From contig CAVYDB010000020.1 in the NCBI GenBank assembly GCA_963767125.1, forward strand, positions 80,548 to 144,547: DNA of 64,000 nucleotides, given 5' to 3'. Source of the DNA: an uncultured Bacteroidota bacterium. GTDB lineage: Bacteria; Bacteroidota; Bacteroidia; JABEUT01. Positions 1-64,000 of this stretch are shown here, one piece after another (positions within the stretch are counted from its first letter, which is position 1; each line of letters opens with the position of its first letter). Made by a program: the position numbers and the translations under genes. The notes below the pieces were generated by a model. That model did no database searches, was not told the DNA's origin, and saw only the letters and a list, made by a program, of their open reading frames with translations.

Positions 1-552
1 ATCTACCGTAACCGTTGGAAAATATTCCGACATTTTTGTGTTTACGGCAGCACCAAGGTTCAATGGAATGAATGGTACAGGGTGTTTTTTAGCTTCAACG
101 GCAAATTTGCAGTCGGCTAACAACTGCCCGGCAGTCCATTGCATTTGGTTATCGCCTTTCCCGGTTTGAAGAAATTTTTCAAGGTGTATTCGGGCGTCGT
201 CATATCTTTCCATTCCCAGTTCTAATTTTCCCGCATCAAAATACATGTTTGGGAAAAAGCCCGGATTAATTCTGATTACAGTAGTATATTGTTTTATGGC
301 TTCATTTTCGTTGCCCATATCATCATAAATGTAGCCCAGCATCCCTTGAGCTTCTACAAAATTGCTATCCTCCCGAACGGCTTTTTTCAGCAGGTCAATG
401 GCTTTTTCATATTGATTGGCGCTGTAATAATTGGCAGCCTCTTCATAAAGTTTAGCAGCCTTTTTGTTTTGTGTGGTCTTGGGTTCAATCTGCCCATAGA
501 GGAAGCCAAACGAGCTAATAAGAAAAAATAAAAAGACAATTCTTTTCTTCAT
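1..552 (-). CDS. TPR-repeat secreted protein, N-terminal part (3' end lies beyond the window start)
   Basis: Absent from the ORF track because it runs off the edge. Reverse-strand ATG at 550-552 opens an uninterrupted 184-codon frame to nt 1: MKKRIVFLFFLISSFGFLYGQ (signal peptide), then TPR-like helices AAKLYEEAANYYSANQYEKAIDLLKKAV...EAQGMLGYIYDDMGNENEAIKQY. The + ORF 289..531 is its antisense shadow. Confidence 0.7.
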   Translation of the reverse strand, partial: MKKRIVFLFFLISSFGFLYGQIEPKTTQNKKAAKLYEEAANYYSANQYEKAIDLLKKAVREDSNFVEAQGMLGYIYDDMGNENEAIKQYTTVIRINPGFFPNMYFDAGKLELGMERYDDARIHLEKFLQTGKGDNQMQWTAGQLLADCKFAVEAKKHPVPFIPLNLGAAVNTKMSEYFPTVTVD

Positions 553-708
553 TTAAGGGGTATATGTACGGAACAGCAAAGGTCTAAAAGATTCTTTACA
601 TAGCAGGTACTAATATTTTCTATTCTGTACACAAGTTTGACTTACCTGCATTTTATCTGCGAAGAATTGTAAAAAGGGAATAAGTTGACCGCTCAGTATA
701 TTTATTTA

Positions 709-716
709 TACATTTG
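709..716 (+). promoter_or_regulatory. Bacteroidota -7 box TACATTTG (TAnnTTTG)
   Basis: Exact match to the TAnnTTTG consensus, 19 nt upstream of the ATG at 735. Confidence 0.35.
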
Positions 717-734
717 TCCTACTAAAATAATAGC

Positions 735-1265
735 ATGGAAACAACCCCATTTGAACCCATTCCTGAAACAACCCCTACCATTGAACCTTCTGTTCCAAGC
801 CCGGTACGCGGTACATTTCTTACGGTAATATGTATCCTTACATTCATAGGAAGTGGCTGGGGATTGCTGGGGGCTATCAGTGGCTATATGTCAGCAGATT
901 CTACCGGGGCGATTACCAGTGGAGTAATACAAAATGCGCAAGACCAGATGAGCCAACAAGATACACCCGCTTTTTTTAAAGACCTCTTCAATTCGGTGGC
1001 AGATGATTTAACTCCGGGTAAAATACGTAAGTCATCCTTAATCAATATAATATCGAACCTGTTCACCCTTTTCGGAGGTGTTATGATGTGGAAATTGAAA
1101 AAGCAAGGTTTTTATCTATACGTAACAGGAATAGTTATTTTAATAGCCTGCCCACTTATGGTAATGGGTAAATTTCTCGGTATTTTAAGCGCTATTGGCA
1201 GTGGCTTTTTCGGGGTTGTGTTTATTATTATGTATGCTGTGAATTTAAAGGAAATGAATAGTTAA
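735..1265 (+). CDS. Hypothetical multi-pass membrane protein
   Basis: 176-aa ORF. Pro/Thr-rich N-terminus followed by about 4 hydrophobic helices (FLTVICILTFIGSGWGLLGAI, LFTLFGGVMMW, YLYVTGIVILIACPLMVMG, GSGFFGVVFIIMYAV). Preceded by a -7 box. Confidence 0.6.
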   Translation: METTPFEPIPETTPTIEPSVPSPVRGTFLTVICILTFIGSGWGLLGAISGYMSADSTGAITSGVIQNAQDQMSQQDTPAFFKDLFNSVADDLTPGKIRKSSLINIISNLFTLFGGVMMWKLKKQGFYLYVTGIVILIACPLMVMGKFLGILSAIGSGFFGVVFIIMYAVNLKEMNS

Positions 1266-1420
1266 ATTGTCATCCGTTACTGAATTATATTAGTAGCCGG
1301 ATAACTTCACTACAAGTATCATTTTTAATTCAGGTAGATAATTAAGTATTAGTTAACATTGACTATCTGCTTGAGCTTAATGCTAACCTTTTAGTATTTT
1401 CGGCGCAAAATAAACGCCCA

Positions 1421-1873
1421 ATGATTTTTGATAAGATTGAAAATTCCGCCCTTTATGAAAATATAAGCCCCTTGATTAAAAGGGCTTTTGAATATCTAAA
1501 ACAAACAGATTTTTCCCAACTTGAAAATGGAAAACACGTTATTGAAGGTGATTCCCTTTTTGCTATTATGCAGGAGTATGATACTAAAAATGATGGGGAT
1601 GCCAAATTAGAAGCCCACCAAAAATATATTGATGTGCAGTACATTATTTCAGGTGAGGAATGTATTGGCATAAGACCATTGATTAATCAACACCCTTGCA
1701 AAGAATATGATGCAGAAAATGATTATGCCCTTTATGATGATACTTGCTAATTTGTAAGAATAAAGGAGAGGCAGTTTGCTGTTTTATTTCCCCAGGATTT
1801 GCATAAACCAGGCATCATGATGGATAGGATTGCTAAGGTAAAAAAGGTGGTGATGAAGGTTAAAGTTTGGTAG
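1421..1873 (+). pseudogene. YhcH/YjgK/YiaL-family protein interrupted by an in-frame TAA
   Basis: N-part EAHQKYIDVQYIISGEECIG matches the family. TAA at 1748-1750 is in frame, and the same frame continues FVRIKERQFAVLFPQDLHKPGIMMDRIAKVKKVVMKVKVW to TAG 1871-1873, which is the expected family C-terminus (F..FP.D.H.P). Total about 150 codons, the normal family length. Confidence 0.7.
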
Positions 1874-1886
1874 TGGGTAGCACCTC

Positions 1887-2126
1887 ATGAAGAAACTGTT
1901 TATTATTTCTTTTTCCTTGTTCTTTATTTCGTTTGGAAATGCTAAGCCCGGCAAGAATCATAAAAGCCTTCACCCGTCTGATAAATCGCGGGAAAGATAT
2001 GCCAGAAAAATTGAGAAAAAGAAGAAGAAGGAACAGGCTGCATTCTTAAAAAAACAACATAGGAGTGAGTTAAAAAAAGGGAAACACAAAAGCAAGCCCG
2101 GTAATAGTTACGAAACTATAAAGTAA
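1887..2126 (+). CDS. Small secreted Lys-rich protein (hypothetical)
   Basis: 79-aa ORF with signal-like MKKLFIISFSLFFISFGNA and a highly basic tail (KKKKKEQAAFLKKQHRSELKKGKHKSK). No recognisable family. Confidence 0.4.
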   Translation: MKKLFIISFSLFFISFGNAKPGKNHKSLHPSDKSRERYARKIEKKKKKEQAAFLKKQHRSELKKGKHKSKPGNSYETIK

Positions 2127-2374
2127 CCCGGCGAGAAACTAAAACTTATTATTCCATAGGGTTTAGTATAATAAAACAATAGAATAACCATCAAAAAGAA
2201 ATATGAATTTCTTGTTCAAAAGACAAAAGAGTATTAAGGTTTTTTTGCATTCGAAACGAAGCCTGATTGACCGAAATGGCTTATATTTGTAGTGTAACTA
2301 AAAAATTGTAAGGCTTAGAAATGACAAGTGAATAAATAGCTTTATTTTAACCTCCAATCTGAGCCCTTAAGCAA

Positions 2375-2644
2375 ATGGTATTACTTATAGAAAATATTTT
2401 GCAATACGTATTAATATTTATAATGTTTGCGCCTCTGCCATTATTGCTCTTATCATCGCCAGTTCAGTATTTTAGAGATAAAAGAAAGCGGAAAAAATAC
2501 TATGACACTATTAAAGAACACTATGATGACCCCAAAAGTGTAAGTAAAGAACAGTTGCGGGACATCTTCCCCGACTTGCCTTCCGAGGAGCTAACCCAGA
2601 TTATTGACCATCTTAGAGAAGAAGATTATCCGGAGGAAAATTAA
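2375..2644 (+). CDS. Small membrane-anchored acidic protein (hypothetical)
   Basis: 89-aa ORF. One N-terminal hydrophobic helix, then a charged tail. No family recognised. Confidence 0.4.
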   Translation: MVLLIENILQYVLIFIMFAPLPLLLLSSPVQYFRDKRKRKKYYDTIKEHYDDPKSVSKEQLRDIFPDLPSEELTQIIDHLREEDYPEEN

Positions 2645-2698
2645 ATGGGACAGTTTGTTAAAATTCAAGTGTAAATATAATATCTGAAAAAACTACTT

Positions 2699-3370
2699 AT
2701 GGATGAAAAAAGACAAAAACTAATTGAAGCACAGGAAAAGGCGGTTACCCTTTTCAGCGAATCTGAAATGCGTGGTTTTATTCATGCTGGACAAACAGAG
2801 AAAGAACTGAATGAAAAAGTTTATTCTTTAGCTGAGGAACTGTTTAATATTAAAAAGTATTGGCACAAACGTATTGTAAGGGCAGGGAAAAACACCCTGG
2901 AACCGTACGCTGAAAATCCGGAGAACTTAACTATTCAGGCAAACGATATCCTCTTTTTTGATTTCGGCCCGGTATTCGAAGAGTGGGAGGCTGACCTAGG
3001 CAGGACGTATGTGATAGGCGATGACCATGCGAAAATTAAACTTGCCGGAGATATAGAATTGGCATGGCATAAAGGAAAGGATTTTTTTTGGGATAACCCT
3101 GATATGACAGGTGCTGAGTTTTATGACTGGAGTGTGAAACTGGCGAAAAGCTATGGGTGGGAATATGGGGGACCTTTAGCAGGACATATTATTGGTAACT
3201 TCCCCCACAAGGAGATACTTGGTAGTGAAGTGGAAAACTATATACACCCAGATAATCATCAAGCACTTTCAGCACCCGATAAATTAGGAGGTAAGCGCTA
3301 CTGGATTTATGAAATCCATTTTGTAAACCGTAAAAATGAGATAGGAGGTTTTTTTGAACAGTTGCTGTAA
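2699..3370 (+). CDS. M24-family metallopeptidase-like protein (short, pita-bread fold)
   Basis: 223 aa. DILFFDFGPVFEEWEADLGRTY resembles the paired Asp metal-ligand segment of M24 peptidases. Later AGHIIGNFPH and WIYEIH supply His/Glu ligands. Confidence 0.6.
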   Translation: MDEKRQKLIEAQEKAVTLFSESEMRGFIHAGQTEKELNEKVYSLAEELFNIKKYWHKRIVRAGKNTLEPYAENPENLTIQANDILFFDFGPVFEEWEADLGRTYVIGDDHAKIKLAGDIELAWHKGKDFFWDNPDMTGAEFYDWSVKLAKSYGWEYGGPLAGHIIGNFPHKEILGSEVENYIHPDNHQALSAPDKLGGKRYWIYEIHFVNRKNEIGGFFEQLL

Positions 3371-3505
3371 GTATCACTATCCTTTAGACAACTGCCGAAG
3401 TAAAAAATGAAACTGACATGAAATTCAGGAAGAAAAAACAAAATATAGATAGTCTCATTCCCAGGATATTTCCTCTGTTCACGCTCCAATTACAAACTGT
3501 TTCTG

Positions 3506-3592
3506 CGGAGAGAGGGGGATTCGAACCCTCGGTACCCTTTCAGGTACAACGGTTTTCGAGACCGCCGCATTAGACCGCTCTGCCATCTCTCC
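3506..3592 (-). tRNA. tRNA-Ser (anticodon CGA)
   Basis: Reverse complement reads GGAGAGATGGCAGAGCGGTCTAATGCGGCGGTCTCGAAAACCGTTGTACCTGAAAGGGTACCGAGGGTTCGAATCCCCCTCTCTCCG. It has a 7-bp acceptor stem, anticodon loop CTCGAAA, a long variable arm and a GGTTCGAATCC T-loop. No encoded CCA. Confidence 0.9.
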
Positions 3593-3698
3593 GGTTCTTA
3601 CCCTTTCCCACTCGAGCGAGAGGGTATGGGTGAGGGCTAAACGGTGCAAAAGTAAGTATATGATTGGAAAATGCTATTTTTAAATATAAGGAAACAGA

Positions 3699-4103
3699 TT
3701 ATTTTGGGCCGGATTTCTTCGCTTTCGCTTTGTTTTTAGCTTCATTCTCCTTCTTACGGGTTTTCACCAGTTTATTAATAAGGGATTCAGGGATAGGTTT
3801 ATCTGGGGTGAAACGTATGGTGCCGGGAGCAGTTTTATAGCTGCTCAATTCTTTTTTATATTTCTTTATCAGGGCTGAATTATAGGGGTAAAATGAGCAA
3901 TGTGTTTTCCATGCGCAAAAGCCGACAAGTGCCCCATAATACCGGAATGTGGGCATCCGGTAGCTTATTACCTCTTCGGCTTCGGGTACTATTTTTTTAA
4001 TTTGCTGACGAAGCTTCTCAAGAGCAGCCTTTTGTTCCTTAGAAAGCTTTGAGAGATACGTGTCAATATCTTCTGATGGTATGTTATTGGGATTTTTCGT
4101 CAT
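3699..4103 (-). CDS. DUF1801 (YdhG-like) domain protein
   Basis: 134 aa. IDTYLSKLSKEQKAALEKLRQQIKKIVPEAEEVISYRMPTFRYYGALVGFCAWKTHCSFY is the typical YdhG/DUF1801 pattern. Basic C-terminal tail. Confidence 0.75.
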   Translation of the reverse strand: MTKNPNNIPSEDIDTYLSKLSKEQKAALEKLRQQIKKIVPEAEEVISYRMPTFRYYGALVGFCAWKTHCSFYPYNSALIKKYKKELSSYKTAPGTIRFTPDKPIPESLINKLVKTRKKENEAKNKAKAKKSGPK

Positions 4104-4197
4104 GATTCTTTGCGAATACTTGATTTCGCAAAATTAATGGAATATGACAGTTCCCTTATTATCTATCTCTACATTTAATATGTAGTGAAGAAATGCC

Positions 4198-4205
4198 TAA
4201 ATTTG
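4198..4205 (+). promoter_or_regulatory. -7 box TAAATTTG
   Basis: TAnnTTTG match 22 nt upstream of the ATG at 4227 (TA operon). Confidence 0.35.
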
Positions 4206-4226
4206 CACACTACAAACCCATGAAAT

Positions 4227-4433
4227 ATGAAAGTTCTTCTTGATATTAAAGATAGTAAGGCTGAATTTGTTATGGAGCTTCTTAAAAATCTTTCATTTGT
4301 AAAAGCAAAAGAATTAACCCCGTCAAAAGCAAAATTTCTTGAAGAACTGAAAGAGTCTATAAAGGAAGTTAATTTAGCAAAACAGGGTAAATTAAAATTG
4401 CAATCAGCAAAAGAGTTTTTGGATGAACTATAA
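4227..4433 (+). CDS. Putative type II antitoxin (small helical protein)
   Basis: 68-aa ORF overlapping the downstream RelE/ParE-like gene by 11 nt, which is classic TA coupling. No DNA-binding family recognised. Confidence 0.55.
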   Translation: MKVLLDIKDSKAEFVMELLKNLSFVKAKELTPSKAKFLEELKESIKEVNLAKQGKLKLQSAKEFLDEL

Positions 4434-4737
4434 TATTATAGTTACCTCATATTTTAAGAAACAGGCAAAGAGATTACGAAAAAAGTACCGTTCACTTAAA
4501 TATGATATTGCCAGATTAATAAGTTCGTTGGAAGAAAACCCAGCCATAGGGGTTTCAATAGGTCAAAAATGTTATAAAATTCGTCTGGCTATAACTTCAA
4601 AGGGTAAAGGTAAATCAGGCGGAGCAAGAGCCATAAGCCATGTGGATGTTATTTATACCCAAATCTATCTTTTATCTATTTACGACAAATCTAAACAAGA
4701 AAGCATAAGCTATTTGGAGATTAGTAACCTCTTATAG
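4423..4737 (+). CDS. RelE/ParE-superfamily toxin
   Basis: 104 aa. KIRLAITSKGKGKSGGARAISHV....IYLLSIYDKSKQESIS is the characteristic GKSGGaR..-LL.iYdKs.qe motif of Bacteroidota RelE/HigB-like toxins. Confidence 0.7.
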   Translation: MNYNIIVTSYFKKQAKRLRKKYRSLKYDIARLISSLEENPAIGVSIGQKCYKIRLAITSKGKGKSGGARAISHVDVIYTQIYLLSIYDKSKQESISYLEISNLL

Positions 4738-4768
4738 TCAAATTCAATAGTGTGCAAGGGCTTCACCG

Positions 4769-6568
4769 ATGGAAATTAAAGAAAATCTTAAAGTAACCCT
4801 TAGTTCTCTGCCCGATTCCCCCGGTGTTTACCAGTATTATGACAAAGAAGGGGAGATATTGTATGTAGGTAAAGCTAAAAATCTGAAAAAACGTGTCAGT
4901 TCCTATTTCCAGAAGAACCATGATACAGGCAAGTTATTTATGCTGGTGAGAAGGATAGAAAAAATTAACTACATAGTCGTAAAAACGGAGTGGGATGCGC
5001 TGTTACTGGAAAACAGCCTCATTAAAAAGCACCAGCCCCGTTATAATGTAATGCTAAAGGACGATAAGACCTATCCCTGGATTTGCATAAAGCGTGAACC
5101 ATATCCCCGGATTTTTCCTACCCGCAAACTCATAAAAGATGGTTCGGAATATTTTGGACCTTATGCATCTGTAAGAATTATGCAGGCAATGCTTGAATTA
5201 GTGCGCCGGCTTTATCCGTTACGAACCTGCAACCTGAATCTGACGGAAGAAAATATACAAAAGAAGAAATTTAAAAAGTGTCTTGAATTTCATTTGGGTA
5301 ATTGTAAAGCGCCCTGCGAAGCAAGGCAAACTAAGGAGGACTATGATGGTTCTATTGCACACATCCGGCAAATTGTGAAAGGGAATATTCAAGGTTCTAT
5401 CCGGTTTTTGAAAGATGAGATTGAAAGGCACGCTGCCAACCTCGAATTTGAAAAAGCCCAGGAACTGAAAGAACGAATGGAGATGCTTGAAAAATATCAA
5501 AGCAAATCCATGGTCGTTAGCCCTACGGTTGATAATGTGGATGTGTTTAGCATAATTACCGATGAAAAAAGCGGGTATGTAAATTACCTGAAAATAATGA
5601 GCGGGGCTATTGTTCAATCGCATACTATAGAGTTGAATAAAAAATTGGAAGAAACGGCAGAAGAGCTTTTATTAATAGGGATTGCAGAATTAAGGTTGAG
5701 GTTTGAAAGTCGTTCTCCGGAAATTATTATTCCATTTGATACCGATGCGGAAATTCCCGATGCCACTTTTTTTGTTCCACAGAAAGGTGATAAGAAAAGG
5801 CTTTTAGAGTTGTCGGAAAATAACCTGCGTTATTATATAAAGGAAAAAGAAATGCAGGAAAGCCTGAAATCGCCCAAAACCCGCACAGAAACTTTATTAG
5901 AGCAAATGAAAAAAGATTTGCGCATGAAAGAACTCCCGGTGCATATTGAATGTTTTGATAACTCTAACATACAAGGGGCATTCCCGGTGGCGGCTATGAC
6001 AGTTTTTAAAGATGGCAAGCCCAGCAAAAGGGATTATCGCCATTTCAATATCCGTTCAGTTGTGGGACCTGATGACTTCGCTTCTATGGAGGAAGTAATA
6101 TATCGGAGGTATAAGCGGCTGATAGAGGAGAATCAATTGTTACCCCAGCTAATAGTTATAGATGGAGGCAAAGGACAACTTAGCTCCGCTATGCAGAGTT
6201 TGGAAAAATTGGGATTAGCAGATAAAGTCGCCGTAATTGGTATTGCCAAACGGCTGGAGGAAATATATTTTCCGGGAGACCCCATACCTTTATACCTTGA
6301 TAAACGTTCACAAACATTAAAGATAATACAGCAGATAAGGGACGAAGCACACCGCTTCGGTATAACTCATCACCGGAAAAGGCGGGGCAAAGAAGCCATT
6401 AAATCCGCTCTTACTGAAATTAAAGGAATAGGCGAGAAGACCACCCAAAAACTGTTAAGCCATTTTGGTTCATTGGAGCGAATCCATAAAGCTGAGCCTG
6501 AAGAAATCAGTAAAGTAGTTGGGAATAAAAACGCTCTTCTTATTAAAGAGTATTTGAAACAGTTATGA
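4769..6568 (+). CDS. uvrC: Excinuclease ABC subunit C
   Basis: 599 aa. GIY-YIG start (PGVYQYYDKEGEILYVGKAKNLKKRVSSY), UVR domain (LEFEKAQELKERMEML), endonuclease-V-like domain and a C-terminal HhH (LTEIKGIGEKTTQKLLSHFGS). Confidence 0.95.
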   Translation: MEIKENLKVTLSSLPDSPGVYQYYDKEGEILYVGKAKNLKKRVSSYFQKNHDTGKLFMLVRRIEKINYIVVKTEWDALLLENSLIKKHQPRYNVMLKDDKTYPWICIKREPYPRIFPTRKLIKDGSEYFGPYASVRIMQAMLELVRRLYPLRTCNLNLTEENIQKKKFKKCLEFHLGNCKAPCEARQTKEDYDGSIAHIRQIVKGNIQGSIRFLKDEIERHAANLEFEKAQELKERMEMLEKYQSKSMVVSPTVDNVDVFSIITDEKSGYVNYLKIMSGAIVQSHTIELNKKLEETAEELLLIGIAELRLRFESRSPEIIIPFDTDAEIPDATFFVPQKGDKKRLLELSENNLRYYIKEKEMQESLKSPKTRTETLLEQMKKDLRMKELPVHIECFDNSNIQGAFPVAAMTVFKDGKPSKRDYRHFNIRSVVGPDDFASMEEVIYRRYKRLIEENQLLPQLIVIDGGKGQLSSAMQSLEKLGLADKVAVIGIAKRLEEIYFPGDPIPLYLDKRSQTLKIIQQIRDEAHRFGITHHRKRRGKEAIKSALTEIKGIGEKTTQKLLSHFGSLERIHKAEPEEISKVVGNKNALLIKEYLKQL

Positions 6569-6637
6569 GTTATAAGTTAAATGCTTTAGTCTCAAAGTAT
6601 AATTCGTACAATAACTTATAACCCAAAACTTATAACT
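6567..6637. terminator. Hairpin built from GAGTTATAAGTTA / TAACTTATAAC repeat arms between convergent genes
   Basis: GAGTTATAAGTTA (6567-6579) is complementary to TAACTTATAAC (6613-6623) and AACTTATAACT (6627-6637). It lies between the uvrC stop (6568) and the stop of the minus gene (6636). Confidence 0.4.
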
Positions 6638-6938
6638 ATTTTTTTACTCCTTCCATCTTTTTCATATCTACCCCGCACATGCTGCATTTCCCAGCCTTGG
6701 TAGCAGTCATATAACAATCGGGGCAGTAGTAATCTCCTACTTTCACAAGGCTAACTTTATCTTTTGGGCAATCGCCTGCTTTTGTATAAGAGTTTCCACA
6801 AACAGGGCAGCGATAGCTATCAACCACTTTTGTAGTGACAGTGGTTTTAGATGTGGTAGTCTGGGTGTTTCCGGCTTGCTGGGCAAATGCTCCTAAACTA
6901 AAGATACTGAATACTATAAGTGCAAAAAGGGTTTTCAT
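6636..6938 (-). CDS. Small secreted Cys-rich protein with two zinc-ribbon-like CxxC...C motifs
   Basis: 100 aa. Signal peptide MKTLFALIVFSIFSLGAFA, then YRCPVCGNSYTKAGDCPKDKV and YYCPDCYMTATKAGKCSMCGVDM. These resemble the heavy-metal-binding motif (Y.CPMh....G.CP.CGM.L) at the N-termini of Cu/Ag efflux adaptor proteins. Confidence 0.6.
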   Translation of the reverse strand: MKTLFALIVFSIFSLGAFAQQAGNTQTTTSKTTVTTKVVDSYRCPVCGNSYTKAGDCPKDKVSLVKVGDYYCPDCYMTATKAGKCSMCGVDMKKMEGVKK

Positions 6939-7285
6939 AATAAAAATTTAGGATGCAAAGTTATACAATTAGAAGGTAACCCTGATTATTGTAATGAACT
7001 CACATTGTAGTTTTATAGTATTTAATCGAGCAATGAAAAAAACGGCTAAAAACGGCTATTCCTCGCTTATTTAAGTGGTTGACTTCCAGATGATACCATT
7101 AATGCTGTGTCTCTATTGGGTTTCAGGGGCTTGTAATGGATATGGAATGTAAATGTGTAGTAAGTAATTTGTTTTTTGTGGAATACTCCCCTGACTCAAA
7201 TGCCGGATTCTGAATTATTAAACAAGGGTATCTTCGTTTAAAATTCAGAATCCAACATTTACACACACAGGTCGGATATGTATAT

Positions 7286-8344
7286 TCAATGTGGCTTTTC
7301 TCCGCCTTCATGCGGAGCCTCTGCCGGGTGTGGCGCAGGCATGGATGCAGGTTGTGCAACGGGCGGATGAGAATGATGAACCGTATGTACCTGATGGTTT
7401 TGAACAGGATGTTGTGGGGCAGTTTGTGGGGCAGGCTGTTCCCTTTTCTGTGTAGCAACGGGAGCCTTTTCTTTCGGGGCGCTATGTGAAGGCTGTGCTA
7501 CTCTGCGAGTATTAGTCGTCCCGCTGTGAATAGCCGTATTCCTATGGCTATTGGTTGCTTTAGCCGGGCTTGCTGCATTTTGAGCAGGTTTTCCCTGGTG
7601 CTGAATAGTCTTTATATCAGCCACTTTAGCAGGTGCCGGGTGTGGCTGTGCAGAAGTGGTTTTGGCAACAGACGGTCTGTAAGTGCTGAAACTTTTACCA
7701 CTAAATGATTGCCCTGGACGGGAACTCCTTTGTATGGTAACAGGAGTTACTGAGTGCCCTATAGATTTTTCCACCGCAGCCCTCGATGGCCCATGACTGC
7801 TGCTAATGGCAGTAGCAGTTCTGATAAATGTTGTGTTCTGGCTTCTTGGGGCATAGTAACGTGACACCTGAGGGTCTGCAATATGTCTTTCCCCAACAAA
7901 CACCCATCTATTAGCAGGGATATTACGATATCCGGGTGACATGTGGTAACCCAACGGCGCCCAGCCATAATACCCGTTACAATAACTCCAGCTAACCCAT
8001 GCCGGCCCCCATGTTTCTCCGGGTATCCAAAACCAGCCATAGGTAGGGTCGTTTTCCCAGCAACCATAATGAAAGGGAGCCCACCCCCAATCGTAGTCAG
8101 ATACCCATACCCACCCTTCGTCATCGCTATATACCCAGTACCCCCCGGTGGAATAGGGAATGAAGCCATAGGTCGATGGTATCCAAACAAACCCATAAGG
8201 AGCATAATTAACCCAATGTCCATAGGGACTCAATCCATCATAAAATACCTGGAAACTAACTTCCTGTGCCGGCGCCTGTTTAGGGGAAAATTCTAACATG
8301 CCAAATAGGGATGCTATTATGATGGACTTAATTAGTGTTTTCAT
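7286..8344 (-). CDS. Secreted W/Y/G-repeat protein with a His/Pro/Ala/Gln-rich tail
   Basis: 352 aa. Signal peptide, then an aromatic repeat region (YGHWVNYAPYGFVWIPS..GGYWVYSDDEGWVWVSDYDWGWAPFHYGCW..YGWFWIPGETWGPAWVSW). The C-terminal 150 aa is low complexity (HPAPAK, HTVHHSHPP). Confidence 0.7.
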   Translation of the reverse strand: MKTLIKSIIIASLFGMLEFSPKQAPAQEVSFQVFYDGLSPYGHWVNYAPYGFVWIPSTYGFIPYSTGGYWVYSDDEGWVWVSDYDWGWAPFHYGCWENDPTYGWFWIPGETWGPAWVSWSYCNGYYGWAPLGYHMSPGYRNIPANRWVFVGERHIADPQVSRYYAPRSQNTTFIRTATAISSSHGPSRAAVEKSIGHSVTPVTIQRSSRPGQSFSGKSFSTYRPSVAKTTSAQPHPAPAKVADIKTIQHQGKPAQNAASPAKATNSHRNTAIHSGTTNTRRVAQPSHSAPKEKAPVATQKREQPAPQTAPQHPVQNHQVHTVHHSHPPVAQPASMPAPHPAEAPHEGGEKPH

Positions 8345-8401
8345 GGTTATAGATTTTTATAATACTAATTTCCTGCCTCAATTAATCTCTGTTTTATATT
8401 T

Positions 8402-9058
8402 CTAAAATCTGAAACCTAAAGCAAGCTGCCCCCAAAAGTTCCGGTATTGTGGCAAGGTAGATGTCCCATTACCATTGTTATCTTGTAAATCCCAGGCTAC
8501 CCTGCCACCAAGGGTAAGATGAGAAAAATTAATATCTAACCCGAATATCAGCCCAAAAACATTGTGGCGTATATTATCATTGTTAAACTCTTGCTGGGTG
8601 GTTTCACTGGTTACACCTTGTGTGAAGGTATAGTCCCTGGATAATAGGTAAGAATATTCAGGTCCGCCTAATAAATAAAGGTTCGGGAATAACTTTAACT
8701 GTAGCATTAATGGGATATCCAGGTAATTCATCCTGTCATCGAATGAATAAGCCTGCCCGTCAAGAGTAGTTCCTTGCCCCGAAAAGCCTTTAGCAGAGTA
8801 AAGTACCTCCGGCTGGATACCTAAATAGGTACCGAGAGGTATGGATAAGAATCCCCCGAATACAGGACCAAACACCGGGTTATCAACAAAATTCTGTCCT
8901 TTCATATCATATAGGGCGGAATTATTAGCCCCTACTTTAAGCCCGAACTGTAATATATCGCGGCTGTCGGTATATGCAGCATTATCAGTTTGCGCCTTAG
9001 CAACAAAAGTTGTTGTGAATATCAGCGCAAGGATGGTTAAGGTCTTTTGTGTTTTCAT
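8402..9058 (-). CDS. Porin-family outer-membrane beta-barrel protein
   Basis: 218 aa. Signal peptide, alternating-hydrophobic strands, terminal aromatic ...LALGFRF. Resembles Bacteroidota OMP_b-brl_2-type proteins. Confidence 0.75.
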   Translation of the reverse strand: MKTQKTLTILALIFTTTFVAKAQTDNAAYTDSRDILQFGLKVGANNSALYDMKGQNFVDNPVFGPVFGGFLSIPLGTYLGIQPEVLYSAKGFSGQGTTLDGQAYSFDDRMNYLDIPLMLQLKLFPNLYLLGGPEYSYLLSRDYTFTQGVTSETTQQEFNNDNIRHNVFGLIFGLDINFSHLTLGGRVAWDLQDNNGNGTSTLPQYRNFWGQLALGFRF

Positions 9059-9523
9059 AGTTGCAACTTTTTAGCTCAGGTTAGTAATAGAAACTTAGCC
9101 GAATTTACATCCCAATAAACCTGATATCTTTAAAATTTCGGCGAACAAGGTAAATTCATAGTCCAAAAGTGAGTTTCAATCATCTGTAGCATTATTCAAA
9201 AGGCCGGCAACTCAGTGGGATTATCAAGGTTGGGAAGCGAGAACAATAATTCAGATCAATAATATATTTGGTAAACACCGGGATAGTAAATTTTTTTGAT
9301 GAAAAAAATCTATATGGAATTATAGTAATAGTAACCTAATGCTACGAAAACTATTTCTGTTTAGTGAACATACCGGCAGTCGAATAGTTTTCAGCTGATT
9401 ATAAATGATTTTGAAGCTTCATTTTATATCGTTTATCGAAAATTACTATTTCTTACAATAAGTTCATATTACTTTGCAGGGGTTAAAACTCGAAGGATTG
9501 TTAAATAAATAATAGTAGTTAAT

Positions 9524-10372
9524 ATGAAAACAAAAAGTTTATTATTTGTTGCTGTGGTAGCCATCATATCATGCAACAACACAGATACCGGGGATATTCA
9601 AAAGATAAAGGATTTGGCTAAGGAAGACTCTCTAAAATCTGTTCAGGCAACCCAGAAAGATTCTCTGATTACTTCGTACTTAAATGACTTGAACGAAATA
9701 CAGGAAAACCTGGACAGGATAAAGCAGAGGGAAAAAATTATAACCATGAAACCTTCAGAAATGACTTCGAATGACAGGCAGACTGTGGTGGCAGAAGTAA
9801 AAGAATTAGACGAATGGATTGTGAATAATGATAAAAAAATGAACACCCTTCAGTCGAAATTAAAAAAGATGGATACTAAAAATAATAAACTGGAAAGCCT
9901 TGTTGCCCATCTTACCCAGGAAATTTCAGAAAAAGATGAGGAGATAGCCTCCCTTCAATCTCAGCTTGGCAAGGCAAATGATTCAATACGTTTTCTATCC
10001 TCGCGTTTTAACGATAGTATATATATGATAAAAAAACAGCGCTCGCAAATTGCTGTTTTGAGTACCGTTTATTACATTTCCGGCACGATAAAAGAGTTGG
10101 AAGATAAAGGAGTAATAAATAAGGAAGGTGGCTTTATCGGGCTCGGACGGGTAGCTGAAATTAATAGTTCCCTGAATAATTCTGTTTTCACTAAGGCAAA
10201 CTTTAATAGCCTCAGGGGTATTAGCTTGCATGGCAGGTTCAGAAGGTTCATTACTGTTCATCCGGACAAAACGTATGAAGTGATAAATAACTCTGCCTCC
10301 GATTCCATTGCTATTAATATGCCCGCCACTTTCTGGAGTGAAAGTAAATACCTTGTTGTAGCTACCCGGTAA
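9524..10372 (+). CDS. Lipoprotein with a central coiled coil (hypothetical)
   Basis: 282 aa. Lipobox VVAIISC, a long heptad-like segment (LNEIQENLDRIKQ...LESLVAHLTQEISEKDEEIASLQSQL), then a globular C-domain. Confidence 0.65.
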   Translation: MKTKSLLFVAVVAIISCNNTDTGDIQKIKDLAKEDSLKSVQATQKDSLITSYLNDLNEIQENLDRIKQREKIITMKPSEMTSNDRQTVVAEVKELDEWIVNNDKKMNTLQSKLKKMDTKNNKLESLVAHLTQEISEKDEEIASLQSQLGKANDSIRFLSSRFNDSIYMIKKQRSQIAVLSTVYYISGTIKELEDKGVINKEGGFIGLGRVAEINSSLNNSVFTKANFNSLRGISLHGRFRRFITVHPDKTYEVINNSASDSIAINMPATFWSESKYLVVATR

Positions 10373-10388
10373 AAATATTGAAAAACCC

Positions 10389-10426
10389 GGTAGTGGTGTT
10401 AAAGATAATGCCACTACCATGTTTTT
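10389..10426 (+). terminator. Rho-independent terminator
   Basis: Stem GGTAGTGG (10389-10396) / CCACTACC (10411-10418) followed by ATGTTTTT. Located 17 nt after the stop at 10372. Confidence 0.5.
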
Positions 10427-11135
10427 AGAACCCTAAATAAAAGCTACCTGTAAGTTTTTTATATTCATTGGAATAATTGTGGTCTTCATTTTCAATAATG
10501 ATGGTTTCTTCCACCGGGTTTATTTTATGAAACCCAAATTCCATCAAAATTCTTTTAACAGGTTTTAAACTTGTTGTTTTCACAAAGGAAAGCCTGCACG
10601 GAAAAAGTCCGGTTCGCTTAGCTATTGCAGTAAAATCCGCAGCTTCCTTAGATGGTAATATAGTGGCAAATAAACCATCTTTCTTCAGCAATGAAACTAC
10701 CCCATCAGCCAATTCCAGAAAACTGAGATTACAAGTGTGCCTTGCTATGGTTCGTGGTTCCGATGCGGCCGGAAGACTATTGGAAAAATAAGGTGGGTTG
10801 CTTACTATCACATCATATTTTTTGGTTGCCGATAACACAAACTTTTGCAATGAGACAGGAAATATGGTTATTCTATCTGCCCACTTAGATTTTTGGCAAT
10901 TTTCAAGTGCTTCCCCGCAGGCACCTTCATCTATTTCAATAGCATCAAGTAATGCATTTGATCGCTGAGCTGCCATCATGGCTATAATTCCGGTGCCGGT
11001 ACCAATATCAAGTATATTTCCTGTTCGGGGCAAGTTGCACCAGGCCCCGAGTAAAACGGCATCAGTACCCACCTTCATGGCACAGCTGCCTTGCTTTATT
11101 TCAAATTCCTTAAATATGAATGAATCGCCCGGCAT
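10425..11135 (-). CDS. tRNA (adenine37-N6)-methyltransferase, YfiC/TrmN6-like
   Basis: FIFKEFEIKQGSCAMKVGTDAVLLGAW parallels the E. coli YfiC N-terminus. SAM motif ILDIGTGTGIIA and catalytic NPPYF are present. I start at the internal ATG (11133-11135) rather than the track start at 11192. Confidence 0.8.
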   Translation of the reverse strand: MPGDSFIFKEFEIKQGSCAMKVGTDAVLLGAWCNLPRTGNILDIGTGTGIIAMMAAQRSNALLDAIEIDEGACGEALENCQKSKWADRITIFPVSLQKFVLSATKKYDVIVSNPPYFSNSLPAASEPRTIARHTCNLSFLELADGVVSLLKKDGLFATILPSKEAADFTAIAKRTGLFPCRLSFVKTTSLKPVKRILMEFGFHKINPVEETIIIENEDHNYSNEYKKLTGSFYLGF

Positions 11136-11345
11136 GAGAAGGAAATATTTCAACAGAAACAGGCTTTTTGATGTAAAAAACAACCTGAACACTTTTTAAT
11201 CCAAATACTTATTGGTTATCTTTTCGAAGAATGATAAACTAAGCAATATACGAAACTATCAGATATGATGCATTGATATAAGTCAATAAAAATATATTCA
11301 CAGAAAAATAACGTGTTCAGGATATGCGGAGAATTAAAATAGCAT

Positions 11346-11353
11346 TAAATTTG
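11346..11353 (+). promoter_or_regulatory. -7 box TAAATTTG for cassette copy 1
   Basis: TAnnTTTG match 30 nt upstream of the ATG at 11383. Confidence 0.4.
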
Positions 11354-11382
11354 TTTTTCAATAATCTAAATAATTTAAAATT

Positions 11383-13050
11383 ATGAGAACAAAAACTTTT
11401 TCTTCCTTGACCATGTTAGCAGCAGGCTTATTTGCCTTTTCTGCAACAGCCCTGCATGCACAGGTGGGTATTAATAGTACGGCTGCAAATCCCGATGCTT
11501 CTGCCATACTTGACTTGAACACTGGCAATGCAGGTGTTAATAAAGGCTTTTTACCTCCACAGGTTGCTTTAACAAATGTTGCCACGGCAGCACCCGTTAC
11601 TACGCCTGCAACAGGTCTTATAGTTTACAGTACTTCTGCCCCTACAGGTGGCGACGGGACAGGATATTATTACTGGAACGGTACCGGGTGGATAGGAATA
11701 GCCGGAGGGTCAGCGGGCGCCATTGGCGGTTCCGGAATAAATGGTTATGTAGCCATTTGGACCCCAAACGGAACCACACTTGGTACAGGTTCTATACAGG
11801 ATGATGGCGCTGAAATTGGTGTAGGTACTACTCCCAATTCTGGTACAGAAATATGGGCGATGGGAGTGAATGAAGCAGTTTATGGAGAAGCAACTGATGC
11901 TAGCGGGGGGTATGCCGGTGTTTTCGGAAGAGATGACGGCGGTGGTCCTGGTACATACGGAACTTCTGTCTCTGGTCCCGGTGTTTGGGGGGTTGCTACA
12001 ACTACCGGTGTGCGCGGTGATGGTGATACTGCAGTAGCTGCGTATGGTTACTATAATGGCATTACAGCTTATGGGCCTAATTACGGAATTTATGCCTCAT
12101 CTCCTGCAGGCTGGCCTGTATTTGCTATTTCGCCCGGATCTGAAGAAGGTGTTTTCGGTGAATGTGACGGTTCAAACGGATGGGGTGTAAATGGATATTC
12201 ACAAGGTGCTACCGGTATAGGTGTTGTTGGTGAAGATGATGCTGCGGCAGGGTATGGAGTAGAAGGTACTTCTGGTAGCGGTATAGGAGTATATGCTGCT
12301 GGTGGAACTTATGGGAGTTATTCTGTGGATGCTAATGCTGATTACCTCATAGGTGGCCACCCGGCAGATGCATCTGCTGGTTATTTTAATAATGCCAATG
12401 GGGATTATGGATGGCTTGCCTATGGTACTTTAGATGAAGGTGGTTATTTTGAGGATGCCGGTGGCGATTATTCCTATATTTCTTACGCAGGATATGGAAT
12501 TCTTTCAAATGGAACAAAATCCACAGAAGTGAAAGATGAAAACAACCAGGAAAGAGTATTATTCTGTGATGAGTCTCCAGAAGTTGTATTTCATGATTAT
12601 GGAACTTCCCAACTTGTAAATGGAAAGGTTCATATCAACCTGGATCCCCTATATTCAAAAACGGTAGCCATTAATGAAAAACATCCATTGCGCGTTATGG
12701 TTACCTTGAATGATGAATGTAATGGAATATTTGTTAAAAACCGTACTGCTACCGGTTTTGATGTTATTGAGTTAAATCATGGCACATCCAATGCTCAATT
12801 TACGTATGAAGTAATTGCAAACCGTGCAGATACTAAAAATGCCAAGGGTGAAGTATATGATTATTCTAACTGGCGTTATCCTGTTGGTCCTGGTAGCCAG
12901 GCAAAGCCAACCCAAACTGCTTTACAACCTAATGTAACTAAAAAGAGACCAGTTGCATCAACCAATATTCATGGAGTCAATAAAGGTGAAAAAAGAGATT
13001 TACGTGCAGGCTTATTGCCCGGGCAGACTTCTTCACCCGGTAAGAATTAA
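11383..13050 (+). CDS. Secreted Gly/Tyr-rich repeat protein, cassette gene A1 (conserved ends, variable core)
   Basis: 555 aa. Signal peptide MRTKTFSSLTMLAAGLFAFSATALHA. N-domain motif SAILDLN..NKGFLPPQV..GLIVYS..GYYYWNGTGW, as in many Bacteroidota tail-fibre-like hypotheticals. Core of degenerate G-x-G-V/Y rungs. C-domain ESPEVVFHDYGTSQLVNGKVHI...ATGFDVIEL.HGTSNAQFTYEVIANR. No T9SS sorting domain. Confidence 0.85.
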   Translation: MRTKTFSSLTMLAAGLFAFSATALHAQVGINSTAANPDASAILDLNTGNAGVNKGFLPPQVALTNVATAAPVTTPATGLIVYSTSAPTGGDGTGYYYWNGTGWIGIAGGSAGAIGGSGINGYVAIWTPNGTTLGTGSIQDDGAEIGVGTTPNSGTEIWAMGVNEAVYGEATDASGGYAGVFGRDDGGGPGTYGTSVSGPGVWGVATTTGVRGDGDTAVAAYGYYNGITAYGPNYGIYASSPAGWPVFAISPGSEEGVFGECDGSNGWGVNGYSQGATGIGVVGEDDAAAGYGVEGTSGSGIGVYAAGGTYGSYSVDANADYLIGGHPADASAGYFNNANGDYGWLAYGTLDEGGYFEDAGGDYSYISYAGYGILSNGTKSTEVKDENNQERVLFCDESPEVVFHDYGTSQLVNGKVHINLDPLYSKTVAINEKHPLRVMVTLNDECNGIFVKNRTATGFDVIELNHGTSNAQFTYEVIANRADTKNAKGEVYDYSNWRYPVGPGSQAKPTQTALQPNVTKKRPVASTNIHGVNKGEKRDLRAGLLPGQTSSPGKN

Positions 13051-13075
13051 TTTTAATGTTTAAAATTAAAACGAC

Positions 13076-14071
13076 ATGAAAAAGTATATAGGCCTAATAA
13101 TAGGGTTGCTTCCGTTACTATCGTCAGCGCAATTAGTAATTAATAGCGGGGACTATGTGGTGATAAACGGGAGTGCAGCCAGCCCATCGGGTATGGTATT
13201 GACCAATGCTGCGACTACAGCGATTACCAATGCAAGCACGGGCTGGATTATCACTAACAATGATTATAGTTTTGTGCAGTGGAATATAGGAACAGGAACG
13301 GGGATATACCGTGTCCCGTTTGGTTATTCCACTACCGACTATCTTCTTTTAACGTTCCAGGTAACAGCGGCAGGCGTGGGGAATGGAGTAGTTAAATTCT
13401 CGAGTTATCATGGTTCCAATTGGGACAATGCAGCATACGAGCCTTCTGATGTTACTACGTTGAGTGACTTTGGAGCGGGGGACTATTCAGTAAATATGGT
13501 TGACCGGTTTTGGAATATAGATGCGAATAGCGGATATACGACCAAGCCGACGGTGAACATGAAGTTTAGCTATATCAATAGTGGTGCAGGAGCAGAAGTA
13601 TCGGCGCCGAATTATATAGTGAACAATGCGTTGATAGCCCAGCGTTTCAATTCCAGTTCGGATGTATGGGACGACTTTTTGGGAAGTACGGGGACTCAGC
13701 TGACATCGGGAAATGTAGCAACTGTTTCGAGCGGTTCGGTATCACCGGCCGATTTATTCCGTTCGTGGACAGTAGCGAATGATTCTAACCTGATAACAAA
13801 TGTTGGGGTAGTTTCTGTTGCATCATCCAATCTTACTATCTGGCCCAGTCCGGCTACCCAATGCATTAATGTAAAATTCGGAGCGGGGTTAAGTGGGGAT
13901 GCAGTAATAAGTGTGGTAAATGTAATAGGGCAGGAATTAATCAGGAAAAGCCAGTATATATCTACAGGTATGATACTTCCTATAGATATTTCCACGTTGC
14001 CGGCTGCGATGTATTTTATTCGGGTAAACACGGATAAAACGGAAACAGCCACTAAGTTTATCAAGCAGTAA
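13076..14071 (+). CDS. T9SS-sorted secreted protein, cassette gene B1
   Basis: 331 aa. Signal peptide MKKYIGLIIGLLPLLSSAQ. The last 80 aa or so fit the T9SS type A C-terminal sorting domain (LTIWPSPATQCINVKF..VISVVNVIGQEL..IDISTLPAAMYFIRV..KFIKQ). Confidence 0.85.
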   Translation: MKKYIGLIIGLLPLLSSAQLVINSGDYVVINGSAASPSGMVLTNAATTAITNASTGWIITNNDYSFVQWNIGTGTGIYRVPFGYSTTDYLLLTFQVTAAGVGNGVVKFSSYHGSNWDNAAYEPSDVTTLSDFGAGDYSVNMVDRFWNIDANSGYTTKPTVNMKFSYINSGAGAEVSAPNYIVNNALIAQRFNSSSDVWDDFLGSTGTQLTSGNVATVSSGSVSPADLFRSWTVANDSNLITNVGVVSVASSNLTIWPSPATQCINVKFGAGLSGDAVISVVNVIGQELIRKSQYISTGMILPIDISTLPAAMYFIRVNTDKTETATKFIKQ

Positions 14072-14094
14072 AGGAGAAAGAAATGAAAACTGAA

Positions 14095-14123
14095 AAGGAG
14101 GGAATAAACACCCTCCTTTTTTT
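14095..14123 (+). terminator. Rho-independent terminator of cassette 1
   Basis: AAGGAGGG-AATAAACA-CCCTCCTT followed by TTTTT. Confidence 0.7.
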
Positions 14124-14194
14124 ATTTCCGATAAGATAATATAAAATGTTCAAAAAAATAAAATGATAGTTGCGTTAAGGCATTAAAATTGTAT

Positions 14195-14202
14195 TATATT
14201 TG
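14195..14202 (+). promoter_or_regulatory. -7 box TATATTTG for cassette copy 2
   Basis: TAnnTTTG match 34 nt upstream of the ATG at 14236. Confidence 0.4.
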
Positions 14203-14235
14203 TATTCTAATTGTTTAACCCTAAAATTAATAACT

Positions 14236-15933
14236 ATGAGAACAAAAACTTTTTCTTCCCTGACAATGTTAGCAGCAGGCTTATTCGCCTTTACTGCAAC
14301 AGCCCTGCATGCACAGGTGGGTATTAATAATACCGCTGCAAACCCGGATGCTTCTGCCATACTTGACTTAAATACAGGTAATGCAGGTGTGAATAAAGGC
14401 TTTTTACCCCCACAGGTTGCTTTAACAAATGTTGCCACAGCAGCACCCGTTACTACTCCGGCTACAGGTCTTATTGTATATAGTACCGCTGCCCCTACAG
14501 GTGGTGACGGAACAGGATATTATTATTGGAATGGTACCGGGTGGGTAGGTTTGGCGGGAGGTTCCGCTGGAGCTATTGGAGGTTCCGGAGTTGATAATTA
14601 CGTTGCACGCTGGACTCCCAATGGAACTACATTGGGTACCGGCTTAATACAGGACAATGGCACCGGTGTAGGAGTAAATAGCGCACCTGTGGCTGGTAAC
14701 CTGGTGTATGCAAGCGGTACTACCGGTATAGCAGTTAATGGCACTTCTGATACCGGTGTAGCCGGGTATAGCGCCACTAACATGGGCGTTGTTGCATATT
14801 CTTTGCTAAACGATGGGGTTTGGGCTAATGCCGATTATGGTGGTGTTTATGGAAATGGGTATAACGGATACGGAGTTTGGGGACAAGATGGAATGGGCGA
14901 TGAGGCAATTTTAGCATGGGATTATTATGGAACCTATGGTTATGGTCTTTATTCAACAGGGGTAAACTATGGAGTTTACACTACTGCATCGGCAGCTGCC
15001 GGCGTAGGGGTTTATGCATCTGGCGATACAGCCATAAATGCCTATGGCAGTTGGAATGGAATAGATGCATATTCCGCTAATAACGATGGTATCTCAAGTA
15101 AAGGCCTCTGGGGCGGTGTATATGCATCGGGTGATAACTATGGGCTTTTTGGGTATGGTTCAAATTATGGAGGTATATTTGAAGATCCGAACGGCGATGA
15201 GGCTGTATTGGCATATAATTCTTCTGAACTTGGTATTTATTCTTATGGTTTAAGTTCCGGAGGTTACTTTGTCGATGGAAACTATGATGTAGCCACCAGT
15301 GGCGGAGATTATGCCTATATAGCTTATGGACCTTCTGCCGCAGGCGCTTATTTTGAAGATGATGCCGGCGATTATGTTTATGACGCGTATGCAGGATACT
15401 CAAATTTTGGTTCAGGACCGAAAAATACCATAGTAAAAGATCAAAGCGGACAATACCGTGCTATGTCTTGCCCCGAGGCGCCTGAAGTGCTGTTTCAAGA
15501 TTATGGTACATCCCAATTGGTAAATGGAAAAGTTCATATTGAGTTGGACAAAACGTTTGCTTATACTGTTTGCATTAATGAAAAGCACCCCCTTCGCGTT
15601 ATGGTTACCTTGAATGATGCTGATTGTAATGGAGTAGCAGTAATCAACAGGTCGGCTACAGGTTTTGATGTAGTGGAATTAGCTCATGGTACCTCCAATG
15701 CTTCATTTACGTATGAAGTGGTTGCCAACCGTGCCAATACAAAGACCCATAAAGGAGTAGCAAGAAATTATGCTGATATACGCTACAACGATGCTCCAGG
15801 ACCTTTGGCAAGACCAAAACAAGCCAGCAGTTTAACCCAAACCCCCAATAACCCAAACAGGAGTGAAGGGAAGCACTTTAGCATGACTGCAAAGCCAAAG
15901 CCAAGTCCTACCGCTACACAAGGTAAAAATTAG
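14236..15933 (+). CDS. Secreted Gly/Tyr-rich repeat protein, cassette gene A2
   Basis: Start moved to the ATG homologous to A1 (MRTKTFSSLTMLAAGLFAFTATALHA); the track ORF starts at 14200. Same N- and C-domains as A1, but a different and longer core (GVYGNGYNGYGVWGQDGMGDEAILAWDYYGTYGYGLYSTGVNYGVY...). Confidence 0.85.
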   Translation: MRTKTFSSLTMLAAGLFAFTATALHAQVGINNTAANPDASAILDLNTGNAGVNKGFLPPQVALTNVATAAPVTTPATGLIVYSTAAPTGGDGTGYYYWNGTGWVGLAGGSAGAIGGSGVDNYVARWTPNGTTLGTGLIQDNGTGVGVNSAPVAGNLVYASGTTGIAVNGTSDTGVAGYSATNMGVVAYSLLNDGVWANADYGGVYGNGYNGYGVWGQDGMGDEAILAWDYYGTYGYGLYSTGVNYGVYTTASAAAGVGVYASGDTAINAYGSWNGIDAYSANNDGISSKGLWGGVYASGDNYGLFGYGSNYGGIFEDPNGDEAVLAYNSSELGIYSYGLSSGGYFVDGNYDVATSGGDYAYIAYGPSAAGAYFEDDAGDYVYDAYAGYSNFGSGPKNTIVKDQSGQYRAMSCPEAPEVLFQDYGTSQLVNGKVHIELDKTFAYTVCINEKHPLRVMVTLNDADCNGVAVINRSATGFDVVELAHGTSNASFTYEVVANRANTKTHKGVARNYADIRYNDAPGPLARPKQASSLTQTPNNPNRSEGKHFSMTAKPKPSPTATQGKN

Positions 15934-15984
15934 TTTTTTGCCTATTAAAAGCAAAAATTAATGTAACCCATAAATTAAAACGAC

Positions 15985-16980
15985 ATGAAAAAGTATATAG
16001 GCCTAATAATAGGGTTGCTTCCGTTACTATCGTCAGCGCAATTAGTAATTAATAGCGGGGGCTATGTGGTAATAAACGGGAGTGCAGCCAGCCCATCGGG
16101 TATGGTATTGACCAATGCTGCGACTACAGCGATTACCAATGCAAGCACGGGCTGGATTATCACTAACAATGATTATAGTTTTGTGCAGTGGAATATAGGA
16201 ACCGGAACGGGGATATACCGTGTCCCGTTTGGTTATTCCACTACCGACTATCTTCTTTTAACGTTCCAGGTAACAGCGGCAGGCGTGGGGAATGGAGTAG
16301 TTAAATTCTCGAGTTATCATGGTTCCAATTGGGACAATGCAGCATACGAGCCTTCTGATGTTACTACGTTGAGTGACTTTGGAGCGGGGGACTATTCAGT
16401 AAATATGGTTGACCGGTTTTGGAATATAGATGCGAATAGCGGATATACAACCAAGCCGACGGTGAACATGAAGTTCAGCTATATCAATAGTGGTGCAGGA
16501 GCAGAAGTATCGGCGCCGAATTATATAGTGAACAATGCGTTGATAGCCCAGCGTTTCAATTCCAGTTCGGATGTATGGGACGACTTTTTGGGAAGTACAG
16601 GGACTCAGCTTACATCGGGAAATGTAGCAACTGTTTCGAGCGGTTCGGTATCACCGGCCGATTTATTCCGTTCGTGGACAGTAGCGAATGATTCTAACCT
16701 GATAACAAATGTTGGGGTAGTTTCTGTTGCATCATCCAATCTTACTATCTGGCCCAGTCCGGCTACCCAATGCATTAATGTAAAATTCGGAGCGGGGTTA
16801 AGGGGGGATGCAGTAATAAGTGTGGTAAATGTAATAGGGCAGGAATTAATCAGGAAAAGCCAGTATATATCTACAGGTATGATACTTCCTATAGATATTT
16901 CCACGTTGCCGGCTGCGATGTATTTTATTCGGGTAAACACGGATAAAACGGAAACAGCCACTAAGTTTATCAAGCAGTAA
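15985..16980 (+). CDS. T9SS-sorted secreted protein, cassette gene B2
   Basis: 331 aa. Differs from B1 at two residues (D26G, S->R in GAGL[S/R]GD). Same T9SS sorting domain. Confidence 0.85.
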   Translation: MKKYIGLIIGLLPLLSSAQLVINSGGYVVINGSAASPSGMVLTNAATTAITNASTGWIITNNDYSFVQWNIGTGTGIYRVPFGYSTTDYLLLTFQVTAAGVGNGVVKFSSYHGSNWDNAAYEPSDVTTLSDFGAGDYSVNMVDRFWNIDANSGYTTKPTVNMKFSYINSGAGAEVSAPNYIVNNALIAQRFNSSSDVWDDFLGSTGTQLTSGNVATVSSGSVSPADLFRSWTVANDSNLITNVGVVSVASSNLTIWPSPATQCINVKFGAGLRGDAVISVVNVIGQELIRKSQYISTGMILPIDISTLPAAMYFIRVNTDKTETATKFIKQ

Positions 16981-17003
16981 AGGAGAAAGAAATGAAAACT
17001 GAA

Positions 17004-17032
17004 AAGGAGGGAATAAACACCCTCCTTTTTTT
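17004..17032 (+). terminator. Rho-independent terminator of cassette 2
   Basis: Same AAGGAGGG-AATAAACA-CCCTCCTT + T-run hairpin as at 14095. Confidence 0.7.
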
Positions 17033-17055
17033 GTTGTTACTAATATCTTTTTTTC

Positions 17056-17889
17056 TTATAACTGGTAGCCTAATCCAAAAGTAAAGCTAAATAATTGAAT
17101 CGGGAGGGTACCGCTCACCGGCACATCAGCTTCGTATGTGGTATTGGTAGGATTTACGTAAGGAGTATAGTATTCAATTTGCTCGGTGTTATATGATACT
17201 TTTGAATACAGGTAATCTAAGTTTATCATGGCGCATAGCTTCCTTCTTCCAAATTGGGTAATAAGGAACCTTACCCCAACACCGGCATCAAGGGCAAAAG
17301 AAGTCGGGTAACTTGTTTGTAAATCATTTACATACTGGTCGCCCTGGGCATCGTAATAGCCGTAGTATTGTTCGGGAAGGTCGTTTAAAATAACCCCTGC
17401 CATAAGCCTGCCATCAAATGAAAACCTTCCCATAGGATAGGTTGCATATCCCCCGCCGAGGATACTTGTTTCAGAATAATAATTCTGGTCGGGATACAAG
17501 GCTGTGGCTACATTGTTATTGGCAAATGTATTAAGGTCATATTGGTTATTATAATTCCCAAGCATAAAAGCTATGCCAAAATTAGAATGGCTGATGGGGA
17601 TGCCAAGTGAAAAATGGAATAAATCGCCCCTTAAAGCGTATCCGCCGTAGCCGCTGCCAAAGGGCGAAGCAAAATCTCCCTCTGGAATTGCAAACCCGTA
17701 ATTGATAGATAAATACCCGCTTGGCTGTGACGCTCCATCATCATTATTCTGTGCCTGGTTTTGTTTATTCTCCGGTTTTCTTCTCCAGGAATTATTAGTA
17801 TTATCACCATAATAATCCTGGGCATTGCTATAGGCATAAAAGCAAAAGAGTATACTGCAAATTGCCAGAGGTTTGATTTTACTTTTCAT
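17056..17889 (-). CDS. Outer-membrane beta-barrel protein (hypothetical)
   Basis: 277 aa. Signal peptide, Asn/Gln-rich linker, Gly/Tyr/Phe-rich amphipathic strands, terminal ...FTFGLGYQL. Confidence 0.65.
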   Translation of the reverse strand: MKSKIKPLAICSILFCFYAYSNAQDYYGDNTNNSWRRKPENKQNQAQNNDDGASQPSGYLSINYGFAIPEGDFASPFGSGYGGYALRGDLFHFSLGIPISHSNFGIAFMLGNYNNQYDLNTFANNNVATALYPDQNYYSETSILGGGYATYPMGRFSFDGRLMAGVILNDLPEQYYGYYDAQGDQYVNDLQTSYPTSFALDAGVGVRFLITQFGRRKLCAMINLDYLYSKVSYNTEQIEYYTPYVNPTNTTYEADVPVSGTLPIQLFSFTFGLGYQL

Positions 17890-18163
17890 AGATTCTGTAT
17901 ATTACTTTTTTACTGAAGTAAGACTCTTTACTGTCTTCGAGGTTTAATTAAATAGTTTGACGATAATCAGCATCTAAACTTTTGTAAAAGTAGATGGAAT
18001 TAAAATACGGAGGAGGTAAAACCCTGCTGTTTTAGCGTATTCAACCCCTAACCTTATTTATATTACAAATAAGTTACTGTTTCCCCTCAGTTACAAATTA
18101 AATGCAAGGTATTAAATAAAACATCGTCTAACATTTTTTAACATTACAAGTTATTTTCCATCT

Positions 18164-19003
18164 ATGAAATTGAAAAACACGTTTAAAATTAGTTCTCTTT
18201 TATTTTTATTATTCCTTGCCGGGTGTTCATCTCCGCTTGTCTATTCGGGTATTTGGCAGGATAAACCGGTAACTATTGATGGAAAAGCAACCGAGTGGAA
18301 AATCCCTCTTGATTATTATGACGATAAAACAAAATTGAATTTTTCTATTTCTAATGATAAAACCAACCTTTATTTTTGTATTCGTGCTACGGAAGATGAA
18401 ACACAAAAGGGAATAATACACTCCGGGCTCCAGGTATGGATAGATACCGGGGGAAGTAAGAAAACCCAGGTGGGCATCCAGTTTCCTGTCATTCAAAGAA
18501 GCGGGGAATCGTCAGGCACCCGGCATTCCCAATCTTCAGGTGCTACCAGTAATGAAGAAACGCCCGTGGCATACAGTTTGAAAAGCCGGTATGCAGGAAC
18601 CCATAAGCAAATACGACTTACAGGGTTCGGCGGGGGTATTAATGGACTTGCTGAAACACCCAATATGTATGGCATTAATGCCTGCCTGAACTGGGATACC
18701 AATAATATAATGATTTATGAAATATCTGTACCCTTCAGTACCTTTTATAAAACGGCCCTTATACCTTCCGATAGCACAAAAGTACTGGATGTTTCTTTTT
18801 TTGTGAGTGTTGCTTCACAAAGCTATGGGGGTGGAGAAGGCGGCGGCCGCTCGGGAGGAATGGGAGGTGGAATGGGAGGGATGCATGGTGGAGGCGGAGG
18901 AGGTGGTCATGGAGGTGGGGGACATAGCAGTGGCGGTAGTGATGCAAACAACAGGACCCTTGCCGCGCATGTAAAAATCAGGTTATCAACCCAGCATCTC
19001 TAA
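18164..19003 (+). CDS. Lipoprotein with a Gly/His/Met-rich low-complexity tail
   Basis: 279 aa. Lipobox FLAGCSS and a globular domain (VTIDGKATEWKIPLDYYDDKTKLNFSISNDKTNLYFCIRA, reminiscent of CBM9/DOMON-like folds). Tail is GGGEGGGRSGGMGGGMGGMHGGGGGGGHGGGGHSSGG. Confidence 0.65.
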   Translation: MKLKNTFKISSLLFLLFLAGCSSPLVYSGIWQDKPVTIDGKATEWKIPLDYYDDKTKLNFSISNDKTNLYFCIRATEDETQKGIIHSGLQVWIDTGGSKKTQVGIQFPVIQRSGESSGTRHSQSSGATSNEETPVAYSLKSRYAGTHKQIRLTGFGGGINGLAETPNMYGINACLNWDTNNIMIYEISVPFSTFYKTALIPSDSTKVLDVSFFVSVASQSYGGGEGGGRSGGMGGGMGGMHGGGGGGGHGGGGHSSGGSDANNRTLAAHVKIRLSTQHL

Positions 19004-19018
19004 TTAATAGCGGGAAAC

Positions 19019-21916
19019 TTGAAAGCTGGCTGGGGTATTACTTTACTTTTAGGAATGCTATTTGCAGGACATGGGTTAGCCCAATCTCAATCCCAGCAAC
19101 CGATAAAGATAATTGGCAAATTTATCAGTGACTCCGATAAGACTATACTTTCAGGCGTTGTTGTTACCCTATATACCCCGGATAGCGCCCAACAGTTTGT
19201 GACTTCTACCGACAACAATGGGATTTTCACATTTGAAAATATAATCCCCGGCAGGTACCGGTTAAGGGCTTCCTTCCTGGGTTTCCAGGATTTTAATATC
19301 CGGCTTGCCATGTCTGATAGGGACATTAATATGGGTATTCAAAAGATGAAATGGGGTACTACGGATATAAAAGGGGTCACTATTCACGGCACTGTGCCTG
19401 TTCAGCAGCATGAAGATACCACCGAATATAACGCCGATGCTTTTAAAACCCAACCTGATGCTTCAGCCGAAGATTTGGTAAATAAAATGCCCGGGATAAG
19501 TTCCCAGAATGGCGCTGTTACAGTAAACGGAGAACAGGTGACGCAGGTACTTGTTGATGGCACTCCATTTTTTGGCGACGACCCTATGGTAGCCCTGAAA
19601 AATCTTCCTGCCGAAGTGATAGATAAAATACAAGTGTTCGACAAACTTAGCGACCAGGCACAGTTTACAGGTTTTGACGATGGAAACACCCAAAAAACCA
19701 TCAATATTGTTACCAAACGAAATAAGCGCAATGGTACATTTGGCAAGGCTTATGCCGGTTACGGAACCGACAAGCGTTACCTTGCCGGCGGAAATATGAA
19801 TTTCTTTAATGGTCCGAGCCGCTTCAGTGTAATTGGGCTTGCCAATAATATTAACCAACAGAATTTTGCCACCGAAGATATTTTAGGTGCATTAGGCGGT
19901 AATGGGGGCGGGGGCAGAGGTGGCTCAGGAGGCGGCCCACGCAGTGGGGGTGGGGGGAATGGTGGAGGTGGAAGTAACATTTCCGGTACAGGTGGCGGGC
20001 TTACACGTGGTGCAGGCAATTTTTTGGTAGGGCAACAGGGCGGAATTACAACAACTAATTCAATAGGAATGAATTATAGCGATGCCTGGGACAAGAACAG
20101 GGTGAAACTTACGTCGAGTTATTTTTTCAATAATGCGGTAAACAGTAATAATACAACATCCTCCACAGCATATACAGGTGGCGCTGAGAACAGTAATATT
20201 TATGACCAGACATCGGGTTCGGGCAGCACCAATTATAATAGCCGCATAAATGCCCGGCTGGAATGGAACCTGGATACCAATGATGCCATATATGTAATAT
20301 TAAAAGGAAACATCCAGCAGACCCATACCTCGGCAACTGCTACAGAGTTTGACTTACTGAGTGATATAGAACAAAGTCTTTCCCAAACCAATTCATCTTC
20401 TGCAAGCAGGGGATATGATTATTCGGGCAATATTTTATACATGCATAAATTCAGAAGAAAGGGAAGGACCATTTCCTGGAACCTCGGTTTCGATAATAAT
20501 AATAAGAATACACCCGGTACCCTTTTCTCCATGGACGAGTTTTATGTGAAAGATACCGGCACCCTGATTAACCAGCAGTATTCGCAATTTACCTATGGCA
20601 ATACATTTTCCTCCAGCCTTTCTTATACCCAACCTATTGATAGTAATAGTATCCTCCAATTTAACTATAGTCCTTCGGTTAATGTAAATAATACTGATAA
20701 AAGGACCTTCAATTATGATTCTAACGGGGAGGCTTATTTATTGCCCGACACGGCATTATCTAACCAATATGAAAATACTTATATAACCCAGGCTATCGGG
20801 ATAAGTTACCGGTTAAACCACGGGAAGAAGTATTATATTATGATAGGGCTGAACCCCCAATACTCTACCCTAACTTCGCAGGAAGAATATCCCGTTAATA
20901 ACCTCCCGTCAATCCAGCGAAATTATACCAGCATACTGCCCCGCATTATATTTAATTATAAATTTTCACAAAGTAAAAACCTGCGGATAATGTACCGCAG
21001 TAATGTTACCCCGCCTACTATATCGCAGTTGCAAAATGTGGTGAATAATAGCAACCCCTTATTGCTAAATACAGGTAATCCGCAGCTAAAACAAGATTTT
21101 GAGCAGAGTTTTATTACACGCTACGGGGCTACGAACGCTAAAGCGGGAACAACTTTCCTTGTTTATATGTATGCTAATTATATAGAGAACTATATCGGCA
21201 ATGCCTCATATATCCCCTTAAAAGATAGTACCCTATCCGACGGAACCATTTTATATACAGGTTCTCAGCTATCGCAACCTGTAAATTTGCAGGGATATTG
21301 GAATGCCAAGGCTTTTATTACCTACGGATGGTTGATACGTCCGCTGAAAGTAAATATCAATCTTAATTCCGGCGCTATTTATACACATACCCCCGCATTA
21401 ATAAATGATGTTGCTAACTATTCTACTAATCATACCTATAGTGAAGGGGTTGTATTAAGCAGCGATATAAGTGAAAATGTAGATTTCACCCTTTCTTATA
21501 CCGGTAATTATAGTACTGTAAGTAATACTTTGCAAAACCAGGAAGATGATAACTATTTTACAGGGGTTGCTATGGGTAAAATAAACCTGATATTCTTTAA
21601 AGGGCTAATTTTAAATACAAGCCTTAGCCAGACTACTTACACAGGGCTTTCCCAAACCTATAACCAGGCTATTTATTTGTGGAATGGCTCAGTGGGGTAT
21701 AAATTTTTAAAAAATAAACTATTGCAGGTTTCTATAAGTGTGAATGACATACTGAACCAGAATACCAATATTACCCGCACCGTGACCGATACCTATATTC
21801 AAGATAGTCAGACAGAGGTATTGAGGCGGTATTTTATGCTGAATCTCCAATTAAATATACGCAAGTATAAAACAGCTCCCGCACCCGATGCAAAAGCGGG
21901 AGGTAACAGAGGATAG
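19019..21916 (+). CDS. Large outer-membrane beta-barrel, TonB-dependent-receptor-like, with a CarboxypepD_reg-like N-domain and a Gly-rich insert
   Basis: 965 aa (TTG start per track). GVVVTLYTPDS..TDNNGIFTFENIIPGRYRLRASFLGFQ matches a carboxypeptidase-regulatory-like fold. Plug-like VNGEQVTQVLVDGTPFFGDDP. A 45-aa insert GGNGGGGRGGSGGGPRSGGGGNGGGGSN. Long strand-rich C-part ending RRYFMLNLQLNIRKY. Confidence 0.75.
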   Translation: MKAGWGITLLLGMLFAGHGLAQSQSQQPIKIIGKFISDSDKTILSGVVVTLYTPDSAQQFVTSTDNNGIFTFENIIPGRYRLRASFLGFQDFNIRLAMSDRDINMGIQKMKWGTTDIKGVTIHGTVPVQQHEDTTEYNADAFKTQPDASAEDLVNKMPGISSQNGAVTVNGEQVTQVLVDGTPFFGDDPMVALKNLPAEVIDKIQVFDKLSDQAQFTGFDDGNTQKTINIVTKRNKRNGTFGKAYAGYGTDKRYLAGGNMNFFNGPSRFSVIGLANNINQQNFATEDILGALGGNGGGGRGGSGGGPRSGGGGNGGGGSNISGTGGGLTRGAGNFLVGQQGGITTTNSIGMNYSDAWDKNRVKLTSSYFFNNAVNSNNTTSSTAYTGGAENSNIYDQTSGSGSTNYNSRINARLEWNLDTNDAIYVILKGNIQQTHTSATATEFDLLSDIEQSLSQTNSSSASRGYDYSGNILYMHKFRRKGRTISWNLGFDNNNKNTPGTLFSMDEFYVKDTGTLINQQYSQFTYGNTFSSSLSYTQPIDSNSILQFNYSPSVNVNNTDKRTFNYDSNGEAYLLPDTALSNQYENTYITQAIGISYRLNHGKKYYIMIGLNPQYSTLTSQEEYPVNNLPSIQRNYTSILPRIIFNYKFSQSKNLRIMYRSNVTPPTISQLQNVVNNSNPLLLNTGNPQLKQDFEQSFITRYGATNAKAGTTFLVYMYANYIENYIGNASYIPLKDSTLSDGTILYTGSQLSQPVNLQGYWNAKAFITYGWLIRPLKVNINLNSGAIYTHTPALINDVANYSTNHTYSEGVVLSSDISENVDFTLSYTGNYSTVSNTLQNQEDDNYFTGVAMGKINLIFFKGLILNTSLSQTTYTGLSQTYNQAIYLWNGSVGYKFLKNKLLQVSISVNDILNQNTNITRTVTDTYIQDSQTEVLRRYFMLNLQLNIRKYKTAPAPDAKAGGNRG

Positions 21917-21943
21917 CCGGGTGGAAATAGAGTAACAGGTAAA

Positions 21944-22609
21944 TTACAGGTATTCAAATAGCTTATGCCTCAAAATAAACAATACGAGCCCGGTTTTTGA
22001 TTTTATCCCAAACTTCTCAAAGATTGATTCCCTGTACCCATCCACCGTTCTATGCTGCACATTCATTTTATCTGCAATTTGTTCATAGGTGTATTCCTTT
22101 TCGTGGCATACAAGTTTTAAAAATTCCCGCTCGCGGTCAGTAACCTGCATCAGTATTTGTTCCTGGTTGTTTTTTTTATTTTCATCTGCATTGCTGCGTA
22201 AAGAATAGGTGAGGAACTCATTATGATAATACCCTGAAATAAATATTTCATTTAACGCATTTCTTAATTCATCTGCTTCACAATTTTTCTTCAAATATCC
22301 TCTTACGCCTAACCTGAATAGCCTTACTATCATTTCTTCATCTTCACTCACTGTAAGGATAAGTACAGGGATATATATCCCTTTTTCTCGTAGTTTTTCC
22401 ATTACTATATCGCCATTCATCCGGGGCATATTTAAATCCAGAATAATCAAATCCGGTTCCACTTTTAAGGGAAACGATGCAATCAGGTTTTCTCCATTAT
22501 CAAATTGCTCCGAGATTTTGAAGGCTCCTAATTTTTCAATCAATTCTTTTAATCCGTTGCGGATAATAACATGATCATCGAGCAAAACGATATTTTTTTT
22601 TGCTTCCAT
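21944..22609 (-). CDS. LuxR/NarL-family response regulator
   Basis: Receiver domain (IVLLDDHVIIRNG...LIILDLNMPRMNG) plus a C-terminal LuxR HTH (LTDREREFLKLVCHEKEYTYEQIADKMNVQHRTVDGYRESIFEKFG). Start placed at ATG 22607-22609. Codons 3-6 contain an A9 run. Confidence 0.9.
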   Translation of the reverse strand: MEAKKNIVLLDDHVIIRNGLKELIEKLGAFKISEQFDNGENLIASFPLKVEPDLIILDLNMPRMNGDIVMEKLREKGIYIPVLILTVSEDEEMIVRLFRLGVRGYLKKNCEADELRNALNEIFISGYYHNEFLTYSLRSNADENKKNNQEQILMQVTDREREFLKLVCHEKEYTYEQIADKMNVQHRTVDGYRESIFEKFGIKSKTGLVLFILRHKLFEYL

Positions 22610-22624
22610 AATCAGCAAATATAG

Positions 22625-23419
22625 CTATAACACCAATTCGGCGGCTCCTGATTTTTTTAAAATTATGGTGCAACCTTTGCCGGGTGCAGAATCAATGGTG
22701 CAAACCATGCCAGCCCACTGGGCGCGTTTAATAATATTCCGTAACCCCGAGGCTTTTTGTGATTTCATAATGCTTTCCACATCAAAACCCTTCCCATCAT
22801 CTTCTATTTTAAGTTCAAAGTTACCGTTATCAGTAGTAATACTGATATATGAATTTTTTGCCGACGAGTGGCGAAGGGCATTTTGCATGATTTCCTGGAA
22901 TACCCTGAACACCATTAATTCCTGGCTCTTATCGAGGTTAGAAACACCGGGTGGAAGTTGAAGATGTACAATAAACCGGCGAAGCGCCCGGATACGGTGT
23001 ACTTCGGTTTCTATAGCAGCGAGCAACCCAATATGCCCGATGTAATCATTATTTAGTGTCCGGCTGAGCAGCCTGAGTTGTTGGGTTACTTCGGACAAAT
23101 AAATTTCAACAGGCTTAAAGCCATCGGTTAAAGTGGGATGGTCAATCTTTAAATTTTGTAATTGTATATGTATTGCGGTAAGCAATTGTCCTATATTATC
23201 ATGTAGTTCCTGGGCAAACTGCCCCATTATTTCTTCACTTACTTCCGTTTCTACCTGCCTTAGTTCTTTTTCAAATGTAATTTTGTTTTGTGCCAGTTCC
23301 ATTTGTTGTTTCAATCGTTGCCTTCCAGATTGGAAAAAGACCAGTACTACTGCCGAAACCAGTAATAATATCAATAGCGTAATGCTGATAACCGATAACA
23401 CTATCTCCATATTATTCAT
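22625..23419 (-). CDS. Sensor histidine kinase (HisKA_3 / NarX-like)
   Basis: One N-terminal TM helix, H-box ELHDNIGQLLTA, N-box QEIMQNALRHSSA, and G-boxes DDGKGFD and GLRNI..APGKGCTI. The ATG at 23417-23419 overlaps the upstream stop (ATGA). Confidence 0.85.
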   Translation of the reverse strand: MNNMEIVLSVISITLLILLLVSAVVLVFFQSGRQRLKQQMELAQNKITFEKELRQVETEVSEEIMGQFAQELHDNIGQLLTAIHIQLQNLKIDHPTLTDGFKPVEIYLSEVTQQLRLLSRTLNNDYIGHIGLLAAIETEVHRIRALRRFIVHLQLPPGVSNLDKSQELMVFRVFQEIMQNALRHSSAKNSYISITTDNGNFELKIEDDGKGFDVESIMKSQKASGLRNIIKRAQWAGMVCTIDSAPGKGCTIILKKSGAAELVL

Positions 23420-24108
23420 GCTGCGGGAGTAGTTTTTGAAATGGCATTTCGGCGTATAAGCCAAAAGCCCACTGCCAGTAAAACATAGCGAACATTAGAT
23501 AGTTCTATATTCACAAAACGGAATAGATAAAGGTTGATTTTAGGATAGTATAACTGCAAATAATTAAATAGACTAAAATAAGGGACCACCCCGCTGAAAT
23601 AAATTACTATCCCAAGGCTAATCCATACTTCCGGGGATGTTCTCCAGGTGTTGTTTTGAGTGGTTAACTGTACATACATTACAGACAAATAAAGAACGAC
23701 TAACAAAATACCTTCTGCTACATATCCATGATTTGAAAAAACTAACGGGCCCTTTATAATTATTTCAAAGAGGAATACCCCGAGAAAAATAAAATACCCT
23801 CCCCATACCAGCCATTTTTTCCTGTCTGTTCTAAAATATTCATATCCTGCCATACATAAAAAACCGGCTTCAACAGGCATAGCCAAATTATACACCCATT
23901 GATTATTGTGGTTCATGTTAGGAATTAATTCTGCTATGTATGATAAAATGATGATTAAAAGATACGTGAGTAACTGGAAGAAGAAAATACTATAAATTAA
24001 ATTCATATATTTCAATGCATACATTCCAAATGCAAGGGCTATTATCAGGCCCGCCAATTCATGTAATATCCGCAGAATATTCAACTGTGCTATATTATTA
24101 TAAAGCAT
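23416..24108 (-). CDS. Multi-pass (about 7 TM) membrane protein, first gene pair of the sensory operon
   Basis: Hydrophobic helices throughout. Start placed at the internal Met (MLYNNIAQLN) to avoid a 55-nt overlap with the upstream gene. No family recognised. Confidence 0.55.
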   Translation of the reverse strand: MLYNNIAQLNILRILHELAGLIIALAFGMYALKYMNLIYSIFFFQLLTYLLIIILSYIAELIPNMNHNNQWVYNLAMPVEAGFLCMAGYEYFRTDRKKWLVWGGYFIFLGVFLFEIIIKGPLVFSNHGYVAEGILLVVLYLSVMYVQLTTQNNTWRTSPEVWISLGIVIYFSGVVPYFSLFNYLQLYYPKINLYLFRFVNIELSNVRYVLLAVGFWLIRRNAISKTTPAA

Positions 24109-24158
24109 AAATATAGCGCATTTATTTTGTAATAAACTATTGCGGCGGTTAGTATGTT

Positions 24159-25067
24159 TTAATTTGTCCGTAGGGTATATATAATTCCGGTTGCCGGGCA
24201 TTCGGGAGGACACATGTTGGCAAGGTCAGCCATTTTATTTGCAGGAAATAAATGTGAATGCGGGTTGCTTTCATAAAAAGCAGGCACAAGCAGTATGTCA
24301 TGCTTTATTACCGGGTACCATCCGCCACCCGGTATTGTTGGTGTTGCCGGTATATTTGCCGGAACAGGACGCCCTATGCTTTGAAGGACAATGGAAGTAT
24401 CCTGCTTCCCTGTCACCATTAAATTAGCGCTCATAACAGCTGAAATTTCCTGGAATGAGAAAATGAGAGTTGAATCATCAGGGGAATATGAAAGGGAATT
24501 AAAATTCCCCTGGTCTCCGTAATAATGATTGATAATTATATTAGTTTGATAGTTTATTTCATCAGTTACATTTTGAGTATAATCTGCACTGCCGAGGATA
24601 CCATTAGTACCGATAAGATAATACGGATTGTTGGCCAATGAGTCTTCGCGGGCTGTGCAAGTGTAATAGTAAGTATCGGGTATATTGGGTACAGATCCTG
24701 CTTGGATAACAAAAAGCGGCCGTATATATAAGTCGAGAGAATACTTGTTTATTCCATACTTTATTTCCACAGCCGTTATGTAATGGGCGGCTCCGGCAAC
24801 AGTTGCAGCCCTGGTAGCTTTATTCTGAAGGAAACTTATTTCTGTAATGGTTAGTGTGTCTCGCATTGTTACAACAGAGGTCTTGTTTGTTGTGATAAGG
24901 TTTGGGATTAAGATATCAGTCGACGCGTAATTAACGTATCCTTTTGCAACAGGGACGGACACTATATCGCCCGTTAAATCTATTTTATCTTCCGTATTTT
25001 CTTTTTGGCAGTTTGCAATAACACAAGCTGTAAAAACAAAGCTTGTTAGCAGAATATTTTTTTTCAT
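24159..25067 (-). CDS. Lipoprotein of unknown function
   Basis: Start at MKKNILLTSFVFTACVIANC (lipobox), ATG 25065-25067. About 300 aa, beta-rich, Asn/Thr/Tyr-rich. No family recognised. Confidence 0.6.
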   Translation of the reverse strand: MKKNILLTSFVFTACVIANCQKENTEDKIDLTGDIVSVPVAKGYVNYASTDILIPNLITTNKTSVVTMRDTLTITEISFLQNKATRAATVAGAAHYITAVEIKYGINKYSLDLYIRPLFVIQAGSVPNIPDTYYYTCTAREDSLANNPYYLIGTNGILGSADYTQNVTDEINYQTNIIINHYYGDQGNFNSLSYSPDDSTLIFSFQEISAVMSANLMVTGKQDTSIVLQSIGRPVPANIPATPTIPGGGWYPVIKHDILLVPAFYESNPHSHLFPANKMADLANMCPPECPATGIIYTLRTN

Positions 25068-25090
25068 ATTTTTTGCTTTAAATGTGGCCG

Positions 25091-25098
25091 CAAAAATA
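25091..25098 (-). promoter_or_regulatory. -7 box TATTTTTG for the lipoprotein/7TM/HK/RR operon
   Basis: The reverse complement of CAAAAATA matches TAnnTTTG, 24 nt upstream of the ATG at 25067. Confidence 0.4.
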
Positions 25099-25578
25099 TT
25101 TATCAAATATTAAACAGGTTATAGTTTAGTACCGGGAATAACCCCGTTTTTGGATACGGGAGAAATCCCCTCCCATATTTGCATAAAACCCCCTTGCCGG
25201 AGAGTATCATTTCATTGCACTTTTACAGCGTCGGATTTTTAAATATGCGGGGAACCTTAAAACGAGGGATAGATTAAATGCAATAGAATGATAATGAAGT
25301 ATTTAAATATGATAACTTGCTGATGGCGATATGTGCAACAGGATAAGGAAATCTGATTAATTGTGGCTCATAGGTTTTGTATCCTGGTGTTTCATACCCC
25401 TAAGCATATTGTATGGAGATGTATATAAGTAACAAAAAGTATTTTTTAGTGAAAGCCCGGTTTGCCTATTATTAATAAAACCCTTCCCTCCCGTACGTAA
25501 AAGAAAGCTTCTTCAGAGCAAGAACATTACAAAAGCAGGTAGGTTTGTTTAGTCATGAATCAAGCTATGTAATGTCTC

Positions 25579-25602
25579 CCATCCCGCAATTCTGCGGGAT
25601 GG
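25579..25602. terminator. Strong 10-bp hairpin (CCATCCCGCA-ATTC-TGCGGGATGG)
   Basis: Perfect stem with a 4-nt loop. On the + strand it is followed by CTCTTTTA. It lies about 100 nt downstream of the HlyD-like stop on the minus strand, inside a 600-nt gene-free gap. Confidence 0.45.
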
Positions 25603-25705
25603 CTCTTTTAATGGGTATCCCTTACCTGAAATGTTGTTTTGATTTTAAAAAAATAAAAACTGATCAAAGGGCTGATAACCTGAAAGGAAAAAAGAATAAT
25701 AGTCT

Positions 25706-26765
25706 TTACTGTACAGTAATAGCAACCTCTACGCTAAGTCCTGCACGGAGTTGTTTGTAAGCCGGGTTTTTGGTATCCAATACTATTTTAATGGGTATGC
25801 GTTGAACCACTTTTACATAGTTTCCTGTGGCATTGTCAGGAGGTAATAGTGAGAACAAAGCCCCCGTAGCTCCGGCAAAGGAACTTACGGTACCATTAAT
25901 AGATTTGTCCATTTAAGGCATCAATTGTAACACTGGCTGCCTGGCCTGGCTTAATATCACTTAGTTGGGTTTCTTTAAAATTAGCTTCTATCCAAACGCT
26001 ATCCTCAACAACAGCAAGCAAAGAAGAACCGGCTCCTACCAATTGCCCTAACTGTATAGACCGTTTAGAGGCAATTCCATTGGCAGGGGCTGTAATAGTA
26101 GCATAAGAGAGTTGGAGTTTGGCAAAATCAACAGCAGATTGTTTTACACTCACCGCAGCCTGTGCTGAACCAAGGTCTGCGAGGGAAAGTTCATATTGCT
26201 TTTGGGTTGATTCTAATTTTTTGGTAGCAATGTCTATCTTGTTAGAATCACTTTCCATAGTGGTTCTATAATGGTCAAATTGTTCCTGGGTAACAGAGCC
26301 ATCTTTGTAAAGGTTTTGGTAGCGTTCAAAATCCCGTACTGCTTTGTTATAGTCAATTTTAGCGGAAGTTATTTCATCTTTGCTTGTTGCCAGCATAGAT
26401 TCTACAGATGCTGAATTAGCTTTTGATACTTCTGCATTAGCCTGTGCATCGTTCAGGTCGGCTTCTGCCTGTTGTTCTTTAATAATAAGATCTTTATCAT
26501 CTAATTGTACTAAGAGTTGCCCCTTAGTTACATGTTCATTATCTTTAAAGTTAATGGAAGTAACGTAATCGGAAATTCTTGCAACAACAGGGTCAATATT
26601 ACTTGATAGCTGGGCATCATCGGTGCTTTCAATATTTTTAAAGTGCAGATATTGCCGGATACCAACTCCAATACCGGCAACCAATATCACTCCGAGGACT
26701 ATAGTGGTTACCCTATTTCCCTTTTTTTTCTCTGTTTCAGGTTCTGTTTCTTTTTCGTCGCTCAT
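25706..26765 (-). pseudogene. HlyD/EmrA-family efflux adaptor (membrane fusion protein), one frameshift near the 3' end
   Basis: ORFs 25896..26765 and 25706..25912 together give a full EmrA-like protein: TM anchor, coiled coil, and GNYVKVVQRIPIKIVLD...LRAGLSVEVAI at the end. The shift fits an extra base in AATGGA[C]AAATCT, around nt 25907. Confidence 0.8.
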
Positions 26766-26776
26766 AAAAGTCGCTA

Positions 26777-28150
26777 TTATTTAGTAGTAAATTCTCCAGC
26801 CGATTTTAACATGGAATAGTAAGCAAGCGTTGCATCGGCTTTGGAAGAAATAAGGTTAATTTTTGCATTCAGGAGATAGGTATCAGCATCCAGTAAATCG
26901 GTTAATAAGGCAATGTGGTTATCGTATTTCGATTTTACAATTTTATAATTCTCCTGGGCCTGCTCTAAAGATTTATTAGCCACGTCAATCTTTTCCAGCG
27001 ATTCTTTATATTGAACATAATCATGATTGATGTCCATTTTTGCATTATCAGAAAGGTCATCATACTGCGCTTTAGCTTCAGCTAATCTTGCACGGCTTAT
27101 ATTGGTTTTATCTTTGTTATCATACAGCCCGGTAATACTATAGGAAATCCTGAAACCAATATCCCACGAAGGTTGAAACTGGTCTAAAGGGGGAACAATG
27201 CGTGGGTTCGGGCGGAGGTAATTATAGTCTGCCCCTACTGTAACATGGGGATATAAGCTGCTTTTAGTTTCTTCAATAGTTGCTTCAGCAGCTTTTTGTT
27301 GCATGTCAGCTGCTTTCAAATCATTCCGGTTTTGAGAAAAGTTATCGAGGTAATAGGGGAGGGGCTTTACTACTTTATTGCCCAAAATGGAATTACTGTC
27401 CACCCCTATACGGCTATTGCCGGGCAACCCAAGCATTATAATGAGGTTGAAATTCACCGTTTCAATCTGGTTCTTAATATCTATTTCGGTAAGTTGCGTA
27501 TTAGTTTGCTCTAATTGTATCCGCAATAAATCATTTTGAGTGGCAAGCCCGTGTTTTACAAAATCGCTTACCTCATTCACGTGTGCACCAATTTGTTTCA
27601 GGTTTTCCTCCACTACATCATAAGCACGTTGGAGCTTGAACAAATTGATATATGCCATAACAACTGCAAGAGAAACATCGCCTTTTTTACTTTCTAAAGA
27701 AAATTCAGAACTTTTCTCGGCAAACTGCAAATTCTGAACTGCATATTTCCATTGAAACCCATTAAATACATTCTCACTGACCGATGCACCTAAATTATAA
27801 TTATTCAGGATAATAGGAAATAAAGCGGTGGATGGAATAGCTTCGGGCGAGCCGGGGATAGTAAAATATTCCACCGGTACATTGCTTAACCTGGAATAAC
27901 CTGCCGATAAATCAACATCCGGGACAACCCTGTTATTAAGGTCATCGAGTGAAGATTTGCCTTCATTTACCCTTGCAGAAGAATATTGGATTTGCTTGCT
28001 ATTCTGCAAGCCCATACTGATAGCGCTATCTAAAGAAAGTATTTTGTATTTAAGGCTGTCGCCTGCAAATACATTGAATGAACTTAATGAGAATCCTAAA
28101 CTTAAAAGTAGTAAAAAGGAAGTATTTTTATAGACCGTGATATGTTTCAA
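26777..28150 (-). CDS. TolC-family outer-membrane efflux protein
   Basis: 457 aa. Signal peptide and two TolC-type repeat halves (LSLDSAISMGLQNSKQIQ..., LKAADMQQKAAEATIEETKSSLYPHV...). Lies 11 nt upstream of the adaptor gene. Confidence 0.85.
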   Translation of the reverse strand: MKHITVYKNTSFLLLLSLGFSLSSFNVFAGDSLKYKILSLDSAISMGLQNSKQIQYSSARVNEGKSSLDDLNNRVVPDVDLSAGYSRLSNVPVEYFTIPGSPEAIPSTALFPIILNNYNLGASVSENVFNGFQWKYAVQNLQFAEKSSEFSLESKKGDVSLAVVMAYINLFKLQRAYDVVEENLKQIGAHVNEVSDFVKHGLATQNDLLRIQLEQTNTQLTEIDIKNQIETVNFNLIIMLGLPGNSRIGVDSNSILGNKVVKPLPYYLDNFSQNRNDLKAADMQQKAAEATIEETKSSLYPHVTVGADYNYLRPNPRIVPPLDQFQPSWDIGFRISYSITGLYDNKDKTNISRARLAEAKAQYDDLSDNAKMDINHDYVQYKESLEKIDVANKSLEQAQENYKIVKSKYDNHIALLTDLLDADTYLLNAKINLISSKADATLAYYSMLKSAGEFTTK

Positions 28151-28263
28151 TTTTAGTTTTAGCTCGTGTTATTTATTGATAGAAGCCCCCTTCAAATAGT
28201 ATATTTCGGTGAAGACGATTCAAAATTATAAAGACTTTAAAATTTGATAATAATTTTTTGTGG

Positions 28264-28284
28264 GGAACGGTTTCAAACCGTTCC
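28264..28284. terminator. Hairpin GGAACGG-TTTCAAA-CCGTTCC after pntB
   Basis: Perfect 7-bp stem 6 nt downstream of the pntB stop (28290-28292, minus strand). No clear U-tract. Confidence 0.4.
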
Positions 28285-28289
28285 TTATA

Positions 28290-29685
28290 TTACATCGTTT
28301 TCAGCTCCGCCACCAAATCGGTAACCACTTTTTTGGCATCGCCGAATAACATGCTTGTTTTAGGGTTGTAGAAAAGTTCATTGTCAATACCCGCATAACC
28401 CGCAGCCATACTACGTTTATTTACAATAATAGTTCTTTGCTCTTTCAACTTCTAATATAGGCATACCATAAATAGGGCTGGCAGGGTTGGTTTTAGCAGC
28501 AGGGTTTACCACGTCATTTGCACCTACAATAAATACTACATCGGTAGTATCAAATTCAGGGTTAATGTCATCCATTTCGCAAAGTTTGGAGTAATCCACA
28601 TTGCTTTCCGCCATCAATACATTCATATGTCCGGGCATACGTCCTGCAACCGGGTGAATAGCATATTTCACATCCACTCCTCTTTCTTCCAAAAGGGCTT
28701 CCAATTCATGCATTACATGCTGTGCCTGTGCAACAGCTAATCCATACCCGGGAACAATAACCACCTTTTTAGAATAGTTCATAAGTACAGCAGCATCTGC
28801 AACAGAAATATCTTTAATAGTTCCACCTGTAGTGCCGACACCACCTGCAGCGGCTGCACTACCTTCGCCAAATGCACCAAATACTACACTGAATAAAGTA
28901 CGGTTCATCCCTTTACACATGGCAATGGTTAAGAATAGTACCGGCAGAACCTACCAAAATACCACCTGTAAGCATTACTTTATTATGGTAAAGAAAACCT
29001 CCTGAAGCGGCTGCAAGACCGGTAAAAGAGTTTAAGAAGTGAAATTACTACCGGCATATCGGCACCACCGATTGGTAATACAAACATGATACCATAAAAT
29101 AAGGCAAGAGCCAACACAATGCAAGGCCACATAAAATCGGTAATGTTTGCCGAAGGTGATATAAGCTCCTGTTCCAATGTGATAAGAAGAATAAGTGCAT
29201 TGATAATATTGTAAGCAGGAATCCGTGGGTTTTTATTCAGGTTGCCATTCAATTTCATAAACGCAATCATACTACCGGAGAAAGAAATACTACCGATAAT
29301 AAGCCCTGCCATAATCATCATAATAGATTTCATATCGCCTGCATGAGCATGAAATTCCATAATAGAAATTAAGGCAGCGCAAGCTCCACCCATACCATTG
29401 AACAGGGAAACCAAGCTGGGGCATGGCAGTCATTTTTACTTTTTTTGCAACCATCCAGCCGATTATTCCGCCAATAGCAAAGGCTGCAAACAGCAATACA
29501 TAAATAATACTTGCGATTTGTCCGGTATGGAGAAAAATGGTACCCAAAATGGCGAGGGTCATACCGAAAGCCGCATAGGTATTACCCTTGCGGGCACTGT
29601 CGGGCTTGCCCATCATTTTTAGTCCTAAAATGAAGGTAACGGAGCCAATAAGATAAATAATGTCCAATAAAATAGTTTGATTCAT
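28290..29685 (-). pseudogene. pntB: NAD(P) transhydrogenase subunit beta, multiple frameshifts
   Basis: Fragments 29290..29685 (MNQTILLDIIYLIGSVTFILGLK...), 28983..29414 and 28417..28920 (…VVIVPGYGLAVAQAQH…HPVAGRMPGHMNVLMAE…), plus a tail MAAGYAGIDNELFYNPKTSMLFGDAKKVVTDLVAELKTM ending at 28290. Total 1396 nt, not a multiple of 3. Confidence 0.85.
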
Positions 29686-29700
29686 AACGCTGGTTCTTAA

Positions 29701-30019
29701 TTATTTTTTAACAGGTTTTTTCTTAAACATTTCAAGCATACGGTCGGTAACAACAAATCCACCGACCACATTAAGGGTTCCAAGAATTACCGCAATAAAC
29801 CCGAGGATAAGTTCCACTATATTATTCGGGTCAGCATTAAGCAATACTATCATTGCTCCAATAATTACGACTCCGTGAATGGCATTGGCACCCGACATAA
29901 GGGGAGTATGCAATACCGAAGGTACACTGACCGATTACTTCCACCCCGACAAATATCATCAGAATAATGATGTAAAACATTTGAATGTGTAAACTTATAA
30001 AGGGCAATATTTCTTGCAT
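29701..30019 (-). pseudogene. pntAB: NAD(P) transhydrogenase small membrane alpha subunit (PntAB), frameshifted
   Basis: MQEILPFISLHIQMFYIIILMIFVGVEVIG (29837..30019 frame) continues as HTPLMSGANAIHGVVIIGAM...VTDRMLEMFKKK (29701..29913 frame). 319 nt. Confidence 0.8.
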
Positions 30020-30061
30020 AGGAATTTAAGATTTATGATTTAAAATTTAAGATCTGATTTA

Positions 30062-31184
30062 TCACTTTACTGAAGGATGAACGGGCACTCCTTTATGTAC
30101 GATAAGCGAGCCTTTGGTTATTTCTTCTTCCATTTCCCATTTAAAGCCATCTTTAGTGGCAAGGTGATAAAGGAATGTAGAAATATTTTTAGCATAAAGG
30201 TCGCTGGCATTAAGAGGCAACATGGCAGGTAAATTAGATTCGCCTATAATTTTCACCCCATTCCCTTTAATAACTGTTTTATTCATTTCGCTGCCAACTA
30301 CGTTTCCTCCTTGCTCAACAGCCATATCTACAATTACCGAACCATTGCGCATGCTATTAACCATAGCTTCGGTAATTAATACAGGGGCTTTTCTGCCGGG
30401 AATAAGAGCAGTTGTAATTACTATATCAGCATCGGCTACATGCTTGCCTATAAGTTCCTGTTGTTTTTTCAAAAAGTCTTCGGAAACATTGGTTACATAG
30501 CCGCCTTCCATCTTAACTGTATCATCACCTTTCAGTTCAATAAACTTTCCACCAAGCGATTGTACCTGTTCTTTGGTTTCCGGGCGGATATCTGATACTT
30601 CTACAATAGCGCCTAAACGTTTTGCAGTTGCAATGGCTTGTAAGCCAGCAACACCTGCACCCATAATAACCACTTTAGCTGGCTTAATGGTTCCGGCTGC
30701 GGTCATCAACAAAGGGAATATTTTACCTAAAGCATCAGCTAGCAATAATTACAGATTTATATCCTGCAAGGTTGGCTTGTGAACTAAGAGCATCCATTTT
30801 TTGAGCCCTTGAAATACGGGGAATAGCATCTACTGAAAAAGCTGTAATGCCTGCTGAAGCACAGGCTTTCACTAAATCAGGGTGGGTGGCGGCATACATA
30901 AATGAAATAAGCACGGCTTCTTTTTTCATAGAAGCTATATCTTCAGCTAGAGGGAGGGTTTACCGCCAACACAATATCGGCATTTGAAAAAAGTTCTTTC
31001 CGGCTGCTTGCTACGGTTGCTCCTGCAGCCAGTATATACATCATCTTTAAAATAAGAGTTTTCCCCTGCTCCTTTTTCAATGGTAGCATGAAAATCCGTT
31101 TTTTATTAAATCTTTAATGGTGTCGGGGGTAACGGCTACCCTGTTTTCTTTTACTTTAGTTTCTTTCGGAATTGCTATTTTCAC
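30062..31184 (-). pseudogene. pntAA: NAD(P) transhydrogenase alpha subunit, dI domain (PntAA), multiple frameshifts
   Basis: GTG start at 31182-31184 (VKIAIPKETKVKENRVAVTPDTIKDLIK). At least 3 frame changes in the first 250 nt. Fragments 30735..30929 (…DAIPRISRAQKMDALSSQANLAGYK) and 30062..30745 (…VVIMGAGVAGLQAIATAKRLGAIVEVSDIR…). Confidence 0.85.
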
Positions 31185-31219
31185 TTTTTCAGCTATTATC
31201 TATAGTTTGTATATTGTTT

Positions 31220-33132
31220 TTATCTTCTTTTGGCTGCCTGTTGTTCTTTCATCATATCCTGTAATCGTTTTTGGAATTTCGATACTTTAACAGGTTTTGC
31301 CTTATTTTCCTGCATTTTTCGGTGTAATTCATCTTCATTGATAAATCTTCTGGCTAAAAAGTTTGCCCAAAAGTAATAAGATTTGCGAGAAAATAGTAAT
31401 AACTTAATCCGGCTGAATAGGTATTGAGGAACCCGAGAATAAACACAGGTGTAAGATACATCATCCATTTCATGGTTTTAGCCATTTGGTCATTGCCACC
31501 TGTTCCCATTAATTGCTGGTTTGCAGAAAGATATAGATATTGAGATAGAGTCATTAACAAAGCAAACAGACTAATATGGTCTCCATAAAAAGGAACGGAA
31601 AACCCGTGAAAATTATAAATGGAATCGTAGGTTGAAAGATCGGTTGCCCATAAAAAATGTTGTTGGCGAAGTTCAATAGATGCAGGAAAGAAACTGATAA
31701 GAGCATATAATATAGGAAGTTGCAGAAACATTGGCAAACATCCTGCCATCGGGTTTACCCCTGCTTTTTTATACAGAGCCATGGTAGCTTGTTGCTTTTT
31801 CATGGCATCTTCTGTCTTAGGGAATTTTTTACTTATTTCATCTATTTCAGGTTTTAATACCCTCATCTTGGCAGATGAAACATACGTGCGGTATGCAATA
31901 GGGAATAAGAATGCTTTAATAACAAGGGTAAGAATCAGAATTACTATGCCATAATTCAGGTTAAATCCACTCAGGAAATCAAAAATGGGGATTACAAGAA
32001 ACTTATTTACCCAGCCGAAAATACCCCACCCAAGGTTTATTTGTCCATTCAGGTCAAGGTCGTTTCCGGAAGAATACTTTTTAAGCAGGTGATAATTATT
32101 GGGACCAGAAATAGAAACTCATCCCAAAACTTTCATCGGCATTATGCCCATAAGGAATAGTAACTTCCGCAGAATAGTTTTTAACCAACTTCGGGTTCCT
32201 GTTATTTTCACATTTAACAACAGGGTTACTGAATTTGGTATTGGCAATTAAAATAGAAGAAAAGAATTGTTGCTTAAAAGAAACCCAGCTAATATCTGAT
32301 GATAACGTTTTTTTTTCATCTTTTACCGGGGAAAGATGGTCCACTTCATCTTCATAAAATTTGTAGTAAATAGTAGAAGTCCGTTGCTGGTTTTGTATGC
32401 TTGCTTCCTGTGAAGGAGTGTGCATACTCCAGTTAATTGCAATATCCTGGGCATTAGATGCAAGAATATCCTGCAGGCCGACTACCCGTATATCACACTG
32501 CATCAGGTAAGTACCGGGTTTTACCGAATAAATAAATTGAATATATTTAGCGGGGTCAGAGGTATTCAACTGCATAGTTATAGAGGAAGAATCCTTACTG
32601 GTAGCAACGAACTTTTAACCAGGCTAAAATATAATGAGTCAGTTGAAATAAATTTCGAATAGGCATTTAATATAAGTCCAAAGTGATTGGAATCCGGGGT
32701 GAATAACAATAAAGGTCCTCCGGCGCTGGTTTTAAAGTTTTTCAATTCAACGGATGCTATTTTCCCTCCTTTGGAACTTATAGTGGCCTTTAATAAATCA
32801 TTTTCAAGGGTATAGGTATTATCTGTTCCTTTTAAAGCAGGGTAAAAAATGCCGTTTTCAGATTGAACCTTATGAACAGCGGCTAAGGAATCATTAGCGT
32901 GACTTAGTGAATCAGGTAAAGCAGCAGTAGTAGCAGTATCTTTTTTTTCAGTTTTAGCAGTATTGGCTGCTGCTTTTGTTTTTTCTAACTGCTGGTGAAC
33001 CCTAACAATGGAATCTTGTACTGCTTTTTGCCTTGCTATCTCTTTTTCAGAGGGACTAGACCAGTACATCCATCCGAAAAGAATTAATCCAATGATAAAA
33101 AGACCTATGTATGTATTTCTGTCAGAGCCCAT
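31220..33132 (-). pseudogene. yidC: Membrane protein insertase YidC, multiple frameshifts
   Basis: N-terminus MGSDRNTYIGLFIIGLILFGW (32578..33132), periplasmic domain (32096..32575), conserved core …KAGVNPMAGCLPMFLQLPILYALISFF… (31354..31866), and basic tail …KVSKFQKRLQDMMKEQQAAKRR (31220..31468 frame). 1913 nt. Confidence 0.85.
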
Positions 33133-33245
33133 TAAGTAGAGTACCCCTTTTTAAGGAGGCGCAAAGATATTAAAGAGTAAGACATCTTAACTATGTTTTT
33201 GTTTTATGATTCTGTGAATATTATTGAATATGTAAAAATTTTCTT

Positions 33246-33253
33246 TATCTTTG
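33246..33253 (+). promoter_or_regulatory. -7 box TATCTTTG
   Basis: TAnnTTTG match 24 nt upstream of the ATG at 33277. Confidence 0.4.
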
Positions 33254-33276
33254 CCCCATTAAATAAAACCAATACC

Positions 33277-33657
33277 ATGAACAAATTAAAAGTAACTATT
33301 GCCGGGCTGCTGATAGCATGCCTGGGAATCGGGGTAATGAATGCACAGAACAGCACCACAACCACCCCTGCTAAAAAAACAGCACCTAAAGCTACACCTA
33401 CTACTACCGCCCCTGCCGGACAGCATTTGAAAAAGGACGGTACACCCGATATGCGCTATAAAGAAAATAAAACGGCAAAGCCAGGTACTGCCACCCCACC
33501 TGCCGGACAACACATGAAGAAAGACGGTACACCTGATATGAGGAATAAAGAAAATAAAACAGCTAAACCTGCAACCACTGCTCCTGCTTCCAAAAAAGGA
33601 ACAGCTCCGGTAAAAAAAGATGCCTCTAAAAAGACAACTGCAGGCGACGCCAAATAA
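33277..33657 (+). CDS. Small secreted basic protein with a tandem 29-aa repeat
   Basis: Start at MNKLKVTIAGLLIACLGIGVMNA (signal peptide); the track ORF starts at 33193. Repeats are PAGQHLKKDGTPDMRYKENKTAKPGTATP and PAGQHMKKDGTPDMRNKENKTAKPATTAP. Confidence 0.65.
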   Translation: MNKLKVTIAGLLIACLGIGVMNAQNSTTTTPAKKTAPKATPTTTAPAGQHLKKDGTPDMRYKENKTAKPGTATPPAGQHMKKDGTPDMRNKENKTAKPATTAPASKKGTAPVKKDASKKTTAGDAK

Positions 33658-33686
33658 ATGTAGTTTTATTTCGTGTAATTATTTTA

Positions 33687-33716
33687 AAAGCCTCTCAGAA
33701 ATTGAGGGGCTTTTTA
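33687..33716 (+). terminator. Rho-independent terminator
   Basis: GCCTCTC-AGAAATT-GAGGGGC stem-loop flanked by AAAA and TTTTTATTT. Confidence 0.65.
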
Positions 33717-33872
33717 TTTGATATGAATCAGTGGGGTTGTATATAGCTTTTTTTATATTTTTATTCATATATGTGTGTATTTTGATAGACTAAAATACCC
33801 CCCTGAAACTCAATAGGGACACAGCACTCCAGGAATAAGCTAATAATCAATCACTTGGATAGGCCAATTTAT

Positions 33873-33966
33873 GCCCTGCCCGACTGGCCAGCCCGAAAGA
33901 TTCCTGCCCGAAAGGTATGGTCAGGCGGGCATTCTGGCGGGTACCATCCGGTACGGACGGGCGTTC
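33873..33966 (+). repeat. GC-rich intergenic repeat (CCTGCCCG ... CGGACGGGCG family)
   Basis: A GC-rich island in an AT-rich spacer. Its ends CCTGCCCGAAAGG and CGGACGGGCGT recur in reverse orientation as a shortened copy at 41925-41953. Confidence 0.5.
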
Positions 33967-34016
33967 TATGCCGTTTCTTTCTCACCGGCTAAAATACAAC
34001 TTCTAAAATCTTAAAT

Positions 34017-34316
34017 TTACTCCACCTCATTCAGGTATGCCACAATACCCCCTTTCAGGTTATAGAGATTGGTATAGCCCATCCGTTGTTCCAGCATTTG
34101 TATAACGCTGGCAGAGCGCATTCCGGCTTTACAATGCACTACTACCTTTTTATCTTTTGAAATTTCATCGGCCCTTACCATCGTATCGCCCATAGGGATA
34201 TTAAGCCCTCCAATAGTGGCCTCTTCTACTTCCCAGGGTTCACGTACATCAATCAGTTGGAAATCATCTCCCGAAGCCATCATTTGTTTCAATTCTGTCG
34301 GGCTTACTTCTTTCAT
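34017..34316 (-). CDS. Rhodanese-like domain protein
   Basis: 99 aa. FQLIDVREPWE and active-site loop HCKAGMRSA. Confidence 0.85.
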   Translation of the reverse strand: MKEVSPTELKQMMASGDDFQLIDVREPWEVEEATIGGLNIPMGDTMVRADEISKDKKVVVHCKAGMRSASVIQMLEQRMGYTNLYNLKGGIVAYLNEVE

Positions 34317-34354
34317 GGATTTAGAAAACTTTACAGACTTTATAAACTTTCTTC

Positions 34355-35250
34355 TTAGTTATTGATAGCTTCCGCTCCGCCAACTATTTCTAATATTTCC
34401 TTGGTGATAGATGCCTGTCTTGCCTTATTATACGACAATTTAAGGCTTTTCAGCATTTCCTGGGCATTGTCGGTTGCTTTGTGCATGGCAGTCATACGGG
34501 CACCGTGTTCGCCTGCATAAGAGTCGAGCATAGAGCGATATACCCGCACTTTAAGAGCATAGGGTATCAGACTTTGGATAATCTCTTCTTTATTGGGTTC
34601 AAATATATAGTCAGGTTTCATGCCTTTAGTCACCGTTTGCTTAGCCGTGTCAGAAGCCTCAGCAGAAAATGGTAACAATTGCTCAACACTTAAAATTTGC
34701 GTAGCAGCATTTTTAAACTTGTTATACACTATTTCAACTCTATCTACTTGTCCGTCAGAATATAACTTTAATATTTCTCCGGCAAATTCAGCTACATTAT
34801 CATACGTAAGTTTATCCCAGAGTTCATTCCGGGAGGCAAGCATTTTAGAATTATTCTTTTTAAAATAATCGGCGCCTTTTTTACCAACACAAGCAAGGCT
34901 TACATTTCCTTTTCTTGCCTGTTCAGGATACTTTTCCCTGAATCAGCTGATTCACCGCTTTAATTACATTGGAGTTAAATCCTCCGCATAAGACCACGGT
35001 TGGAAGTAATAACAGCAATAACAACTTTTTCAGCCGGGCGGGTTTTGGCAAAGACACCGGCACTTGAACCTGCCGAAAGAATGAGGTTATCTAAGTATTT
35101 CTTTCAGTTTAGCTTCAAAAGGACGCATTTGAACAATGGCATCCTGGCCCTGCGCAACTTAGCTGCCGACACCATTTTCATGGCGCTGGTAATCTGTTGG
35201 GTAGAGATTACAGATGATATTCGTATGCGTACCTCTTTTAAATTTGGCAT
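34355..35250 (-). pseudogene. atpG: F-ATP synthase subunit gamma, multiple frameshifts
   Basis: ATG 35248-35250: [35 protein letters not shown], then frame changes. Pieces read [18 protein letters not shown] and VVIAVITSNRGL. The intact C-half is ORF 34355..34843 (…HGARMTAMHKATDNAQEMLKSLKLSYNKARQASITKEILEIVGGAEA). 896 nt. Confidence 0.85.
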
Positions 35251-35254
35251 ACTC

Positions 35255-36838
35255 TTATTTCTTATATTTTTTAGCTAAATCAGATGCAACTTTTTCAAGT
35301 GTAGCAACCACATCATCGGGTAGTTTACCTGCTTTCAATTCGGCTAATACATTTTTATGCTGTGCTTCTAATATCCCTAAATATTCTGTTTCAAATTCTT
35401 TTACTTTATCAAAGGAACATCCCTTAATAAGCCTTTAGTTCCGCAATAAATAATAGCAACTTGTTTTTCAACCGTCATCGGAGAATATTGGGCTTGTTTT
35501 AAGATTTCCACGTTACGTGAACCTTTATCAAGTACATATTTGGTAGCAGCATCAAGATCGGAACCGAATTTGGAGAAAGCTTCCAACTCACGGTATTGTG
35601 CCTGGTCAAGTTTCAAAGTACCGGCTACCTTTTTCATTGATTTAATCTGCGCATTACCACCCACACGCGATACCGAGATACCCACGTTAATAGCAGGGCG
35701 TACACCGGCGTTAAAGAGGTTGCTTTCCAAGAATATCTGTCCGTCGGTAATAGAAATAACGTTGGTAGGGATATATGCTGATACGTCACCTGCCTGTGTT
35801 TCAATAATAGGCAATGCTGTTAATGAACCACCGCCTTTTACCAAATGCTTTAATAGATGGAGGCAAGTCATTCATATTGCTTGCAACGCTCTGGTCAGCA
35901 TTAATTTTAGCAGCACGTTCTAATAAACGGGAGTGCAGATAAAATACATCACCCGGATATGCCTCACGTCCCGGAGGGCGGCGAATAAGAAGTGATACCT
36001 CACGGTAAGCTACAGCTTGTTTTGATAAATCATCATAAATAATCAAAGCAGGACTGCCTGTATCGCGGAAAAACTCGCCCATAGCAGCACCTGCAAAGTG
36101 GAGCAAAGAACTGCATAGGAGCAGGATCAGCAGCGCTGGCGCAAACAATAATAGTATATGCCATAGCGCCGTTTTCTTCCAGTGTACGTAATACGTTAGC
36201 AACGGTAGAGCTCTTTTGGCCGATGGCCACATAAATACAATATACAGGTTGTCCTTTTTCGTAAAATTCTTTTTGGTTGATGATGGTATCAATAGCAATA
36301 GCGGTTTTACCGGTTTGGCGGTCACCGATAATCAACTCACGTTGTCCGCGTCCGATTGGAATCATGGCATCAATAGGCTTTAATACCTGTTTGCAGTGGT
36401 TCGTTTACCGGCTGACGGTAAATTACACCCGGAGCTTTACGTTCCATAGGCATTTCATACAGTTTCGCCTGTAATAGGGCCTTTTCCGTCAATAGGATTG
36501 CCCAAGGCATCTACTACCCTGCCCAACAAACCTTCGCCTGCTTTAATGGAAGCAATTTTTCCGGTACGTTTTACGGTAGCACCTTCTTTAATATCTCCTG
36601 AAGGACCAAGTAATACAAGCCCTACGTTATCTTCTTCAAGGTTAAGGGCAATACCTTTTAATCCGTTTTCAAATTCTACAAGCTCTCCTGCCTGAACACT
36701 GTTCAATCCGAAAACACGGGCAATACCATCACCAATTTGCAGAACGGTTCCAATTTCTTCCAGTTCTGTTTCGGTTTTAAATCCTGATAATTGTTCGCGT
36801 AATATTGCAGATACTTCTGCCGGTTTTATTTCAGCCAT
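35255..36838 (-). pseudogene. atpA: F-ATP synthase subunit alpha, at least 5 single-base indels
   Basis: Pieces 36455..36838, 36033..36365 ([30 protein letters not shown]), 35801..36325 (…[29 protein letters not shown]), 35401..35871 ([36 protein letters not shown]) and a tail to the TAA at 35255-35257. Total 1584 nt. Confidence 0.9.
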
Positions 36839-36852
36839 GACTTTATTGATAA

Positions 36853-37409
36853 TTAATTAAGTATATACGATTGATTAAAGTTTTTATTCAGTTTTTTTAA
36901 TTGACTGAGAACACTCATATCTGCCTGGCGGTTTCCAACAGTCAATACAAATCCGCCAATGATTTTAGGGTCAATTTTTTCTTGCAATTCTATCTTCGAC
37001 TTTCAACATGTTGGTAAGAATATGGTAGTAAGTCTTTTGCGGGTAGCTATCATCTAATTTTACAGCCGATGTAATTACCACCGTAACAATCTTCATTTTA
37101 ATCTTATACTGGTCAATAAATTCGTGCAGCAATTTTTTCTAAATACGATTCTCTTTTGTTTTTGGTAAGAAGGGTTAAGAATTTAAAGGTAATATCTGTA
37201 TACATCATCCTTTAACAGAGCTTTTAGGGTACTTATTTTTTTGTCCGTCTTTATTAAAGGGCTTTGCAGCATAATTCTGAAATCGTTCACTTTCTGGCAA
37301 TATTTCAACAGCTTGTCATATCAGCATAAACCTCTTCCACTTTATCATTTTCGGTGGCAAGCTGAATCAGTGACTTGGCGTAACGGTATGCTATGGTTGA
37401 ATTAGCCAT
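36853..37409 (-). pseudogene. atpH: F-ATP synthase subunit delta, multiple frameshifts
   Basis: Starts MANSTIAYRYAKSLIQLATENDKVEEVYADM (ATG 37407-37409) and ends …DPKIIGGFVLTVGNRQADMSVLSQLKKLNKNF… (stop 36853-36855). The middle is broken, and no ORF of 60 aa or more is in the track. 557 nt. Confidence 0.75.
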
Positions 37410-37411
37410 TT

Positions 37412-37441
37412 GAGAGTTATGAGTTATGAGTTATAAGTTTT
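37412..37441. repeat. Tandem heptamer repeat (GAGTTAT)n in the atpF-atpH spacer
   Basis: GAGAGTTAT-GAGTTAT-GAGTTAT-AAGTTTT. Confidence 0.7.
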
Positions 37442-37464
37442 GCCATATTATCTGTTCGTTATCC

Positions 37465-37962
37465 CTAATTCAAATTAACTTCATCTAACAGGGTATTAAC
37501 CAATGCTTTTTGTTTTTCATCGGAAGATAGTTCAGTTTTGATAATTTTCTCTGCAATTTCAATGGATAGCTTGGCTACCTGGTTTTTCAGTTCGTCCATA
37601 GCAGCAGCTTTTTCACTTTGAATATTCTCCCTTGCATTTTGCATAATCTTATCCGCTTCTTTCTGGGCTCCGGCTTTCGCTTCTGCAATAATGCTTTCTT
37701 TAGTTTCTCTTGCTTCTTTTAACAGTTTATCTCTTTCATTGCGGGCTTCCATTAAAATTGCTTCGTTGCTGGCTTGCAAGGGCTGCCATTTCTTCTTTTG
37801 CTTTTTCAGCGGAATCAAGGGCATCCTGAATAGATTTTTCCCTGTCTTTTAAAGCTCCTAAGAATAGGTTTCCATGCCATTTTGCGCAATAAGAAGGAAC
37901 ACAATCAGAAAGGTGAGTGTCATCCAAAATATAAGTCCGATTGAAGGTAGTATAAGATCCAT
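37465..37962 (-). pseudogene. atpF: F-ATP synthase subunit b, two opposite frameshifts
   Basis: MDLILPSIGLIFWMTLTFLIVFLLIA (ATG 37960-37962), then WHGNLFLGALKDREKSIQDALDSAEKAKEEMAAL in the frame of ORF 37736..37927, then NEAILMEARNERDKLLKEA... in ORF 37465..37824. 498 nt. Confidence 0.85.
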
Positions 37963-37965
37963 TTT

Positions 37966-38000
37966 GAGTTATAAGTTATGAGTTATAAGTTATTGTTATT
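37966..38000. repeat. Tandem heptamer repeat (RAGTTAT)n in the atpE-atpF spacer
   Basis: GAGTTAT-AAGTTAT-GAGTTAT-AAGTTAT-TGTTATT. Confidence 0.7.
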
Positions 38001-38101
38001 ATCGTTTAATTAATTCATTTATTCGTTATTCTTAATTTTCAATCGTAATGAAACCCCGGAGACCAACCAACCGTTGAAGTCTCCGGAGTTCAAAATAGCC
38101 A

Positions 38102-38369
38102 TTACTTGATCAACAATACCAACAATCCGATTACCATACCGAAGAAGGAAGTTCCTTCAACGAAAGCGATGGCAAGAATCATGTTTGTACGTAAATCAGC
38201 CATAATTTCAGGTTGGCGAGCCATTGATTCCAGTCCGTCCGCTGCCAATTTGTCCGACACCGATACCGGCGCCGAGAGCAGCTAAGCCGGCGCCAACTGC
38301 GCCAAGACCATAACCAATACCAATATTTGATCCTGAAGATGCTACGTCTAATAACACTGATGATAACAT
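38102..38369 (-). pseudogene. atpE: F-ATP synthase subunit c, one frameshift
   Basis: MLSSVLLDVASSGSNIGIGYGLGAVGAGLAALGAGIGVGQIGS, then a shift. The other frame gives …LESMARQPEIMADLRTNMILAIAFVEGTSFFGMVIGLLVLLIK, with the stop at 38102-38104. 268 nt. Confidence 0.85.
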
Positions 38370-38379
38370 AATTGATAAT

Positions 38380-39435
38380 TTATTTAAAGTTAAAGAATCC
38401 ATGATTTAGTGATGTTCTGTCTTCTTCGGTTGCCATTCCGAAATAAATTGCCGATAAAAGAGTAAACACATAAGCTTGTATAAGTGAAACTAATAACATC
38501 AAGCAGCAAGCATACCTACTGAAAAAGCCACCGAAAATACAGAAGTTGCATATCCGGCAAAATGTCCCCATAAGCCTCCAAAGATGAATATAAGACTGAA
38601 AGAAGGAAAGAGCTACAATATGCCCTGCAAGCATATTGGCAAATATCCGAATCAGCAGGGTGAAGGGCTTTAAAATAATACCCAAGGTTTCAATAGGGCC
38701 AAGAATCAAATATTTTAACCCAGGCAGGAACACCGGGCATCCATAAGGTATGAGACCAGTAAGTATTTGCCCGAATAAACCATCATTGGTATAAAGGTAA
38801 AGAAAGCAAGGGTCAATGGTGATAGCAATGTTACCTGTAACGTTAGCCCCTCCGGGGAAGAATGGAATCAAGCCCTAACATATTCAGCAACAGGATAAAG
38901 AAGAACAGCGTAAGCAGGTAGGGCATGAACTTTTCATATTTATGTTTGCCAATACATGGGATGGCAAAATCATCGCGAATAAATACGATAATAGGTTCAA
39001 AAAAAGATTGTATTCCTTTGGGAGCACTTAACCCACCGTTGCTGATATGCTTTGGCAACACCCAACATCAATATTAATAAGCAATAACCCCGACAATACA
39101 ATGGTACAGGCGATTTTAGTAAGTGAAAAATCCCAGAGTTTAGCGGTTTCTTCCTTATTTATTGAACCATCGGCGTTAACAGCTACAATATGCTGACCGT
39201 TCATTTTGTAGCCATTATACATGGCTCCGTCATTCAGTTTATTGGAACAGAATACAGAAAGCCCGTGGTTTTGAGAATACAATATAATAGGAAGCGGGAT
39301 AGAAAGATCGCCTGCAATATGCCAGCTATGAGAATCGCTTACGTGCTCTAATATCATATCTCCTGCATTGAATGCCTTGCCTGTTTCTTCTGCAGCAAAA
39401 ACAACCGAAGGAATGGCAAAAAGCAACGCAACCAT
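38380..39435 (-). pseudogene. atpB: F-ATP synthase subunit a, frameshifted
   Basis: Pieces 39028..39435 (signal-like N-part with a periplasmic extension), 38843..39061 and 38380..38871 (…LLIRIFANMLAGHIV…LIQAYVFTLLSAIYFGMA). The exact 3' end is uncertain; an alternative frame ends …TEHH. Confidence 0.8.
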
Positions 39436-39550
39436 TAAAAATAGTTTCTTAATCTTGAAATATATTTAAAATCAGTCACTTATATGCTTATTTAGGGTGC
39501 TTTTTAACTCGCTTTTTTTCAAAATCGCTGCAAATATAGAATATTTCTGC

Positions 39551-39709
39551 ATCTTCATTTTAAGACTGTGAATAAGTTTTGATAAAAGAGGAGAACAGTT
39601 TCTCGCCAAGACGCAAAGGCGCGAAGGAAATACATTATTACTTTGCGGGCTTGGCGTCTTTGCGAGACCCGAATTTCCTAATCTTCAGCTTAAGAGTCTG
39701 AATAAGTTT
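39551..39709 (+). repeat. Structured intergenic element: direct repeats flanking an inverted repeat
   Basis: DR ATCTTCATTTTAAGACTGTGAATAAGTTT (39551-39579) and ATCTTCAGCTTAAGAGTCTGAATAAGTTT (39681-39709). Between them is IR TCTCGCCAAGACGC (39601-) / GCGTCTTTGCGAGA (-39667). Core TTTCCTTCGCGCC.TTTGC and AGCCCGCAAAGT recur inverted at 41865-41991. Confidence 0.65.
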
Positions 39710-39775
39710 AAAATGGGGAGTTGAGAATGAGAGCCGGTAGCAAAGTTTTTAATAACTTTGTTTTTTGTTTTGGAT

Positions 39776-39982
39776 ATGGATAACATACAAAATATTCTAC
39801 AGTTAAGTACGGCAGAGAGACTGCTGTTACTGGGAGAACTGTGGAACAGTATCCCCACAGATGAAATTAAAATAAGGGATTCTCATATAAAGGAACTTGA
39901 TAAAAGGCTATCTCGTATGGAACGCGGTGAGACCCGGTTTTTTACGTGGGATGAGGTGAAGAAGAACCTTCATTCAAAATGA
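39776..39982 (+). CDS. Putative addiction-module antitoxin component (TIGR02574-like)
   Basis: MDNIQNILQLSTAERLLLLGELWNSIP...HIKELDKRLSRMERGETRFFTWDEVKKNL. The LS..ERl.L...lW.Sl and W.evk pattern is typical of this small antitoxin family. Confidence 0.7.
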   Translation: MDNIQNILQLSTAERLLLLGELWNSIPTDEIKIRDSHIKELDKRLSRMERGETRFFTWDEVKKNLHSK

Positions 39983-40068
39983 AAATTAATCTCTCTGTTA
40001 GCAATGAGCAAAGTCATGCTGAACTTGGTTCAGCATCGCAAATTTCTATTATTGGATTTCCTCTATGA
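39979..40068 (+). pseudogene. Truncated remnant of the cognate ParE/RelE-like toxin
   Basis: ATGA overlap with the antitoxin stop. The frame opens MKINLSVSNEQ (compare MKI.fS..A..dL of ParE-type toxins) but runs only 29 codons, into a palindromic repeat and the 3' end of the convergent helicase gene. Confidence 0.4.
40016..40036. terminator. Palindrome ATGCTGAAC-TTG-GTTCAGCAT between convergent genes
   Basis: Perfect 9-bp stem 13 nt beyond the helicase stop (40049). It belongs to the GTCATGCTGAAC...-type short palindromic repeat class seen elsewhere in the window. Confidence 0.4.
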
Positions 40069-41605
40069 ATTTTGATGTTTTGCCATTATATTTCTTTTTC
40101 CAATGTATATATTTGAACTGTCCCATGTCAGCTTTGTTACTTTTTAAATCAGAACCACTCCACTCTACAGTAGAGACTAAATATAATTCTTTCATGGCTC
40201 TTGTCATACCTACAAATAAGAGCCTCCTTTGTGCTTCGATGGTGTCTATTCCAAATGTCTCATTGGGTAATATCCCTTGAACAAGACCATTAATGATAAC
40301 ATATTCAGCCTGTAGCCCCTTAGATTTGTGAATTGACATGAGATTTATCTTACCCTTTTCAAATTCGTTATTGACTCTTATCTCATTTGTTAAGTTTATA
40401 ACACTTCTTTCAACGTCAGATTCATCAATATACTCCACTATATAACTAAATTCACTATATTTCTGCATAAACTCTTTAATTGAAATTGGAGAAACAACTA
40501 AGGTTGTAAATTCTTTCGGAAGAATATCAAACTTAAATATTTCCCGAATAATAACTGATTCTTTAAACCCTATATGAAAAGATTCGCTTAATAAATTAAT
40601 AAGTCTCTTATTATTATGTTTACCGTAGTATTTAAGAAGAAATAATAAGAATGGTAGCTTTATCTTGCCATAAATAACATTTAGCCACCATATCTTACAT
40701 AGAGTATCCATATCCCATTTTTTACTCCAACAGTCGACATAATCTTGACCCTTCTCATCCATTAGTTTTTTGAGATCATTCACTACAAAACCAATACTAC
40801 TTAGTATGAGGATACTACCCTGTTTATCAAGCTCTCTAATGGACTTAATAATAGATAATATATAATTATCACAGTCTATTTGTGTCGATAATTGTTCAAT
40901 AGATAATGAGCCATCCTTATTTGATTTTTTCCATTCTTTCGGTATTCTCTTTTTATTTTTTTGTAAAAGTTTACTGCAATAATCAACTATTTCATCAGGG
41001 CATCGATAACAAATATTATCGTGTTCAATTTTTTCTATTTTTTCATTCTGATAAAGTGAGATTATTCCATCAGGTGCGGCATCTTTAAATCCATAGATGG
41101 ATTGATCATCATCTCCTAAAATAATCGTTTCAGAGGCGATTTCAGATATAAGCATTATTAGTTTTTGCTCGTCAGAATTGAAATCTTGAAATTCATCGAC
41201 CAAAAACAAGTCCAACTCACCTATCTTATCTTTAGCGTAGGCTTTGTTCGCTTTAATAAAAGACACACAACTTGCAATCATTGCTTCATACGTAATACAT
41301 TGTAAATATTCACATATTGTTGCAAAATCAATGTCCAATTTTTTTGCAAAATATTCTAAAGTTTCTTTTTCAGGTTTATTATCAAGTACATGTAAATTAG
41401 GCAAATGATTCATCATAAACGCGAAGCTATGTAACGTTGAGCAGGAAACTCTTTTATCATCTGCAAAATCCTTTAACAAGTCCTTTATTGTTGCATTAGT
41501 AAATGAAAGCACTTGAATTTTTTTTGCTTCAGAATAATCTGAGGCAATTATCCTTTTTATCTTCGTTGTTTTGCCAGTTCCTGGTCCTGCAAGTAAAATT
41601 TTCAT
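40049..41605 (-). CDS. Compact stand-alone SF1 UvrD/Rep-like helicase
   Basis: 518 aa, starting directly at Walker A (MKILLAGPGTGKTTK). Motifs: Ia LSFTNATIKDL, II LFLVDEFQDFN, III IILGDDDQSIYGFKDA, IV ICYRCPDEIV, V LMSIHKSKGLQAEYVIINGL, VI EAQRRLLFVGMTRAMKELYL. No extra nuclease or other domain is evident. A hand count of a 100-nt sample gives about 27 percent GC, versus about 47 percent in lpdA. Confidence 0.85.
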   Translation of the reverse strand: MKILLAGPGTGKTTKIKRIIASDYSEAKKIQVLSFTNATIKDLLKDFADDKRVSCSTLHSFAFMMNHLPNLHVLDNKPEKETLEYFAKKLDIDFATICEYLQCITYEAMIASCVSFIKANKAYAKDKIGELDLFLVDEFQDFNSDEQKLIMLISEIASETIILGDDDQSIYGFKDAAPDGIISLYQNEKIEKIEHDNICYRCPDEIVDYCSKLLQKNKKRIPKEWKKSNKDGSLSIEQLSTQIDCDNYILSIIKSIRELDKQGSILILSSIGFVVNDLKKLMDEKGQDYVDCWSKKWDMDTLCKIWWLNVIYGKIKLPFLLFLLKYYGKHNNKRLINLLSESFHIGFKESVIIREIFKFDILPKEFTTLVVSPISIKEFMQKYSEFSYIVEYIDESDVERSVINLTNEIRVNNEFEKGKINLMSIHKSKGLQAEYVIINGLVQGILPNETFGIDTIEAQRRLLFVGMTRAMKELYLVSTVEWSGSDLKSNKADMGQFKYIHWKKKYNGKTSKFIEEIQ

Positions 41606-41676
41606 TTGATAAAAATAGGTAAAATATACAATCCAAATTAAGGGATGGAATAGTTTTTATTCCTATCATATGCATT

Positions 41677-41856
41677 ATGACCTTTAAAGAGAAATACAAG
41701 AAATTCCAAAACCTGAACTATGTTGTCAATATGATAACTAAATCAGTGTATGATACCATGCACCTTGAGGGACAGGGTTTACCAGAAGCTGAGATAAAGG
41801 AGCTTGTTAAGAAAGTGATGGCAGAGCCAGAGCCTACTTTACGAGTTCCTTTGTAA
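41677..41856 (+). CDS. VbhA-like small antitoxin ORF (59 aa, below the track cutoff)
   Basis: MTFKEKYKKFQNLNYVVNMITKSVYDTMHLEGQGLPEAEIKELVKKVMAEPEPTLRVPL. TMHLEG fits the [S/T]xxxE[G/N] Fic-inhibitory helix motif, and the context resembles VbhA (ALASQRLEGLEPDPQVV). Divergent from the helicase start (71-nt spacer). Confidence 0.45.
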   Translation: MTFKEKYKKFQNLNYVVNMITKSVYDTMHLEGQGLPEAEIKELVKKVMAEPEPTLRVPL

Positions 41857-41864
41857 GTATATTT

Positions 41865-41991
41865 TCTTTGCGTGCTTTCCTTCGCGCCCTTTGCCTGAAC
41901 CTGTGTTTAAATCCCAAAGTCTTCACGCCCGTCCGAAAGGTCATCCGGGCAGGCAAAGAACGCTAAGAAACAGCCCGCAAAGTTCGCCAAG
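41865..41991 (-). repeat. Inverted copies of the left-flank repeat families
   Basis: TTCTTTGCGTGCTTTCCTTCGCGCCCTTTGCC (41865-41896) and CACGCCCGTCCGAAAGGTCATCCGGGCAGG...CAGCCCGCAAAGTTCGCCAAG (41925-41991) match the reverse complements of 39601-39667 and 33903-33966. Confidence 0.55.
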
Positions 41992-42160
41992 TAAAAGCCA
42001 TACTGATTTAGAAAGTTACTTGAATACCAAAACCTTATCTTCTTCCCCAAAACCCAATGACTAAAAACCGAAGTAAACTGCTAACATAATGTAGCTCAAT
42101 ATAGTATACTTTCTATTCGTACCTTATAATCTGTGAATCTGTGGCTTACCTCCCAAAAAA

Positions 42161-42330
42161 GTGCCACACATATACCAGGCAAGTGCATAGCAACTTATAT
42201 GTCACTCCTGAAAAAAGTAGATAAAATGGCTGTAATAAATTGAATGTCTGCTTATAAGGTGGCTTAAATTGCATTTTAAAATACCGCTGAAAAGGTGATA
42301 TAAGAGGTTTTCAAATTTTTGGGAAATTTG
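42161..42330 (+). ncRNA. Unclassified ~165-nt noncoding element, copy 1 (sRNA or MITE-like)
   Basis: Homologous to 61257..61415 in the same orientation. Shared blocks are GCCAC.CAT, TTATATGTCACTCC (14/14), GAAAAGTA.ATAA.ATG.CTGTAA.AAAT, and ATAAGAG.TTTTCA.AATTT..GGGAAA. Indels break every reading frame. Confidence 0.4.
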
Positions 42331-42404
42331 TAAGACAGGTTTTAGCTTATACGGCGACTTCAGGATAAAATTTTACTAATTTCGCAACTCTATAAATTTT
42401 AAAT

Positions 42405-43790
42405 ATGACTTACGATTTAATAGTAATAGGCAGTGGTCCGGGAGGATATGTGGCTGCCATCAGGGCATCACAACTGGGCATGAAAGTGGGTATTGTAGAG
42501 CGTACCGAATTAGGCGGTATATGCCTTAACTGGGGCTGTATCCCTACCAAAGCCCTGCTAAAAAGTGCACAGGTATTTGAATACCTTAAACATTCCCAAG
42601 ACTACGGGTTCAAGGTGAGTGGCGCTGAAGCCGATTTCCCGGCAGTGGTAAAACGCAGTCGTAATGTGGCAGACGGGATGAGCAAAGGGGTTCAGTTCCT
42701 GATGAAAAAAAATAAGATAGATGTTATAAAAGGTTCGGGTAAGCTAAAAGCAGACAAAAAAGTGGAGGTTACCGAAGGCGGGAAAGCCACTATGTATGAG
42801 GCTAAGAACATTATAGTAGCGGTAGGGGCAAGGTCAAGAGAGTTGCCTAACCTGAAAATTGACGGCAAGAAAATAATAGGATACCGGGAGGCTATGGTAT
42901 TGCCTGTTATTCCAAAGTCTATGGTGATAGTAGGTTCAGGAGCTATAGGCTCAGAGTTTGCTTACTTTTATGCTACTATGGGAACCAAGGTTACTTTGGT
43001 GGAGATGTTACCCAATATTGTTCCGGTGGAAGATGAGGAAGTATCTAAAACCTTGCTAAGGTCATTTGCTAAATTAGGGATTGATATACGTACCGAAGCA
43101 TCTGTTCAAAGTGTTGATATTAGCGGCACTGGCTGCAAGGTGAAAATAAAAGACGCTAAAGCCGAGACTACGATTGAGTGTGATATTGTTTTATCAGCAG
43201 TAGGTATTGCTTCAAACCTTGAAAATATTGGTTTGGAAGATATAGGTGTGATTACCGACCGGGGAAAAATTGTGGTGAATCCTTTTTACCAGACCAATAT
43301 ACCCGGCATTCATGCCATTGGCGATTGCGTAGGCGGACAAGCCCTGGCACACGTAGCCAGCGCAGAAGGAATTGTTTGCGTGGAGAAAATGGCAGGTCAA
43401 AACCCGGAGCCGATTAATTACAATAATATCCCGGGATGTACCTATTGCCAGCCTGAAATAGCATCGGTGGGATATACCGAAAAAGCAGCTAAAGCGGCGG
43501 GATATGAACTTAAGATTGGAAAATTTCCTTTCTCCGCATCTGGCAAAGCAAGCGCTGCCGGCGCTAAAGACGGATTTGTAAAATTGATTTTTGATGCCAA
43601 ATATGGCGAGTTCCTCGGAGCGCACATGATTGGCTACAACGTCACTGAACTCATTGCCGAATGTGTGGTAGCACGCAAGCTGGAAACTACGGGGCATGAA
43701 TTGATTAAATCTGTTCATCCTCACCCTACCATGAGTGAAGCCATTATGGAAGCTGCTGCGGCCGCTTACGGGGAAGTAATACATTTATAA
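42405..43790 (+). CDS. lpdA: Dihydrolipoyl dehydrogenase
   Basis: 461 aa. FAD motif VIGSGPGGYVAA, redox-active GGICLNWGCIPTK, NAD motif VGSGAIGSEFA, and C-terminal HPHPTMSE. Confidence 0.95.
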   Translation: MTYDLIVIGSGPGGYVAAIRASQLGMKVGIVERTELGGICLNWGCIPTKALLKSAQVFEYLKHSQDYGFKVSGAEADFPAVVKRSRNVADGMSKGVQFLMKKNKIDVIKGSGKLKADKKVEVTEGGKATMYEAKNIIVAVGARSRELPNLKIDGKKIIGYREAMVLPVIPKSMVIVGSGAIGSEFAYFYATMGTKVTLVEMLPNIVPVEDEEVSKTLLRSFAKLGIDIRTEASVQSVDISGTGCKVKIKDAKAETTIECDIVLSAVGIASNLENIGLEDIGVITDRGKIVVNPFYQTNIPGIHAIGDCVGGQALAHVASAEGIVCVEKMAGQNPEPINYNNIPGCTYCQPEIASVGYTEKAAKAAGYELKIGKFPFSASGKASAAGAKDGFVKLIFDAKYGEFLGAHMIGYNVTELIAECVVARKLETTGHELIKSVHPHPTMSEAIMEAAAAAYGEVIHL

Positions 43791-43810
43791 CAGAAAAGTA
43801 AATTTTCCCA

Positions 43811-44578
43811 ATGAATCCAGGTAAAAAGGTATTTCTATCTGCTATAATTTTATTATCAGCGATAAGTGGTTTCGCGCAAAGCGATGCGGAGCTTTTTAAG
43901 ACAGCTACAAATCTCAGGATGAAAGGCAAATTCCATGAAGCGCTTACTATTTTTAAATCACTTTTAAGTAAAGACTCTAATAATACTGCCTATTTAGACT
44001 ATGTGTCTGTACTTACCTGCAAAACCCTGCATGATGATGCTCCGCCCGATAACCCTCCGGTAGATAAGTACAGGCACTGTGAATATTTGGCAAAAAAATC
44101 GCTTAAGTTGGATAGCACTAATGCTGAATCACATTATGCTTATGCTTTTTCCATTGCAGTAATAAGCGAATATGCAAGCCATAAGCAACAAATTTCCATT
44201 GCCGGGATAATGAAAAAGGAATTAGATAAAACCCTCAAGTTAAATCCTCACCATGCAGGAGCTTATCATTTGCTGGGTCGCTGGCTTGATAAGCTGGCAG
44301 GCTTTAATTCCGTGGAAAAACTGGCCGTAAAAGTGCTTTATGGTACTTCCCTGCCCGAAGGCACGTATGCCCAGGCGGCGGCAGCTTATGAGAAAGCAAT
44401 TTTATATGAGCCTGATTATATTTTGCACCAATATGAGCTTGCCACCATCTATATTAAAATGGATAAAAAAGCCGATGCAAAAGTTTGGCTGCAAAATGCC
44501 CTCAACTCACCTTATGCCGGTGATGATGCAGAGCAAGTGAAGGCTAAATGCCGCAAGGTGCTGAGTGACTTAAAATAA
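43811..44578 (+). CDS. Secreted TPR-like helical-repeat protein
   Basis: 255 aa. Signal peptide and helical repeats (KGKFHEALTIFKSLLSKDSNN..., AHHLLGRW..., YAQAAAAYEKAILYEPDY...). Confidence 0.6.
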   Translation: MNPGKKVFLSAIILLSAISGFAQSDAELFKTATNLRMKGKFHEALTIFKSLLSKDSNNTAYLDYVSVLTCKTLHDDAPPDNPPVDKYRHCEYLAKKSLKLDSTNAESHYAYAFSIAVISEYASHKQQISIAGIMKKELDKTLKLNPHHAGAYHLLGRWLDKLAGFNSVEKLAVKVLYGTSLPEGTYAQAAAAYEKAILYEPDYILHQYELATIYIKMDKKADAKVWLQNALNSPYAGDDAEQVKAKCRKVLSDLK

Positions 44579-44648
44579 GGGGAGTCCGATTATGTGATAG
44601 ATCTCTCCTACCTATTCTTCAAAATAACTCCATTGCTCTATTCTATCC

Positions 44649-45635
44649 CTATCGCTCATTCAAGATTTTAAATAGCTCGCTAAGTTTTGGAGTGAGAATA
44701 ATATCTGTTCGCCTGTTTTTCTGTCTTGCTTCTCTTGTTTTAGCGGGGTCAACAGGTTCATATTCGCTTACACCGGAAGCCATTAGCCGGGTGGGGTCAA
44801 TTTTAGCATCATTCAATAGAATTTTCACGATGGATGTAGCCCTCATAACACTCAAATCCCAATTATCTTTAATTTCTCCGGAGCCATGCATAGGCACATC
44901 ATCGGTATGGCCTTCAACCATCACGTTTATATCCTGGTCAGATTCCAGCGCCTGGGCAAGTTTGTTCAATGCTTCAATACCCTCCGGCTGAACCTTGGTA
45001 CTTCCGCTTGGGAACAACAAAGCCTCTTCCATCGATACATAAACTTTCCCGTTTTTCTCATAAACTGAAATGCCTTTACCTGCAAACCCAAGTAAGGCAT
45101 CGCTGATTCTTTTTTTCAGGGAATCGATGGCAGCATCTTTGCTTTTTAAAATGCCCTCCAATTCGTTCACTCTTTTTTCGCGCTGTTGTAATCTTGCTGT
45201 AAGTGAATCGAGATGTTTTTTCTCCGCATTCAACTGGTCTTCTTTTTCCAATAGCTCAGATTGGGTCATCTGTAACTGACCTGAAAGTTGTTTATTGTTT
45301 GCATCATTCCCGTTTTTCAGTTGATTGTAGTTACCCTGCAATTCCCGGTTGTTGGAAGTAAGTTGCCCATATTGGTCTGCCAGCTTTCGATAATTATAAC
45401 CGGACTCCGAAGTATCCTGAGCCAGGTCAGAAACTTCTTTCTGCAATAACCCCAGTTTAGCCTCCAGCTCAGTCTTTCTCATTTCGCAGGAATCATCTGC
45501 AGCCTTGGTAGCGGCAAGCTGTGCTTCGCAAGCCTTTCTTTTATTTTGTTCTTCGGTAAGTTTACTGGCAGGTACGCAGGAATAAAATCCAATTACTACA
45601 CCTGTAAAGCCTATGGAAATAAGAGATAGTTTCAT
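44649..45635 (-). CDS. OmpA-family lipoprotein with a long coiled coil
   Basis: 328 aa. Lipobox GFYSC, a coiled-coil N-half, and a C-terminal OmpA domain (VEGHTDDVP...NWDLSVMRATSIVKIL...NRRTDIILTPK). Confidence 0.85.
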   Translation of the reverse strand: MKLSLISIGFTGVVIGFYSCVPASKLTEEQNKRKACEAQLAATKAADDSCEMRKTELEAKLGLLQKEVSDLAQDTSESGYNYRKLADQYGQLTSNNRELQGNYNQLKNGNDANNKQLSGQLQMTQSELLEKEDQLNAEKKHLDSLTARLQQREKRVNELEGILKSKDAAIDSLKKRISDALLGFAGKGISVYEKNGKVYVSMEEALLFPSGSTKVQPEGIEALNKLAQALESDQDINVMVEGHTDDVPMHGSGEIKDNWDLSVMRATSIVKILLNDAKIDPTRLMASGVSEYEPVDPAKTREARQKNRRTDIILTPKLSELFKILNER

Positions 45636-45663
45636 AAAAAATATAGTTAAGAGAATCTAATAT

Positions 45664-45873
45664 CTATTTCTGCCCTTTAGTAGTATCCGTTTTAGCAGCA
45701 TCCACGGAATCCTGCCTGTGCATCATTTTTGCAGCATTTAATAGGGAATCCCTTTGTGAAGCGGCAGCCATAGAGTCTGCTTTCTGCTTTGTTGCTTCTT
45801 TATCAGAAGAGCCTGAATTGCATCCGGCTATAAAAAGGCAGGGAATGGCGAGTAAAATAAGTATTGATTTCAT
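45664..45873 (-). CDS. Small lipoprotein (hypothetical)
   Basis: 69 aa. Lipobox FIAGCNS. Hydrophilic. Confidence 0.5.
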   Translation of the reverse strand: MKSILILLAIPCLFIAGCNSGSSDKEATKQKADSMAAASQRDSLLNAAKMMHRQDSVDAAKTDTTKGQK

Positions 45874-46001
45874 GCGAGTTTTGTTTATTCTGCAAAATTA
45901 CCAACAACAAATCTGGTATAATTGGGTTACAGAAAAACTTATTAACATGAGAGCGGTAAACAATAAACTTCTCAACAGGAATATTTCTCTATGTTCATAG
46001 C

Positions 46002-46433
46002 TTATCGTTCATAGTTACTCAACGCTTCATTCTCTTTCTCCCTCATCTCTTTTTTCTCGGCAGGCTTTTTGTCGCCATATCCACATAAATGAAATACGCC
46101 ATGAATGATAGTGCGTTGTAATTCCTTTTCAAAAGGTTCTTTGTAAGTAGCAGCATTCTCTTTGACCCGCTCTATACTGATAAAAATCTCTCCATCTATT
46201 TTTTCATTTTGAGAATAATCGAAAGTAATAATATCTGTATAAAAATCGTGCTTGAGAAATTGGCGGTTAATTTCCAATAGAAAATCATCAGAACAAAAAA
46301 CAAAAGAAAGATTGCCTGGAATTTTGCCTTCTTCTTTCAGGATTTTTTTAATCCAGTTCCGTATCGTATTTTCTTTTTGAAATGAGAAATCAAGGTTCCC
46401 TTCTATGCGGAATTTAATTTCAGATTTGGGCAC
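46002..46433 (-). CDS. ybeY: rRNA maturation endoribonuclease YbeY
   Basis: 143 aa (GTG start). Zinc motif HGVFHLCGYGD. Confidence 0.9.
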   Translation of the reverse strand: MPKSEIKFRIEGNLDFSFQKENTIRNWIKKILKEEGKIPGNLSFVFCSDDFLLEINRQFLKHDFYTDIITFDYSQNEKIDGEIFISIERVKENAATYKEPFEKELQRTIIHGVFHLCGYGDKKPAEKKEMREKENEALSNYER

Positions 46434-46441
46434 AACCCAAC

Positions 46442-46912
46442 TTAATTAGCAAGTAAATTGAAACTTATGGAAACACAACGTCCGTTATCGGTGAAACTGA
46501 CATCATCGGCAAGGTGTTTCATAAGAAAAATCCCTCTACCGGTAGGCTTTTCAAGATTGGCAGGGTCGGTTGGGTCGGGAAGGTTATTGAAGTCGAAACC
46601 GGACCCTTCATCTTTCACCGAAAATAAGAGGGTTTTGGGTGTAGTTTCAAATCCCACGTGCACTTTTTTGTCTGGGTTTAATTTATTTCCATGCTGAATG
46701 GCATTGTTCACGGCTTCTGTTACCGCCACAAGAATGTTTCCGTAATGGTCTTCGCTTAGTTTATAAGTAGAACAAATAGTTTCAACCAGCTTTTCAATAA
46801 TGTGAAGCCCTTCTACTGCTGATGGGAGTTCCAATTGCTGGTGATTTGCAGAGGTGCTTTTAGCAGAAGATTTTTTTGGGCTTTTTACTGTTTTCGGGGA
46901 AACATTTTTCAT
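46442..46912 (-). CDS. HATPase-type ATP-binding protein (anti-sigma regulatory factor / RsbW-like kinase)
   Basis: 156 aa. N-box VTEAVNNAIQHGN, G1 VKDEGSGFD, G2 PTGRGIFLM. Confidence 0.75.
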   Translation of the reverse strand: MKNVSPKTVKSPKKSSAKSTSANHQQLELPSAVEGLHIIEKLVETICSTYKLSEDHYGNILVAVTEAVNNAIQHGNKLNPDKKVHVGFETTPKTLLFSVKDEGSGFDFNNLPDPTDPANLEKPTGRGIFLMKHLADDVSFTDNGRCVSISFNLLAN

Positions 46913-49900
46913 TACTGGAAAGAGTTAAAATATTGATTTACTTTGTCACGGTAAAATGAATTCAAATCAGGAGGAACTGTTTTAAGCAGTTCATCTTGTT
47001 TATTTCTCTCTATATTATACTCTAAAAACGGGTTAGGGTTACCAGAAAACTGTTTTTTTGCAATATGTGATTCAAATTGAGGATCTTGCCCTTGCTTTTG
47101 CTTGGCATTTTCATATTCAAGCAAGTGTTTAATAATTTGCTGCTGCCGTTGCATAGTAGCCTCTGTTATTTGCTGGTTTACAATATCCTGCTCGTTTTGC
47201 TTCATATCTTGTTCAATACTGCCCAAATTTCCCGACCCTTTTTTATCACTTTGGTCTTCCGATTCTTGCATTTGTTCCCTAATGTATTCTTGTTCTGCAG
47301 CCATTTTAGCCAGTTCTTCGCTATTGCCACCGTTTTTACTCCCCGGTCGTTTACCTTGCTGTGCCCCTGGGTTTTTGCCGTTTTGCATAGCATTTTTCAT
47401 TTGGTCTAATTGCTTGGACAGTTGTTCCTGCATTTTTTGCAATTGAGCCATAGATGGTTTAGCTCCCATTCCTCCGGGTTTATTACAACTCCCCATTCCG
47501 GGGGAATGGTTTTTTGATTGGGCTTCGGCTTTCATAGCGTCCAGAACGTTGCTAAGCAATAAAGCCAGGTTATTTATAGAAGTCATAGAATACTGCTGCC
47601 TTGAAGCCGCCTGGGGCGCCTGCCTTTGTTCCATTTCGGTAACCGCCTGCTCCATATTCCGGTTTATTTTGCTCATTTCCTGGTTTACCATATCTTCTAT
47701 TTTCACCGATTTTTTACTAAGTGCATATAAACTATCGGCTATAGTAGATGCATTTTGCTGCAATTCTTTTTGTTTGTGGGCTACCTCTGCATATTGCAAA
47801 TTATTTTGCGCGGACGAAGTAACTTTATTCATCAAATCTTCCTGCGCAAAAGATAAGGTAACAAGGTTATTCAATATGGTACGCAGGGTAGCCTGGTCAG
47901 CCATGTTGGATTGAGATTCCATATTCATCTCCATGCTGGCAAGTTGCTGCGACATCTCTTTCATTCCCTCAGATGCGCTGTGCTGGGATTTGGATGCTTT
48001 ATTCTGGTTGTTTTTTGAAAGTTGATCGCTACTATTTTGCATATCCTTCTTAACTCCCTGTGATTGTTGTCCGGGGTTTTTATACTCCGTAGGCGATTCA
48101 AGTTCGCTGTTTTTCTTTTCTAAGTTCTCAAGGCTTTTACTTATTTGGTCAAATTTCTTATTAAGTTCTTCCTGTTTTTTTTGTTCCTCCTGTAAAGCTA
48201 CAGTTTTTGAATCCTTATTTTTTTGATCCTGACTTTGTGCCAGTGAATCTGATTTGTTTTTCTTACTATCCGGGTTTTCACCGTTTTTATTCCCATCTTT
48301 ATTTTTAGATTCTTTGCTAAGCTCATCCTGCTTTTGTGCAAGGGAATCAAGCTGCTGCTGGTTTTCTTTCAGTTGCTGTTCAAAGTCGAATCGTTTAAAT
48401 AATTCGAGCGTACGTTCCAGGTCTTTTTTAAAATCATCGTTATTGGCGGTCAGTTTTTCGAAGTTCCTGCTGTACCTGGTCTTTGTTCATTTTATCGAGC
48501 ATCTTTTGCAGGTCTTCCATCTTCTTTTTTATGCTGTCGTTTGCCAATTGGTCGAAAAGCTTTTGCAGCTCATCTTGCTTAGCCATAAGGTCAGAATCTT
48601 TCTTCTGGAAGTCCCACTGTTTCTTAGTATTTTGTTTGTTCTTCCTGGCTATCTCTTCCGCTTTTTTCTGCAAATCCAATTGCTGTTGAAGGAGGTTATC
48701 TATCTTCTTTTTGTCAGCCCAATTAAAATCCTGCTTGTTATATAAGTCTGCTTTCTCTTGCTCCATCTGGCTTTGTATCATGTAAGCCTGTTGAACAGTC
48801 TGGCTAATTTCATTTTCTGTTTTGCTGTTATTATCTTCCGTGCTTTTAACTATTTCTTCCTGGGATGGGGTTTTGAAAAACATCGGGTTGGTTCGGGTTG
48901 ATTTGGGTCCGTTTACGCCGTCATTATCCCATACCTGAAAATAATATTCCATTTGTTGACCCGGTGAAAGAGCGAGGGTATCCATATCCCAATAAAAATA
49001 AAAAGGCTGCTGAATGGCATTTCTCGCAAGGCTTATTTCTGTTTTATGGAAGGTGCCTGAATTAGCAGAAGAATCTTCGGAATTATATACCCGGTAAATA
49101 AATTCGAGGCGGGTAAAACCATAATCATCTTTAACACTGCCATTAAAATAGAGTTGTTTGGATGAAGCCGAATCTTGCTTTTGTTCCACCTGGATAGATG
49201 GGTATAAATCAGGTATCACCTGGACTACATATCTTACCGAATCGTGGTTAGTGAAATATTTATTCGATGCAGAAACAGAATAGTTCCCGCTTTGCATAAA
49301 TCTGCGTTTGAATGAATACTCATCTTTGGCAGACGGGTTCAACATCTGACCGTGTCACTGAATTTCAATTGTAAATTATCGGTGTTATTGGTGTTGAAAT
49401 TCCATTGCACTGTTGTTCCCTGTGGAACAGATAAATCACCTGTATTATGCAGCGATTCATCTTTTTTGTCAAGATAAGCAGGGTAGTGGAGGTTAATATC
49501 AAAACTTACTAATTGAGGCTCCGGCAGGGCTACTAAGTTTATATTCTTTAGAATCGTACCCTGCAGCTTTAAAGGTAAAGGTTTCATCGTGCTGCAAATT
49601 GCGGAAGGTATAATTAAAAGCTACATTGCTGCCTTTATCCATTTTAAAAGTACTTCCTTCATATTGAATAAAAACATCCTGCGGAAGCTGGTTACCATTT
49701 ATCTTTAATTTTAAGGTGAAATCTTTTTGCTGAATAGCTTTTAAATCATTGTTTTCAACTACAAACTCAAAGGGCGCTACTTTGGGGAAATAGGTATTAT
49801 ACTGGAACATTTGTTTGGTTCCCTGCCTCAATAAGGAAGGCACTATCAGCCAGGCAAGAAGAATTACAAAAAGTGGTATTGCCACATAAGGGAAGATATT

Positions 49901-50379
49901 TCCGGTTGCGTGAAATATCAATAGCGACAGGAAAGTTGATAGGTTTTATTTCTTTTATTTTTTGCTCAATTCCGGCTTCTAATAAGAGCAACGGTTCCGG
50001 CTTCAGACATTTGCTTATTAAGCTGAAGTACATTCAGCAGTTTGTCCTGCACTTCGGTGAAATGTTTGCCTATTATTTGTGCTGCATCTTCATAACTTAA
50101 TACTTCGCCGATACGATAGAGTTTGAAAAGAGGGATGGCAATAAACCTGACGAGGATAAATAAAATTCCAGCGGTAAAAGAGTAGAAAAGAACAGTGCGC
50201 AGGGGGATGCTAAAATCGCCATAATATTCCGCTATTACAATAGCAATATAGAAGGAAAGCCCCAGTGAGAGGGCATATAACACACCCCTTACAAGTTGGT
50301 TTTTGTAATACTTGCGTATAAACTCGTCTAACTTCGAAAGTAGTATGCTGTATGATGCGGTCATGCTTATAACCCCCAA
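46912..50379 (-). pseudogene. Large DUF4175-like membrane-anchored Gln/Lys-rich coiled-coil protein (~1155 codons) split into 5 frame segments
   Basis: Segments are 49966..50379 (N-terminal 2-TM region LDEFIRKYYKNQLVRGVLYALSLGLSFYIAIVIAEYYG), 49499..49921, 49339..49587, 48440..49345, and 46912..~48455 (the frame of ORF 46912..48042 stays open upstream to about 48455). One junction is a T5 run at 48454-48458 (CGAAAA[A]CTGACC on the coding strand). Confidence 0.75.
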
Positions 50380-50455
50380 ATGTATTAATTAATGGGGAGA
50401 AAGGGTATATGGCTGTGTTAAATTTTATTAACGTAACACTTTGCCAATGAGATTA

Positions 50456-50515
50456 TCATTCTGAACGAAGTGAAGAATCCCCTTAATTATTGAGATGCTT
50501 CGTTCCTCAGCATGA
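50456..50515. repeat. Intergenic pair of inverted short-repeat units (TCATTCTGAACGAAGTGAAGAATC / GAGATGCTTCGTTCCTCAGCATGA)
   Basis: Two units of the GTCATnCTGAnCGAAGnGAAGnATC class in opposite orientation, just downstream of the stop at 50531. Confidence 0.7.
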
Positions 50516-50530
50516 CAATGTTCACGGAGT

Positions 50531-51973
50531 TTATTTCTGAATTATAAACTTCCCGTTAGAAATATTATTGCCTTTCTCATCCATAATCCGGTAGAGATAA
50601 ATTCCGTTGGGTTGGGAGGATAAATCAATGGCATTGTCACCCTGAGCAGAATGAAGAGTCTCAATTAACACCTTTTGACCAAGTGCATTATAAATTTTAA
50701 GTATTGGAAGAGATTCTTCACTTCGTTCAGAATGACATGTGACAATAAATTCTCCGTCGTTTGGGTTAGGATAAATTTTCACCTGTTCGTTATCCTTTGC
50801 CAGTTTATTTGTTTCTGCGGAAATATTATCTACTTCAGTCATTTTGCCATACATTGGACTATATCCAGTACTTGAGTCGAGGTCAATTAATTTTGTAAGA
50901 ATGTGGGAAGAAGAATATTGAAAAATTGTTCCTAAATTATGTTGCCCACCTCCATAAGTCATTCCATAATAATTTCCATCACTTGCTTGCATCAAGCTAC
51001 CGGCGGGGCTTCCTCCATTACTAGTGTCATTAAAGTCTATTAAAGTCGTAAGATTACCCGATGTTGTACACATAAAAAGTATCCCATGATTTGAGCTTCC
51101 ACCATATGAAGTCATTCCATATAAATTTCCATCGGATGCTTGGATTAAAGATCCAGTTGGAAACCCTCCGTTAGTGTCATGAAAGTCAACTAATTTTGTA
51201 AAAACGCCAGACGGACTATACCTGAAAAGAGTACCCAGATTATACCTTCCACCTTCGAACGTTAGTCCATAAAAATTTCCATCATTGGCAAAGAGCAAAT
51301 CTCCATAAGGATTGGTTCCATCCATCCTGCTGAAGCTATAGACAGAGTGAAATTCACCTGAAGGTGTAAATTTAAAAATGGTTCCGGAATCATGTTCACC
51401 CCCTGTATTGGTCATACCCCAAAAAGTGCTATCCGGAGTTTGTATTAAACTTCCGTAAGGGAAAGCTCCATCAGTATCTTTGAAGTAATGTAACGCAGTA
51501 TAATACCCCGAAAGTTCAAGTTTAAATATAATCCCATAGGAGCTAGTACTTGCACCACCCTCGGTAGTCATTCCATATAAATTTCCATCCAAAGCCTGAA
51601 TAAGACTATTCCCTTCAGGGGCACAATATCCCCAAACCGTATCTAAGTTTATAATCGTAGTAATTACCCCACTTGGACTGCAGTTAAAAATTGTACAACT
51701 GTCCATATAACCGCCATATAGTGAAGAAGCATAAAAATTGCCATCGCTGGCGTATAGTAAGCTACCCTCAGGTTCCGCCGCATAAGTTGCATCGAGGTTA
51801 GCAATGATTGTAAAGTTTCCTGAGGGAGTAATTGAAAATACTGTGCCAACGTTATTTGTTCCTCCATGACTTGTCAATCCATATAAAGTAACTTGGGCTT
51901 TTGTTTGGCTTGAACACAGAAGAGATAGTACTAAAATAGCAATAGTTACAAATGAGGTAATTTTATTTTTCAT
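50531..51973 (-). CDS. GloVer (choice-of-anchor) tandem-repeat beta-propeller protein with a T9SS sorting domain
   Basis: 480 aa. Signal peptide and about 6 repeats of the form LYGxTxxGGxxxxGTxFxxxPSGxxTxLxxF....P.GSLxQASDGNxYG. C-terminal VKIYPNPNDGEFIV...ILKIYNALGQKV...IDLSSQPNGIYLYRI...KFIIQK is a T9SS CTD. Confidence 0.85.
   Translation of the reverse strand: MKNKITSFVTIAILVLSLLCSSQTKAQVTLYGLTSHGGTNNVGTVFSITPSGNFTIIANLDATYAAEPEGSLLYASDGNFYASSLYGGYMDSCTIFNCSPSGVITTIINLDTVWGYCAPEGNSLIQALDGNLYGMTTEGGASTSSYGIIFKLELSGYYTALHYFKDTDGAFPYGSLIQTPDSTFWGMTNTGGEHDSGTIFKFTPSGEFHSVYSFSRMDGTNPYGDLLFANDGNFYGLTFEGGRYNLGTLFRYSPSGVFTKLVDFHDTNGGFPTGSLIQASDGNLYGMTSYGGSSNHGILFMCTTSGNLTTLIDFNDTSNGGSPAGSLMQASDGNYYGMTYGGGQHNLGTIFQYSSSHILTKLIDLDSSTGYSPMYGKMTEVDNISAETNKLAKDNEQVKIYPNPNDGEFIVTCHSERSEESLPILKIYNALGQKVLIETLHSAQGDNAIDLSSQPNGIYLYRIMDEKGNNISNGKFIIQK
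50636..50736. repeat. Inverted short-repeat units lying in frame inside the T9SS sorting domain
   Basis: GTCACCCTGAGCAGAATGAAGAGTCTC (50636-50662) and GAGATTCTTCACTTCGTTCAGAATGAC (50710-50736). The reverse complement of the latter contains the exact 24-mer found at 50456-50479. They encode ETLHSAQGDN and TCHSERSEESLP. Confidence 0.75.
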
Positions 51974-52061
51974 AAGAATAAATTAGGTAATGACATAAAC
52001 AACAACCCTAAATTCAAATCAAAGGTAACATAAAAATTAATGGGCAAAGCAAAGACTGTTT

Positions 52062-52147
52062 TTCTCCGTGGACCTCCGTGTTATCCGTGCCTCGTGGTTG
52101 GTATTTTTCACCACAGAGGCACGAAGGACACAGATTTTCACAGAGAA
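52062..52147. repeat. ~86-nt imperfect palindromic intergenic element (CACAGAGGCACGAAGGACACAGA class)
   Basis: TTCTCCGTGGACCTCCGTG...CGTGCCTCGTGGT // ACCACAGAGGCACG...CACAGATTTTCACAGAGAA. The central 13-bp stem has one mismatch. A fragment, CTGTGAATCTGTGG, recurs at 42131-42144. Confidence 0.65.
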
Positions 52148-52156
52148 TACAACTTA

Positions 52157-52942
52157 CTATCTGTTTTTATTGAGCACCTCCAATATCCTTTGCCTTACTT
52201 GTTCTTTAAGTTTTGGCACATCATCAGAGGTCATGTTTTCAGTGGGGACGGGTTCTGTCCATACCGCTTTAAGGGTGCCGGGTTTTAGCTGCATAAACTT
52301 GTTAGGCGGTGAAAACCCTCCGGAGTTGAGAATAGTAAGTACCGCTACAGGCAATTTAGTATCAATGGCAAGGCGGAAAGCCCCGTCTTTAAAGTCAATC
52401 AGGGGTTGAGTGGTGCGGTTACGGGTACCTTCAGGGAATAATACTACTGATATTTTTTCTTTCAATAATGAATCCTGCATTTTGATATAGCTTTTTGCCC
52501 TGTCTTCTTTACTTTTTCTATCCACCGTAATGTATAATCTCTTCACTACATAACCGATTAGAGGGAGTCTTGTAACCTCAATTTTAGAAAGAAAACGAAA
52601 GGTATTGCGGCAGGCAATCGCAAATAAGGGAATATCTAACTGGGAGCGGTGATTGCAGACGAATACATACGGCTGTTCAGGCTTAATAAGTTCCATTCCT
52701 TTTATGTCTGTACGAATAAAATAGCAGGTATATAGTAACTTAGCCCAAAACCGTGAAACTTTATGCGCCCTGAAAGGAGCCTTGTCCTTAGGCACAAAAG
52801 AAAAGATAAGTACATAGATTGGAATAACTATAAAGCAGGATAATACAATGACTATAAAGGCATAAAGCCCAAATAATGTCATTAGGAACTGGATGAAGAT
52901 ATTATCTTTTTTTTGCAAAGCGCTGATATAATTGGCGTGCAA
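52157..52942 (-). CDS. plsC: 1-acyl-sn-glycerol-3-phosphate acyltransferase
   Basis: 261 aa (TTG start per track; Met at 52882 is an alternative). N-terminal TM helix, HX4D motif CNHRSQLD, and FPEGTR. Confidence 0.85.
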   Translation of the reverse strand: MHANYISALQKKDNIFIQFLMTLFGLYAFIVIVLSCFIVIPIYVLIFSFVPKDKAPFRAHKVSRFWAKLLYTCYFIRTDIKGMELIKPEQPYVFVCNHRSQLDIPLFAIACRNTFRFLSKIEVTRLPLIGYVVKRLYITVDRKSKEDRAKSYIKMQDSLLKEKISVVLFPEGTRNRTTQPLIDFKDGAFRLAIDTKLPVAVLTILNSGGFSPPNKFMQLKPGTLKAVWTEPVPTENMTSDDVPKLKEQVRQRILEVLNKNR

Positions 52943-53088
52943 AGGTAGGGGGTTTATTTAATTTATTAAAAAGCCTTCCTCGTATGCCACATATTTGCCA
53001 TGCACTTGCCAGAAAAAGTGTCCCATTTTACCCTATAATATAGCGTATAACTCATAATTTATAACCCGTTTCTTATCTCTGCTTTTCG

Positions 53089-53096
53089 TAACTTTG
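53089..53096 (+). promoter_or_regulatory. -7 box TAACTTTG
   Basis: TAnnTTTG match 20 nt upstream of the purF ATG at 53116. Confidence 0.4.
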
Positions 53097-53115
53097 CATC
53101 CCAATATAAATCACC

Positions 53116-55020
53116 ATGAGCGACGAACTCCATGAACACTGTGGTATAGCCCTTATCAGGCTCCTGAAACCCCTGAGTTTTTACAAGGAAAAGTATGGAA
53201 CCTATTATTACGGTATCCATAAACTTTACCTGCTCATGGAAAAGCAGCATAACCGTGGCCAGGATGGAGCCGGTGTTGCAGGAATTAAGTTCGATATGCC
53301 ACCCGGGAGCACCTATTATACACCGTGTTCGTTCAGCTTCCCAAAATGCGCTGGAGGAAATTTTCGGGAAGATAAACCGCCGCCTTGGCAGATGTTCAGG
53401 AAAACAAACCCCACAAAGCTGAAGATGAAGAATGGCTTAAAAAGAATGTTCCTTTTTATGTGAATTGCTTTTAGGGCATGTGCGTTATGGTACCTATGGG
53501 AAAAATGCGATGGAATATTGCCATCCTTTGATACGCCAGAATAACTGGCTCACTAAAAACTTGGTTATTGCCGGTAATTTTAACCTTACTAATGTAGATG
53601 AACTTTTCCAAAAATTGATAGACCTGGGACAGCATCCCCGCGAAAAAACAGATACCGTAACTATACTTGAAAAGATTGGGCATTTTCTTGATAAGCAGAA
53701 TGAAAAGTTGTTTGCAAAATATAAAGATGAGGGACATACCAATACTGAAATATCATCGCTGATAGCAGAACATATTGACCTGAAAGAGATACTTTACAAT
53801 GCCAGCAAACGCTGGGATGGTGGCTATACCATTGCCGGATTACTCGGTCATGGCGATTCATTTGTAATGAGAGACCCTAACGGCATACGCCCTGCATTTT
53901 ATTATCATGATGATGAAATTGTGGTGGCAACATCCGAAAGACCTGCACTGCGCACAGGATTTAATATTCAAACCGACCAGATAAAGGAATTAAAACCCGG
54001 TCATGCACTTATTGTAAGAAGAGACAAAACCGTTTCGGAAGTTGAAATTATTAAACCCGGTGAAAAAAGGTCATGTTCATTTGAACGGATTTATTTTTCA
54101 AGGGGTAACGACCAGGACATATATAAAGAACGGAAAAACCTAGGTAAGATAATTGCCCCTACAGTTTTAAAATCCATTAATTACGATTTTGAGAATACTG
54201 TTTTCTCTTTTATACCCTAATACGGCCGAAGTGGCTTTCCTGGGAATGGTAGAGGAAGTGGAACATTATCTTGACAAAGCGAAGGAAAACGAATTGGAAA
54301 AGATTGAGAAAGCCTGAATGACAAAAGCAGTTAAAGAAATTGTTGACAATGCATCCGCGGGTGGAAAAAATTGCGTTGAAAGATACTAAGCTACGCACTT
54401 TTATTACCAATGATATTAACCGTAACGATAAAGCCGCACACGTTTATGATACCACTTATGGAGTTATACGAAAGGGCATTGATACCCTTGTAACCGTTGA
54501 TGATTCCATTGTAAGGGGCACAACCTTAAAGCAAAGTATTTTCAGGATATTGGACAGGTTAGCGCCTAAAAAAATAATTGTTGTTTCTTCCGCTCCGCAA
54601 ATCCGTTACCCCGATTGTTATGGAATTGATATGGCAAAACTGGGCGACCTGGTGGCTTTCCAGGCTGCGGTGGCTCTGTTGAAAGAATCATTCAGAGAAA
54701 ACCTGTTGGATGAGATTTATGAAAAAGCAAAAGCAATGAATGAACTGCCCCGTGAAAAGGCAGTGAACCTTGTGAAGCAAATATATGACCTGTTTACACC
54801 TGAACAGATTCCCAATAAAATAACTGAATTGCTGCGCCCCGATGATATTAAAGCCGATATTGAAATTATTTACCAATCGGTGGAAGGCTTGCATGAAGCT
54901 ATACCTGACCATAAAGGAGACTGGTACTTTACCGGCAACTACCCTACCCCCGGCGGCAATAAAGTGGTAAACCGTTCCTTCATTAATTTTATGGAAGGAA
55001 AGAATGTGAGAGCGTACTAA
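53116..55020 (+). pseudogene. purF: Amidophosphoribosyltransferase (long Bacteroidota type), at least 6 indels
   Basis: MSDELHEHCGIALIRLLKPL (N-terminal nucleophile Cys). Successive frames give APIIHRVRSASQNALEEIFGKINRRL, ADVQENKPHKAEDEEWLKKNVPFY, LLLGHVRYGTYG...(53465..54220), NTAEVAFLGMVEEVEHYLDKAKENELEKIEK, and LTMHPRVEKIALKD...VDDSIVRGTTL...(54340..55020). Resolved events include an extra T at 54218 (CCC[T]AAT) and a missing G at 53460 (TAT-G[G]T-GAA). Confidence 0.85.
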
Positions 55021-55096
55021 GTTAAGAGGTAAGAACTAAGAGCTAAGAGTGAAAACAGGATTTGCTACTATTAGCTCTTAGTTCTTACCTCTTAAC
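55021..55096. terminator. Perfect 26-bp inverted repeat between convergent purF and the Smr gene
   Basis: GTTAAGAGGTAAGAACTAAGAGCTAA (55021-55046) and TTAGCTCTTAGTTCTTACCTCTTAAC (55071-55096), with a 24-nt loop. It starts immediately after the purF stop. Confidence 0.6.
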
Positions 55097-55165
55097 TTTC
55101 AAAGACTTGCCCTGATTTTATTTCTCGATATTATTCTTACTTCCGTGGCTCCTGCTCCAAACTTA

Positions 55166-55647
55166 TTAGTAAGAAGCATCGGAATACTCTATGCCTTCAT
55201 AGCTTTTTAAAAGGTCTCTTATTGTCTGCCGGAGAACGCCATTGCCCACCCCATGAATAAATACTATTTTGGTAAAGTGTCCGTTGGCTGCCATTTCCAA
55301 TTTCCTACGGAAATGCCGGGTTTGTATATCTAATTTTTCAGAGTTTGTTAGCCCGAAATAATCTTCTTTCAGCTTTTCAATATGAAGGTCAACAAGCATT
55401 TCATCTTTGGCATGGGCTTTAGATTTCTTTACACTATTTGATATTGGCTGGTGGCTATTGCTTTTATCATTGGAAACCTTAATATCCTTCAAGAGGATAT
55501 GGGGAAAACAGGCACTAAATCTTTAATGGGAACTTCAATTTCAATACCATCTGAAATTTCGACACGGGCTTTTACAGCAGAAATAAATTCTTTTAAAATT
55601 CCTTCTCCCTTTTCATTTAAAAACCGCACAGTATCACCTACTTTCAC
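55166..55647 (-). pseudogene. Smr-domain protein, one frameshift
   Basis: GTG 55645-55647: VKVGDTVRFLNEKGEGILKEFISAVKARVEISDGIEIEVPIKDLVPVFP, then a shift at the G4 run 55501-55504. It continues (ORF 55166..55492) ILLKDIKVSN...LVDLHIEKL...KIVFIHGVGNGVLRQTIRDLL, which is the Smr motif. 482 nt. Confidence 0.7.
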
Positions 55648-55651
55648 TTGT

Positions 55652-55722
55652 AGTTATAAGTTATAATTATGAGTTATGAGTGAAAATACAAATTTATAAC
55701 TTATAACTCATAACTTATAATT
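55652..55722. repeat. Hairpin made of opposed heptamer arrays (AGTTATAAGTTATAATTATGAGTTATGAGT / TTTATAACTTATAACTCATAACTTATAATT)
   Basis: Arms at 55652-55681 and 55693-55722 are register-shifted complements. The element lies between the divergent Smr and rplS starts. Confidence 0.65.
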
Positions 55723-55732
55723 CATTTTTATT

Positions 55733-55740
55733 TATATTTG
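55733..55740 (+). promoter_or_regulatory. -7 box TATATTTG for rplS
   Basis: TAnnTTTG match 25 nt upstream of the ATG at 55765. Confidence 0.45.
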
Positions 55741-55764
55741 CAGCCCTTTTAAAAAATCCTTGCC

Positions 55765-56186
55765 ATGAACCTAATCAAGTACGTTGAAGAAAAACTTACT
55801 CCTAAGAAAAAATGCCATCATTTAAAGCGGGTGATACTATTACCGTTCACTATAAAATTAAGGAGGGTGACAAAGAAAGTGTACAACAATACCAGGGTAC
55901 CGTAATTCAACGCCGTGGCGAAGGCTCTTCTGCCAGTTTCACCGTAAGGAAAATTTCCAATGGAGTAGGTGTAGAAAGAATATTCCCTTTATACTCTCCT
56001 TTCATTGAAAAAATAGAAGTGAATAAAGAAGGCGTCGTGCGCAGGGCAAGGATATATTACATCCGCCAGGCAAAAGGCAAAAAAGCCCGTATTGAAGAAA
56101 AGCAACAGGGTGAAGCTGAAATAGCTGCTAAAAATGCCAATGCAGCAAAGACTGTTGAAGCTGCTGCTCCTGCAGTAGCAGAGTAA
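55765..56186 (+). pseudogene. rplS: 50S ribosomal protein L19 with a 1-nt frameshift in an A-run after codon 16
   Basis: ATG 55765 gives [15 protein letters not shown], the conserved L19 N-helix (compare E. coli [25 protein letters not shown]). The main body [22 protein letters not shown]...[28 protein letters not shown] is ORF 55812..56186, offset by 47 nt. One extra A in AAGAAAAAATG (55804-55814) would join them. Confidence 0.85.
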
Positions 56187-56289
56187 TTTAATATTTCTAT
56201 TTTTCTACTATTATCTTATGGTAAATTTACCAATGAGTTGTCTTGGTTTTTATTATCGCTTATATAGGTGGATACTAAGTTAGAAAATA

Positions 56290-56470
56290 TAGCATCCTCA
56301 GCCCTGATAGGGCGCCCTGTTTATAGGAAATAACATAATCATATATCTTAAAGCTCCATCGGAGCGACCTGTTGAATTATGTATAAGAAAAAACAGGTCG
56401 CTCCGATGGAGTTCAAATTATTCTTCAATTATGTCTTACTACAAACTGAGCGCTCTCATGGAGCTAAGTG
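56290..56470. repeat. Cluster of short intergenic repeats including a perfect 20-bp inverted repeat
   Basis: CTCCATCGGAGCGACCTGTT (56354-56373) and AACAGGTCGCTCCGATGGAG (56392-56411). Flanking related units are CAGCCCTGATAGGGCGCCCTGTTTATAGG and CTACAAACTGAGCGCTCTCATGGAGC. Confidence 0.65.
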
Positions 56471-56516
56471 TGATAAGGTAAATGGAGTAAGCTAAATTTA
56501 AACCCGTAAGGCAAAT

Positions 56517-58178
56517 CTATTTCTTTATCACTGCTTTCTTTTTCTCCTGCCTTTTATTCTTGATATAAAAGTAAACAAAAGAAAGAATTATTATTAATAA
56601 TCCCGGTATTAAATATGACCGGGAAAGCCCTTCGGTATTAACAAAGGTGAAAAAACGCTTCAATCTGAATTTTTTAAAGAAGGGCATATTTTGTTTGAGG
56701 GACATCCATATAAAAGATGCCCTTCCCACAACATGGTCTTCGGAAACAAACCCCCAAAACCTTGAATCAACTGAATTATGACGGTTATCACCCATCATAA
56801 AATAGTAATCCATTTTAAAGGTATAGCTATTGGCGGGTATTCCATTGATATAAATAGCCGCTCCTTTTACATCTAATGTATTATGTTCAAAAGCGGTGAT
56901 AATGCGCTTGTATAAAGGAAGATTAGAAGTATCAAGCCTAACAGTAGCTCCTTTTTTAGGAATCCAGAGGGGACCAAAGTTGTCCACATTCCAGGGGCAG
57001 CGGGGCGAGAATGGGAAAATTTCTTTGGGGTCTCCCATTCCGCTATCCTGCAAATAGGGTTCTACTGAGACAACATTCATATATGATTTTAATTGAGCAA
57101 CACTATTCTTAGTAAGGTTCAGAGCATAGATGTAGGTGTCAGGCTCTCTAAACCCGGAATCCCTGTCATCGGTAATATCAAGTTTTCCATAAACCGAAGG
57201 GTCAAGGGGTTGACCTTTCGTAGTGACAAGATATTTCATTTGTGATTCTTCAGGAACCATATCCTTCTTCCCATTAATATAAACCTGTGCATGCCTAATT
57301 AATAAGGTATCTCCTGCGATTGCAATACAACGCTTGATATAGTTTTCTTCCTGGTCTAAGGGTCTCACAATGATAGAGCCCGGGTATTGAACGCCTGCCA
57401 TAGTTCGGATAGGCTGATTGCCCCATACTGCCTCTTTTCCATATAGGCGGCAGAGGGCGTAATAACTGGGATTATCCATGTTACTGCATACGGTATCTCC
57501 TTCCGGAAAGTTAAATACAACTGCATCGTGCCGTTGAACATTTGTAAAGCCCGGAAGGCGCATATATGGTAACTCCAGCCATTCGAGGTAAGAATTTACA
57601 TTGCCTACAAGGGTGGTATGCGCGAAGGGAAAGGAAATAGGAGTCATAGGTATCCGGGCTCCATAGCTTGCCTTACTTACAAAAAGATAATCGCCTACCA
57701 TAAGAGTCTTTTCTTCTGATGGGGTAGGGATGGTGTACGCTTCAAACGTAAATGTGCGGATGATGGTGGCTGCTATTATTGCAAACACAATAGCCTCCAT
57801 CCATTCATGGGCTACGGATGGTGGTTCTTTCTTCGTTTTATCGGGAACAGGAAACTGGAATTTGCTTTTCCCCCAGCCATAATAAGGCAGAGCCACAAAA
57901 AAGAAAAAACCGGAAACAAGCATTTCCCAGGCTTTCTTTCGCTGGAAGGCGACCCCGGTAATACCTGAAACCACCATAAGCATAATGTACCCAACACCGG
58001 GAATTAGAAAGATAAAAATCCACCACCAGGGTCGTTTAAGGATTTTTAGCCAGATGTAATAATTATAAATAGGGATTAAAGCCTTCCAGCCTTTTTCTCC
58101 TGCTTTTTCAAATATTTTCCACAACCCCACAACGGTTGCGGCTATAATAACCAAAAGAATTGGGGCTACGTGAAACAT
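56517..58178 (-). CDS. lepB: Signal peptidase I with an N-terminal DUF5684-like membrane domain
   Basis: 553 aa. N-part [35 protein letters not shown]26 peptidase boxes [19 protein letters not shown], and [16 protein letters not shown] near the C-terminus. Confidence 0.85.
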
Positions 58179-58295
58179 GAGTTTATTGGGATATGGGTCA
58201 AAGATAATGGTTTATATAACTATGAGAGATGAACCATGAACTATGTATTCTTTTATTAACAAAGTTTAAGGAATTTTCTTTTGACTTTAGTTGCC

Positions 58296-60419
58296 TTAAT
58301 ACGTCCCACTCCATTTGCGGATAAACCACTCTGCACTTACAAGGATAAGAAGTAGAAAGAACACCCATTTCATATCTATAAGAGGGGCATAAGAAGTATG
58401 GGTATAAATAACCGGTTTGATGTCTTCTTTGCTGTCAATCAATTTGGGCAAATCAGAAATCTGGTTCGAGAAAAGCATTTTACCACCGTGTTCTTTGGCA
58501 AGTTGGTAAAGGAGTTGGTGGTCTGCCACCGTATTTGTAGCTTCCACTTGTACGGGGGTAACGGTAAATTCACCTTTGGAGGTATAAACCTGGGTTCCCT
58601 GTTTCACCTGTGCTGAATAATGATAAACACCTGCCTGCAATTGTCCTGCATTCAAATGGTAAGCATTGGAGGTACGGCTGAAAGTGTAAGAGAAATTTTT
58701 CCCCTCACTATTGGTAATAACCATACTTACTTCGGGGTCGTTTACAAGTTGATAGCTGGGGTTGTACAAGTCAGCGTCCATTTCAACCGGCTCATCTTCT
58801 TTAAAGCTATTGGGCGCATGTATCCGGAAGAAATTCTTATCCTCTTTTACAGCAAGATATTGCACCATTTTATTAATCAGTTCATCAAAAAAGTGGTTGT
58901 TCTTATGGTCGGCATAATCTTTCAGCCTCCAGCGGAAAATACCTTCTCCCGATATTACACAACTCTTTTCACTACCTGTAACATTGAATGCAATAAGAGG
59001 ATAATTAGTAGTTACACTTTGTATTTTTTGATAACAAAGCACATTCAGTGAAGGGCTTGAAGTATAATTTCCAAAAGGAGCAGAAAGTGCAGGCAACTGG
59101 CTAAAGTAATTGCGCAAATCATCATTCAGTGTGAATAGGGAAAAATCTTTGGCGAGAGCAGGTTCCGCATCACTGCTGTTATCTCCCTGCGAAGTAATTT
59201 TGAATCCGGCATTGAGTTTGTTAAATGCCTGTATATCCGATTCGCTTCCCAAGATATACATCACCGGAATACCCAGCCCTATAGTATTTTTTAGCAACTC
59301 AGGAATTCCTTTGGCAGAAGATGGCAGTTGGTTTAGTATAACCAACGAATATTTATTTAACTCACCCGTAAATTTTTCCGGGGTGAATGATTGGGCTTCA
59401 AACCCGTCGCTGCTGTTAATGCACTCTGCAATGGCTGCCACGTCCGGATGTGGATTGGAAAGAATAAGCACTTTTTGCTTTTGGTCAAGCACACGGATAT
59501 ATACGTCCTTGCGGTTATTGGTAAGGTTTTCCTCTCCTTCTACCGGGATGAGTTTTACTATATAATGTTTCAGCCCCGGGCTATTGGCATTCAGTTGCAC
59601 GGGTATGCTCTGGTGAAAAGCCGGTAAGCTAAAACTAAGCGGTTTGGTAAATAGAGACTCTTCTTTCCCGTCCTGCATTTCTGTAACGGTAAGGGTAGAT
59701 GATTTGCCTTGCAATTTGGTAGCATCTATGGTGATTTGCAAAGGAAAACTATTCCCTAAAAAGGCAGTGGGATTATTCTCAACCTTGGTAACAACTGCAT
59801 CTATTTTTACAGTAGTATCGCCTAAAGCAACTGTAAATACCCCGCAATTAAACTGCCTTGCGGCATAAACAGGGTTGTAGCCTTTATTGTAAATGCCATC
59901 GCTGGAAAGGATAATGGCTCCGAGGTTCTTACCATAATACCGCTGTGTCAGTTCCTGGAAAAGGGAAGAAATGTCAGTTTCTTTTTCATCGTATCGGTAA
60001 TTCATGGTATCGCGTGGCCGCTCTCCAAACGACATCACACGCACATCGTATTTGGAAGACATATCATTGATTATCTTATTCCAGTCCTTTGGGAACTCAT
60101 TTTTATAAAAGCCAGAATCCTTACCGGTAACAATAGATGCTGAATTATCTTCCGCAATAATAATAATGGGTTTTTCGACCGTATTTTTGGTACTCCTGAT
60201 TAAAGGGGCAAGAAAAAGAAAAACCAATAGCGTAACTAATACAAACCTGAATCCCGCAGCCAGCCAGCGTAATAAAGGAGTAAGGCTTGCAGTTTTTTTA
60301 TCTTTATAATAAAAGGCAAAGGCGTATGCCCCGCCCAATAAAGAACAGAGCAGCAAAGCCCAATCAGAATATGCAATGTTGAATGACAAAACTTTTGTGA
60401 AAGTTGCAAAAGTAGTCAT
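58296..60419 (-). CDS. Conserved membrane-anchored protein of unknown function (two N-terminal TM helices, one C-terminal)
   Basis: 707 aa, intact. N-terminal helices (WALLLCSLLGGAYAFAFYY, FRFVLVTLLVFLFLAPLI), then IIIAEDNSASI (VWA/ThuA-like start), and a C-terminal anchor WVFFLLLILVSAEWFIRKW. Confidence 0.65.
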   Translation of the reverse strand: MTTFATFTKVLSFNIAYSDWALLLCSLLGGAYAFAFYYKDKKTASLTPLLRWLAAGFRFVLVTLLVFLFLAPLIRSTKNTVEKPIIIIAEDNSASIVTGKDSGFYKNEFPKDWNKIINDMSSKYDVRVMSFGERPRDTMNYRYDEKETDISSLFQELTQRYYGKNLGAIILSSDGIYNKGYNPVYAARQFNCGVFTVALGDTTVKIDAVVTKVENNPTAFLGNSFPLQITIDATKLQGKSSTLTVTEMQDGKEESLFTKPLSFSLPAFHQSIPVQLNANSPGLKHYIVKLIPVEGEENLTNNRKDVYIRVLDQKQKVLILSNPHPDVAAIAECINSSDGFEAQSFTPEKFTGELNKYSLVILNQLPSSAKGIPELLKNTIGLGIPVMYILGSESDIQAFNKLNAGFKITSQGDNSSDAEPALAKDFSLFTLNDDLRNYFSQLPALSAPFGNYTSSPSLNVLCYQKIQSVTTNYPLIAFNVTGSEKSCVISGEGIFRWRLKDYADHKNNHFFDELINKMVQYLAVKEDKNFFRIHAPNSFKEDEPVEMDADLYNPSYQLVNDPEVSMVITNSEGKNFSYTFSRTSNAYHLNAGQLQAGVYHYSAQVKQGTQVYTSKGEFTVTPVQVEATNTVADHQLLYQLAKEHGGKMLFSNQISDLPKLIDSKEDIKPVIYTHTSYAPLIDMKWVFFLLLILVSAEWFIRKWSGTY

Positions 60420-60624
60420 TTACCCTAACCTTTCCTTCCCAAAATGGGAAGGCAGACTATCGGCATCTTAAATGAGCATGGTCTGAGTTCAGAATTTATA
60501 ATAATTCTCGAAGTTAGATTATTTTCAATCTATCGGCTTAATTCTCTTAAATTAAGTTGAATGAGCATTGCGGGAATTCCAGCTATATTCTGAATTGTAT
60601 ATTTTTACCCTTTTGCAGCGTTGT

Positions 60625-61104
60625 ATGAAGAAGAAATTCCTATATCTTGCATGTGGTCTTTTTTGCTCTTATCACTGCTTTGGGCAACATCCTTTGCAGA
60701 AAAAATGCGACACCATTTTTTTGCGTAACGGGAAAAAACTTGTAGGAAGAGTTACCCAAATTGAAGAGTTTGTCCATTATCAGCAGCAAAGTGATACTAC
60801 TATTTATCACCGTATTGGCTCATGGAGGATTAGTTATATACGCAATGGGGCAGGAAAAAAGTTCTTCTTACCCCTTCCTGAAAGATATTCCACAACTTTA
60901 CGTCAGCATCCTCTTACATCGCCTTTAGACAAGGATACCATTGTATTGAAAAGAGGGAAAGTGCTGGTTGGAAAAATCAATAAAGTGGATGAGTATATTC
61001 ATTATACGATGGCAAACGATAAGAAAAATGGATATAAGGTTGGTATTTGGAAAGTGGAACACATAAAATATGCCAATGGCAAAGTGATATATACAAAGGA
61101 TTAA
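60625..61104 (+). CDS. Small lipoprotein with an internal two-fold duplication
   Basis: Start at MKKKFLYLACGLFCSYHCFG; the track ORF starts at 60568. Repeats are DTIFLRNGKKLVGRVTQIEEFVHYQQ...WRISYIRNGAGK and DTIVLKRGKVLVGKINKVDEYIHYTM...WKVEHIKYANGK. Confidence 0.6.
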   Translation: MKKKFLYLACGLFCSYHCFGQHPLQKKCDTIFLRNGKKLVGRVTQIEEFVHYQQQSDTTIYHRIGSWRISYIRNGAGKKFFLPLPERYSTTLRQHPLTSPLDKDTIVLKRGKVLVGKINKVDEYIHYTMANDKKNGYKVGIWKVEHIKYANGKVIYTKD

Positions 61105-61256
61105 AGAGAATGTATATCAGAGATACTACTGCTATGTTAATAGAAAGAAGCAATTCGGAATGTATACAATGTATTACAAATCAATATATTGCAATCTTAT
61201 AAGATTGTTAGTATTTTGAAGATGAGGTGCTTATGTCTATAATTTTGTTTATATAA

Positions 61257-61415
61257 ATGCCACGCATTTGCATAACACTTTATATGTCACTCCGGGAAAA
61301 GTATATAATATGTCTGTAACAAATCGGCATCCTGAGTATTAAGCATCAAATATCGCATTCAAAAAAGCATCTGGAAATGTGTCATAAGAGCTTTTCAGAA
61401 TTTAGGGAAAAAGTG
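61257..61415 (+). ncRNA. Unclassified ~165-nt noncoding element, copy 2
   Basis: See 42161..42330. It lies between convergent genes (60625..61104 + and fabG -). Confidence 0.4.
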
Positions 61416-61445
61416 GAGATAAATTGGCTTTTCAATTCATCATTT

Positions 61446-62192
61446 CTAAGTAAGCATTCCCCCGCATACCTGAATTACCTGCCCGGTAATGTAACTTGAC
61501 ATACCGGAAGCGAGAAAAACCACGGCATTAGCCACATCATCGGGCGTTCCGCCCCGTTTAAGCGGGATGCCTTCTCTCCATTGGGCAACTACTTTTTCAT
61601 CTAAACCCGCAGTCATTTCGGTTTCGATAAAGCCCGGAGCGACAGCATTACAGCGTATGTTGCGTGAACCTAATTCCAGCGCTACAGATTTAGTAAAGCC
61701 AATTATGCCAGCCTTAGAAGCTGCGTAGTTGGTTTGCCCACCGTTTCCCCTTATGCCTACCACCGAAGTAAGATTTATAATTGAGCCTTTACGTTCCTTG
61801 AGCATAGGGCGCTGTATGGCTTTGGTCATATTGAATACCGATTTCAGGTTGGCTTTAATTACCACATCAAATTGCTCTTCACTCATGCGCATAAGCAAGC
61901 CGTCCTTAGTGATGCCGGCATTATTTACCAAAATATCAATCTTTCCAAATTCAGCGAGGACGTCATTTACTAATTGCTCCGCGGCTTTATGGTCTGATGC
62001 GTCGGAATGATAGGCTTTTGCTTTCACGCCTTTAGCTTGCAGTTCTGCTTCCAGTTCTTTAGCTTTCGTTTCAGAAGATAGATAGGTGAAAGCCACATTG
62101 GCTCCATTTTCTGCCAGCAAACGGGCTATGGCAGTTCCTATTCCCCGGGAAGCCCCGGTTACTATAGCGGTTTGATTTTCTAATAGTTTCAT
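61446..62192 (-). CDS. fabG: 3-oxoacyl-[acyl-carrier-protein] reductase
   Basis: Start at MKLLENQTAIVTGASRGIG (ATG 62190-62192). NNAG motif, catalytic S...YAASK, PGFIETEM. 248 aa. Confidence 0.9.
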   Translation of the reverse strand: MKLLENQTAIVTGASRGIGTAIARLLAENGANVAFTYLSSETKAKELEAELQAKGVKAKAYHSDASDHKAAEQLVNDVLAEFGKIDILVNNAGITKDGLLMRMSEEQFDVVIKANLKSVFNMTKAIQRPMLKERKGSIINLTSVVGIRGNGGQTNYAASKAGIIGFTKSVALELGSRNIRCNAVAPGFIETEMTAGLDEKVVAQWREGIPLKRGGTPDDVANAVVFLASGMSSYITGQVIQVCGGMLT

Positions 62193-62275
62193 ATATTCAA
62201 TATTAGTTGAAGTGTGCGAATTTATTGATTCCCCGGAAGATGACCATTTGATTCCCAAAGATTATTAAAATTTGT

Positions 62276-62283
62276 TAAGTTTG
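62276..62283 (+). promoter_or_regulatory. -7 box TAAGTTTG
   Basis: TAnnTTTG match 36 nt upstream of the ATG at 62319. Confidence 0.35.
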
Positions 62284-62318
62284 CCGCCCATTAACCAAAA
62301 CAAAAATACCCTTTCCCT

Positions 62319-63167
62319 ATGAAAAAGACGTTTTTAATCTTGTTTGCTTCCGGTTTCGGCTTCTTTGCTTCTGCCCAATCTTTCGATGTTGGATTGAGGG
62401 GGGGAGCTGCAAGTACCTGGCTGTTGAATCAAAATGTTTCCAATGCCGGTACCGATGAAGATTATGTATCCTCTATTTCTGCCGATTACGGGCTGCACCT
62501 CGGGCTTAATTTTGCCGGTGGCACAGGTATTGAATTGGAAGTTATTTCTGAATCTTTCCAACAAAAATATAAAGGAACCTTTGTGAACCCTCCCGGGTAT
62601 ATTAATGTTAGCACCAGTGGCGTAGCAATACCGATAGTGTATCAAAACAAGGAAACCTATACTGCCACAACTCAAATTGATGAAATTAAAATTCCTTTAT
62701 TGTTTCATTATGAAGCAAAAGGCGGATTAAGCTTAGAAGTAGGTCCTGAATTTGCCAGTATTTCCAGTGCTACTTATACAGCTAACTTTACCGGTGAGCC
62801 AACCGGGTTAGGCTCATTTGCACCTGCCACGCTTCCTGTTAATACAAAAAGCGATTTTGCTTCCAGCAATATCTGTGCCGTAATTGGTTTTGGATGGAAT
62901 GTAAAACTTTCAGAGCATTTTTATTTGCTTACCGACCTTCGTTTTGAATACGGGTTAACTGATTTAATAGGAAGTGACGGACATGGACAAGATTTAAACA
63001 AGAGCTATGTACCAACCAATGGAAGCAGTTTATACCAATCTAAAACCCCTTCAAGCGGACAATATACGTATGCCAGTTATTATGCAACACATTCTTTGGA
63101 GGGTAGCTTGAACATAGGGTTGTTTTACCGCATACCTATGGGTTCAAGCGGACATAGTAAAATGTAA
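62319..63167 (+). CDS. Porin-family outer-membrane beta-barrel protein
   Basis: 282 aa. Signal peptide MKKTFLILFASGFGFFASAQ, amphipathic strands (GLRGGAASTWLL, YGLHLGLNF, FGWNVKL, LTDLRFEYGLTDL), and terminal ...LNIGLFYRIP. Confidence 0.7.
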   Translation: MKKTFLILFASGFGFFASAQSFDVGLRGGAASTWLLNQNVSNAGTDEDYVSSISADYGLHLGLNFAGGTGIELEVISESFQQKYKGTFVNPPGYINVSTSGVAIPIVYQNKETYTATTQIDEIKIPLLFHYEAKGGLSLEVGPEFASISSATYTANFTGEPTGLGSFAPATLPVNTKSDFASSNICAVIGFGWNVKLSEHFYLLTDLRFEYGLTDLIGSDGHGQDLNKSYVPTNGSSLYQSKTPSSGQYTYASYYATHSLEGSLNIGLFYRIPMGSSGHSKM

Positions 63168-63169
63168 TT

Positions 63170-64000
63170 TTAAATAGCTTCTGCTACTATAAAGGTACTT
63201 CCGCCAATAAATACAAGGTCTTTTTGATCTGCATTATTCTGAGCCGCTTTTACAGCTTCTGCAACGGAGCTAAAAGCGGCTCCTTTTATTCCAAAACCTG
63301 ATGCTATTTCTGCCAGTTCATTTTCATCTAAGGAACGGGGTATGGCGGCTTTGCAGAAATAATAGGTCGCATCTTTAGGAAGAAGCTTTAGAACCGTAGA
63401 TGGGTCTTTATCTTTCACCACCCCAAAAACAACATGAAGGTTTCGATATGGAATCGTTTTTAATTGTGCTATCACTTCCTTTATTCCTGCTTCATTATGC
63501 CCTGTATCGGCAATAGTGAGAGGAACAGTACTAAGAGTTTGCCACCTGCCAAGCAACCCCGTTTGAGACACTACATTGGCTATTCCCTGCCGGATATGTT
63601 CCTCACGTATAGCGTAGCCCGACTCTCTTAGCCTGTCAACAGCACAAAGTACAGTTGCTATATTTTTTAGTTGATATAATCCCGGCAATTCTGAATGCAG
63701 CTTTTCCAGGTAAATTTTATCTTTTTTCAGAACATCAACGGATAGATAAGTGCCACTATTATCGGTACTATATTCAGGACAAATAACAGAATAAATCCCA
63801 TCGGCAAAACTCATAGATGAATTACATTCTTCCGCCTTTTTAATAAATACCCGCTTGGTTTCCACCTTTGTTTCCCCTATTACAACGGGTACGTTTGGCT
63901 TGATAATCCCCGCTTTTTCAAACGCAATTTTTTCAAGTGTATCACCTAAAATTGCCACATGGTCGAAACTGATATTGGTGATAACTGAAAGTATGGGCGT
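63170..64000 (-). CDS. folC: Folylpolyglutamate synthase / dihydrofolate synthase, C-terminal two thirds (5' end beyond the window)
   Basis: The frame stays open to nt 64000 (…TPILSVITNISFDHVAILGDTLEKIAFEKAGIIKPNVPVVIGE…), the Mur-ligase-family motif ITNI..DH...LG.T...IA.EKAGI.K. The C-domain includes DTGHNEAG. Confidence 0.85.
   Translation of the reverse strand, partial: TPILSVITNISFDHVAILGDTLEKIAFEKAGIIKPNVPVVIGETKVETKRVFIKKAEECNSSMSFADGIYSVICPEYSTDNSGTYLSVDVLKKDKIYLEKLHSELPGLYQLKNIATVLCAVDRLRESGYAIREEHIRQGIANVVSQTGLLGRWQTLSTVPLTIADTGHNEAGIKEVIAQLKTIPYRNLHVVFGVVKDKDPSTVLKLLPKDATYYFCKAAIPRSLDENELAEIASGFGIKGAAFSSVAEAVKAAQNNADQKDLVFIGGSTFIVAEAI

What the first reader, a model, noticed from the sequence alone, without database searches (positions are those of the whole stretch)
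11346..17032. Tandemly duplicated two-gene secreted-protein module whose large gene keeps its ends but swaps a Gly/Tyr-rich core
There are two consecutive copies of the unit [A: ~555-566-aa signal-peptide protein][B: 331-aa T9SS-sorted protein]. Each copy has its own TAnnTTTG box and the same hairpin terminator. A1 and A2 share an N-terminal domain of about 150 aa; by eye it is roughly nine in ten identical, and many of the nucleotide differences are synonymous. They also share a C-terminal domain of about 170 aa, roughly two thirds identical (ESPEV.F.DYGTSQLVNGKVHI...ATGFDV.EL.HGTSNA.FTYEV.ANR). The central 220-250 aa cannot be aligned and differs in length. It consists of degenerate G-x-G-V/Y rungs, is nearly free of charged residues, and looks solenoid-like. 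A has no T9SS sorting domain while its fixed partner B does. This suggests B acts as an export, anchoring or display partner for a polymorphic surface protein. I cannot assign either gene to a functionally characterised family. The conserved-ends, variable-core pattern resembles cassette-type surface variation or receptor-binding proteins.
Basis: partly seen in the sequence, partly recalled or inferred. Interest (0 to 1): 0.7.

Follow-up and report, generated by a model that had tools for sequence, protein, structure and literature searches.

The report
Tail-fibre-like fibres paired with T9SS partner
Two neighbouring two-gene operons in an uncultured Bacteroidia chromosome each encode a phage-tail-fibre-like fibre protein plus a partner carrying a type IX secretion signal; the pairing is widely conserved, and the partner copies are kept almost identical while the fibres diverge.

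Summary
A1 (11383-13050), B1 (13076-14071), A2 (14236-15933) and B2 (15985-16980) form two promoter-to-terminator units.

A is not an orphan. It has a Sec signal, an N-terminal PF26696 "PTL_trimer" domain and a Gly/Tyr-rich acidic stalk. Its C-terminal domain is homologous to a phage tail-protein family, and a basic disordered tail follows. Its predicted fold matches phage tail fibres and tailspikes. Relatives carry collagen repeats or the Peptidase_S74 fibre chaperone, so a trimeric fibre is likely.

B is a new all-beta domain plus a type A T9SS sorting domain.

The A-then-B order holds in 15 of 16 close, non-duplicate loci and in many distant ones. A syntenic locus in another organism has the same A-B-A-B array. 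In both genomes the B copies are 98-99% identical (dS 0.03-0.05) but only 48-49% identical between genomes. The A 5' ends are partly homogenised, and the stalks and heads are anciently diverged. This is an old array under concerted evolution, not a recent duplication with a swapped core.

I found no silent cassettes, inverted repeats or phage genes. That B anchors or co-exports A is plausible but untested.

Closest concept: Bdellovibrio MAT fibres. Novelty: new variant of a known kind.

The parts
11346..11353 (+). Bacteroidetes-type -7 promoter box TAAATTTG upstream of A1
   Evidence: Read directly from the sequence. It ends 29 nt before the ATG. Its function as a promoter is inferred from the known TAnnTTTG consensus.
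11383..13050 (+). A1, a 555-aa fibre protein. Signal peptide 1-26 (cleavage predicted at LHA|Q); PF26696 PTL_trimer N-domain about 27-112 plus a second N module 113-150; Gly/Tyr-rich acidic stalk about 151-380; C-terminal domain 396-500; basic disordered tail 501-555.
13076..14071 (+). B1, 331 aa. Signal peptide (SSA|Q); new all-beta domain about 18-240; T9SS type A sorting domain 252-331.
   Evidence: PF18962 E 1.8e-10 and TIGR04183 E 1.7e-9, both above their cut-offs. AF2 model pLDDT 87.8. Foldseek matches only solved T9SS sorting domains.
14092..14121 (+). Intrinsic-terminator-like hairpin plus T-run ending unit 1
   Evidence: Identical to the hairpin at 17001-17030.
14195..14202 (+). Promoter box TATATTTG upstream of A2
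   Evidence: It ends 33 nt before ATG 14236.
14236..15933 (+). A2, a 565-aa paralogous fibre protein with the same architecture as A1. Stalk about 151-398; C domain 413-518; tail 519-565.
   Evidence: (P0003).
15985..16980 (+). B2, 331 aa. It differs from B1 by D26G and S273R plus 6 synonymous changes.
17001..17030 (+). Terminator-like hairpin ending unit 2
13063..14123 (+). Recently homogenised tract, copy 1 (B plus terminator). It is 99.2% identical to 15972-17032.
15972..17032 (+). Recently homogenised tract, copy 2.
11369..11668 (+). Older, partly homogenised tract covering the start codon, the signal peptide and most of the PTL_trimer domain. It is 87-93% identical to the A2 counterpart.
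   Evidence: (family D2). dS is 0.17 for the signal peptide and 0.58 for residues 27-112.

Best explanation
The region holds two paralogous operons, each promoter - A - B - terminator.

A is a chromosomally encoded, Sec-exported protein that resembles a phage tail fibre and most likely forms a homotrimeric fibre. It has a conserved N-terminal attachment and trimerisation module (PF26696), a fast-evolving Gly/Tyr-rich acidic beta-stalk, a globular C-terminal head homologous to a phage tail-protein domain, and a basic disordered tail.

B is cargo of the type IX secretion system. It has a new beta-sandwich domain followed by a type A sorting domain, so it should cross the outer membrane through the T9SS and be attached to, or released at, the cell surface.

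The A-B-A-B array is old and is maintained by concerted evolution. Gene conversion keeps the B copies nearly identical and partly homogenises the 5' ends of A. The stalks and heads stay different, which gives the cell two fibres of presumably different binding specificity.

Inferred and not shown: B's N-terminal domain is the cell-surface dock for the fibre, and perhaps its carrier through the T9SS. A attaches by its conserved N-terminal end, so the variable head points outward as an adhesin or receptor-binding tip.
For: Architecture:
- PF26696 is recorded on A1 and A2 and on almost all of the 120 listed hits (219 below E 0.001). It maps to the N-terminus, because the 155-aa N-terminal fragment in L001 carries it and proteins with only the C domain lack it.
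- Foldseek against PDB returns the cyanophage Pam1 tailspike (E 4e-4), the K1-lyase tailspike, R-pyocin fibres and AP22 gp53.
- Foldseek against BFVD gives 35 matches at E 1e-3 or better. Most of those that carry a name are tail-fibre, minor-tail or other fibre-type proteins; many are uncharacterised or unnamed.
- PHROG 6616 'tail protein' matches the C domain at E 8e-6 and 3e-6.

Trimeric state (inferred):
- Relatives combine PF26696 with collagen repeats.
- The genes directly upstream of B in L028, L026 and L011 end in Peptidase_S74, the intramolecular trimerisation chaperone of phage fibres. L028 and L011 also carry the A N-domain; in L026 the contig cuts off the 5' end.

B:
- Sorting domain above the curated cut-offs, with a fold like solved T9SS substrate sorting domains.

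Pairing:
- Of 16 close, non-duplicate B loci, 13 have a gene with an A-domain HMM hit 23-82 nt upstream on the same strand. One more (L026) has a Peptidase_S74-ended gene 18 nt upstream, and one (L009) has an A-type gene about 1.2 kb upstream with another ORF in between.
- Distant B-domain proteins of 400-1700 aa also follow A-type genes.

Concerted evolution:
- The syntenic locus L054 has A-B-A-B between the same methyltransferase and downstream gene.
- B is 98-99% identical within each genome (dS 0.03-0.05) and 48-49% between genomes.
- The A N-domain is 90-95% identical within a genome and 72-75% between.
- The A C domain is 67-70% within and 52-58% between.
- The syntenic L005 orthologue keeps A1's C domain (94% aa) but has a different N-domain subtype (57%), while A1's N-domain is 95% identical to A2's. 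That pattern is as expected if conversion overwrote the N end.

N-end attachment, by analogy:
- S74-type fibres shed their C-terminal chaperone and attach by the N-terminus (established knowledge).
- Bdellovibrio MAT fibres have the same layout, and their N-domain is proposed to bind an unidentified surface element (PMC10769870).
Against: - No direct evidence that A and B interact. No multimer prediction was possible.
- Among 120 A relatives there is no A-B fusion and none with its own sorting domain.
- Across 17 A-B pairs, B divergence does not track the A N-domain (Mantel r = -0.25). It tracks the adjacent A C domain (r = 0.39, p = 0.003), which physical linkage alone could explain.
- Some arrays have two A genes per B (L030, L004) or A genes without any B (L056, and one A in L055).
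- How a fibre without a sorting domain crosses the outer membrane is unknown. My searches found no paper describing co-export through the T9SS.
- The stalk of the A1 model has low confidence (pLDDT 40-68).
Confidence: 0.45

Rival explanations
1. B acts like a phage tail-fibre assembly protein or tip adhesin. It binds the C-terminal head or the basic tail of A in the periplasm, helps it fold, and may stay on the tip, as T4 gp38 or Mu/P2 Tfa do. Its sorting domain then takes the complex out.
For: B's gene lies immediately downstream of the fibre gene, as tfa genes do. B divergence correlates with the adjacent A C domain (r = 0.39, p = 0.003) and not with the N-domain.
Against: B1 and B2 are 99% identical while the two C domains are 70% identical and the tails 39%. 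B also follows A-type genes with an unrelated Peptidase_S74 C-terminus. B matches no PHROG family. Genetic linkage alone can explain the correlation.
Confidence: 0.15
2. A and B do not interact. They are two co-regulated envelope or surface proteins that travel together as an operon.
For: No fusion proteins. A arrays exist without B (L056). B-domain proteins occur without a nearby A in several distant loci (L044, L017, L048, L035).
Against: The adjacency survives divergence to below 35% identity in B, survives changes of A's C-terminal module, and persists in many genomic contexts with 6-134 nt gaps. Both genes are duplicated together, and B is actively homogenised in two genomes.
Confidence: 0.15
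3. A is a periplasmic or outer-membrane-tethered fibre that is never displayed. For example, it could be held by its basic tail to peptidoglycan or LPS. B is secreted independently.
For: A has only a Sec signal. One relative (P0107) is annotated with an OmpA domain and collagen repeats. An OmpA-domain gene precedes the array in L004. Basic disordered tails are found across the family.
Against: The receptor-binding-like fold, the fast-evolving stalk and head, and the mosaic evolution are typical of exposed proteins. The analogous Bdellovibrio MAT fibres also have only a signal peptide yet are on the cell surface (PMC10769870).
Confidence: 0.15
4. The locus is a programmed variation system (silent cassettes, shufflon or diversity-generating retroelement) that swaps the A core.
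For: The conserved flanks around a hypervariable core look superficially like a cassette system.
Against: The 64-kb window has no extra A or B fragments and no inverted repeats of 40 nt or more. No recombinase or reverse transcriptase was found among the 30 larger ORFs scanned. Both copies have their own promoter, and their cores have saturated dS.
Confidence: 0.03
5. The locus is a remnant of a prophage, tailocin or contractile injection system.
For: Similarity to phage tail fibres.
Against: The neighbours are housekeeping and envelope genes: uvrC, a methyltransferase, outer-membrane barrels, a two-component system and efflux genes. There are no capsid, sheath, baseplate or integrase genes. 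Both proteins have Sec signal peptides. The same chromosomal synteny is seen in L005 and L054.
Confidence: 0.02

Closest known systems
Bdellovibrio bacteriovorus MAT (mosaic adhesive trimer) fibre superfamily (Caulton et al. 2024, PMC10769870)
   Same: Chromosomal, not phage-borne. Signal peptide followed by a conserved beta-rich N-domain of about 130 aa. Trimeric fibre with swappable C-terminal tips, in both S74 and non-S74 subfamilies. Multiple paralogues per genome. A starts with QVGINSTAANPDASAIL, which resembles the MAT and MYRF 'capping loop' motif xVGIGTxxPxxxL. The N-domain is proposed to bind an unidentified surface element.
   Different: A different phylum. Homology between the N-domains was not tested. 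The stalk here is a short Gly/Tyr-rich acidic segment. Each module carries a dedicated T9SS-sorted partner gene; the MAT paper's main text contains no occurrence of 'operon' and reports the surface partner as still unidentified. Bdellovibrio is outside the lineages reported to have a T9SS (PMC12421860 abstract).
Phage tail fibres and tailspikes, including Peptidase_S74 (endosialidase chaperone) fibres
   Same: Fold-level matches. The C domain hits PHROG 6616. Relatives end in S74. Evolution is mosaic, with the N and C domains decoupled (r = 0.04).
   Different: Not in a phage or tailocin context. It has a Sec signal peptide. A1 and A2 have no S74 domain. The downstream partner is a T9SS cargo protein, not a Tfa chaperone.
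T9SS type A cargo and surface adhesins (e.g. the SprB and RemA class)
   Same: B has a signal peptide and a type A sorting domain. In relatives the B domain heads long SprB-repeat proteins (the 977-aa protein in L004).
   Different: B's 220-aa N-terminal domain has no Pfam model in the copy searched and no match to a solved structure. A itself has no sorting domain.
Trimeric autotransporter adhesins (YadA type)
   Same: Trimeric Gly-rich beta-stalk adhesin concept. JGI labelled one relative (P0042) as a trimeric autotransporter adhesin.
   Different: No YadA anchor barrel and no Hep_Hag or HIM repeats were detected. The export route is different.

Membership tests
PF26696 PTL_trimer-containing proteins (A) | Match to the Pfam model PF26696 | tested here: met
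   The precomputed Pfam annotation lists PF26696 for P0001 (A1) and P0003 (A2) and for all 120 listed hits of the N-domain profile. The local Pfam copy returned no PF26696 match for A1 or A2, probably because it lacks this model.
Phage tail fibre / tailspike proteins (A) | Fold and sequence similarity to phage tail fibre or tail proteins | tested here: met
   Foldseek PDB: 7eea at E 4e-4. BFVD: 35 hits at E 1e-3 or better. phrog_6616 at E 8e-6 and 3e-6. The stalk of the model has low confidence.
Phage tail fibre / tailspike proteins (A) | Encoded within a phage, tailocin or contractile-injection gene cluster | tested here: not met
   The neighbours are housekeeping and envelope genes. The same chromosomal synteny is seen in L005 and L054.
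Phage tail fibre / tailspike proteins (A) | Homotrimeric assembly | not testable with these tools
   Inferred only, from collagen repeats and Peptidase_S74 in relatives.
Bdellovibrio MAT superfamily (A) | Signal peptide, then a conserved beta-rich N-domain of about 130 aa, then a fibre with S74 or non-S74 tips | tested here: met
   The architecture is seen in A1, A2 and relatives, compared with the description in PMC10769870.
Bdellovibrio MAT superfamily (A) | Sequence or structural homology of the N-terminal domain to the MAT N-domain | not tested
The A1 model did not match the solved MAT tips in the top 50 PDB hits.
T9SS type A cargo (B) | C-terminal sorting domain matching TIGR04183 / PF18962 above the curated cut-off, with a beta-sandwich fold | tested here: met
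   41.4 bits against a cut-off of 27, and 37.5 bits against 23. Foldseek matches 8glk_D, 8qb1_A and 8glj_D with TM 0.7-0.77 relative to the target.
T9SS type A cargo (B) | T9SS machinery present in the same genome | not tested
   The only indirect sign is another protein with a sorting domain at 50531-51973.
T9SS cargo (A) | C-terminal sorting domain | tested here: not met
   No PF18962 or TIGR04183 hit. The C-terminus is a disordered basic tail. None of 120 relatives carries a sorting domain.
Trimeric autotransporter adhesins (A) | C-terminal YadA-type membrane anchor | tested here: not met
   No such Pfam hit at E 1 or below.
Phage tail fibre assembly chaperones (B) | Homology to Tfa or gp38-type families | tested here: not met
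   No PHROG hit for B at E 0.01 or below. B also has a signal peptide and a sorting domain.
Programmed variation systems (shufflon, silent cassettes, DGR) | Silent copies, inverted repeats, or a recombinase / reverse transcriptase nearby | tested here: not met
   Only the 64-kb window was examined, and only its larger ORFs were scanned for domains.

The most novel reading that the evidence does not exclude
The B N-terminal domain is a dedicated cell-surface dock and T9SS carrier for trimeric tail-fibre-like adhesins that lack a sorting domain. This would be a two-component 'fibre plus T9SS-anchored socket' display system, and an example of a folded oligomer hitchhiking through the type IX translocon. 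The socket and the fibre's N-terminal plug would be kept interchangeable within a genome by gene conversion, while the fibre tips diversify. It would also suggest what kind of surface element anchors MAT-type fibres in other bacteria.
Probability: 0.3. Interest if true: 0.75.

Novelty: new variant of a known kind. Interest (0 to 1): 0.55.

Why it matters
Chromosomal fibres that resemble phage tail fibres are emerging as a way for bacteria to recognise surfaces and other cells, as shown for the MAT fibres of Bdellovibrio. How such fibres, which carry only a signal peptide, are exported and anchored is not known.

This locus gives a concrete candidate to test. A T9SS-sorted partner gene is fixed next to the fibre gene in many Bacteroidia loci. 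Its family is large, with at least 640 clusters at 50% identity, and has no described function.

The locus is also a clean natural example of region-specific concerted evolution. The partner is homogenised to 98-99% in two independent genomes, while the adjacent fibre stalks and heads stay anciently diverged. This marks which parts must stay uniform and which are free, or selected, to differ.

Tried and rejected
- Local Pfam and NCBIfam on A1 and A2: nothing significant. The local Pfam copy probably lacks PF26696.
- Sequence searches of the PDB with A1, B1 and profiles of the A N- and C-domains: only chance-level hits.
- Foldseek of B against the PDB: only the sorting domain matched. [quoted passage not shown]
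- Literature searches for PF26696 / PTL_trimer and for T9SS piggyback or hitchhiking: nothing relevant. I could not establish what 'PTL' stands for.
- An exact look-up of A1's contig failed, and the cluster look-up gave no names. The organism is known only as similar to uncultured Bacteroidia MAGs.
- Recent lateral transfer of the A1 C domain: rejected. Against the L005 orthologue its dS is 0.89, close to the flanking genes (1.3 or more); the 94% amino-acid identity reflects purifying selection.
- The Mantel test intended to show A N-domain / B co-evolution gave no signal.
- Prophage, tailocin and programmed-cassette readings: rejected.
- The minus-strand ORFs inside B (13696-14064 and 16605-16973) are shadow ORFs of the duplicated sequence.

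Full report
**What is in the sequence**

The region holds four plus-strand genes:
- A1, 11383-13050, 555 aa.
- B1, 13076-14071, 331 aa.
- A2, 14236-15933, 565 aa. The mechanical ORF begins at TTG 14200, but the alignment with A1 puts the start at ATG 14236.
- B2, 15985-16980, 331 aa.

A Bacteroidetes-type TAnnTTTG box precedes each A gene: TAAATTTG at 11346-11353 and TATATTTG at 14195-14202. An identical GC-rich hairpin with a T-run follows each B gene, at 14092-14121 and 17001-17030. A and B are separated by only 25 and 51 nt. Each unit therefore reads as a bicistronic operon. The promoter and terminator functions are inferred from consensus matches.

Similarity between the two units is strongly uneven along their length.

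| Segment | Identity A1 vs A2 (or B1 vs B2) | dS / dN |
|---|---|---|
| B plus terminator, 13063-14123 vs 15972-17032 | 99.2% DNA; 8 substitutions, 2 non-synonymous | dS 0.026 |
| First ~290 nt of A | 87-93% DNA | signal peptide dS 0.17 |
| A residues 27-112 | 95% aa | dS 0.58, dN/dS 0.04 |
| A residues 113-150 | 68% aa | dS ~2 |
| Stalk | no blastn match; 39% aa over 210 columns with 57 gap positions | saturated |
| C domain, 396-500 | 70% aa | dS 1.3 |
| Tail | 39% aa | dS 1.6 |

The claim that the core is nearly free of charged residues is not. K+R is about 1%, but D+E is 10-11%, so the core is acidic. G is 21-24% and Y 10-14%, and only a weak period of about 5 to 10 residues is visible.

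**What A is**

The local Pfam and NCBIfam libraries found nothing in A. The large protein search returned 219 relatives, and nearly all of the 120 listed are pre-annotated with PF26696 'PTL_trimer'. That domain is the N-terminal module:
- the 155-aa N-terminal fragment in L001 carries it;
- relatives that have only the C domain lack it;
- a profile of residues 27-150 recovered at least 2372 proteins, the 120 listed all carrying PF26696; those with a taxon label are Bacteroidota, and some also have collagen repeats.

The AlphaFold model of A1 is confident for residues 60-110 and 330-510, poor for the stalk and disordered for residues 515-555.
- Against the PDB it matched the cyanophage Pam1 tailspike (E 4e-4, 75 columns, 24% identity), the K1-lyase tailspike, R-pyocin fibres, the AP22 gp53 fibre and H-type lectins.
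- Against BFVD it gave 35 hits at E 1e-3 or better. Most of those that carry a name are tail-fibre, minor-tail or other fibre-type proteins; many are uncharacterised or unnamed.
- The C domain also matches PHROG 6616 'tail protein' by sequence, at E 8e-6 for A1 and 3e-6 for A2.

In three related loci the gene directly upstream of B ends in Peptidase_S74, the intramolecular chaperone of trimeric phage fibres, instead of this C domain. In L028 and L011 that gene also has the A N-domain. In L026 its 5' end is cut off by the contig. Together with the collagen-containing relatives, this makes a homotrimeric fibre the most likely form. That is an inference, not an observation.

The context is not phage. 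The neighbours are uvrC, a methyltransferase, outer-membrane barrels, a two-component system, efflux components and similar genes.

**What B is**

B has a signal peptide and a confidently modelled all-beta domain at about residues 18-240 (model pLDDT 87.8). That domain has no Pfam model in the copy searched and no convincing PDB relative. It is followed by a type A T9SS sorting domain (PF18962 and TIGR04183 above their cut-offs; fold equal to solved substrate sorting domains).

A profile search of 1.84 billion cluster representatives found 640 clusters at E 1e-30 or better. Most are 405-445 aa, two clusters have the 330-aa form, and some are 900-2000 aa. In relatives the B domain also heads long proteins, for example a 977-aa protein with SprB repeats in L004.

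In both A and B a Gln follows the likely signal-peptidase site. This fits the known Bacteroidetes 'Q-rule' (my own knowledge, not tested here).

**Is the pairing conserved?**

I built HMMs for the A N-domain, the A C domain, the B domain and the sorting domain. I scanned 53 fetched loci with them, and later three more.

Of 16 close, non-duplicate B loci:
- 13 have a gene with an A-domain HMM hit 23-82 nt upstream on the same strand;
- L026 has a gene ending in Peptidase_S74 18 nt upstream;
- L009 has an A-type gene about 1.2 kb upstream with another ORF in between;
- L006 has a 2203-aa protein with its own sorting domain instead.

Many distant B-domain proteins also follow A-type genes (L011, L012, L015, L031, L032, L036, and the second pair in L004).

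Arrays are common:
- A,A,B in L030 and L004;
- A,B,A in L027;
- A,B,A,B in L054 and L055;
- four A genes without B in L056.

**History of the duplication**

L054 comes from a different organism. Its methyltransferase is 70% and its downstream gene 59% identical to those of the window. It has the same order: methyltransferase, A, B, A, B, then the minus-strand genes.

| Part | Within each genome | Between the genomes |
|---|---|---|
| B | 98-99% aa, dS 0.03-0.05 | 48-49% aa, dS saturated |
| A N-domain | 90-95% | 72-75% |
| A C domain | 67-70% | 52-58% |

(Values.)

Independent recent duplications cannot explain this. Within each genome the A stalks and C domains are saturated at synonymous sites while B is almost identical. 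The simplest reading is an old tandem array under concerted evolution. Gene conversion is strong over B plus the terminator, weaker or older over the 5' end of A, and absent or selected against in the stalk and head.

A second syntenic locus, L005, supports this. Its A keeps A1's C domain (94% aa, dN 0.04, dS 0.89, against 1.3 or more for the flanking genes). Its N-domain is a different subtype (57% aa), whereas A1's N-domain is 95% identical to A2's.

Family-wide, N-domain and C-domain divergences are uncorrelated (Mantel r = 0.04, n = 17 pairs). Tandem paralogues in three loci all show N more conserved than C (80-88% against 61-78%). So the fibres are mosaics, as phage fibres are.

I found no machinery for programmed variation in the window: no further A or B fragments and no inverted repeats of 40 nt or more.

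**How it most likely works**

Shown by computation:
- the operon structure;
- the domain architecture of both proteins;
- the similarity of A to tail fibres;
- the T9SS sorting signal on B and its absence on A;
- the conserved pairing;
- the region-specific homogenisation.

Inferred:
- A forms a trimer.
- B is exported by the T9SS and held at the surface.
- B's N-terminal domain binds A and serves as its dock, possibly carrying it through the translocon.
- A is attached by its conserved N-terminal module, with the variable head outward.

The orientation argument rests on two analogies. S74-type fibres attach by the N-terminus and release the C-terminal chaperone. Bdellovibrio MAT fibres have the same layout of signal peptide, conserved N-domain of about 130 aa and swappable S74 or non-S74 tips, and the surface partner of their N-domain is still unidentified (PMC10769870). 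A also begins with a motif, QVGINSTAANPDASAIL, like the MAT and MYRF 'capping loop' consensus.

Weaknesses of this model:
- There is no interaction evidence and no fusion proteins.
- B divergence does not track the A N-domain (r = -0.25). It tracks the neighbouring C domain (r = 0.39, p = 0.003), which linkage can explain but which also fits a Tfa-like rival.
- A genes occur without B.
- I found no literature on co-export through the T9SS.

I put about 0.85 on the structural and evolutionary description. I put about 0.3-0.4 on B being the dock or carrier, and 0.45 on the statement as a whole.

**Comparison with known systems, and novelty**

A is a member of the PF26696-bearing proteins. It works like, and resembles, phage tail fibres and MAT fibres, but it fails the 'encoded in a phage cluster' criterion. 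Its homology to the MAT N-domain is untested. B is a bona fide T9SS type A cargo protein with an undescribed passenger domain.

The fixed fibre-plus-T9SS-partner operon and its concerted evolution were not found in the literature I could search. I rate this a new variant of a known kind, of moderate interest. All members found are from uncultured Bacteroidia MAGs, so every functional statement remains a prediction.

Noticed in passing
L054:5673-11797 (contig_114511_np1212, 423 kb): This locus is syntenic with the window (methyltransferase upstream, minus-strand genes downstream) and carries the same A-B-A-B array. Its two B copies are 98% identical to each other but only 48-49% identical to the window's B.
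   Followed up: yes
L013:7057-7971; L020:3881-4801; L041:1528-2448; L042:3004-3924: In four loci with distant B relatives, a conserved secreted Peptidase_M28 protein of about 305 aa sits between the A-type gene and the B-type gene. It may be a processing enzyme. It is absent from the window.
   Followed up: partly
window 12883-13050 and 15790-15933 (A tails); relatives: Across the family, the A proteins end in a 20-98-aa disordered tail that is basic and rich in K, P, N and Q. The tails often finish in ...GKN...KN or ...K, although their sequence is otherwise unconserved. Their role is unexplained.
   Followed up: partly
L056:585-9043: Four A-type genes lie in tandem (two with the A C domain, two without) and no B-domain gene follows. 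A SprB-repeat protein with a sorting domain lies just upstream.
   Followed up: partly
window 50531-51973 (- strand), repeats at 50946-51608: A second protein with a T9SS sorting domain (480 aa) contains five degenerate repeats of about 150 nt (50 aa). No Pfam match other than Por_Secre_tail.
   Followed up: no
window 33399-33569: Two tandem copies of an 84-nt unit at 87-nt spacing (81% identical) lie inside the ORF 33193-33657.
   Followed up: no
window 18164-19003 and 19019-21916: A secreted 279-aa protein with a C-terminal Gly/His-rich run (GGGMGGMHGGGGGGGHGGGGH) is followed by a 965-aa CarboxypepD_reg plus OMP_b-brl_3 barrel that carries its own Gly-rich insertion. The pair lies directly downstream of the A/B array on the same strand.
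   Followed up: no
L001:6399-7918; L055:1135-5302: The A and B genes in these nanopore-derived contigs ('np1212') are broken into several ORFs. These are probably indel errors rather than real pseudogenes.
   Followed up: no
window 13696-14064 and 16605-16973 (- strand): Identical 122-aa antisense ORFs lie inside B1 and B2. They are most likely shadow ORFs of the duplicated sequence.
   Followed up: no

Follow-up and report, generated by a model that had tools for sequence, protein, structure and literature searches.

The closest described counterparts of the locus reported here come from several kinds of system. In Gabija, the SF1 helicase GajB, which is UvrD-like, some 500 aa long and prefers dATP/dGTP, is paired with an adjacent GajA, an ATPase-like protein with an OLD-family TOPRIM nuclease, and at least one published account describes GajA–GajB as a supramolecular complex with nucleotide-sensing nuclease activity. 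The housekeeping helicases UvrD, Rep and PcrA are proteins of about 650-750 aa with a common four-subdomain fold. ParDE-like pairs join an antitoxin to a ParE toxin of some 100 aa, and an ATGA start/stop overlap is typical of type II toxin–antitoxin operons. In the VbhT–VbhA and FicT–FicA pairs a small helical protein of ~60 aa carries the Fic inhibitory motif, (S/T)xxxE(G/N) (PMC5651007), and in VbhT–VbhA its gene lies upstream of the Fic gene in one operon. REP and REPIN elements, lastly, are intergenic imperfect palindromes built from a short repeated word, and are expected in many copies dispersed through a genome, together with a RAYT transposase.

The window that we analysed is the whole 64-kb (64,000-nucleotide) stretch of DNA from an uncultured Bacteroidota bacterium, and the locus is a 2.9-kb spacer within it, with the atp operon and lpdA as its direct neighbours. 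A preliminary description had read this spacer as an AT-rich anti-phage insertion, composed of a helicase and toxin–antitoxin debris bracketed by inverted repeat copies, and all four ORFs that it listed are present where it placed them. We find that the locus is a patchwork accessory islet, neither a complete nor a new defence system, with the following features:

39543-39579, plus strand: left copy of a 37-nt direct repeat, with its core TTAAGACTGTGAATAAGTTT at 39560-39579 (repeat search)
39602-39666, no strand: imperfect palindrome, a REPIN-like hairpin with arms at 39602-39630 and 39640-39666 made of tandem CGCNAAG octamers
39673-39709, plus strand: right-hand partner of the 37-nt repeat at 39543-39579, with 81% identity, core at 39690-39709 (repeat search)
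39776-39982, plus strand: solo 68-aa antitoxin (PF09720 Unstab_antitox / TIGR02574), from domain matches and relatives
39979-40068, plus strand: 29-codon ORF at the position of the missing toxin, its start in an ATGA overlap with the antitoxin stop
40016-40036, no strand: candidate bidirectional terminator, a perfect 9-bp-stem hairpin ATGCTGAAC-TTG-GTTCAGCAT, from reading of the sequence
40049-41605, minus strand: 518-aa compact SF1A helicase of predicted UvrD/Rep/PcrA fold, from the intact ORF, its domains and a structure model
41677-41856, plus strand: solo 59-aa protein with the Fic-inhibitory motif TMHLEG, from the motif and the neighbourhood of relatives
41866-41983, no strand: second imperfect palindrome, with CGCNAAG-type words (folding z = -2.8)

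The order atpB, antitoxin, helicase and 59-aa ORF is matched at 100% identity over 39526-41990 in an independent short-read contig, which stops at 41990, just beyond the second palindrome. ORF, domain and tRNA scans found no transposase, integrase or tRNA inside the block or in its flanks, and the 39.5-42.0 kb block contains no gene for replication, integration or transfer. An Rfam search gave no genuine family match; a match to RF03531, which reached 33 bits where the gathering score is 65, was rejected and sits within the helicase coding sequence. The tRNA, promoter and terminator scans gave uninformative output, with no terminator call for the hairpin at 40016-40036. This hairpin is positioned between the convergent antitoxin and helicase genes, in the junction zone past the end of the homology to toxin–antitoxin loci, and is possibly a bidirectional terminator.

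The 518-aa protein had rightly been recognised as UvrD-like, with UvrD-helicase (8e-19), UvrD_C (8.5e-18) and AAA_19 (1.3e-15) domains in Pfam. The top structural matches of its AF2 model (pLDDT 87.4) are UvrD, Rep and PcrA (2IS1, 2IS2 and 3PJR; TM 0.73-0.78), with an E-value of 2.7e-24 and a TM of 0.76 against UvrD 2IS1_A in Foldseek, and the model points to an SF1A fold with subdomains 1A, 1B, 2A and 2B. The full set of helicase motifs is retained in the ORF, and every invariant column of a 28-member family alignment is kept (Walker A GPGTGKT, DEFQD, GDDDQS, R201 and R469). Since this fold and all of these motifs are held in common with UvrD, Rep and PcrA, a 3'-5' ssDNA translocase mechanism is the default expectation for the protein.

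The helicase ORF has a GC content of 30.6%, with a GC3 of 26%, and no other 1.5-kb stretch of the window is as rich in AT (window mean 39.4%, sd 2.7; z = -3.3 for the ORF). The previously reported dip in GC was reproduced, with 300-nt windows down to 27.7% at 40450-40749 as against 48.3% at 42400-42699. However, the description of the whole block as AT-rich applies to the helicase gene and not to the remainder, as the antitoxin and the 59-aa ORF each have 38% GC. A foreign origin is well supported for the helicase, the extreme composition outlier of the window: the family to which it belongs is scattered across phyla, and in 15 of 17 related loci the helicase gene is AT-richer than its own flanks. 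The suggested comparison of atpB–lpdA synteny was carried out with lpdA as the query against genome contigs, covering 80 relatives (the best 81% identical in amino acids) with a reach of 10 kb. Within 10 kb of lpdA, these 80 relatives carried neither atpB nor a counterpart of the helicase, antitoxin or 59-aa ORF; they provided neither an empty site nor insertion borders, so that the argument for an insertion comes down to composition and phylogenetic patchiness.

Relatives of the helicase form a widely scattered family of ~515-aa proteins with a mean column identity of 60% across phyla. Those at 45-63% identity come from Chitinophagaceae, Edwardsbacteria, Chloroflexota, Dadabacteria and others, the best non-self relative being 63% identical. 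Of 21 related loci sampled together with their flanks, six had the gene in a type I R-M operon and two (L185 and L180) had it next to an OLD/GajA-like nuclease (AAA_15+OLD-TOPRIM), and further neighbours included Mrr_cat, HARE-HTH, DUF4238, Abi_C and Shedu SduA_C. This defence-type context is strongest in the more distant relatives (39-45% identity), while the closest (57-63% identity) are singletons among housekeeping genes and have no flanking DNA conserved with the window. The earlier proposal of a defence island is supported at the level of the family, by this census of neighbours, but not for the locus itself, where 2.9 kb hold one intact candidate gene and no partner. At two related loci, L003 and L256, the helicase gene is found with its own flanks of ~85 nt upstream and ~50 nt downstream; these terminate in GTTGTACGT/ACGTACAAC cores in inverted orientation, after which comes an attC-like palindrome. 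By eye, no attC-type core sites are present at the palindromes of the window, and a repeat finder returned no gene-flanking inverted repeats in the helicase relatives.

Compared with Gabija, the locus offers a helicase of the right type and size, whose top PADLOC matches are GajB models (2.6e-42, partial coverage), and the relative at L185 lies directly downstream of an AAA_21/AAA_15+OLD-TOPRIM gene, in the manner of gajA–gajB. However, the protein is weakly similar to the characterised GajB of B. cereus (E 2e-6; TM 0.35) and closer to UvrD, Rep and PcrA, and most of its relatives are also without GajA or another nuclease. No GajA or remnant of one was found between 39.4 and 42.4 kb, and the ORFs upstream of the helicase, at 41.6-42.4 kb, give chance-level Pfam matches only. 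With a GajB-type component present and no nuclease partner beside it, the locus therefore does not belong to Gabija. Our literature searches returned no account of stand-alone GajB-like helicases.

The small gene beside atpB is, as proposed, an addiction-module antitoxin (PF09720, 1.2e-14; TIGR02574, 40.5 bits against a cut-off of 31.9). Relatives that are 82% identical, from intact pairs, have a 101-aa ParE toxin as the next gene downstream, and annotated pairs were also found. Homology to other antitoxin loci starts just to the right of the repeat copy at 39673-39709, and DNA homology to intact toxin–antitoxin loci ends at the antitoxin stop codon. The ATGA overlap with the next ORF is like that of ParDE-like operons, but the cognate ParE/RelE toxin is absent immediately downstream of the antitoxin, where the 29-codon ORF stands instead. 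This ORF had been taken for a stub of the toxin, which our results do not bear out: it has no family match, and in alignments to three ParE N-termini its similarity was not above that of shuffled sequences (p = 0.07-0.77).

At the other end of the block, the 59-aa protein belongs to a small Bacteroidota family and has the motif TMHLEG at residues 27-32; E31 is invariant in the family and the S/T of the motif is present in 11 of 12 members. Relatives with 88% and 71% identity are encoded convergently with a class-I-type Fic gene, whose 3' end they overlap and which has HPFxNGNGRTAR and no inhibitory motif of its own; a Fic neighbour without such a motif was seen in the related loci L269 and L271-L274. 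In these respects, a small helical protein with an inhibitory motif and a Fic partner without one, the family resembles VbhA and FicA. The comparison with VbhA is upheld by the motif and by the gene neighbourhood of relatives, but not by Pfam, NCBIfam, a PDB profile search or hhalign: the family profile has no match among the PDB VbhA chains, with an hhalign probability of 0.1%, and homology to VbhA is undetectable by sequence or profile. Moreover, in the relatives the small gene and the Fic gene converge, with an overlap at the 3' end of the latter, whereas that of VbhT–VbhA lies upstream in one operon. Unlike the VbhT–VbhA and FicT–FicA loci, this one has no Fic gene; tblastn with two partner Fic proteins found no gene or remnant in the window, and nothing near 41.8-42.4 kb. 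Homology to L269 covers 41677-41836 only. The 59-aa proteins appear to be an unannotated family of Fic inhibitors with an unusual convergent, overlapping gene arrangement. The earlier reading of the locus as toxin–antitoxin debris was essentially right, in that both antitoxin-type genes are without the toxins found beside their relatives.

The non-coding elements of the block are similar to REP and REPIN elements in being intergenic imperfect palindromes of 65-120 nt, made from a short repeated word and folding significantly better than shuffled sequences. They differ from them in that there are two copies in 64 kb, both within the block, and in having no Rfam family match. On the left, the claimed arrangement of direct repeats around an inverted repeat was recovered, with the cores at 39560-39579 and 39690-39709 flanking the hairpin. 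The direct repeat has 2 matches in 64 kb against 0.02 expected, the left palindrome has 3 octamer-pair matches against 0.09 expected, and the region 39540-39720 has a folding z of -4.2. The two palindromic elements do have in common the words previously noted, one of 16 nt, shared at 94%, and one of 12 nt, shared at 100%, for which 0.04 and 0.21 occurrences are expected by chance in the window.

These shared words, together with the direct repeats around the left element and the position of the three accessory genes exactly between the two palindromes, are what recommends the view that the block is a single mobile cassette, bounded by inverted repeat copies and inserted whole beside atpB. We consider this view very improbable. 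Left and right carry the words in one and the same order, A,B, where genuine inversion would give A,B followed by B',A', and a global alignment of the left element with the reverse complement of the right shows no similarity beyond them; collinear terminal inverted repeats were accordingly rejected, and the claim of inverted copies does not hold. Each element is an imperfect palindrome of its own, and arrays of CGCNAAG-type octamers also occur in three other Bacteroidota loci, in unrelated intergenic regions. Furthermore, neither a transposase, an integrase nor a tRNA lies within or beside the block, each gene has different relatives, and homology breaks at every gene border. Little probability, too, attaches to the related suggestion that the helicase works for an integrative element or plasmid, in its replication or transfer, rather than in host defence, the locus being the remnant of that element. 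One relative (L197) does adjoin a TraG/TrwB coupling protein, another (L253) is downstream of an integrase and a YobI-type ATPase, and mobile elements typically carry toxin–antitoxin genes. Against this, no family member was found among 72,556 plasmids (PLSDB) at E<=1e-20, among 50,697 phage records (INPHARED) apart from a single 24.5% match, or in IMG/VR (best match 26% identity, E 8e-24), and the block has none of the genes for replication, integration or transfer.

Turning to the helicase itself, UvrD, Rep and PcrA are its top sequence and structure matches among solved structures, as would be expected of the lineage's ordinary orthologue. That reading is effectively refuted: the protein scores 109 bits for Rep, 100 for PcrA and 92 for UvrD, all far below the NCBIfam equivalog cut-offs of 951, 911 and 1144, and at 518 aa it is 130-200 residues shorter than the housekeeping proteins. 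The extreme AT content of its gene, and the patchy distribution of a family that has variable, defence-type neighbours, argue in the same direction. A different suggestion, that the helicase is what survives of a two-gene or multi-gene system, Gabija-like (OLD plus helicase) or linked to R-M, its partner deleted along with the neighbouring toxins and its ORF intact but useless, seems rather unlikely to us. It would fit the truncated surroundings, from which the ParE and Fic toxins are gone, and those family members that have an OLD/GajA-like neighbour or lie inside R-M operons. However, all residues invariant in the family are kept in the ORF, the 41.6-42.4 kb ORFs include no nuclease remnant, and the closest relatives are likewise singletons in unrelated neighbourhoods, which suggests that what is retained is the gene by itself. 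More speculatively, and only as a tentative proposal, the ~515-aa family might constitute a self-sufficient one-gene anti-phage or anti-plasmid module, or a portable plug-in for the nuclease or R-M system of its host, that moves as a single-gene cassette, with the adjacent solo antitoxins retained for the protection they would give against ParE and Fic toxins arriving from outside.

Direct observation covers the identification of the genes, the anomaly in composition, the lack of partner genes and the genes that surround the relatives. We give a probability of roughly 60% to the reading that the spacer is no single coherent system but a small site at which horizontally acquired genes accrete and decay. 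Such a site would have gathered one intact compact SF1A helicase, of a cross-phylum family usually found among restriction and defence genes, together with a PF09720 antitoxin without ParE, a Fic-inhibitor-type protein without Fic and two REPIN-like palindromes. In this model of accretion and decay, the helicase, driven by ATP, would translocate 3'-5' on ssDNA or unwind DNA, with the ends of invading DNA or replication intermediates as its targets; it would do so by itself, or in trans together with a nuclease or R-M system whose genes lie in another part of the genome. The solo antitoxins may be relics, or may provide immunity against incoming ParE and Fic toxins, and the palindromes would be recombination-prone, terminator-like intergenic elements rather than the ends of a mobile cassette.

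The locus is an ordinary case of the pile-up and decay of accessory genes at a synteny breakpoint in a Bacteroidota genome. It is of value chiefly because it points to an uncharacterised, highly conserved helicase family that recurs in type I R-M operons and defence neighbourhoods, usually without the OLD nuclease that defines Gabija. If it is true that such helicases protect alone, or boost unrelated systems, the family would be a missing entry in catalogues of defence systems.

The spacer that separates atpB (starting at 39435 on the minus strand) from lpdA (at 42405 on the plus strand) comprises 2,969 bases at 33.2% GC, and every ORF listed in the preliminary description was found in it. 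The features discussed here are:

39602-39630 pairing with 39640-39666, left imperfect palindrome (z = -4.2)
39776 (ATG), plus strand, start of the antitoxin gene (68 aa)
40049-41605, minus strand, helicase gene (518 aa)
41677-41856, plus strand, orf59 (59 aa)
41866-41983, right imperfect palindrome (z = -2.8)

The gene order atpB, antitoxin, helicase, orf59 is reproduced in an independent short-read contig, L001 (run ERR11630394), which is 100% identical to the window across 39526-41990; a second contig, L002, is 99.9% identical over 42141-46266 with no indels. L001 breaks off at 41990 and L002 begins at 42141, leaving between them the stretch immediately beyond the right palindrome; these positions would suit a repeated element but are no proof of one. 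Between the window and L001 there are 125 differences, none of them to the right of 39525. All genes of the window atp operon (34000-39525, minus strand) are fragmented into short ORFs (atpA in four pieces, atpB in three, atpE split), and atpB is intact in L001 (339 aa). The 106 atpB substitutions between the two, 65 of them at third codon positions, look like a diverged functional allele, and the 11 single-base insertions in this gene, all in the window copy and none in L001, look like consensus error. Over this conserved operon, the window contig is probably either a mosaic or a consensus that was poorly polished; alternatively, strains may have truly recombined, with the break at the edge of the island. 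Elsewhere in the window (11383-16980), a two-gene unit is tandemly duplicated: each copy pairs a longer upstream ORF (555/577 aa) with a shorter one (331/331 aa), and the N-termini resemble signal peptides. Identity between the two 331-aa genes is 99.2% over 1,009 bases, but between the upstream genes it is only 74-86% in parts.

No other 1.5-kb stretch in the 64 kb has a GC content as low as that of the helicase ORF (30.6% GC, GC3 26%; z = -3.3 against a window mean of 39.4%, sd 2.7), and 300-nt windows reach a minimum of 27.7% within this ORF against 48.3% at the lpdA start, in agreement with an earlier hand count of about 27 against 47 percent. The AT-rich block first proposed as foreign is a real anomaly, but one confined to the helicase gene; the antitoxin and orf59 genes each have 38% GC, near the window mean.

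The helicase carries the Pfam domains UvrD-helicase, UvrD_C, UvrD_C_2 and AAA_19. An AlphaFold2 model built from a 28-sequence alignment (pLDDT 87.4, pTM 0.81) has UvrD, Rep and PcrA as its top structural matches (e.g. 2IS1_A, E 2.7e-24, TM 0.76), with GajB of B. cereus, the UvrD-like helicase of Gabija, in 33rd place (TM 0.35). Against the NCBIfam Rep/PcrA/UvrD equivalogs the protein scores 92-109 bits where the cut-offs are 911-1144, and housekeeping membership fails on both score and length. The best-matching PADLOC profiles are GajB models (2.6e-42, partial coverage), and the RT-associated helicase (RTasHel) model is also among the top matches. A word-index search at E<=1e-5 yielded 5,892 proteins, the closest non-self relative at 63% identity; most of the matches listed are ~511-541 aa long, and named relatives come from Chitinophagaceae, Edwardsbacteria, Chloroflexota, Bacteroidales, Lutibacter and Dadabacteria. 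Mean column identity in the family alignment (n = 28) is 60%, and the window protein keeps all invariant columns, including GPGTGKT, DEFQD, GDDDQS, R201 and R469, so the gene looks functional. A sub-threshold Rfam match at 40164-40252 (minus strand) to RF03531, the C. difficile 'sRNA included into helicase gene' (33 bits, gathering score 65), most likely reflects coding-sequence similarity and no RNA gene, because its position falls within conserved motifs at the C-terminal end of the helicase.

We compared 21 related helicase loci with their flanks (18 obtained in a metagenome scan, the other 3 by exact look-up). Type I R-M operons enclose the helicase relative in six (L182, L183, L184, L190, L191 and L195). 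An AAA_21/AAA_15+OLD-TOPRIM gene lies directly upstream on the same strand in L185, a Gabija-like layout, and one of this type lies downstream in L180. The relative adjoins an Mrr_cat endonuclease in L171, a HARE-HTH protein in L173 and a DUF4238 protein in L174; an Abi_C protein follows it in L005 and L182, and Shedu SduA_C proteins are nearby in L005 and L008. The nearest relatives (57-63% identity; L003, L250, L256) are singletons amid unrelated housekeeping genes, and in L253 a close relative is preceded by an integrase and a YobI-type ATPase. Helicase gene GC is below that of the flanks in 15 of 17 related loci (mean difference 4.6 points). Searches of IMG/VR (best match 26% identity, E 8e-24), of PLSDB plasmids at 1e-20 and of phage records gave no family member, save one 24.5% match in the last. 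By distribution and neighbourhood, the family is horizontally mobile, chromosome-borne, accessory and associated with defence neighbourhoods.

The relatives in L003 (6916-8602) and L256 (5921-7605) stand in different gene neighbourhoods and have in common a 75.7% identical unit of the gene, ~85 nt upstream and ~50 nt downstream. Inverted cores mark the limits of this unit, ACGTTGTACGTCATGC at its start and GCACGAACGTACAAC at its end, and it is followed by ~190 nt of palindromic DNA terminating in GGCAATACCT..CGTT(A/G)T, a string also present 5' of the gene in L003. The boundary resembles that of an integron-type attC cassette. The window copy is without these flanks.

The antitoxin matches PF09720 (1.2e-14) and TIGR02574 (above cut-off). 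In relatives at 82% identity (L261-L264), 3 bases separate the antitoxin gene from a downstream gene for a 101-aa ParE toxin, and annotated cyanobacterial plasmids show the same pairing. DNA homology to these loci starts at ~39710, immediately to the right of the second direct repeat flanking the left hairpin, and does not continue past the antitoxin stop. The 29-codon ORF has the ATGA overlap at its start that is usual for such pairs; however, it has no family match, and it aligns with ParE N-termini no better than shuffled sequences do (p = 0.07-0.77). Of the antitoxin and toxin stub described initially, only the former is upheld, and the ParE toxin is gone from the locus.

For orf59, Pfam, NCBIfam and PDB gave no match, a family profile search did not find VbhA, and hhalign against the VbhA sequence gave a probability of 0.1%. 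Among 1.84 billion proteins the family has 11 representatives at E<=1e-3, and a larger collection contains 39 clusters of it; all are ~57-62 aa and unannotated in every source, and we consider orf59 a member of a real small family. Its conserved segment SVYxTMxLE[GDNE]Q, with an invariant Glu, fits the Fic-inhibitory motif (S/T)xxxE(G/N) (PMC5651007). Relatives at 88% and 71% identity are convergent with a 194-196-aa Fic gene, with a 3' overlap of 15-21 bases, which for a Fic toxin paired with an inhibitor is an unusual layout. The convergent pairs with overlapping 3' ends are:

L269, 69-821
L271, 5001-5750
L272-L274

The partner Fic proteins have HPFxNGNGRTAR and lack an inhibitory motif of their own, as class I is defined. 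No Fic remnant was found in the window, whose DNA homology to L269 is limited to 41677-41836. The label 'VbhA-like' therefore fails as homology, but the Fic-inhibitor role behind it is supported by the motif and the relatives' gene neighbourhood, making orf59 a putative second solo antitoxin-type gene of the locus.

The preliminary description took the block for a cassette bracketed by inverted repeats. The words common to the left and right elements are indeed beyond chance, and the left hairpin does lie between 37-nt direct repeats (81% identity). However, the order of the common words does not change from one side to the other and the remaining sequence does not align, so the elements are not terminal inverted repeats of one unit, and a cassette so bounded is rejected; each side has its own palindrome, both composed of CGCNAAG octamers. 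Similar octamer runs are intergenic in unrelated Bacteroidota loci: runs of three CTTTGCG/CGCAAAG-type octamers occur at L005 6338-6352, L039 17411-17425 and L081 4428-4442, and one sits just upstream of lpdA in Aquiflexum. These runs appear to represent an intergenic motif that is found across the lineage. Neither within the block nor adjoining it is there a transposase, an integrase or a tRNA.

The closest lpdA among 185,579 species representatives is 81% identical (an uncultured Bacteroidia; Pedobacter 77%). None of 80 relatives' lpdA loci has atpB, the helicase, the antitoxin or orf59 within 10 kb, so the atp-lpdA junction is lineage-specific; the synteny comparison proposed for defining an empty site yielded none. 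Composition and patchy phylogeny point to a foreign origin of the helicase, as had been suggested. Since the helicase, antitoxin and orf59 each have different relatives, and homology breaks at every gene border, the evidence argues for stepwise accretion and deletion, not a single insertion.

Judged by its fold and motifs, the helicase would be an ATP-driven 3'-5' ssDNA translocase or helicase, and the family neighbourhoods suggest invading DNA as its substrate, on which it could work unaided or in concert with nucleases encoded at other loci. In the published account of Gabija, GajB is a sensor of DNA ends whose hydrolysis of (d)ATP/(d)GTP supports its nuclease partner GajA. The PADLOC matches are shared with Gabija, but membership is rejected because GajA is missing at the locus: no nuclease partner was found in the window, nor any remnant of one in the ORFs of 41.6-42.4 kb. 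Complete toxin-antitoxin status is rejected twice, as the antitoxin of a PF09720-ParE system is present but ParE is missing, and orf59 has the inhibitory motif of class I FicTA but the Fic toxin is missing. The solo antitoxins may be relics, or neutralisers of incoming ParE and Fic toxins. The locus is a defence-neighbourhood UvrD-like helicase with orphan antitoxins and REPIN-like palindromes, all of kinds already known; on a less likely reading, the compact helicase family could represent a portable single-gene defence module.

Follow-up and report, generated by a model that had tools for sequence, protein, structure and literature searches.

A compact UvrD-type helicase encoded by a lone gene in an uncultured Bacteroidota bacterium: a possible modular component of defense islands

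INTRODUCTION

UvrD, Rep, and PcrA share the SF1A helicase motifs and a fold of four subdomains, 1A, 1B, 2A, and 2B, and the C-terminal extension of UvrD and PcrA tethers partners. To our knowledge, the helicases of known defense systems almost always come with a linked nuclease or toxin. In Gabija, whose helicase GajB is encoded next to the OLD-family ATPase-TOPRIM gene gajA, GajB by itself reportedly gave no protection, and the phrase "GajB alone" is present in several papers on this system; a helicase that stands alone is therefore not an obvious effector. Other systems use such helicases more freely. GajB is combined with a MazF-like GajC in type II Gabija, and DarH is part of DarHTG, GajB-like and UvrD-like helicases thus serving as exchangeable modules (PMC13069673); in type II ARMADA, the ArmD helicase is fused to a RelE-like RNase. 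The modular use of these helicases in defense has already been described (PMC13069673; bioRxiv 10.1101/2025.09.15.676423), and HEPN and helicase genes embedded in R-M operons make up a pattern that has long been known (PMC3710099).

Here, we analyze a helicase gene carried by a 64,000-nucleotide stretch of DNA from an uncultured Bacteroidota bacterium (hereafter, the window). A preliminary description of the window had presented the gene product as a minimal SF1A helicase that resembles GajB but lacks any partner, a configuration thought to be undescribed. We examined the protein and its predicted fold, delimited the family to which it belongs, and compared the gene neighborhoods of its relatives with the locus in the window.

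GENE PRODUCT AND PREDICTED FOLD

The helicase ORF (Table 1) is intact, and its translation confirms a compact SF1A UvrD-type protein of 518 aa (P0001). The N-terminus reads MKILLAGPGTGKT, with Walker A starting at residue 7. Because the frame 5′ of the ATG stays open for only 17 more codons and every relative has the same kind of start, we conclude that the Q-motif helix is missing. Sequence and family alignment place motif I (GPGTGKT) at residues 7 to 13, Ia (SFTNAT) at 34 to 39, II (DEFQD) at 137 to 141, III (GDDDQSIYGF) at 164 to 173, IV (CYRC) at 199 to 202, V (SIHKSKGLQ) at 424 to 432, and VI (VGMTRA) at 465 to 470. The catalytic Lys, Asp/Glu, Gln, and arginine fingers are in place, as befits an SF1A member, and K12, E138, Q140, Q168, R201, R220, and R469 are kept in 24 of the 25 aligned full-length members, the exception being L203, which has G at R201. 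We predict with near certainty that the gene product has DNA-dependent NTPase and helicase activity; it would be an ATP-driven SF1A helicase or translocase, its 3′-5′ polarity being proposed by analogy with UvrD.

Pfam recognizes the helicase core alone (UvrD-helicase, E 8e-19; UvrD_C, E 8.5e-18; and AAA_19) and finds no nuclease domain in the polypeptide, which sets the protein apart from Nhi-like, UvrD-Cas4, and AddA/RecB fusions. As an ortholog of UvrD, Rep, PcrA, or helicase IV it was rejected, since it fails the NCBIfam equivalog cutoffs with scores at about one-tenth of them (Rep, 109 versus 951; PcrA, 100 versus 911; UvrD, 92 versus 1144; helicase IV, 66 versus 543); HelD scores 33 versus 419.

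An AlphaFold2 model built from a 23-sequence alignment (pLDDT, 88; pTM, 0.80) displays the 1A/1B/2A/2B four-subdomain fold. When the PDB was searched with this model by Foldseek, DNA-bound UvrD, Rep, and PcrA came out best (E ~1e-24; TMq, 0.75 to 0.77), and the top 23 matches were all UvrD, Rep, PcrA, or UvrD1; GajB (8sm3_B) ranked 34th with a TMq of 0.34, well below UvrD. A sequence-profile search of the PDB returned UvrD, PcrA, and Rep and, at 1e-5, no GajB.

The fold and all SF1A motifs are thus held in common with UvrD/Rep/PcrA (PDB 2is2, 2is4, 1uaa, 3pjr, and 4c2t), as is an S(K/R)FxxEI ending, whereas the helicase is 130 to 200 residues shorter, lacks the N-terminal Q-motif helix, and, because it terminates with SKFIEEI, the closing motif of domain 2A, has no C-terminal extension. 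Domain sizes were taken from aligned ranges against Deinococcus radiodurans UvrD and from the secondary structure of the model; both 1B (~60 to 129) and the all-helical 2B (~291 to 414) are present, trimmed by ~60 and ~50 residues, respectively. Motif IV differs as well, being CYRC here and NYRS in UvrD, and nearby His and Cys positions are shared throughout the family, with H195, C199, C202, C55, and C103 making up a family-specific cluster.

The preliminary description had the protein beginning at Walker A and carrying all seven motifs in 518 aa, which the ORF and the alignment bear out once the six residues ahead of Walker A are counted. Its expectation that 1B, 2B, and the C-terminal parts would be strongly reduced agrees with the model, in which 1B and 2B are shortened and the chain stops at the close of 2A. 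The statement that there are no accessory domains is right for the termini and wrong for 1B and 2B, which persist in shortened form; "minimal" is apt.

A RARE AND DISCRETE FAMILY

An exhaustive phmmer search with the helicase against 1.84 billion cluster representatives (50% identity clusters) returned only 46 representatives at E ≤ 1e-30, of which ~27 are full length (511 to 540 aa) and align in a single end-to-end stretch. Below this boundary, scores fall to generic UvrD-like proteins of 600 to 660 aa that match in three separate stretches. Full-length relatives of 511 to 536 aa with 44 to 63% identity were also found by a word-indexed search; their sources span many phyla (Bacteroidota, Chloroflexota, Parcubacteria, Edwardsbacteria, and Dadabacteria among them) as well as metagenomes of soil and water. 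An initial motif scan of genome contigs gave mostly generic UvrD matches and three true members. The ~515-aa helicases are a discrete, rare, and horizontally transferred family.

Distribution is sporadic, and the helicase is an accessory gene, unlike the core genes for UvrD/Rep/PcrA. None of 17 same-genus and none of 23 same-class genomes has it, and a single copy, broken and split by stops, turned up among 400 sampled genomes of the phylum. No match at E ≤ 1e-20 was found in 72,556 plasmids (tblastn) or in 50,697 phage records, and 2.9 million IMG/VR viral contigs, scanned with patterns that are invariant across the family (GDDDQSI and DE[FY]QDFN), contain no member, the best match being generic and 26 to 30% identical. 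On these results, an origin from a plasmid, ICE, or phage was rejected, and the protein is not a phage-encoded UvrD-like helicase of those collections.

In a maximum-likelihood tree, the family is a single well-supported clade. Two proteins with a GajA-like gene directly upstream (L035 and L036) lie far outside, the branches between them and the family measuring 3.9 and 2.4 substitutions per site, so the helicase does not group with GajB of gajA-gajB operons. The window helicase clusters (support, 98) with L081, L083, L086, L093, L190, and L200, which are mostly solitary; members embedded in R-M operons, L204 included, form a clade of their own, and the OLD-linked L199 is nested among solitary members. 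Since the clade of the window helicase and two others consist almost entirely of solitary genes, standing alone is a long-established and common condition in this region of the tree and does not stem from a recent deletion. A dN/dS of 0.11 in the solitary pair L086/L093 (84% identical) signifies purifying selection, and the same value was obtained for the R-M-embedded pair L201/L203.

NEIGHBORHOODS OF THE RELATIVES

At 27 homologous loci with flanks, a small and largely metagenomic sample, ORFs were called, and the neighbors were compared all against all and then annotated. No neighbor gene is conserved across the 27 loci, and no small ORF (≥30 aa) turns up repeatedly beside the family helicases, with a threshold as permissive as E 0.05. 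The sole recurring pair is an Abi_C gene directly 3′ of the helicase gene in L083 and L201, the two copies being 56% identical; L083 is the nearest relative of the window helicase, and its Abi_C gene follows after 35 nt. The neighborhoods are enriched in defense genes, which occur within 3 kb at ~40% of the 27 loci, and ~60% have no recognizable one. Solitary genes surrounded by housekeeping or unannotated genes include L001, L003, L081, L086, L190, L193, L196, L198, L200, and others.

Some members are embedded in R-M operons. The helicase gene follows a Type III Mod-Res pair in L002, a Type IIG Eco57I-like gene in L201 and L203, and methylase genes in L209 and L210; in L202, it is part of a Type I operon (hsdM, a 162-aa ORF, hsdS, the helicase gene, and hsdR). 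Predicted nucleases directly 3′ of the helicase gene are Abi_C in the two loci just named, a Ymh HEPN protein in L203, an AbiV HEPN protein in L210, and PDDEXK_1 in L209, while Shedu genes adjoin it in L083 and L093. An OLD-family ATPase-TOPRIM neighbor is seen in only 2 of the 27 loci, upstream in L204 and downstream in L199. HEPN or R-M adjacency could represent independent add-ons that accumulate in the same slots.

Genes of other kinds appear singly. TraG_N and TraD/TrwB genes adjoin the helicase gene at one of the 27 loci (L216), an integrase and phage-like genes are near L107, and L108 adjoins a Y1 transposase gene and lies just 3′ of a Pyr_excise (T4 endonuclease V-type) gene; L003 is 3′ of ruvB, and L095 sits among DinB-family genes. 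No relaxase, Rep, or integrase recurs beside the family helicases at the 27 loci.

THE LOCUS IN THE WINDOW

Table 1. Features surrounding the helicase gene, in window coordinates
Feature	Coordinates	Strand	Remarks
Palindromic REP-like repeat	39594..39669	.	Multicopy in the genus; left edge of the low-GC islet
Orphan antitoxin gene, PF09720 Unstab_antitox / TIGR02574	39758..39982	+	Convergent with the helicase gene
Palindrome ATGCTGAAC-TTG-GTTCAGCAT, 9-bp stem	40016..40036	.	12 nt past the helicase stop
Compact SF1A UvrD-type helicase P0001	40049..41605	-	Seven motifs; trimmed 1B/2B; no Q-motif helix; no C-terminal extension
AT-rich spacer, 71 nt, presumed promoter region	41606..41676	-	Upstream of the helicase start
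59-aa ORF	41677..41856	+	Divergent from the helicase gene; no family match
Cluster of short repeat modules GCGCGAAGGAAA, ACTTTGCGGGCT, inverted	41860..41998	.	Same modules as 39594..39669; right edge of the islet

The helicase gene lies in an islet of low GC content (0.307 at 40 to 41 kb versus ~0.39 around), whose two edges are made of repeat modules found genus-wide. It is monocistronic: the 59-aa ORF diverges from it across the spacer, and on the other side 66 nt separate it from the end of the convergent antitoxin gene. The string TTAATTTG, ~33 nt 5′ of the ATG, resembles, when read by eye, the Bacteroidota −7 box; a scan of the locus for sigma-70 promoters and terminators gave counts equal to those in shuffled sequence. 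The palindrome past the stop is the core of a ~30- to 35-nt repeat (~40009 to 40044) with dozens of genus-wide copies that are 93 to 97% identical, and because of this multicopy nature it is not specific to the helicase; it is a REP-like element or possibly a bidirectional terminator.

Both small neighbors have homologs in the genus. A same-genus homolog of the antitoxin gene precedes an ORF that we read as RelE/ParE-like, without a Pfam hit; this ORF is absent from the window, in which homology to the same-genus locus ends at the antitoxin stop codon. The 59-aa ORF has homologs in two genomes of the genus, neither of which carries the helicase. Because many neighboring genes in the assembly have frame breaks, calls of small ORFs around the helicase need care. 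Since toxin-antitoxin debris and genus-wide repeats flank it, only ~1.6 kb of DNA is specific to the helicase. The 35 kb around the gene are otherwise housekeeping DNA (the atp operon, lpdA, transhydrogenase, yidC, rplS, signal peptidase, ybeY, and a T9SS-tailed protein); the atp and lpdA sides are adjacent in no related genome, which leaves no empty site for comparison.

No R-M operon contains or adjoins the helicase gene within these 35 kb. No OLD/TOPRIM gene (PF20469) was found at the locus or anywhere in the 79%-complete assembly, with a search that gave matches in control genomes, and an Abi_C partner acting in trans was likewise rejected because the same assembly has no homolog. Elsewhere, the genome encodes a separate UvrD-like protein of 777 aa.

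Several minor candidates were discarded. The string TMHLEG in the 59-aa ORF might recall a VbhA-like Fic antitoxin, which has no Pfam support even at E 5. The only structured-RNA match, RF03531, is subthreshold (33 versus 65 bits) and falls inside motif VI, that is, it reflects similarity to coding sequence, and an miRNA match on the REP repeat near the helicase gene is due to chance.

Measured against these data, much of what had been said about the locus from the sequence alone stands: the 71-nt divergent spacer is where it was placed, the gene is monocistronic, and no OLD/TOPRIM or other partner lies at the locus, nor does the assembly, at 79% completeness, contain an OLD/TOPRIM gene. The palindrome after the stop is real, at a spacing of 12 nt in place of the 13 given. 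The suggestion that the helicase acts with the adjacent small ORFs has to be abandoned, as both have same-genus homologs in helicase-free genomes and no small ORF is a recurrent neighbor of family members.

COMPARISON WITH DEFENSE SYSTEMS

GajB of Bacillus cereus VD045 (PDB 8sm3, 8jqb, and 8iud) is of similar size (~500 aa) and likewise consists of a UvrD-like core that carries no nuclease domain. In the defense library, the helicase is matched best by PADLOC GajB profiles (PDLC00117; E 2.6e-42; 143 bits), which take in UvrD-like proteins of great diversity. Gabija as a system does not fit: gajA is present neither at the locus, where the neighbors are the antitoxin gene and the 59-aa ORF, nor in the assembly, and 25 of the 27 family loci have no OLD partner. 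The likeness to GajB on which the preliminary description relied is therefore loose: size and the PADLOC match speak for it, whereas the tree places canonical GajB as a distant outgroup and the fold ranking puts it 34th.

In type II Gabija, DarHTG, and ARMADA, which we liken to the family by their descriptions only, a UvrD-type helicase is likewise joined to interchangeable RNase or toxin modules, and the Abi_C, Ymh, AbiV, and PD-(D/E)XK genes found 3′ of the helicase gene in some family members match this pattern. In contrast, the helicases of type II Gabija, DarH, and ArmD need a linked or fused effector, and the gene in the window and most of its clade have none. Accessory genes of R-M operons (PrrC-type NTPase-HEPN, solo Ymh HEPN, and UvrD-Cas4 in Type III Mod/Res neighborhoods) are positioned as the R-M clade is, with the helicase gene between hsdS and hsdR, after Type IIG, or after Type III Mod/Res genes and with HEPN or Cas4-like PDDEXK_1 genes 3′ of it; unlike them, the window copy is outside R-M operons, and the helicase is a separate gene, unfused to a nuclease.

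The label "partner-less" consequently holds for the window gene and its closest relatives, which are solitary, intact, and under purifying selection, and not for the subsets of the family that reside in R-M operons or beside HEPN, PD-(D/E)XK, or OLD genes. Novelty, too, has to be narrowed. The fold and the general theme are already known, and modular helicases in defense have been published (PMC13069673; bioRxiv 10.1101/2025.09.15.676423); our literature search turned up no publication about GajB-like helicases that are orphan or solitary. What appear to be undescribed are a discrete, mostly solitary family of ~515 aa, its start without a Q-motif, and a motif IV that reads CYRC and is accompanied by conserved His and Cys positions. 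The Foldseek search, the tree, and the neighborhood comparison, all proposed in the preliminary description, yielded a UvrD-like fold, a separate clade, and defense genes near ~40% of the loci.

FUNCTIONAL INTERPRETATION

With its UvrD-type fold, intact catalytic motifs, solitary organization, purifying selection, sporadic distribution, and defense-enriched neighborhoods, the family is, with a probability that we put at about one in two, a modular component of defense islands, present here as a mostly stand-alone GajB-like variant. The helicase is a plausible anti-phage module; any such activity, its substrate, and whether it can act alone are inferred. Three other explanations compete with this one.

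The OLD-family neighbors of two members (L204 and L199), the Abi_C gene 35 nt downstream in the nearest relative, the antitoxin without a toxin as further debris at the window locus, and the broken state of the sole other copy in the phylum sample would all suit a functionless orphan of a multigene system (Gabija/class 2 OLD, HEPN, or R-M) whose partner has been deleted. Against this, the almost uniformly solitary clades mark an old state, the ORF is full length with all catalytic residues in place, the dN/dS of the solitary pair is low (0.11), the assembly holds no homolog of OLD TOPRIM or Abi_C, and the short flanks leave no room for a decayed partner; we give an orphan little credence. A decayed Gabija locus from which gajA had simply been deleted, raised in the preliminary description, was rejected because the assembly has no OLD TOPRIM, the clade is solitary, and the solitary pair is under purifying selection.

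A helicase for the maintenance, replication, or transposition of a mobile element (an ICE, an integrative element, or Y1/REP-type single-stranded DNA transposition) is improbable in our judgment. The gene is horizontally mobile, REP-like repeats flank the window copy, and individual relatives keep the company of TraG_N and TraD/TrwB (L216), of an integrase and phage-like genes (L107), and of a Y1 transposase (L108); no relaxase, Rep, or integrase gene recurs beside the family, the REP-like repeats occur throughout the genus irrespective of the helicase, and the plasmid and phage collections had no match at E ≤ 1e-20, nor did the viral contigs yield a member despite the invariant scan patterns. 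The relaxase association that had been considered earlier was thus not seen, with 0 of 72,556 plasmids positive and 1 of 27 loci beside TraG/TraD, and the protein does not qualify as a helicase of conjugative or mobilizable elements. Nor do we think it likely that the gene is a horizontally acquired accessory UvrD paralog for DNA repair, e.g., in damage excision or fork rescue. UvrD/Rep/PcrA are indeed the closest fold, and repair genes occur nearby in relatives (Pyr_excise before L108, ruvB before L003, and DinB-family genes around L095), but these neighbors are nonrecurrent, the genome already has its 777-aa UvrD-like gene, NCBIfam scores for UvrD, Rep, PcrA, and helicase IV are ~1/10 of the cutoffs, the extreme sporadicity is unlike that of a repair function, and the C-terminal extension that tethers partners to UvrD and PcrA is absent. 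Readings beyond these take up the remaining probability.

If the helicase is a defense module, we posit that it arrived as a ~1.6-kb low-GC piece between toxin-antitoxin remnants and REP-like repeats, beside the atp operon. In some relatives, it would work with cis-linked partners, either restriction enzymes or an RNase or DNase encoded downstream, the candidates being Abi_C, Ymh or AbiV (HEPN), PD-(D/E)XK, or an OLD-family protein, whereas in most relatives and in the window it would serve as a single-gene cassette. The helicase could load on single-stranded DNA, DNA ends, or replication intermediates of invading DNA and then interfere with it directly, whether it unwinds the DNA, strips off proteins, or consumes NTPs in the way reported for GajB; alternatively, it may pass the DNA to unlinked host nucleases. 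Because the window helicase stands alone, it would act either by itself or with such nucleases.

A helicase family that purifying selection maintains intact, for the most part in single-gene form, but that elsewhere joins Type I, IIG, and III operons or precedes HEPN or PD-(D/E)XK effectors, offers a test case for whether a helicase sensor/motor module can act alone or in trans and for how modules swap between defense systems; if not defensive, the helicase would be another uncharacterized accessory UvrD paralog. That a bare ~515-aa helicase with no nuclease, partner, or Q-motif is a complete anti-phage or anti-plasmid system by itself seems doubtful to us; such a solo mode might consist of NTP consumption triggered by DNA ends or of dismantling the replication intermediates of the invader. 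In this reading, the cluster of H195, C199, C202, C55, and C103 might bind a metal or act as a redox center and thereby control helicase activity.

Conserved residues and gene neighbors of the helicase family

Residues H195, C199, C202, C55 and C103 of P0001, the compact 518-aa SF1A helicase encoded at 40049-41605 of the window, surround motif IV, are conserved family-wide, and might create a site for metal binding or redox chemistry. The motif IV region reads HxNxCYRC in this family, whereas UvrD and GajB have NYRS in its place; CxRC is also present in two more distant helicases (L230 and L262).

At two loci representing distant branches of the family (L083 and L201), the helicase gene is followed after 2-35 nt by an Abi_C gene; the two Abi_C copies are 56% identical to each other, and helicase and Abi_C make up a possible two-gene module. 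At a third locus, L202 (metagenome contig Ga0265297_10006695), a Type I restriction operon has a family helicase inserted between its hsdS and hsdR genes, where the EcoprrI locus carries PrrC. The only other family copy found among 400 genomes of the phylum, at locus L273, is split, and is either a pseudogene or the product of an assembly frameshift.

The 59-aa ORF that diverges from the helicase gene (41677-41856, + strand) has a homolog in the same-genus genome G003, where it overlaps a 176-aa ORF on the opposite strand. Its TMHLEG string fits the inhibitory motif of Fic antitoxins, (S/T)xxxE(G/N); the idea that the ORF encodes such an antitoxin found no support from any family model.

Features of the window and of related loci
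Feature	Location	Strand	Remarks
Helicase copy in two pieces	L273:6189-7746 (G298:C3)		331 aa + 159 aa
Abi_C (HEPN-type) gene after helicase	L083:9601-10422; L201:7601-8434		
Palindromic repeat, ~30 nt	window 40009-40044		core ATGCTGAAC-TTG-GTTCAGCAT; many same-genus copies
Palindromic repeat, ~70 nt	window 39594-39669		scattered through the genus like the ~30-nt repeat
Consecutive gene pairs, near-equal sizes	window 11383-14071; 14200-16980		555 + 331 aa; 577 + 331 aa
Sub-threshold Rfam match RF03531	window 40164-40252	-	33 bits (cut-off 65)
Frame-broken housekeeping genes	window 35400-36840; 38380-39061; about 46-52 kb	- (first two ranges)	

Repeats and other features of the window

Every larger genome of the genus has dispersed copies of the ~30-nt palindrome at 93-97% identity (e.g., G000:C15:79621-79651, and others in G004, G006 and G016). 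Taken together, this palindrome and the ~70-nt one resemble a REP-like repeat system belonging to the genus.

Several housekeeping genes of the window are fragmented across reading frames: atpA is split into four or more segments and atpB into two, and PNTB and YidC_periplas are each matched by two ORFs, whereas the helicase gene and lpdA are intact. These breaks reflect either many assembly indel errors or gene decay.

The consecutive gene pairs, each accompanied by an antisense ORF of the same size, are an apparent tandem duplication. RF03531 is an Rfam family for an sRNA within a Clostridioides difficile helicase gene; its match here overlies the motif VI coding region of the helicase gene and most likely reflects similarity of coding sequence.
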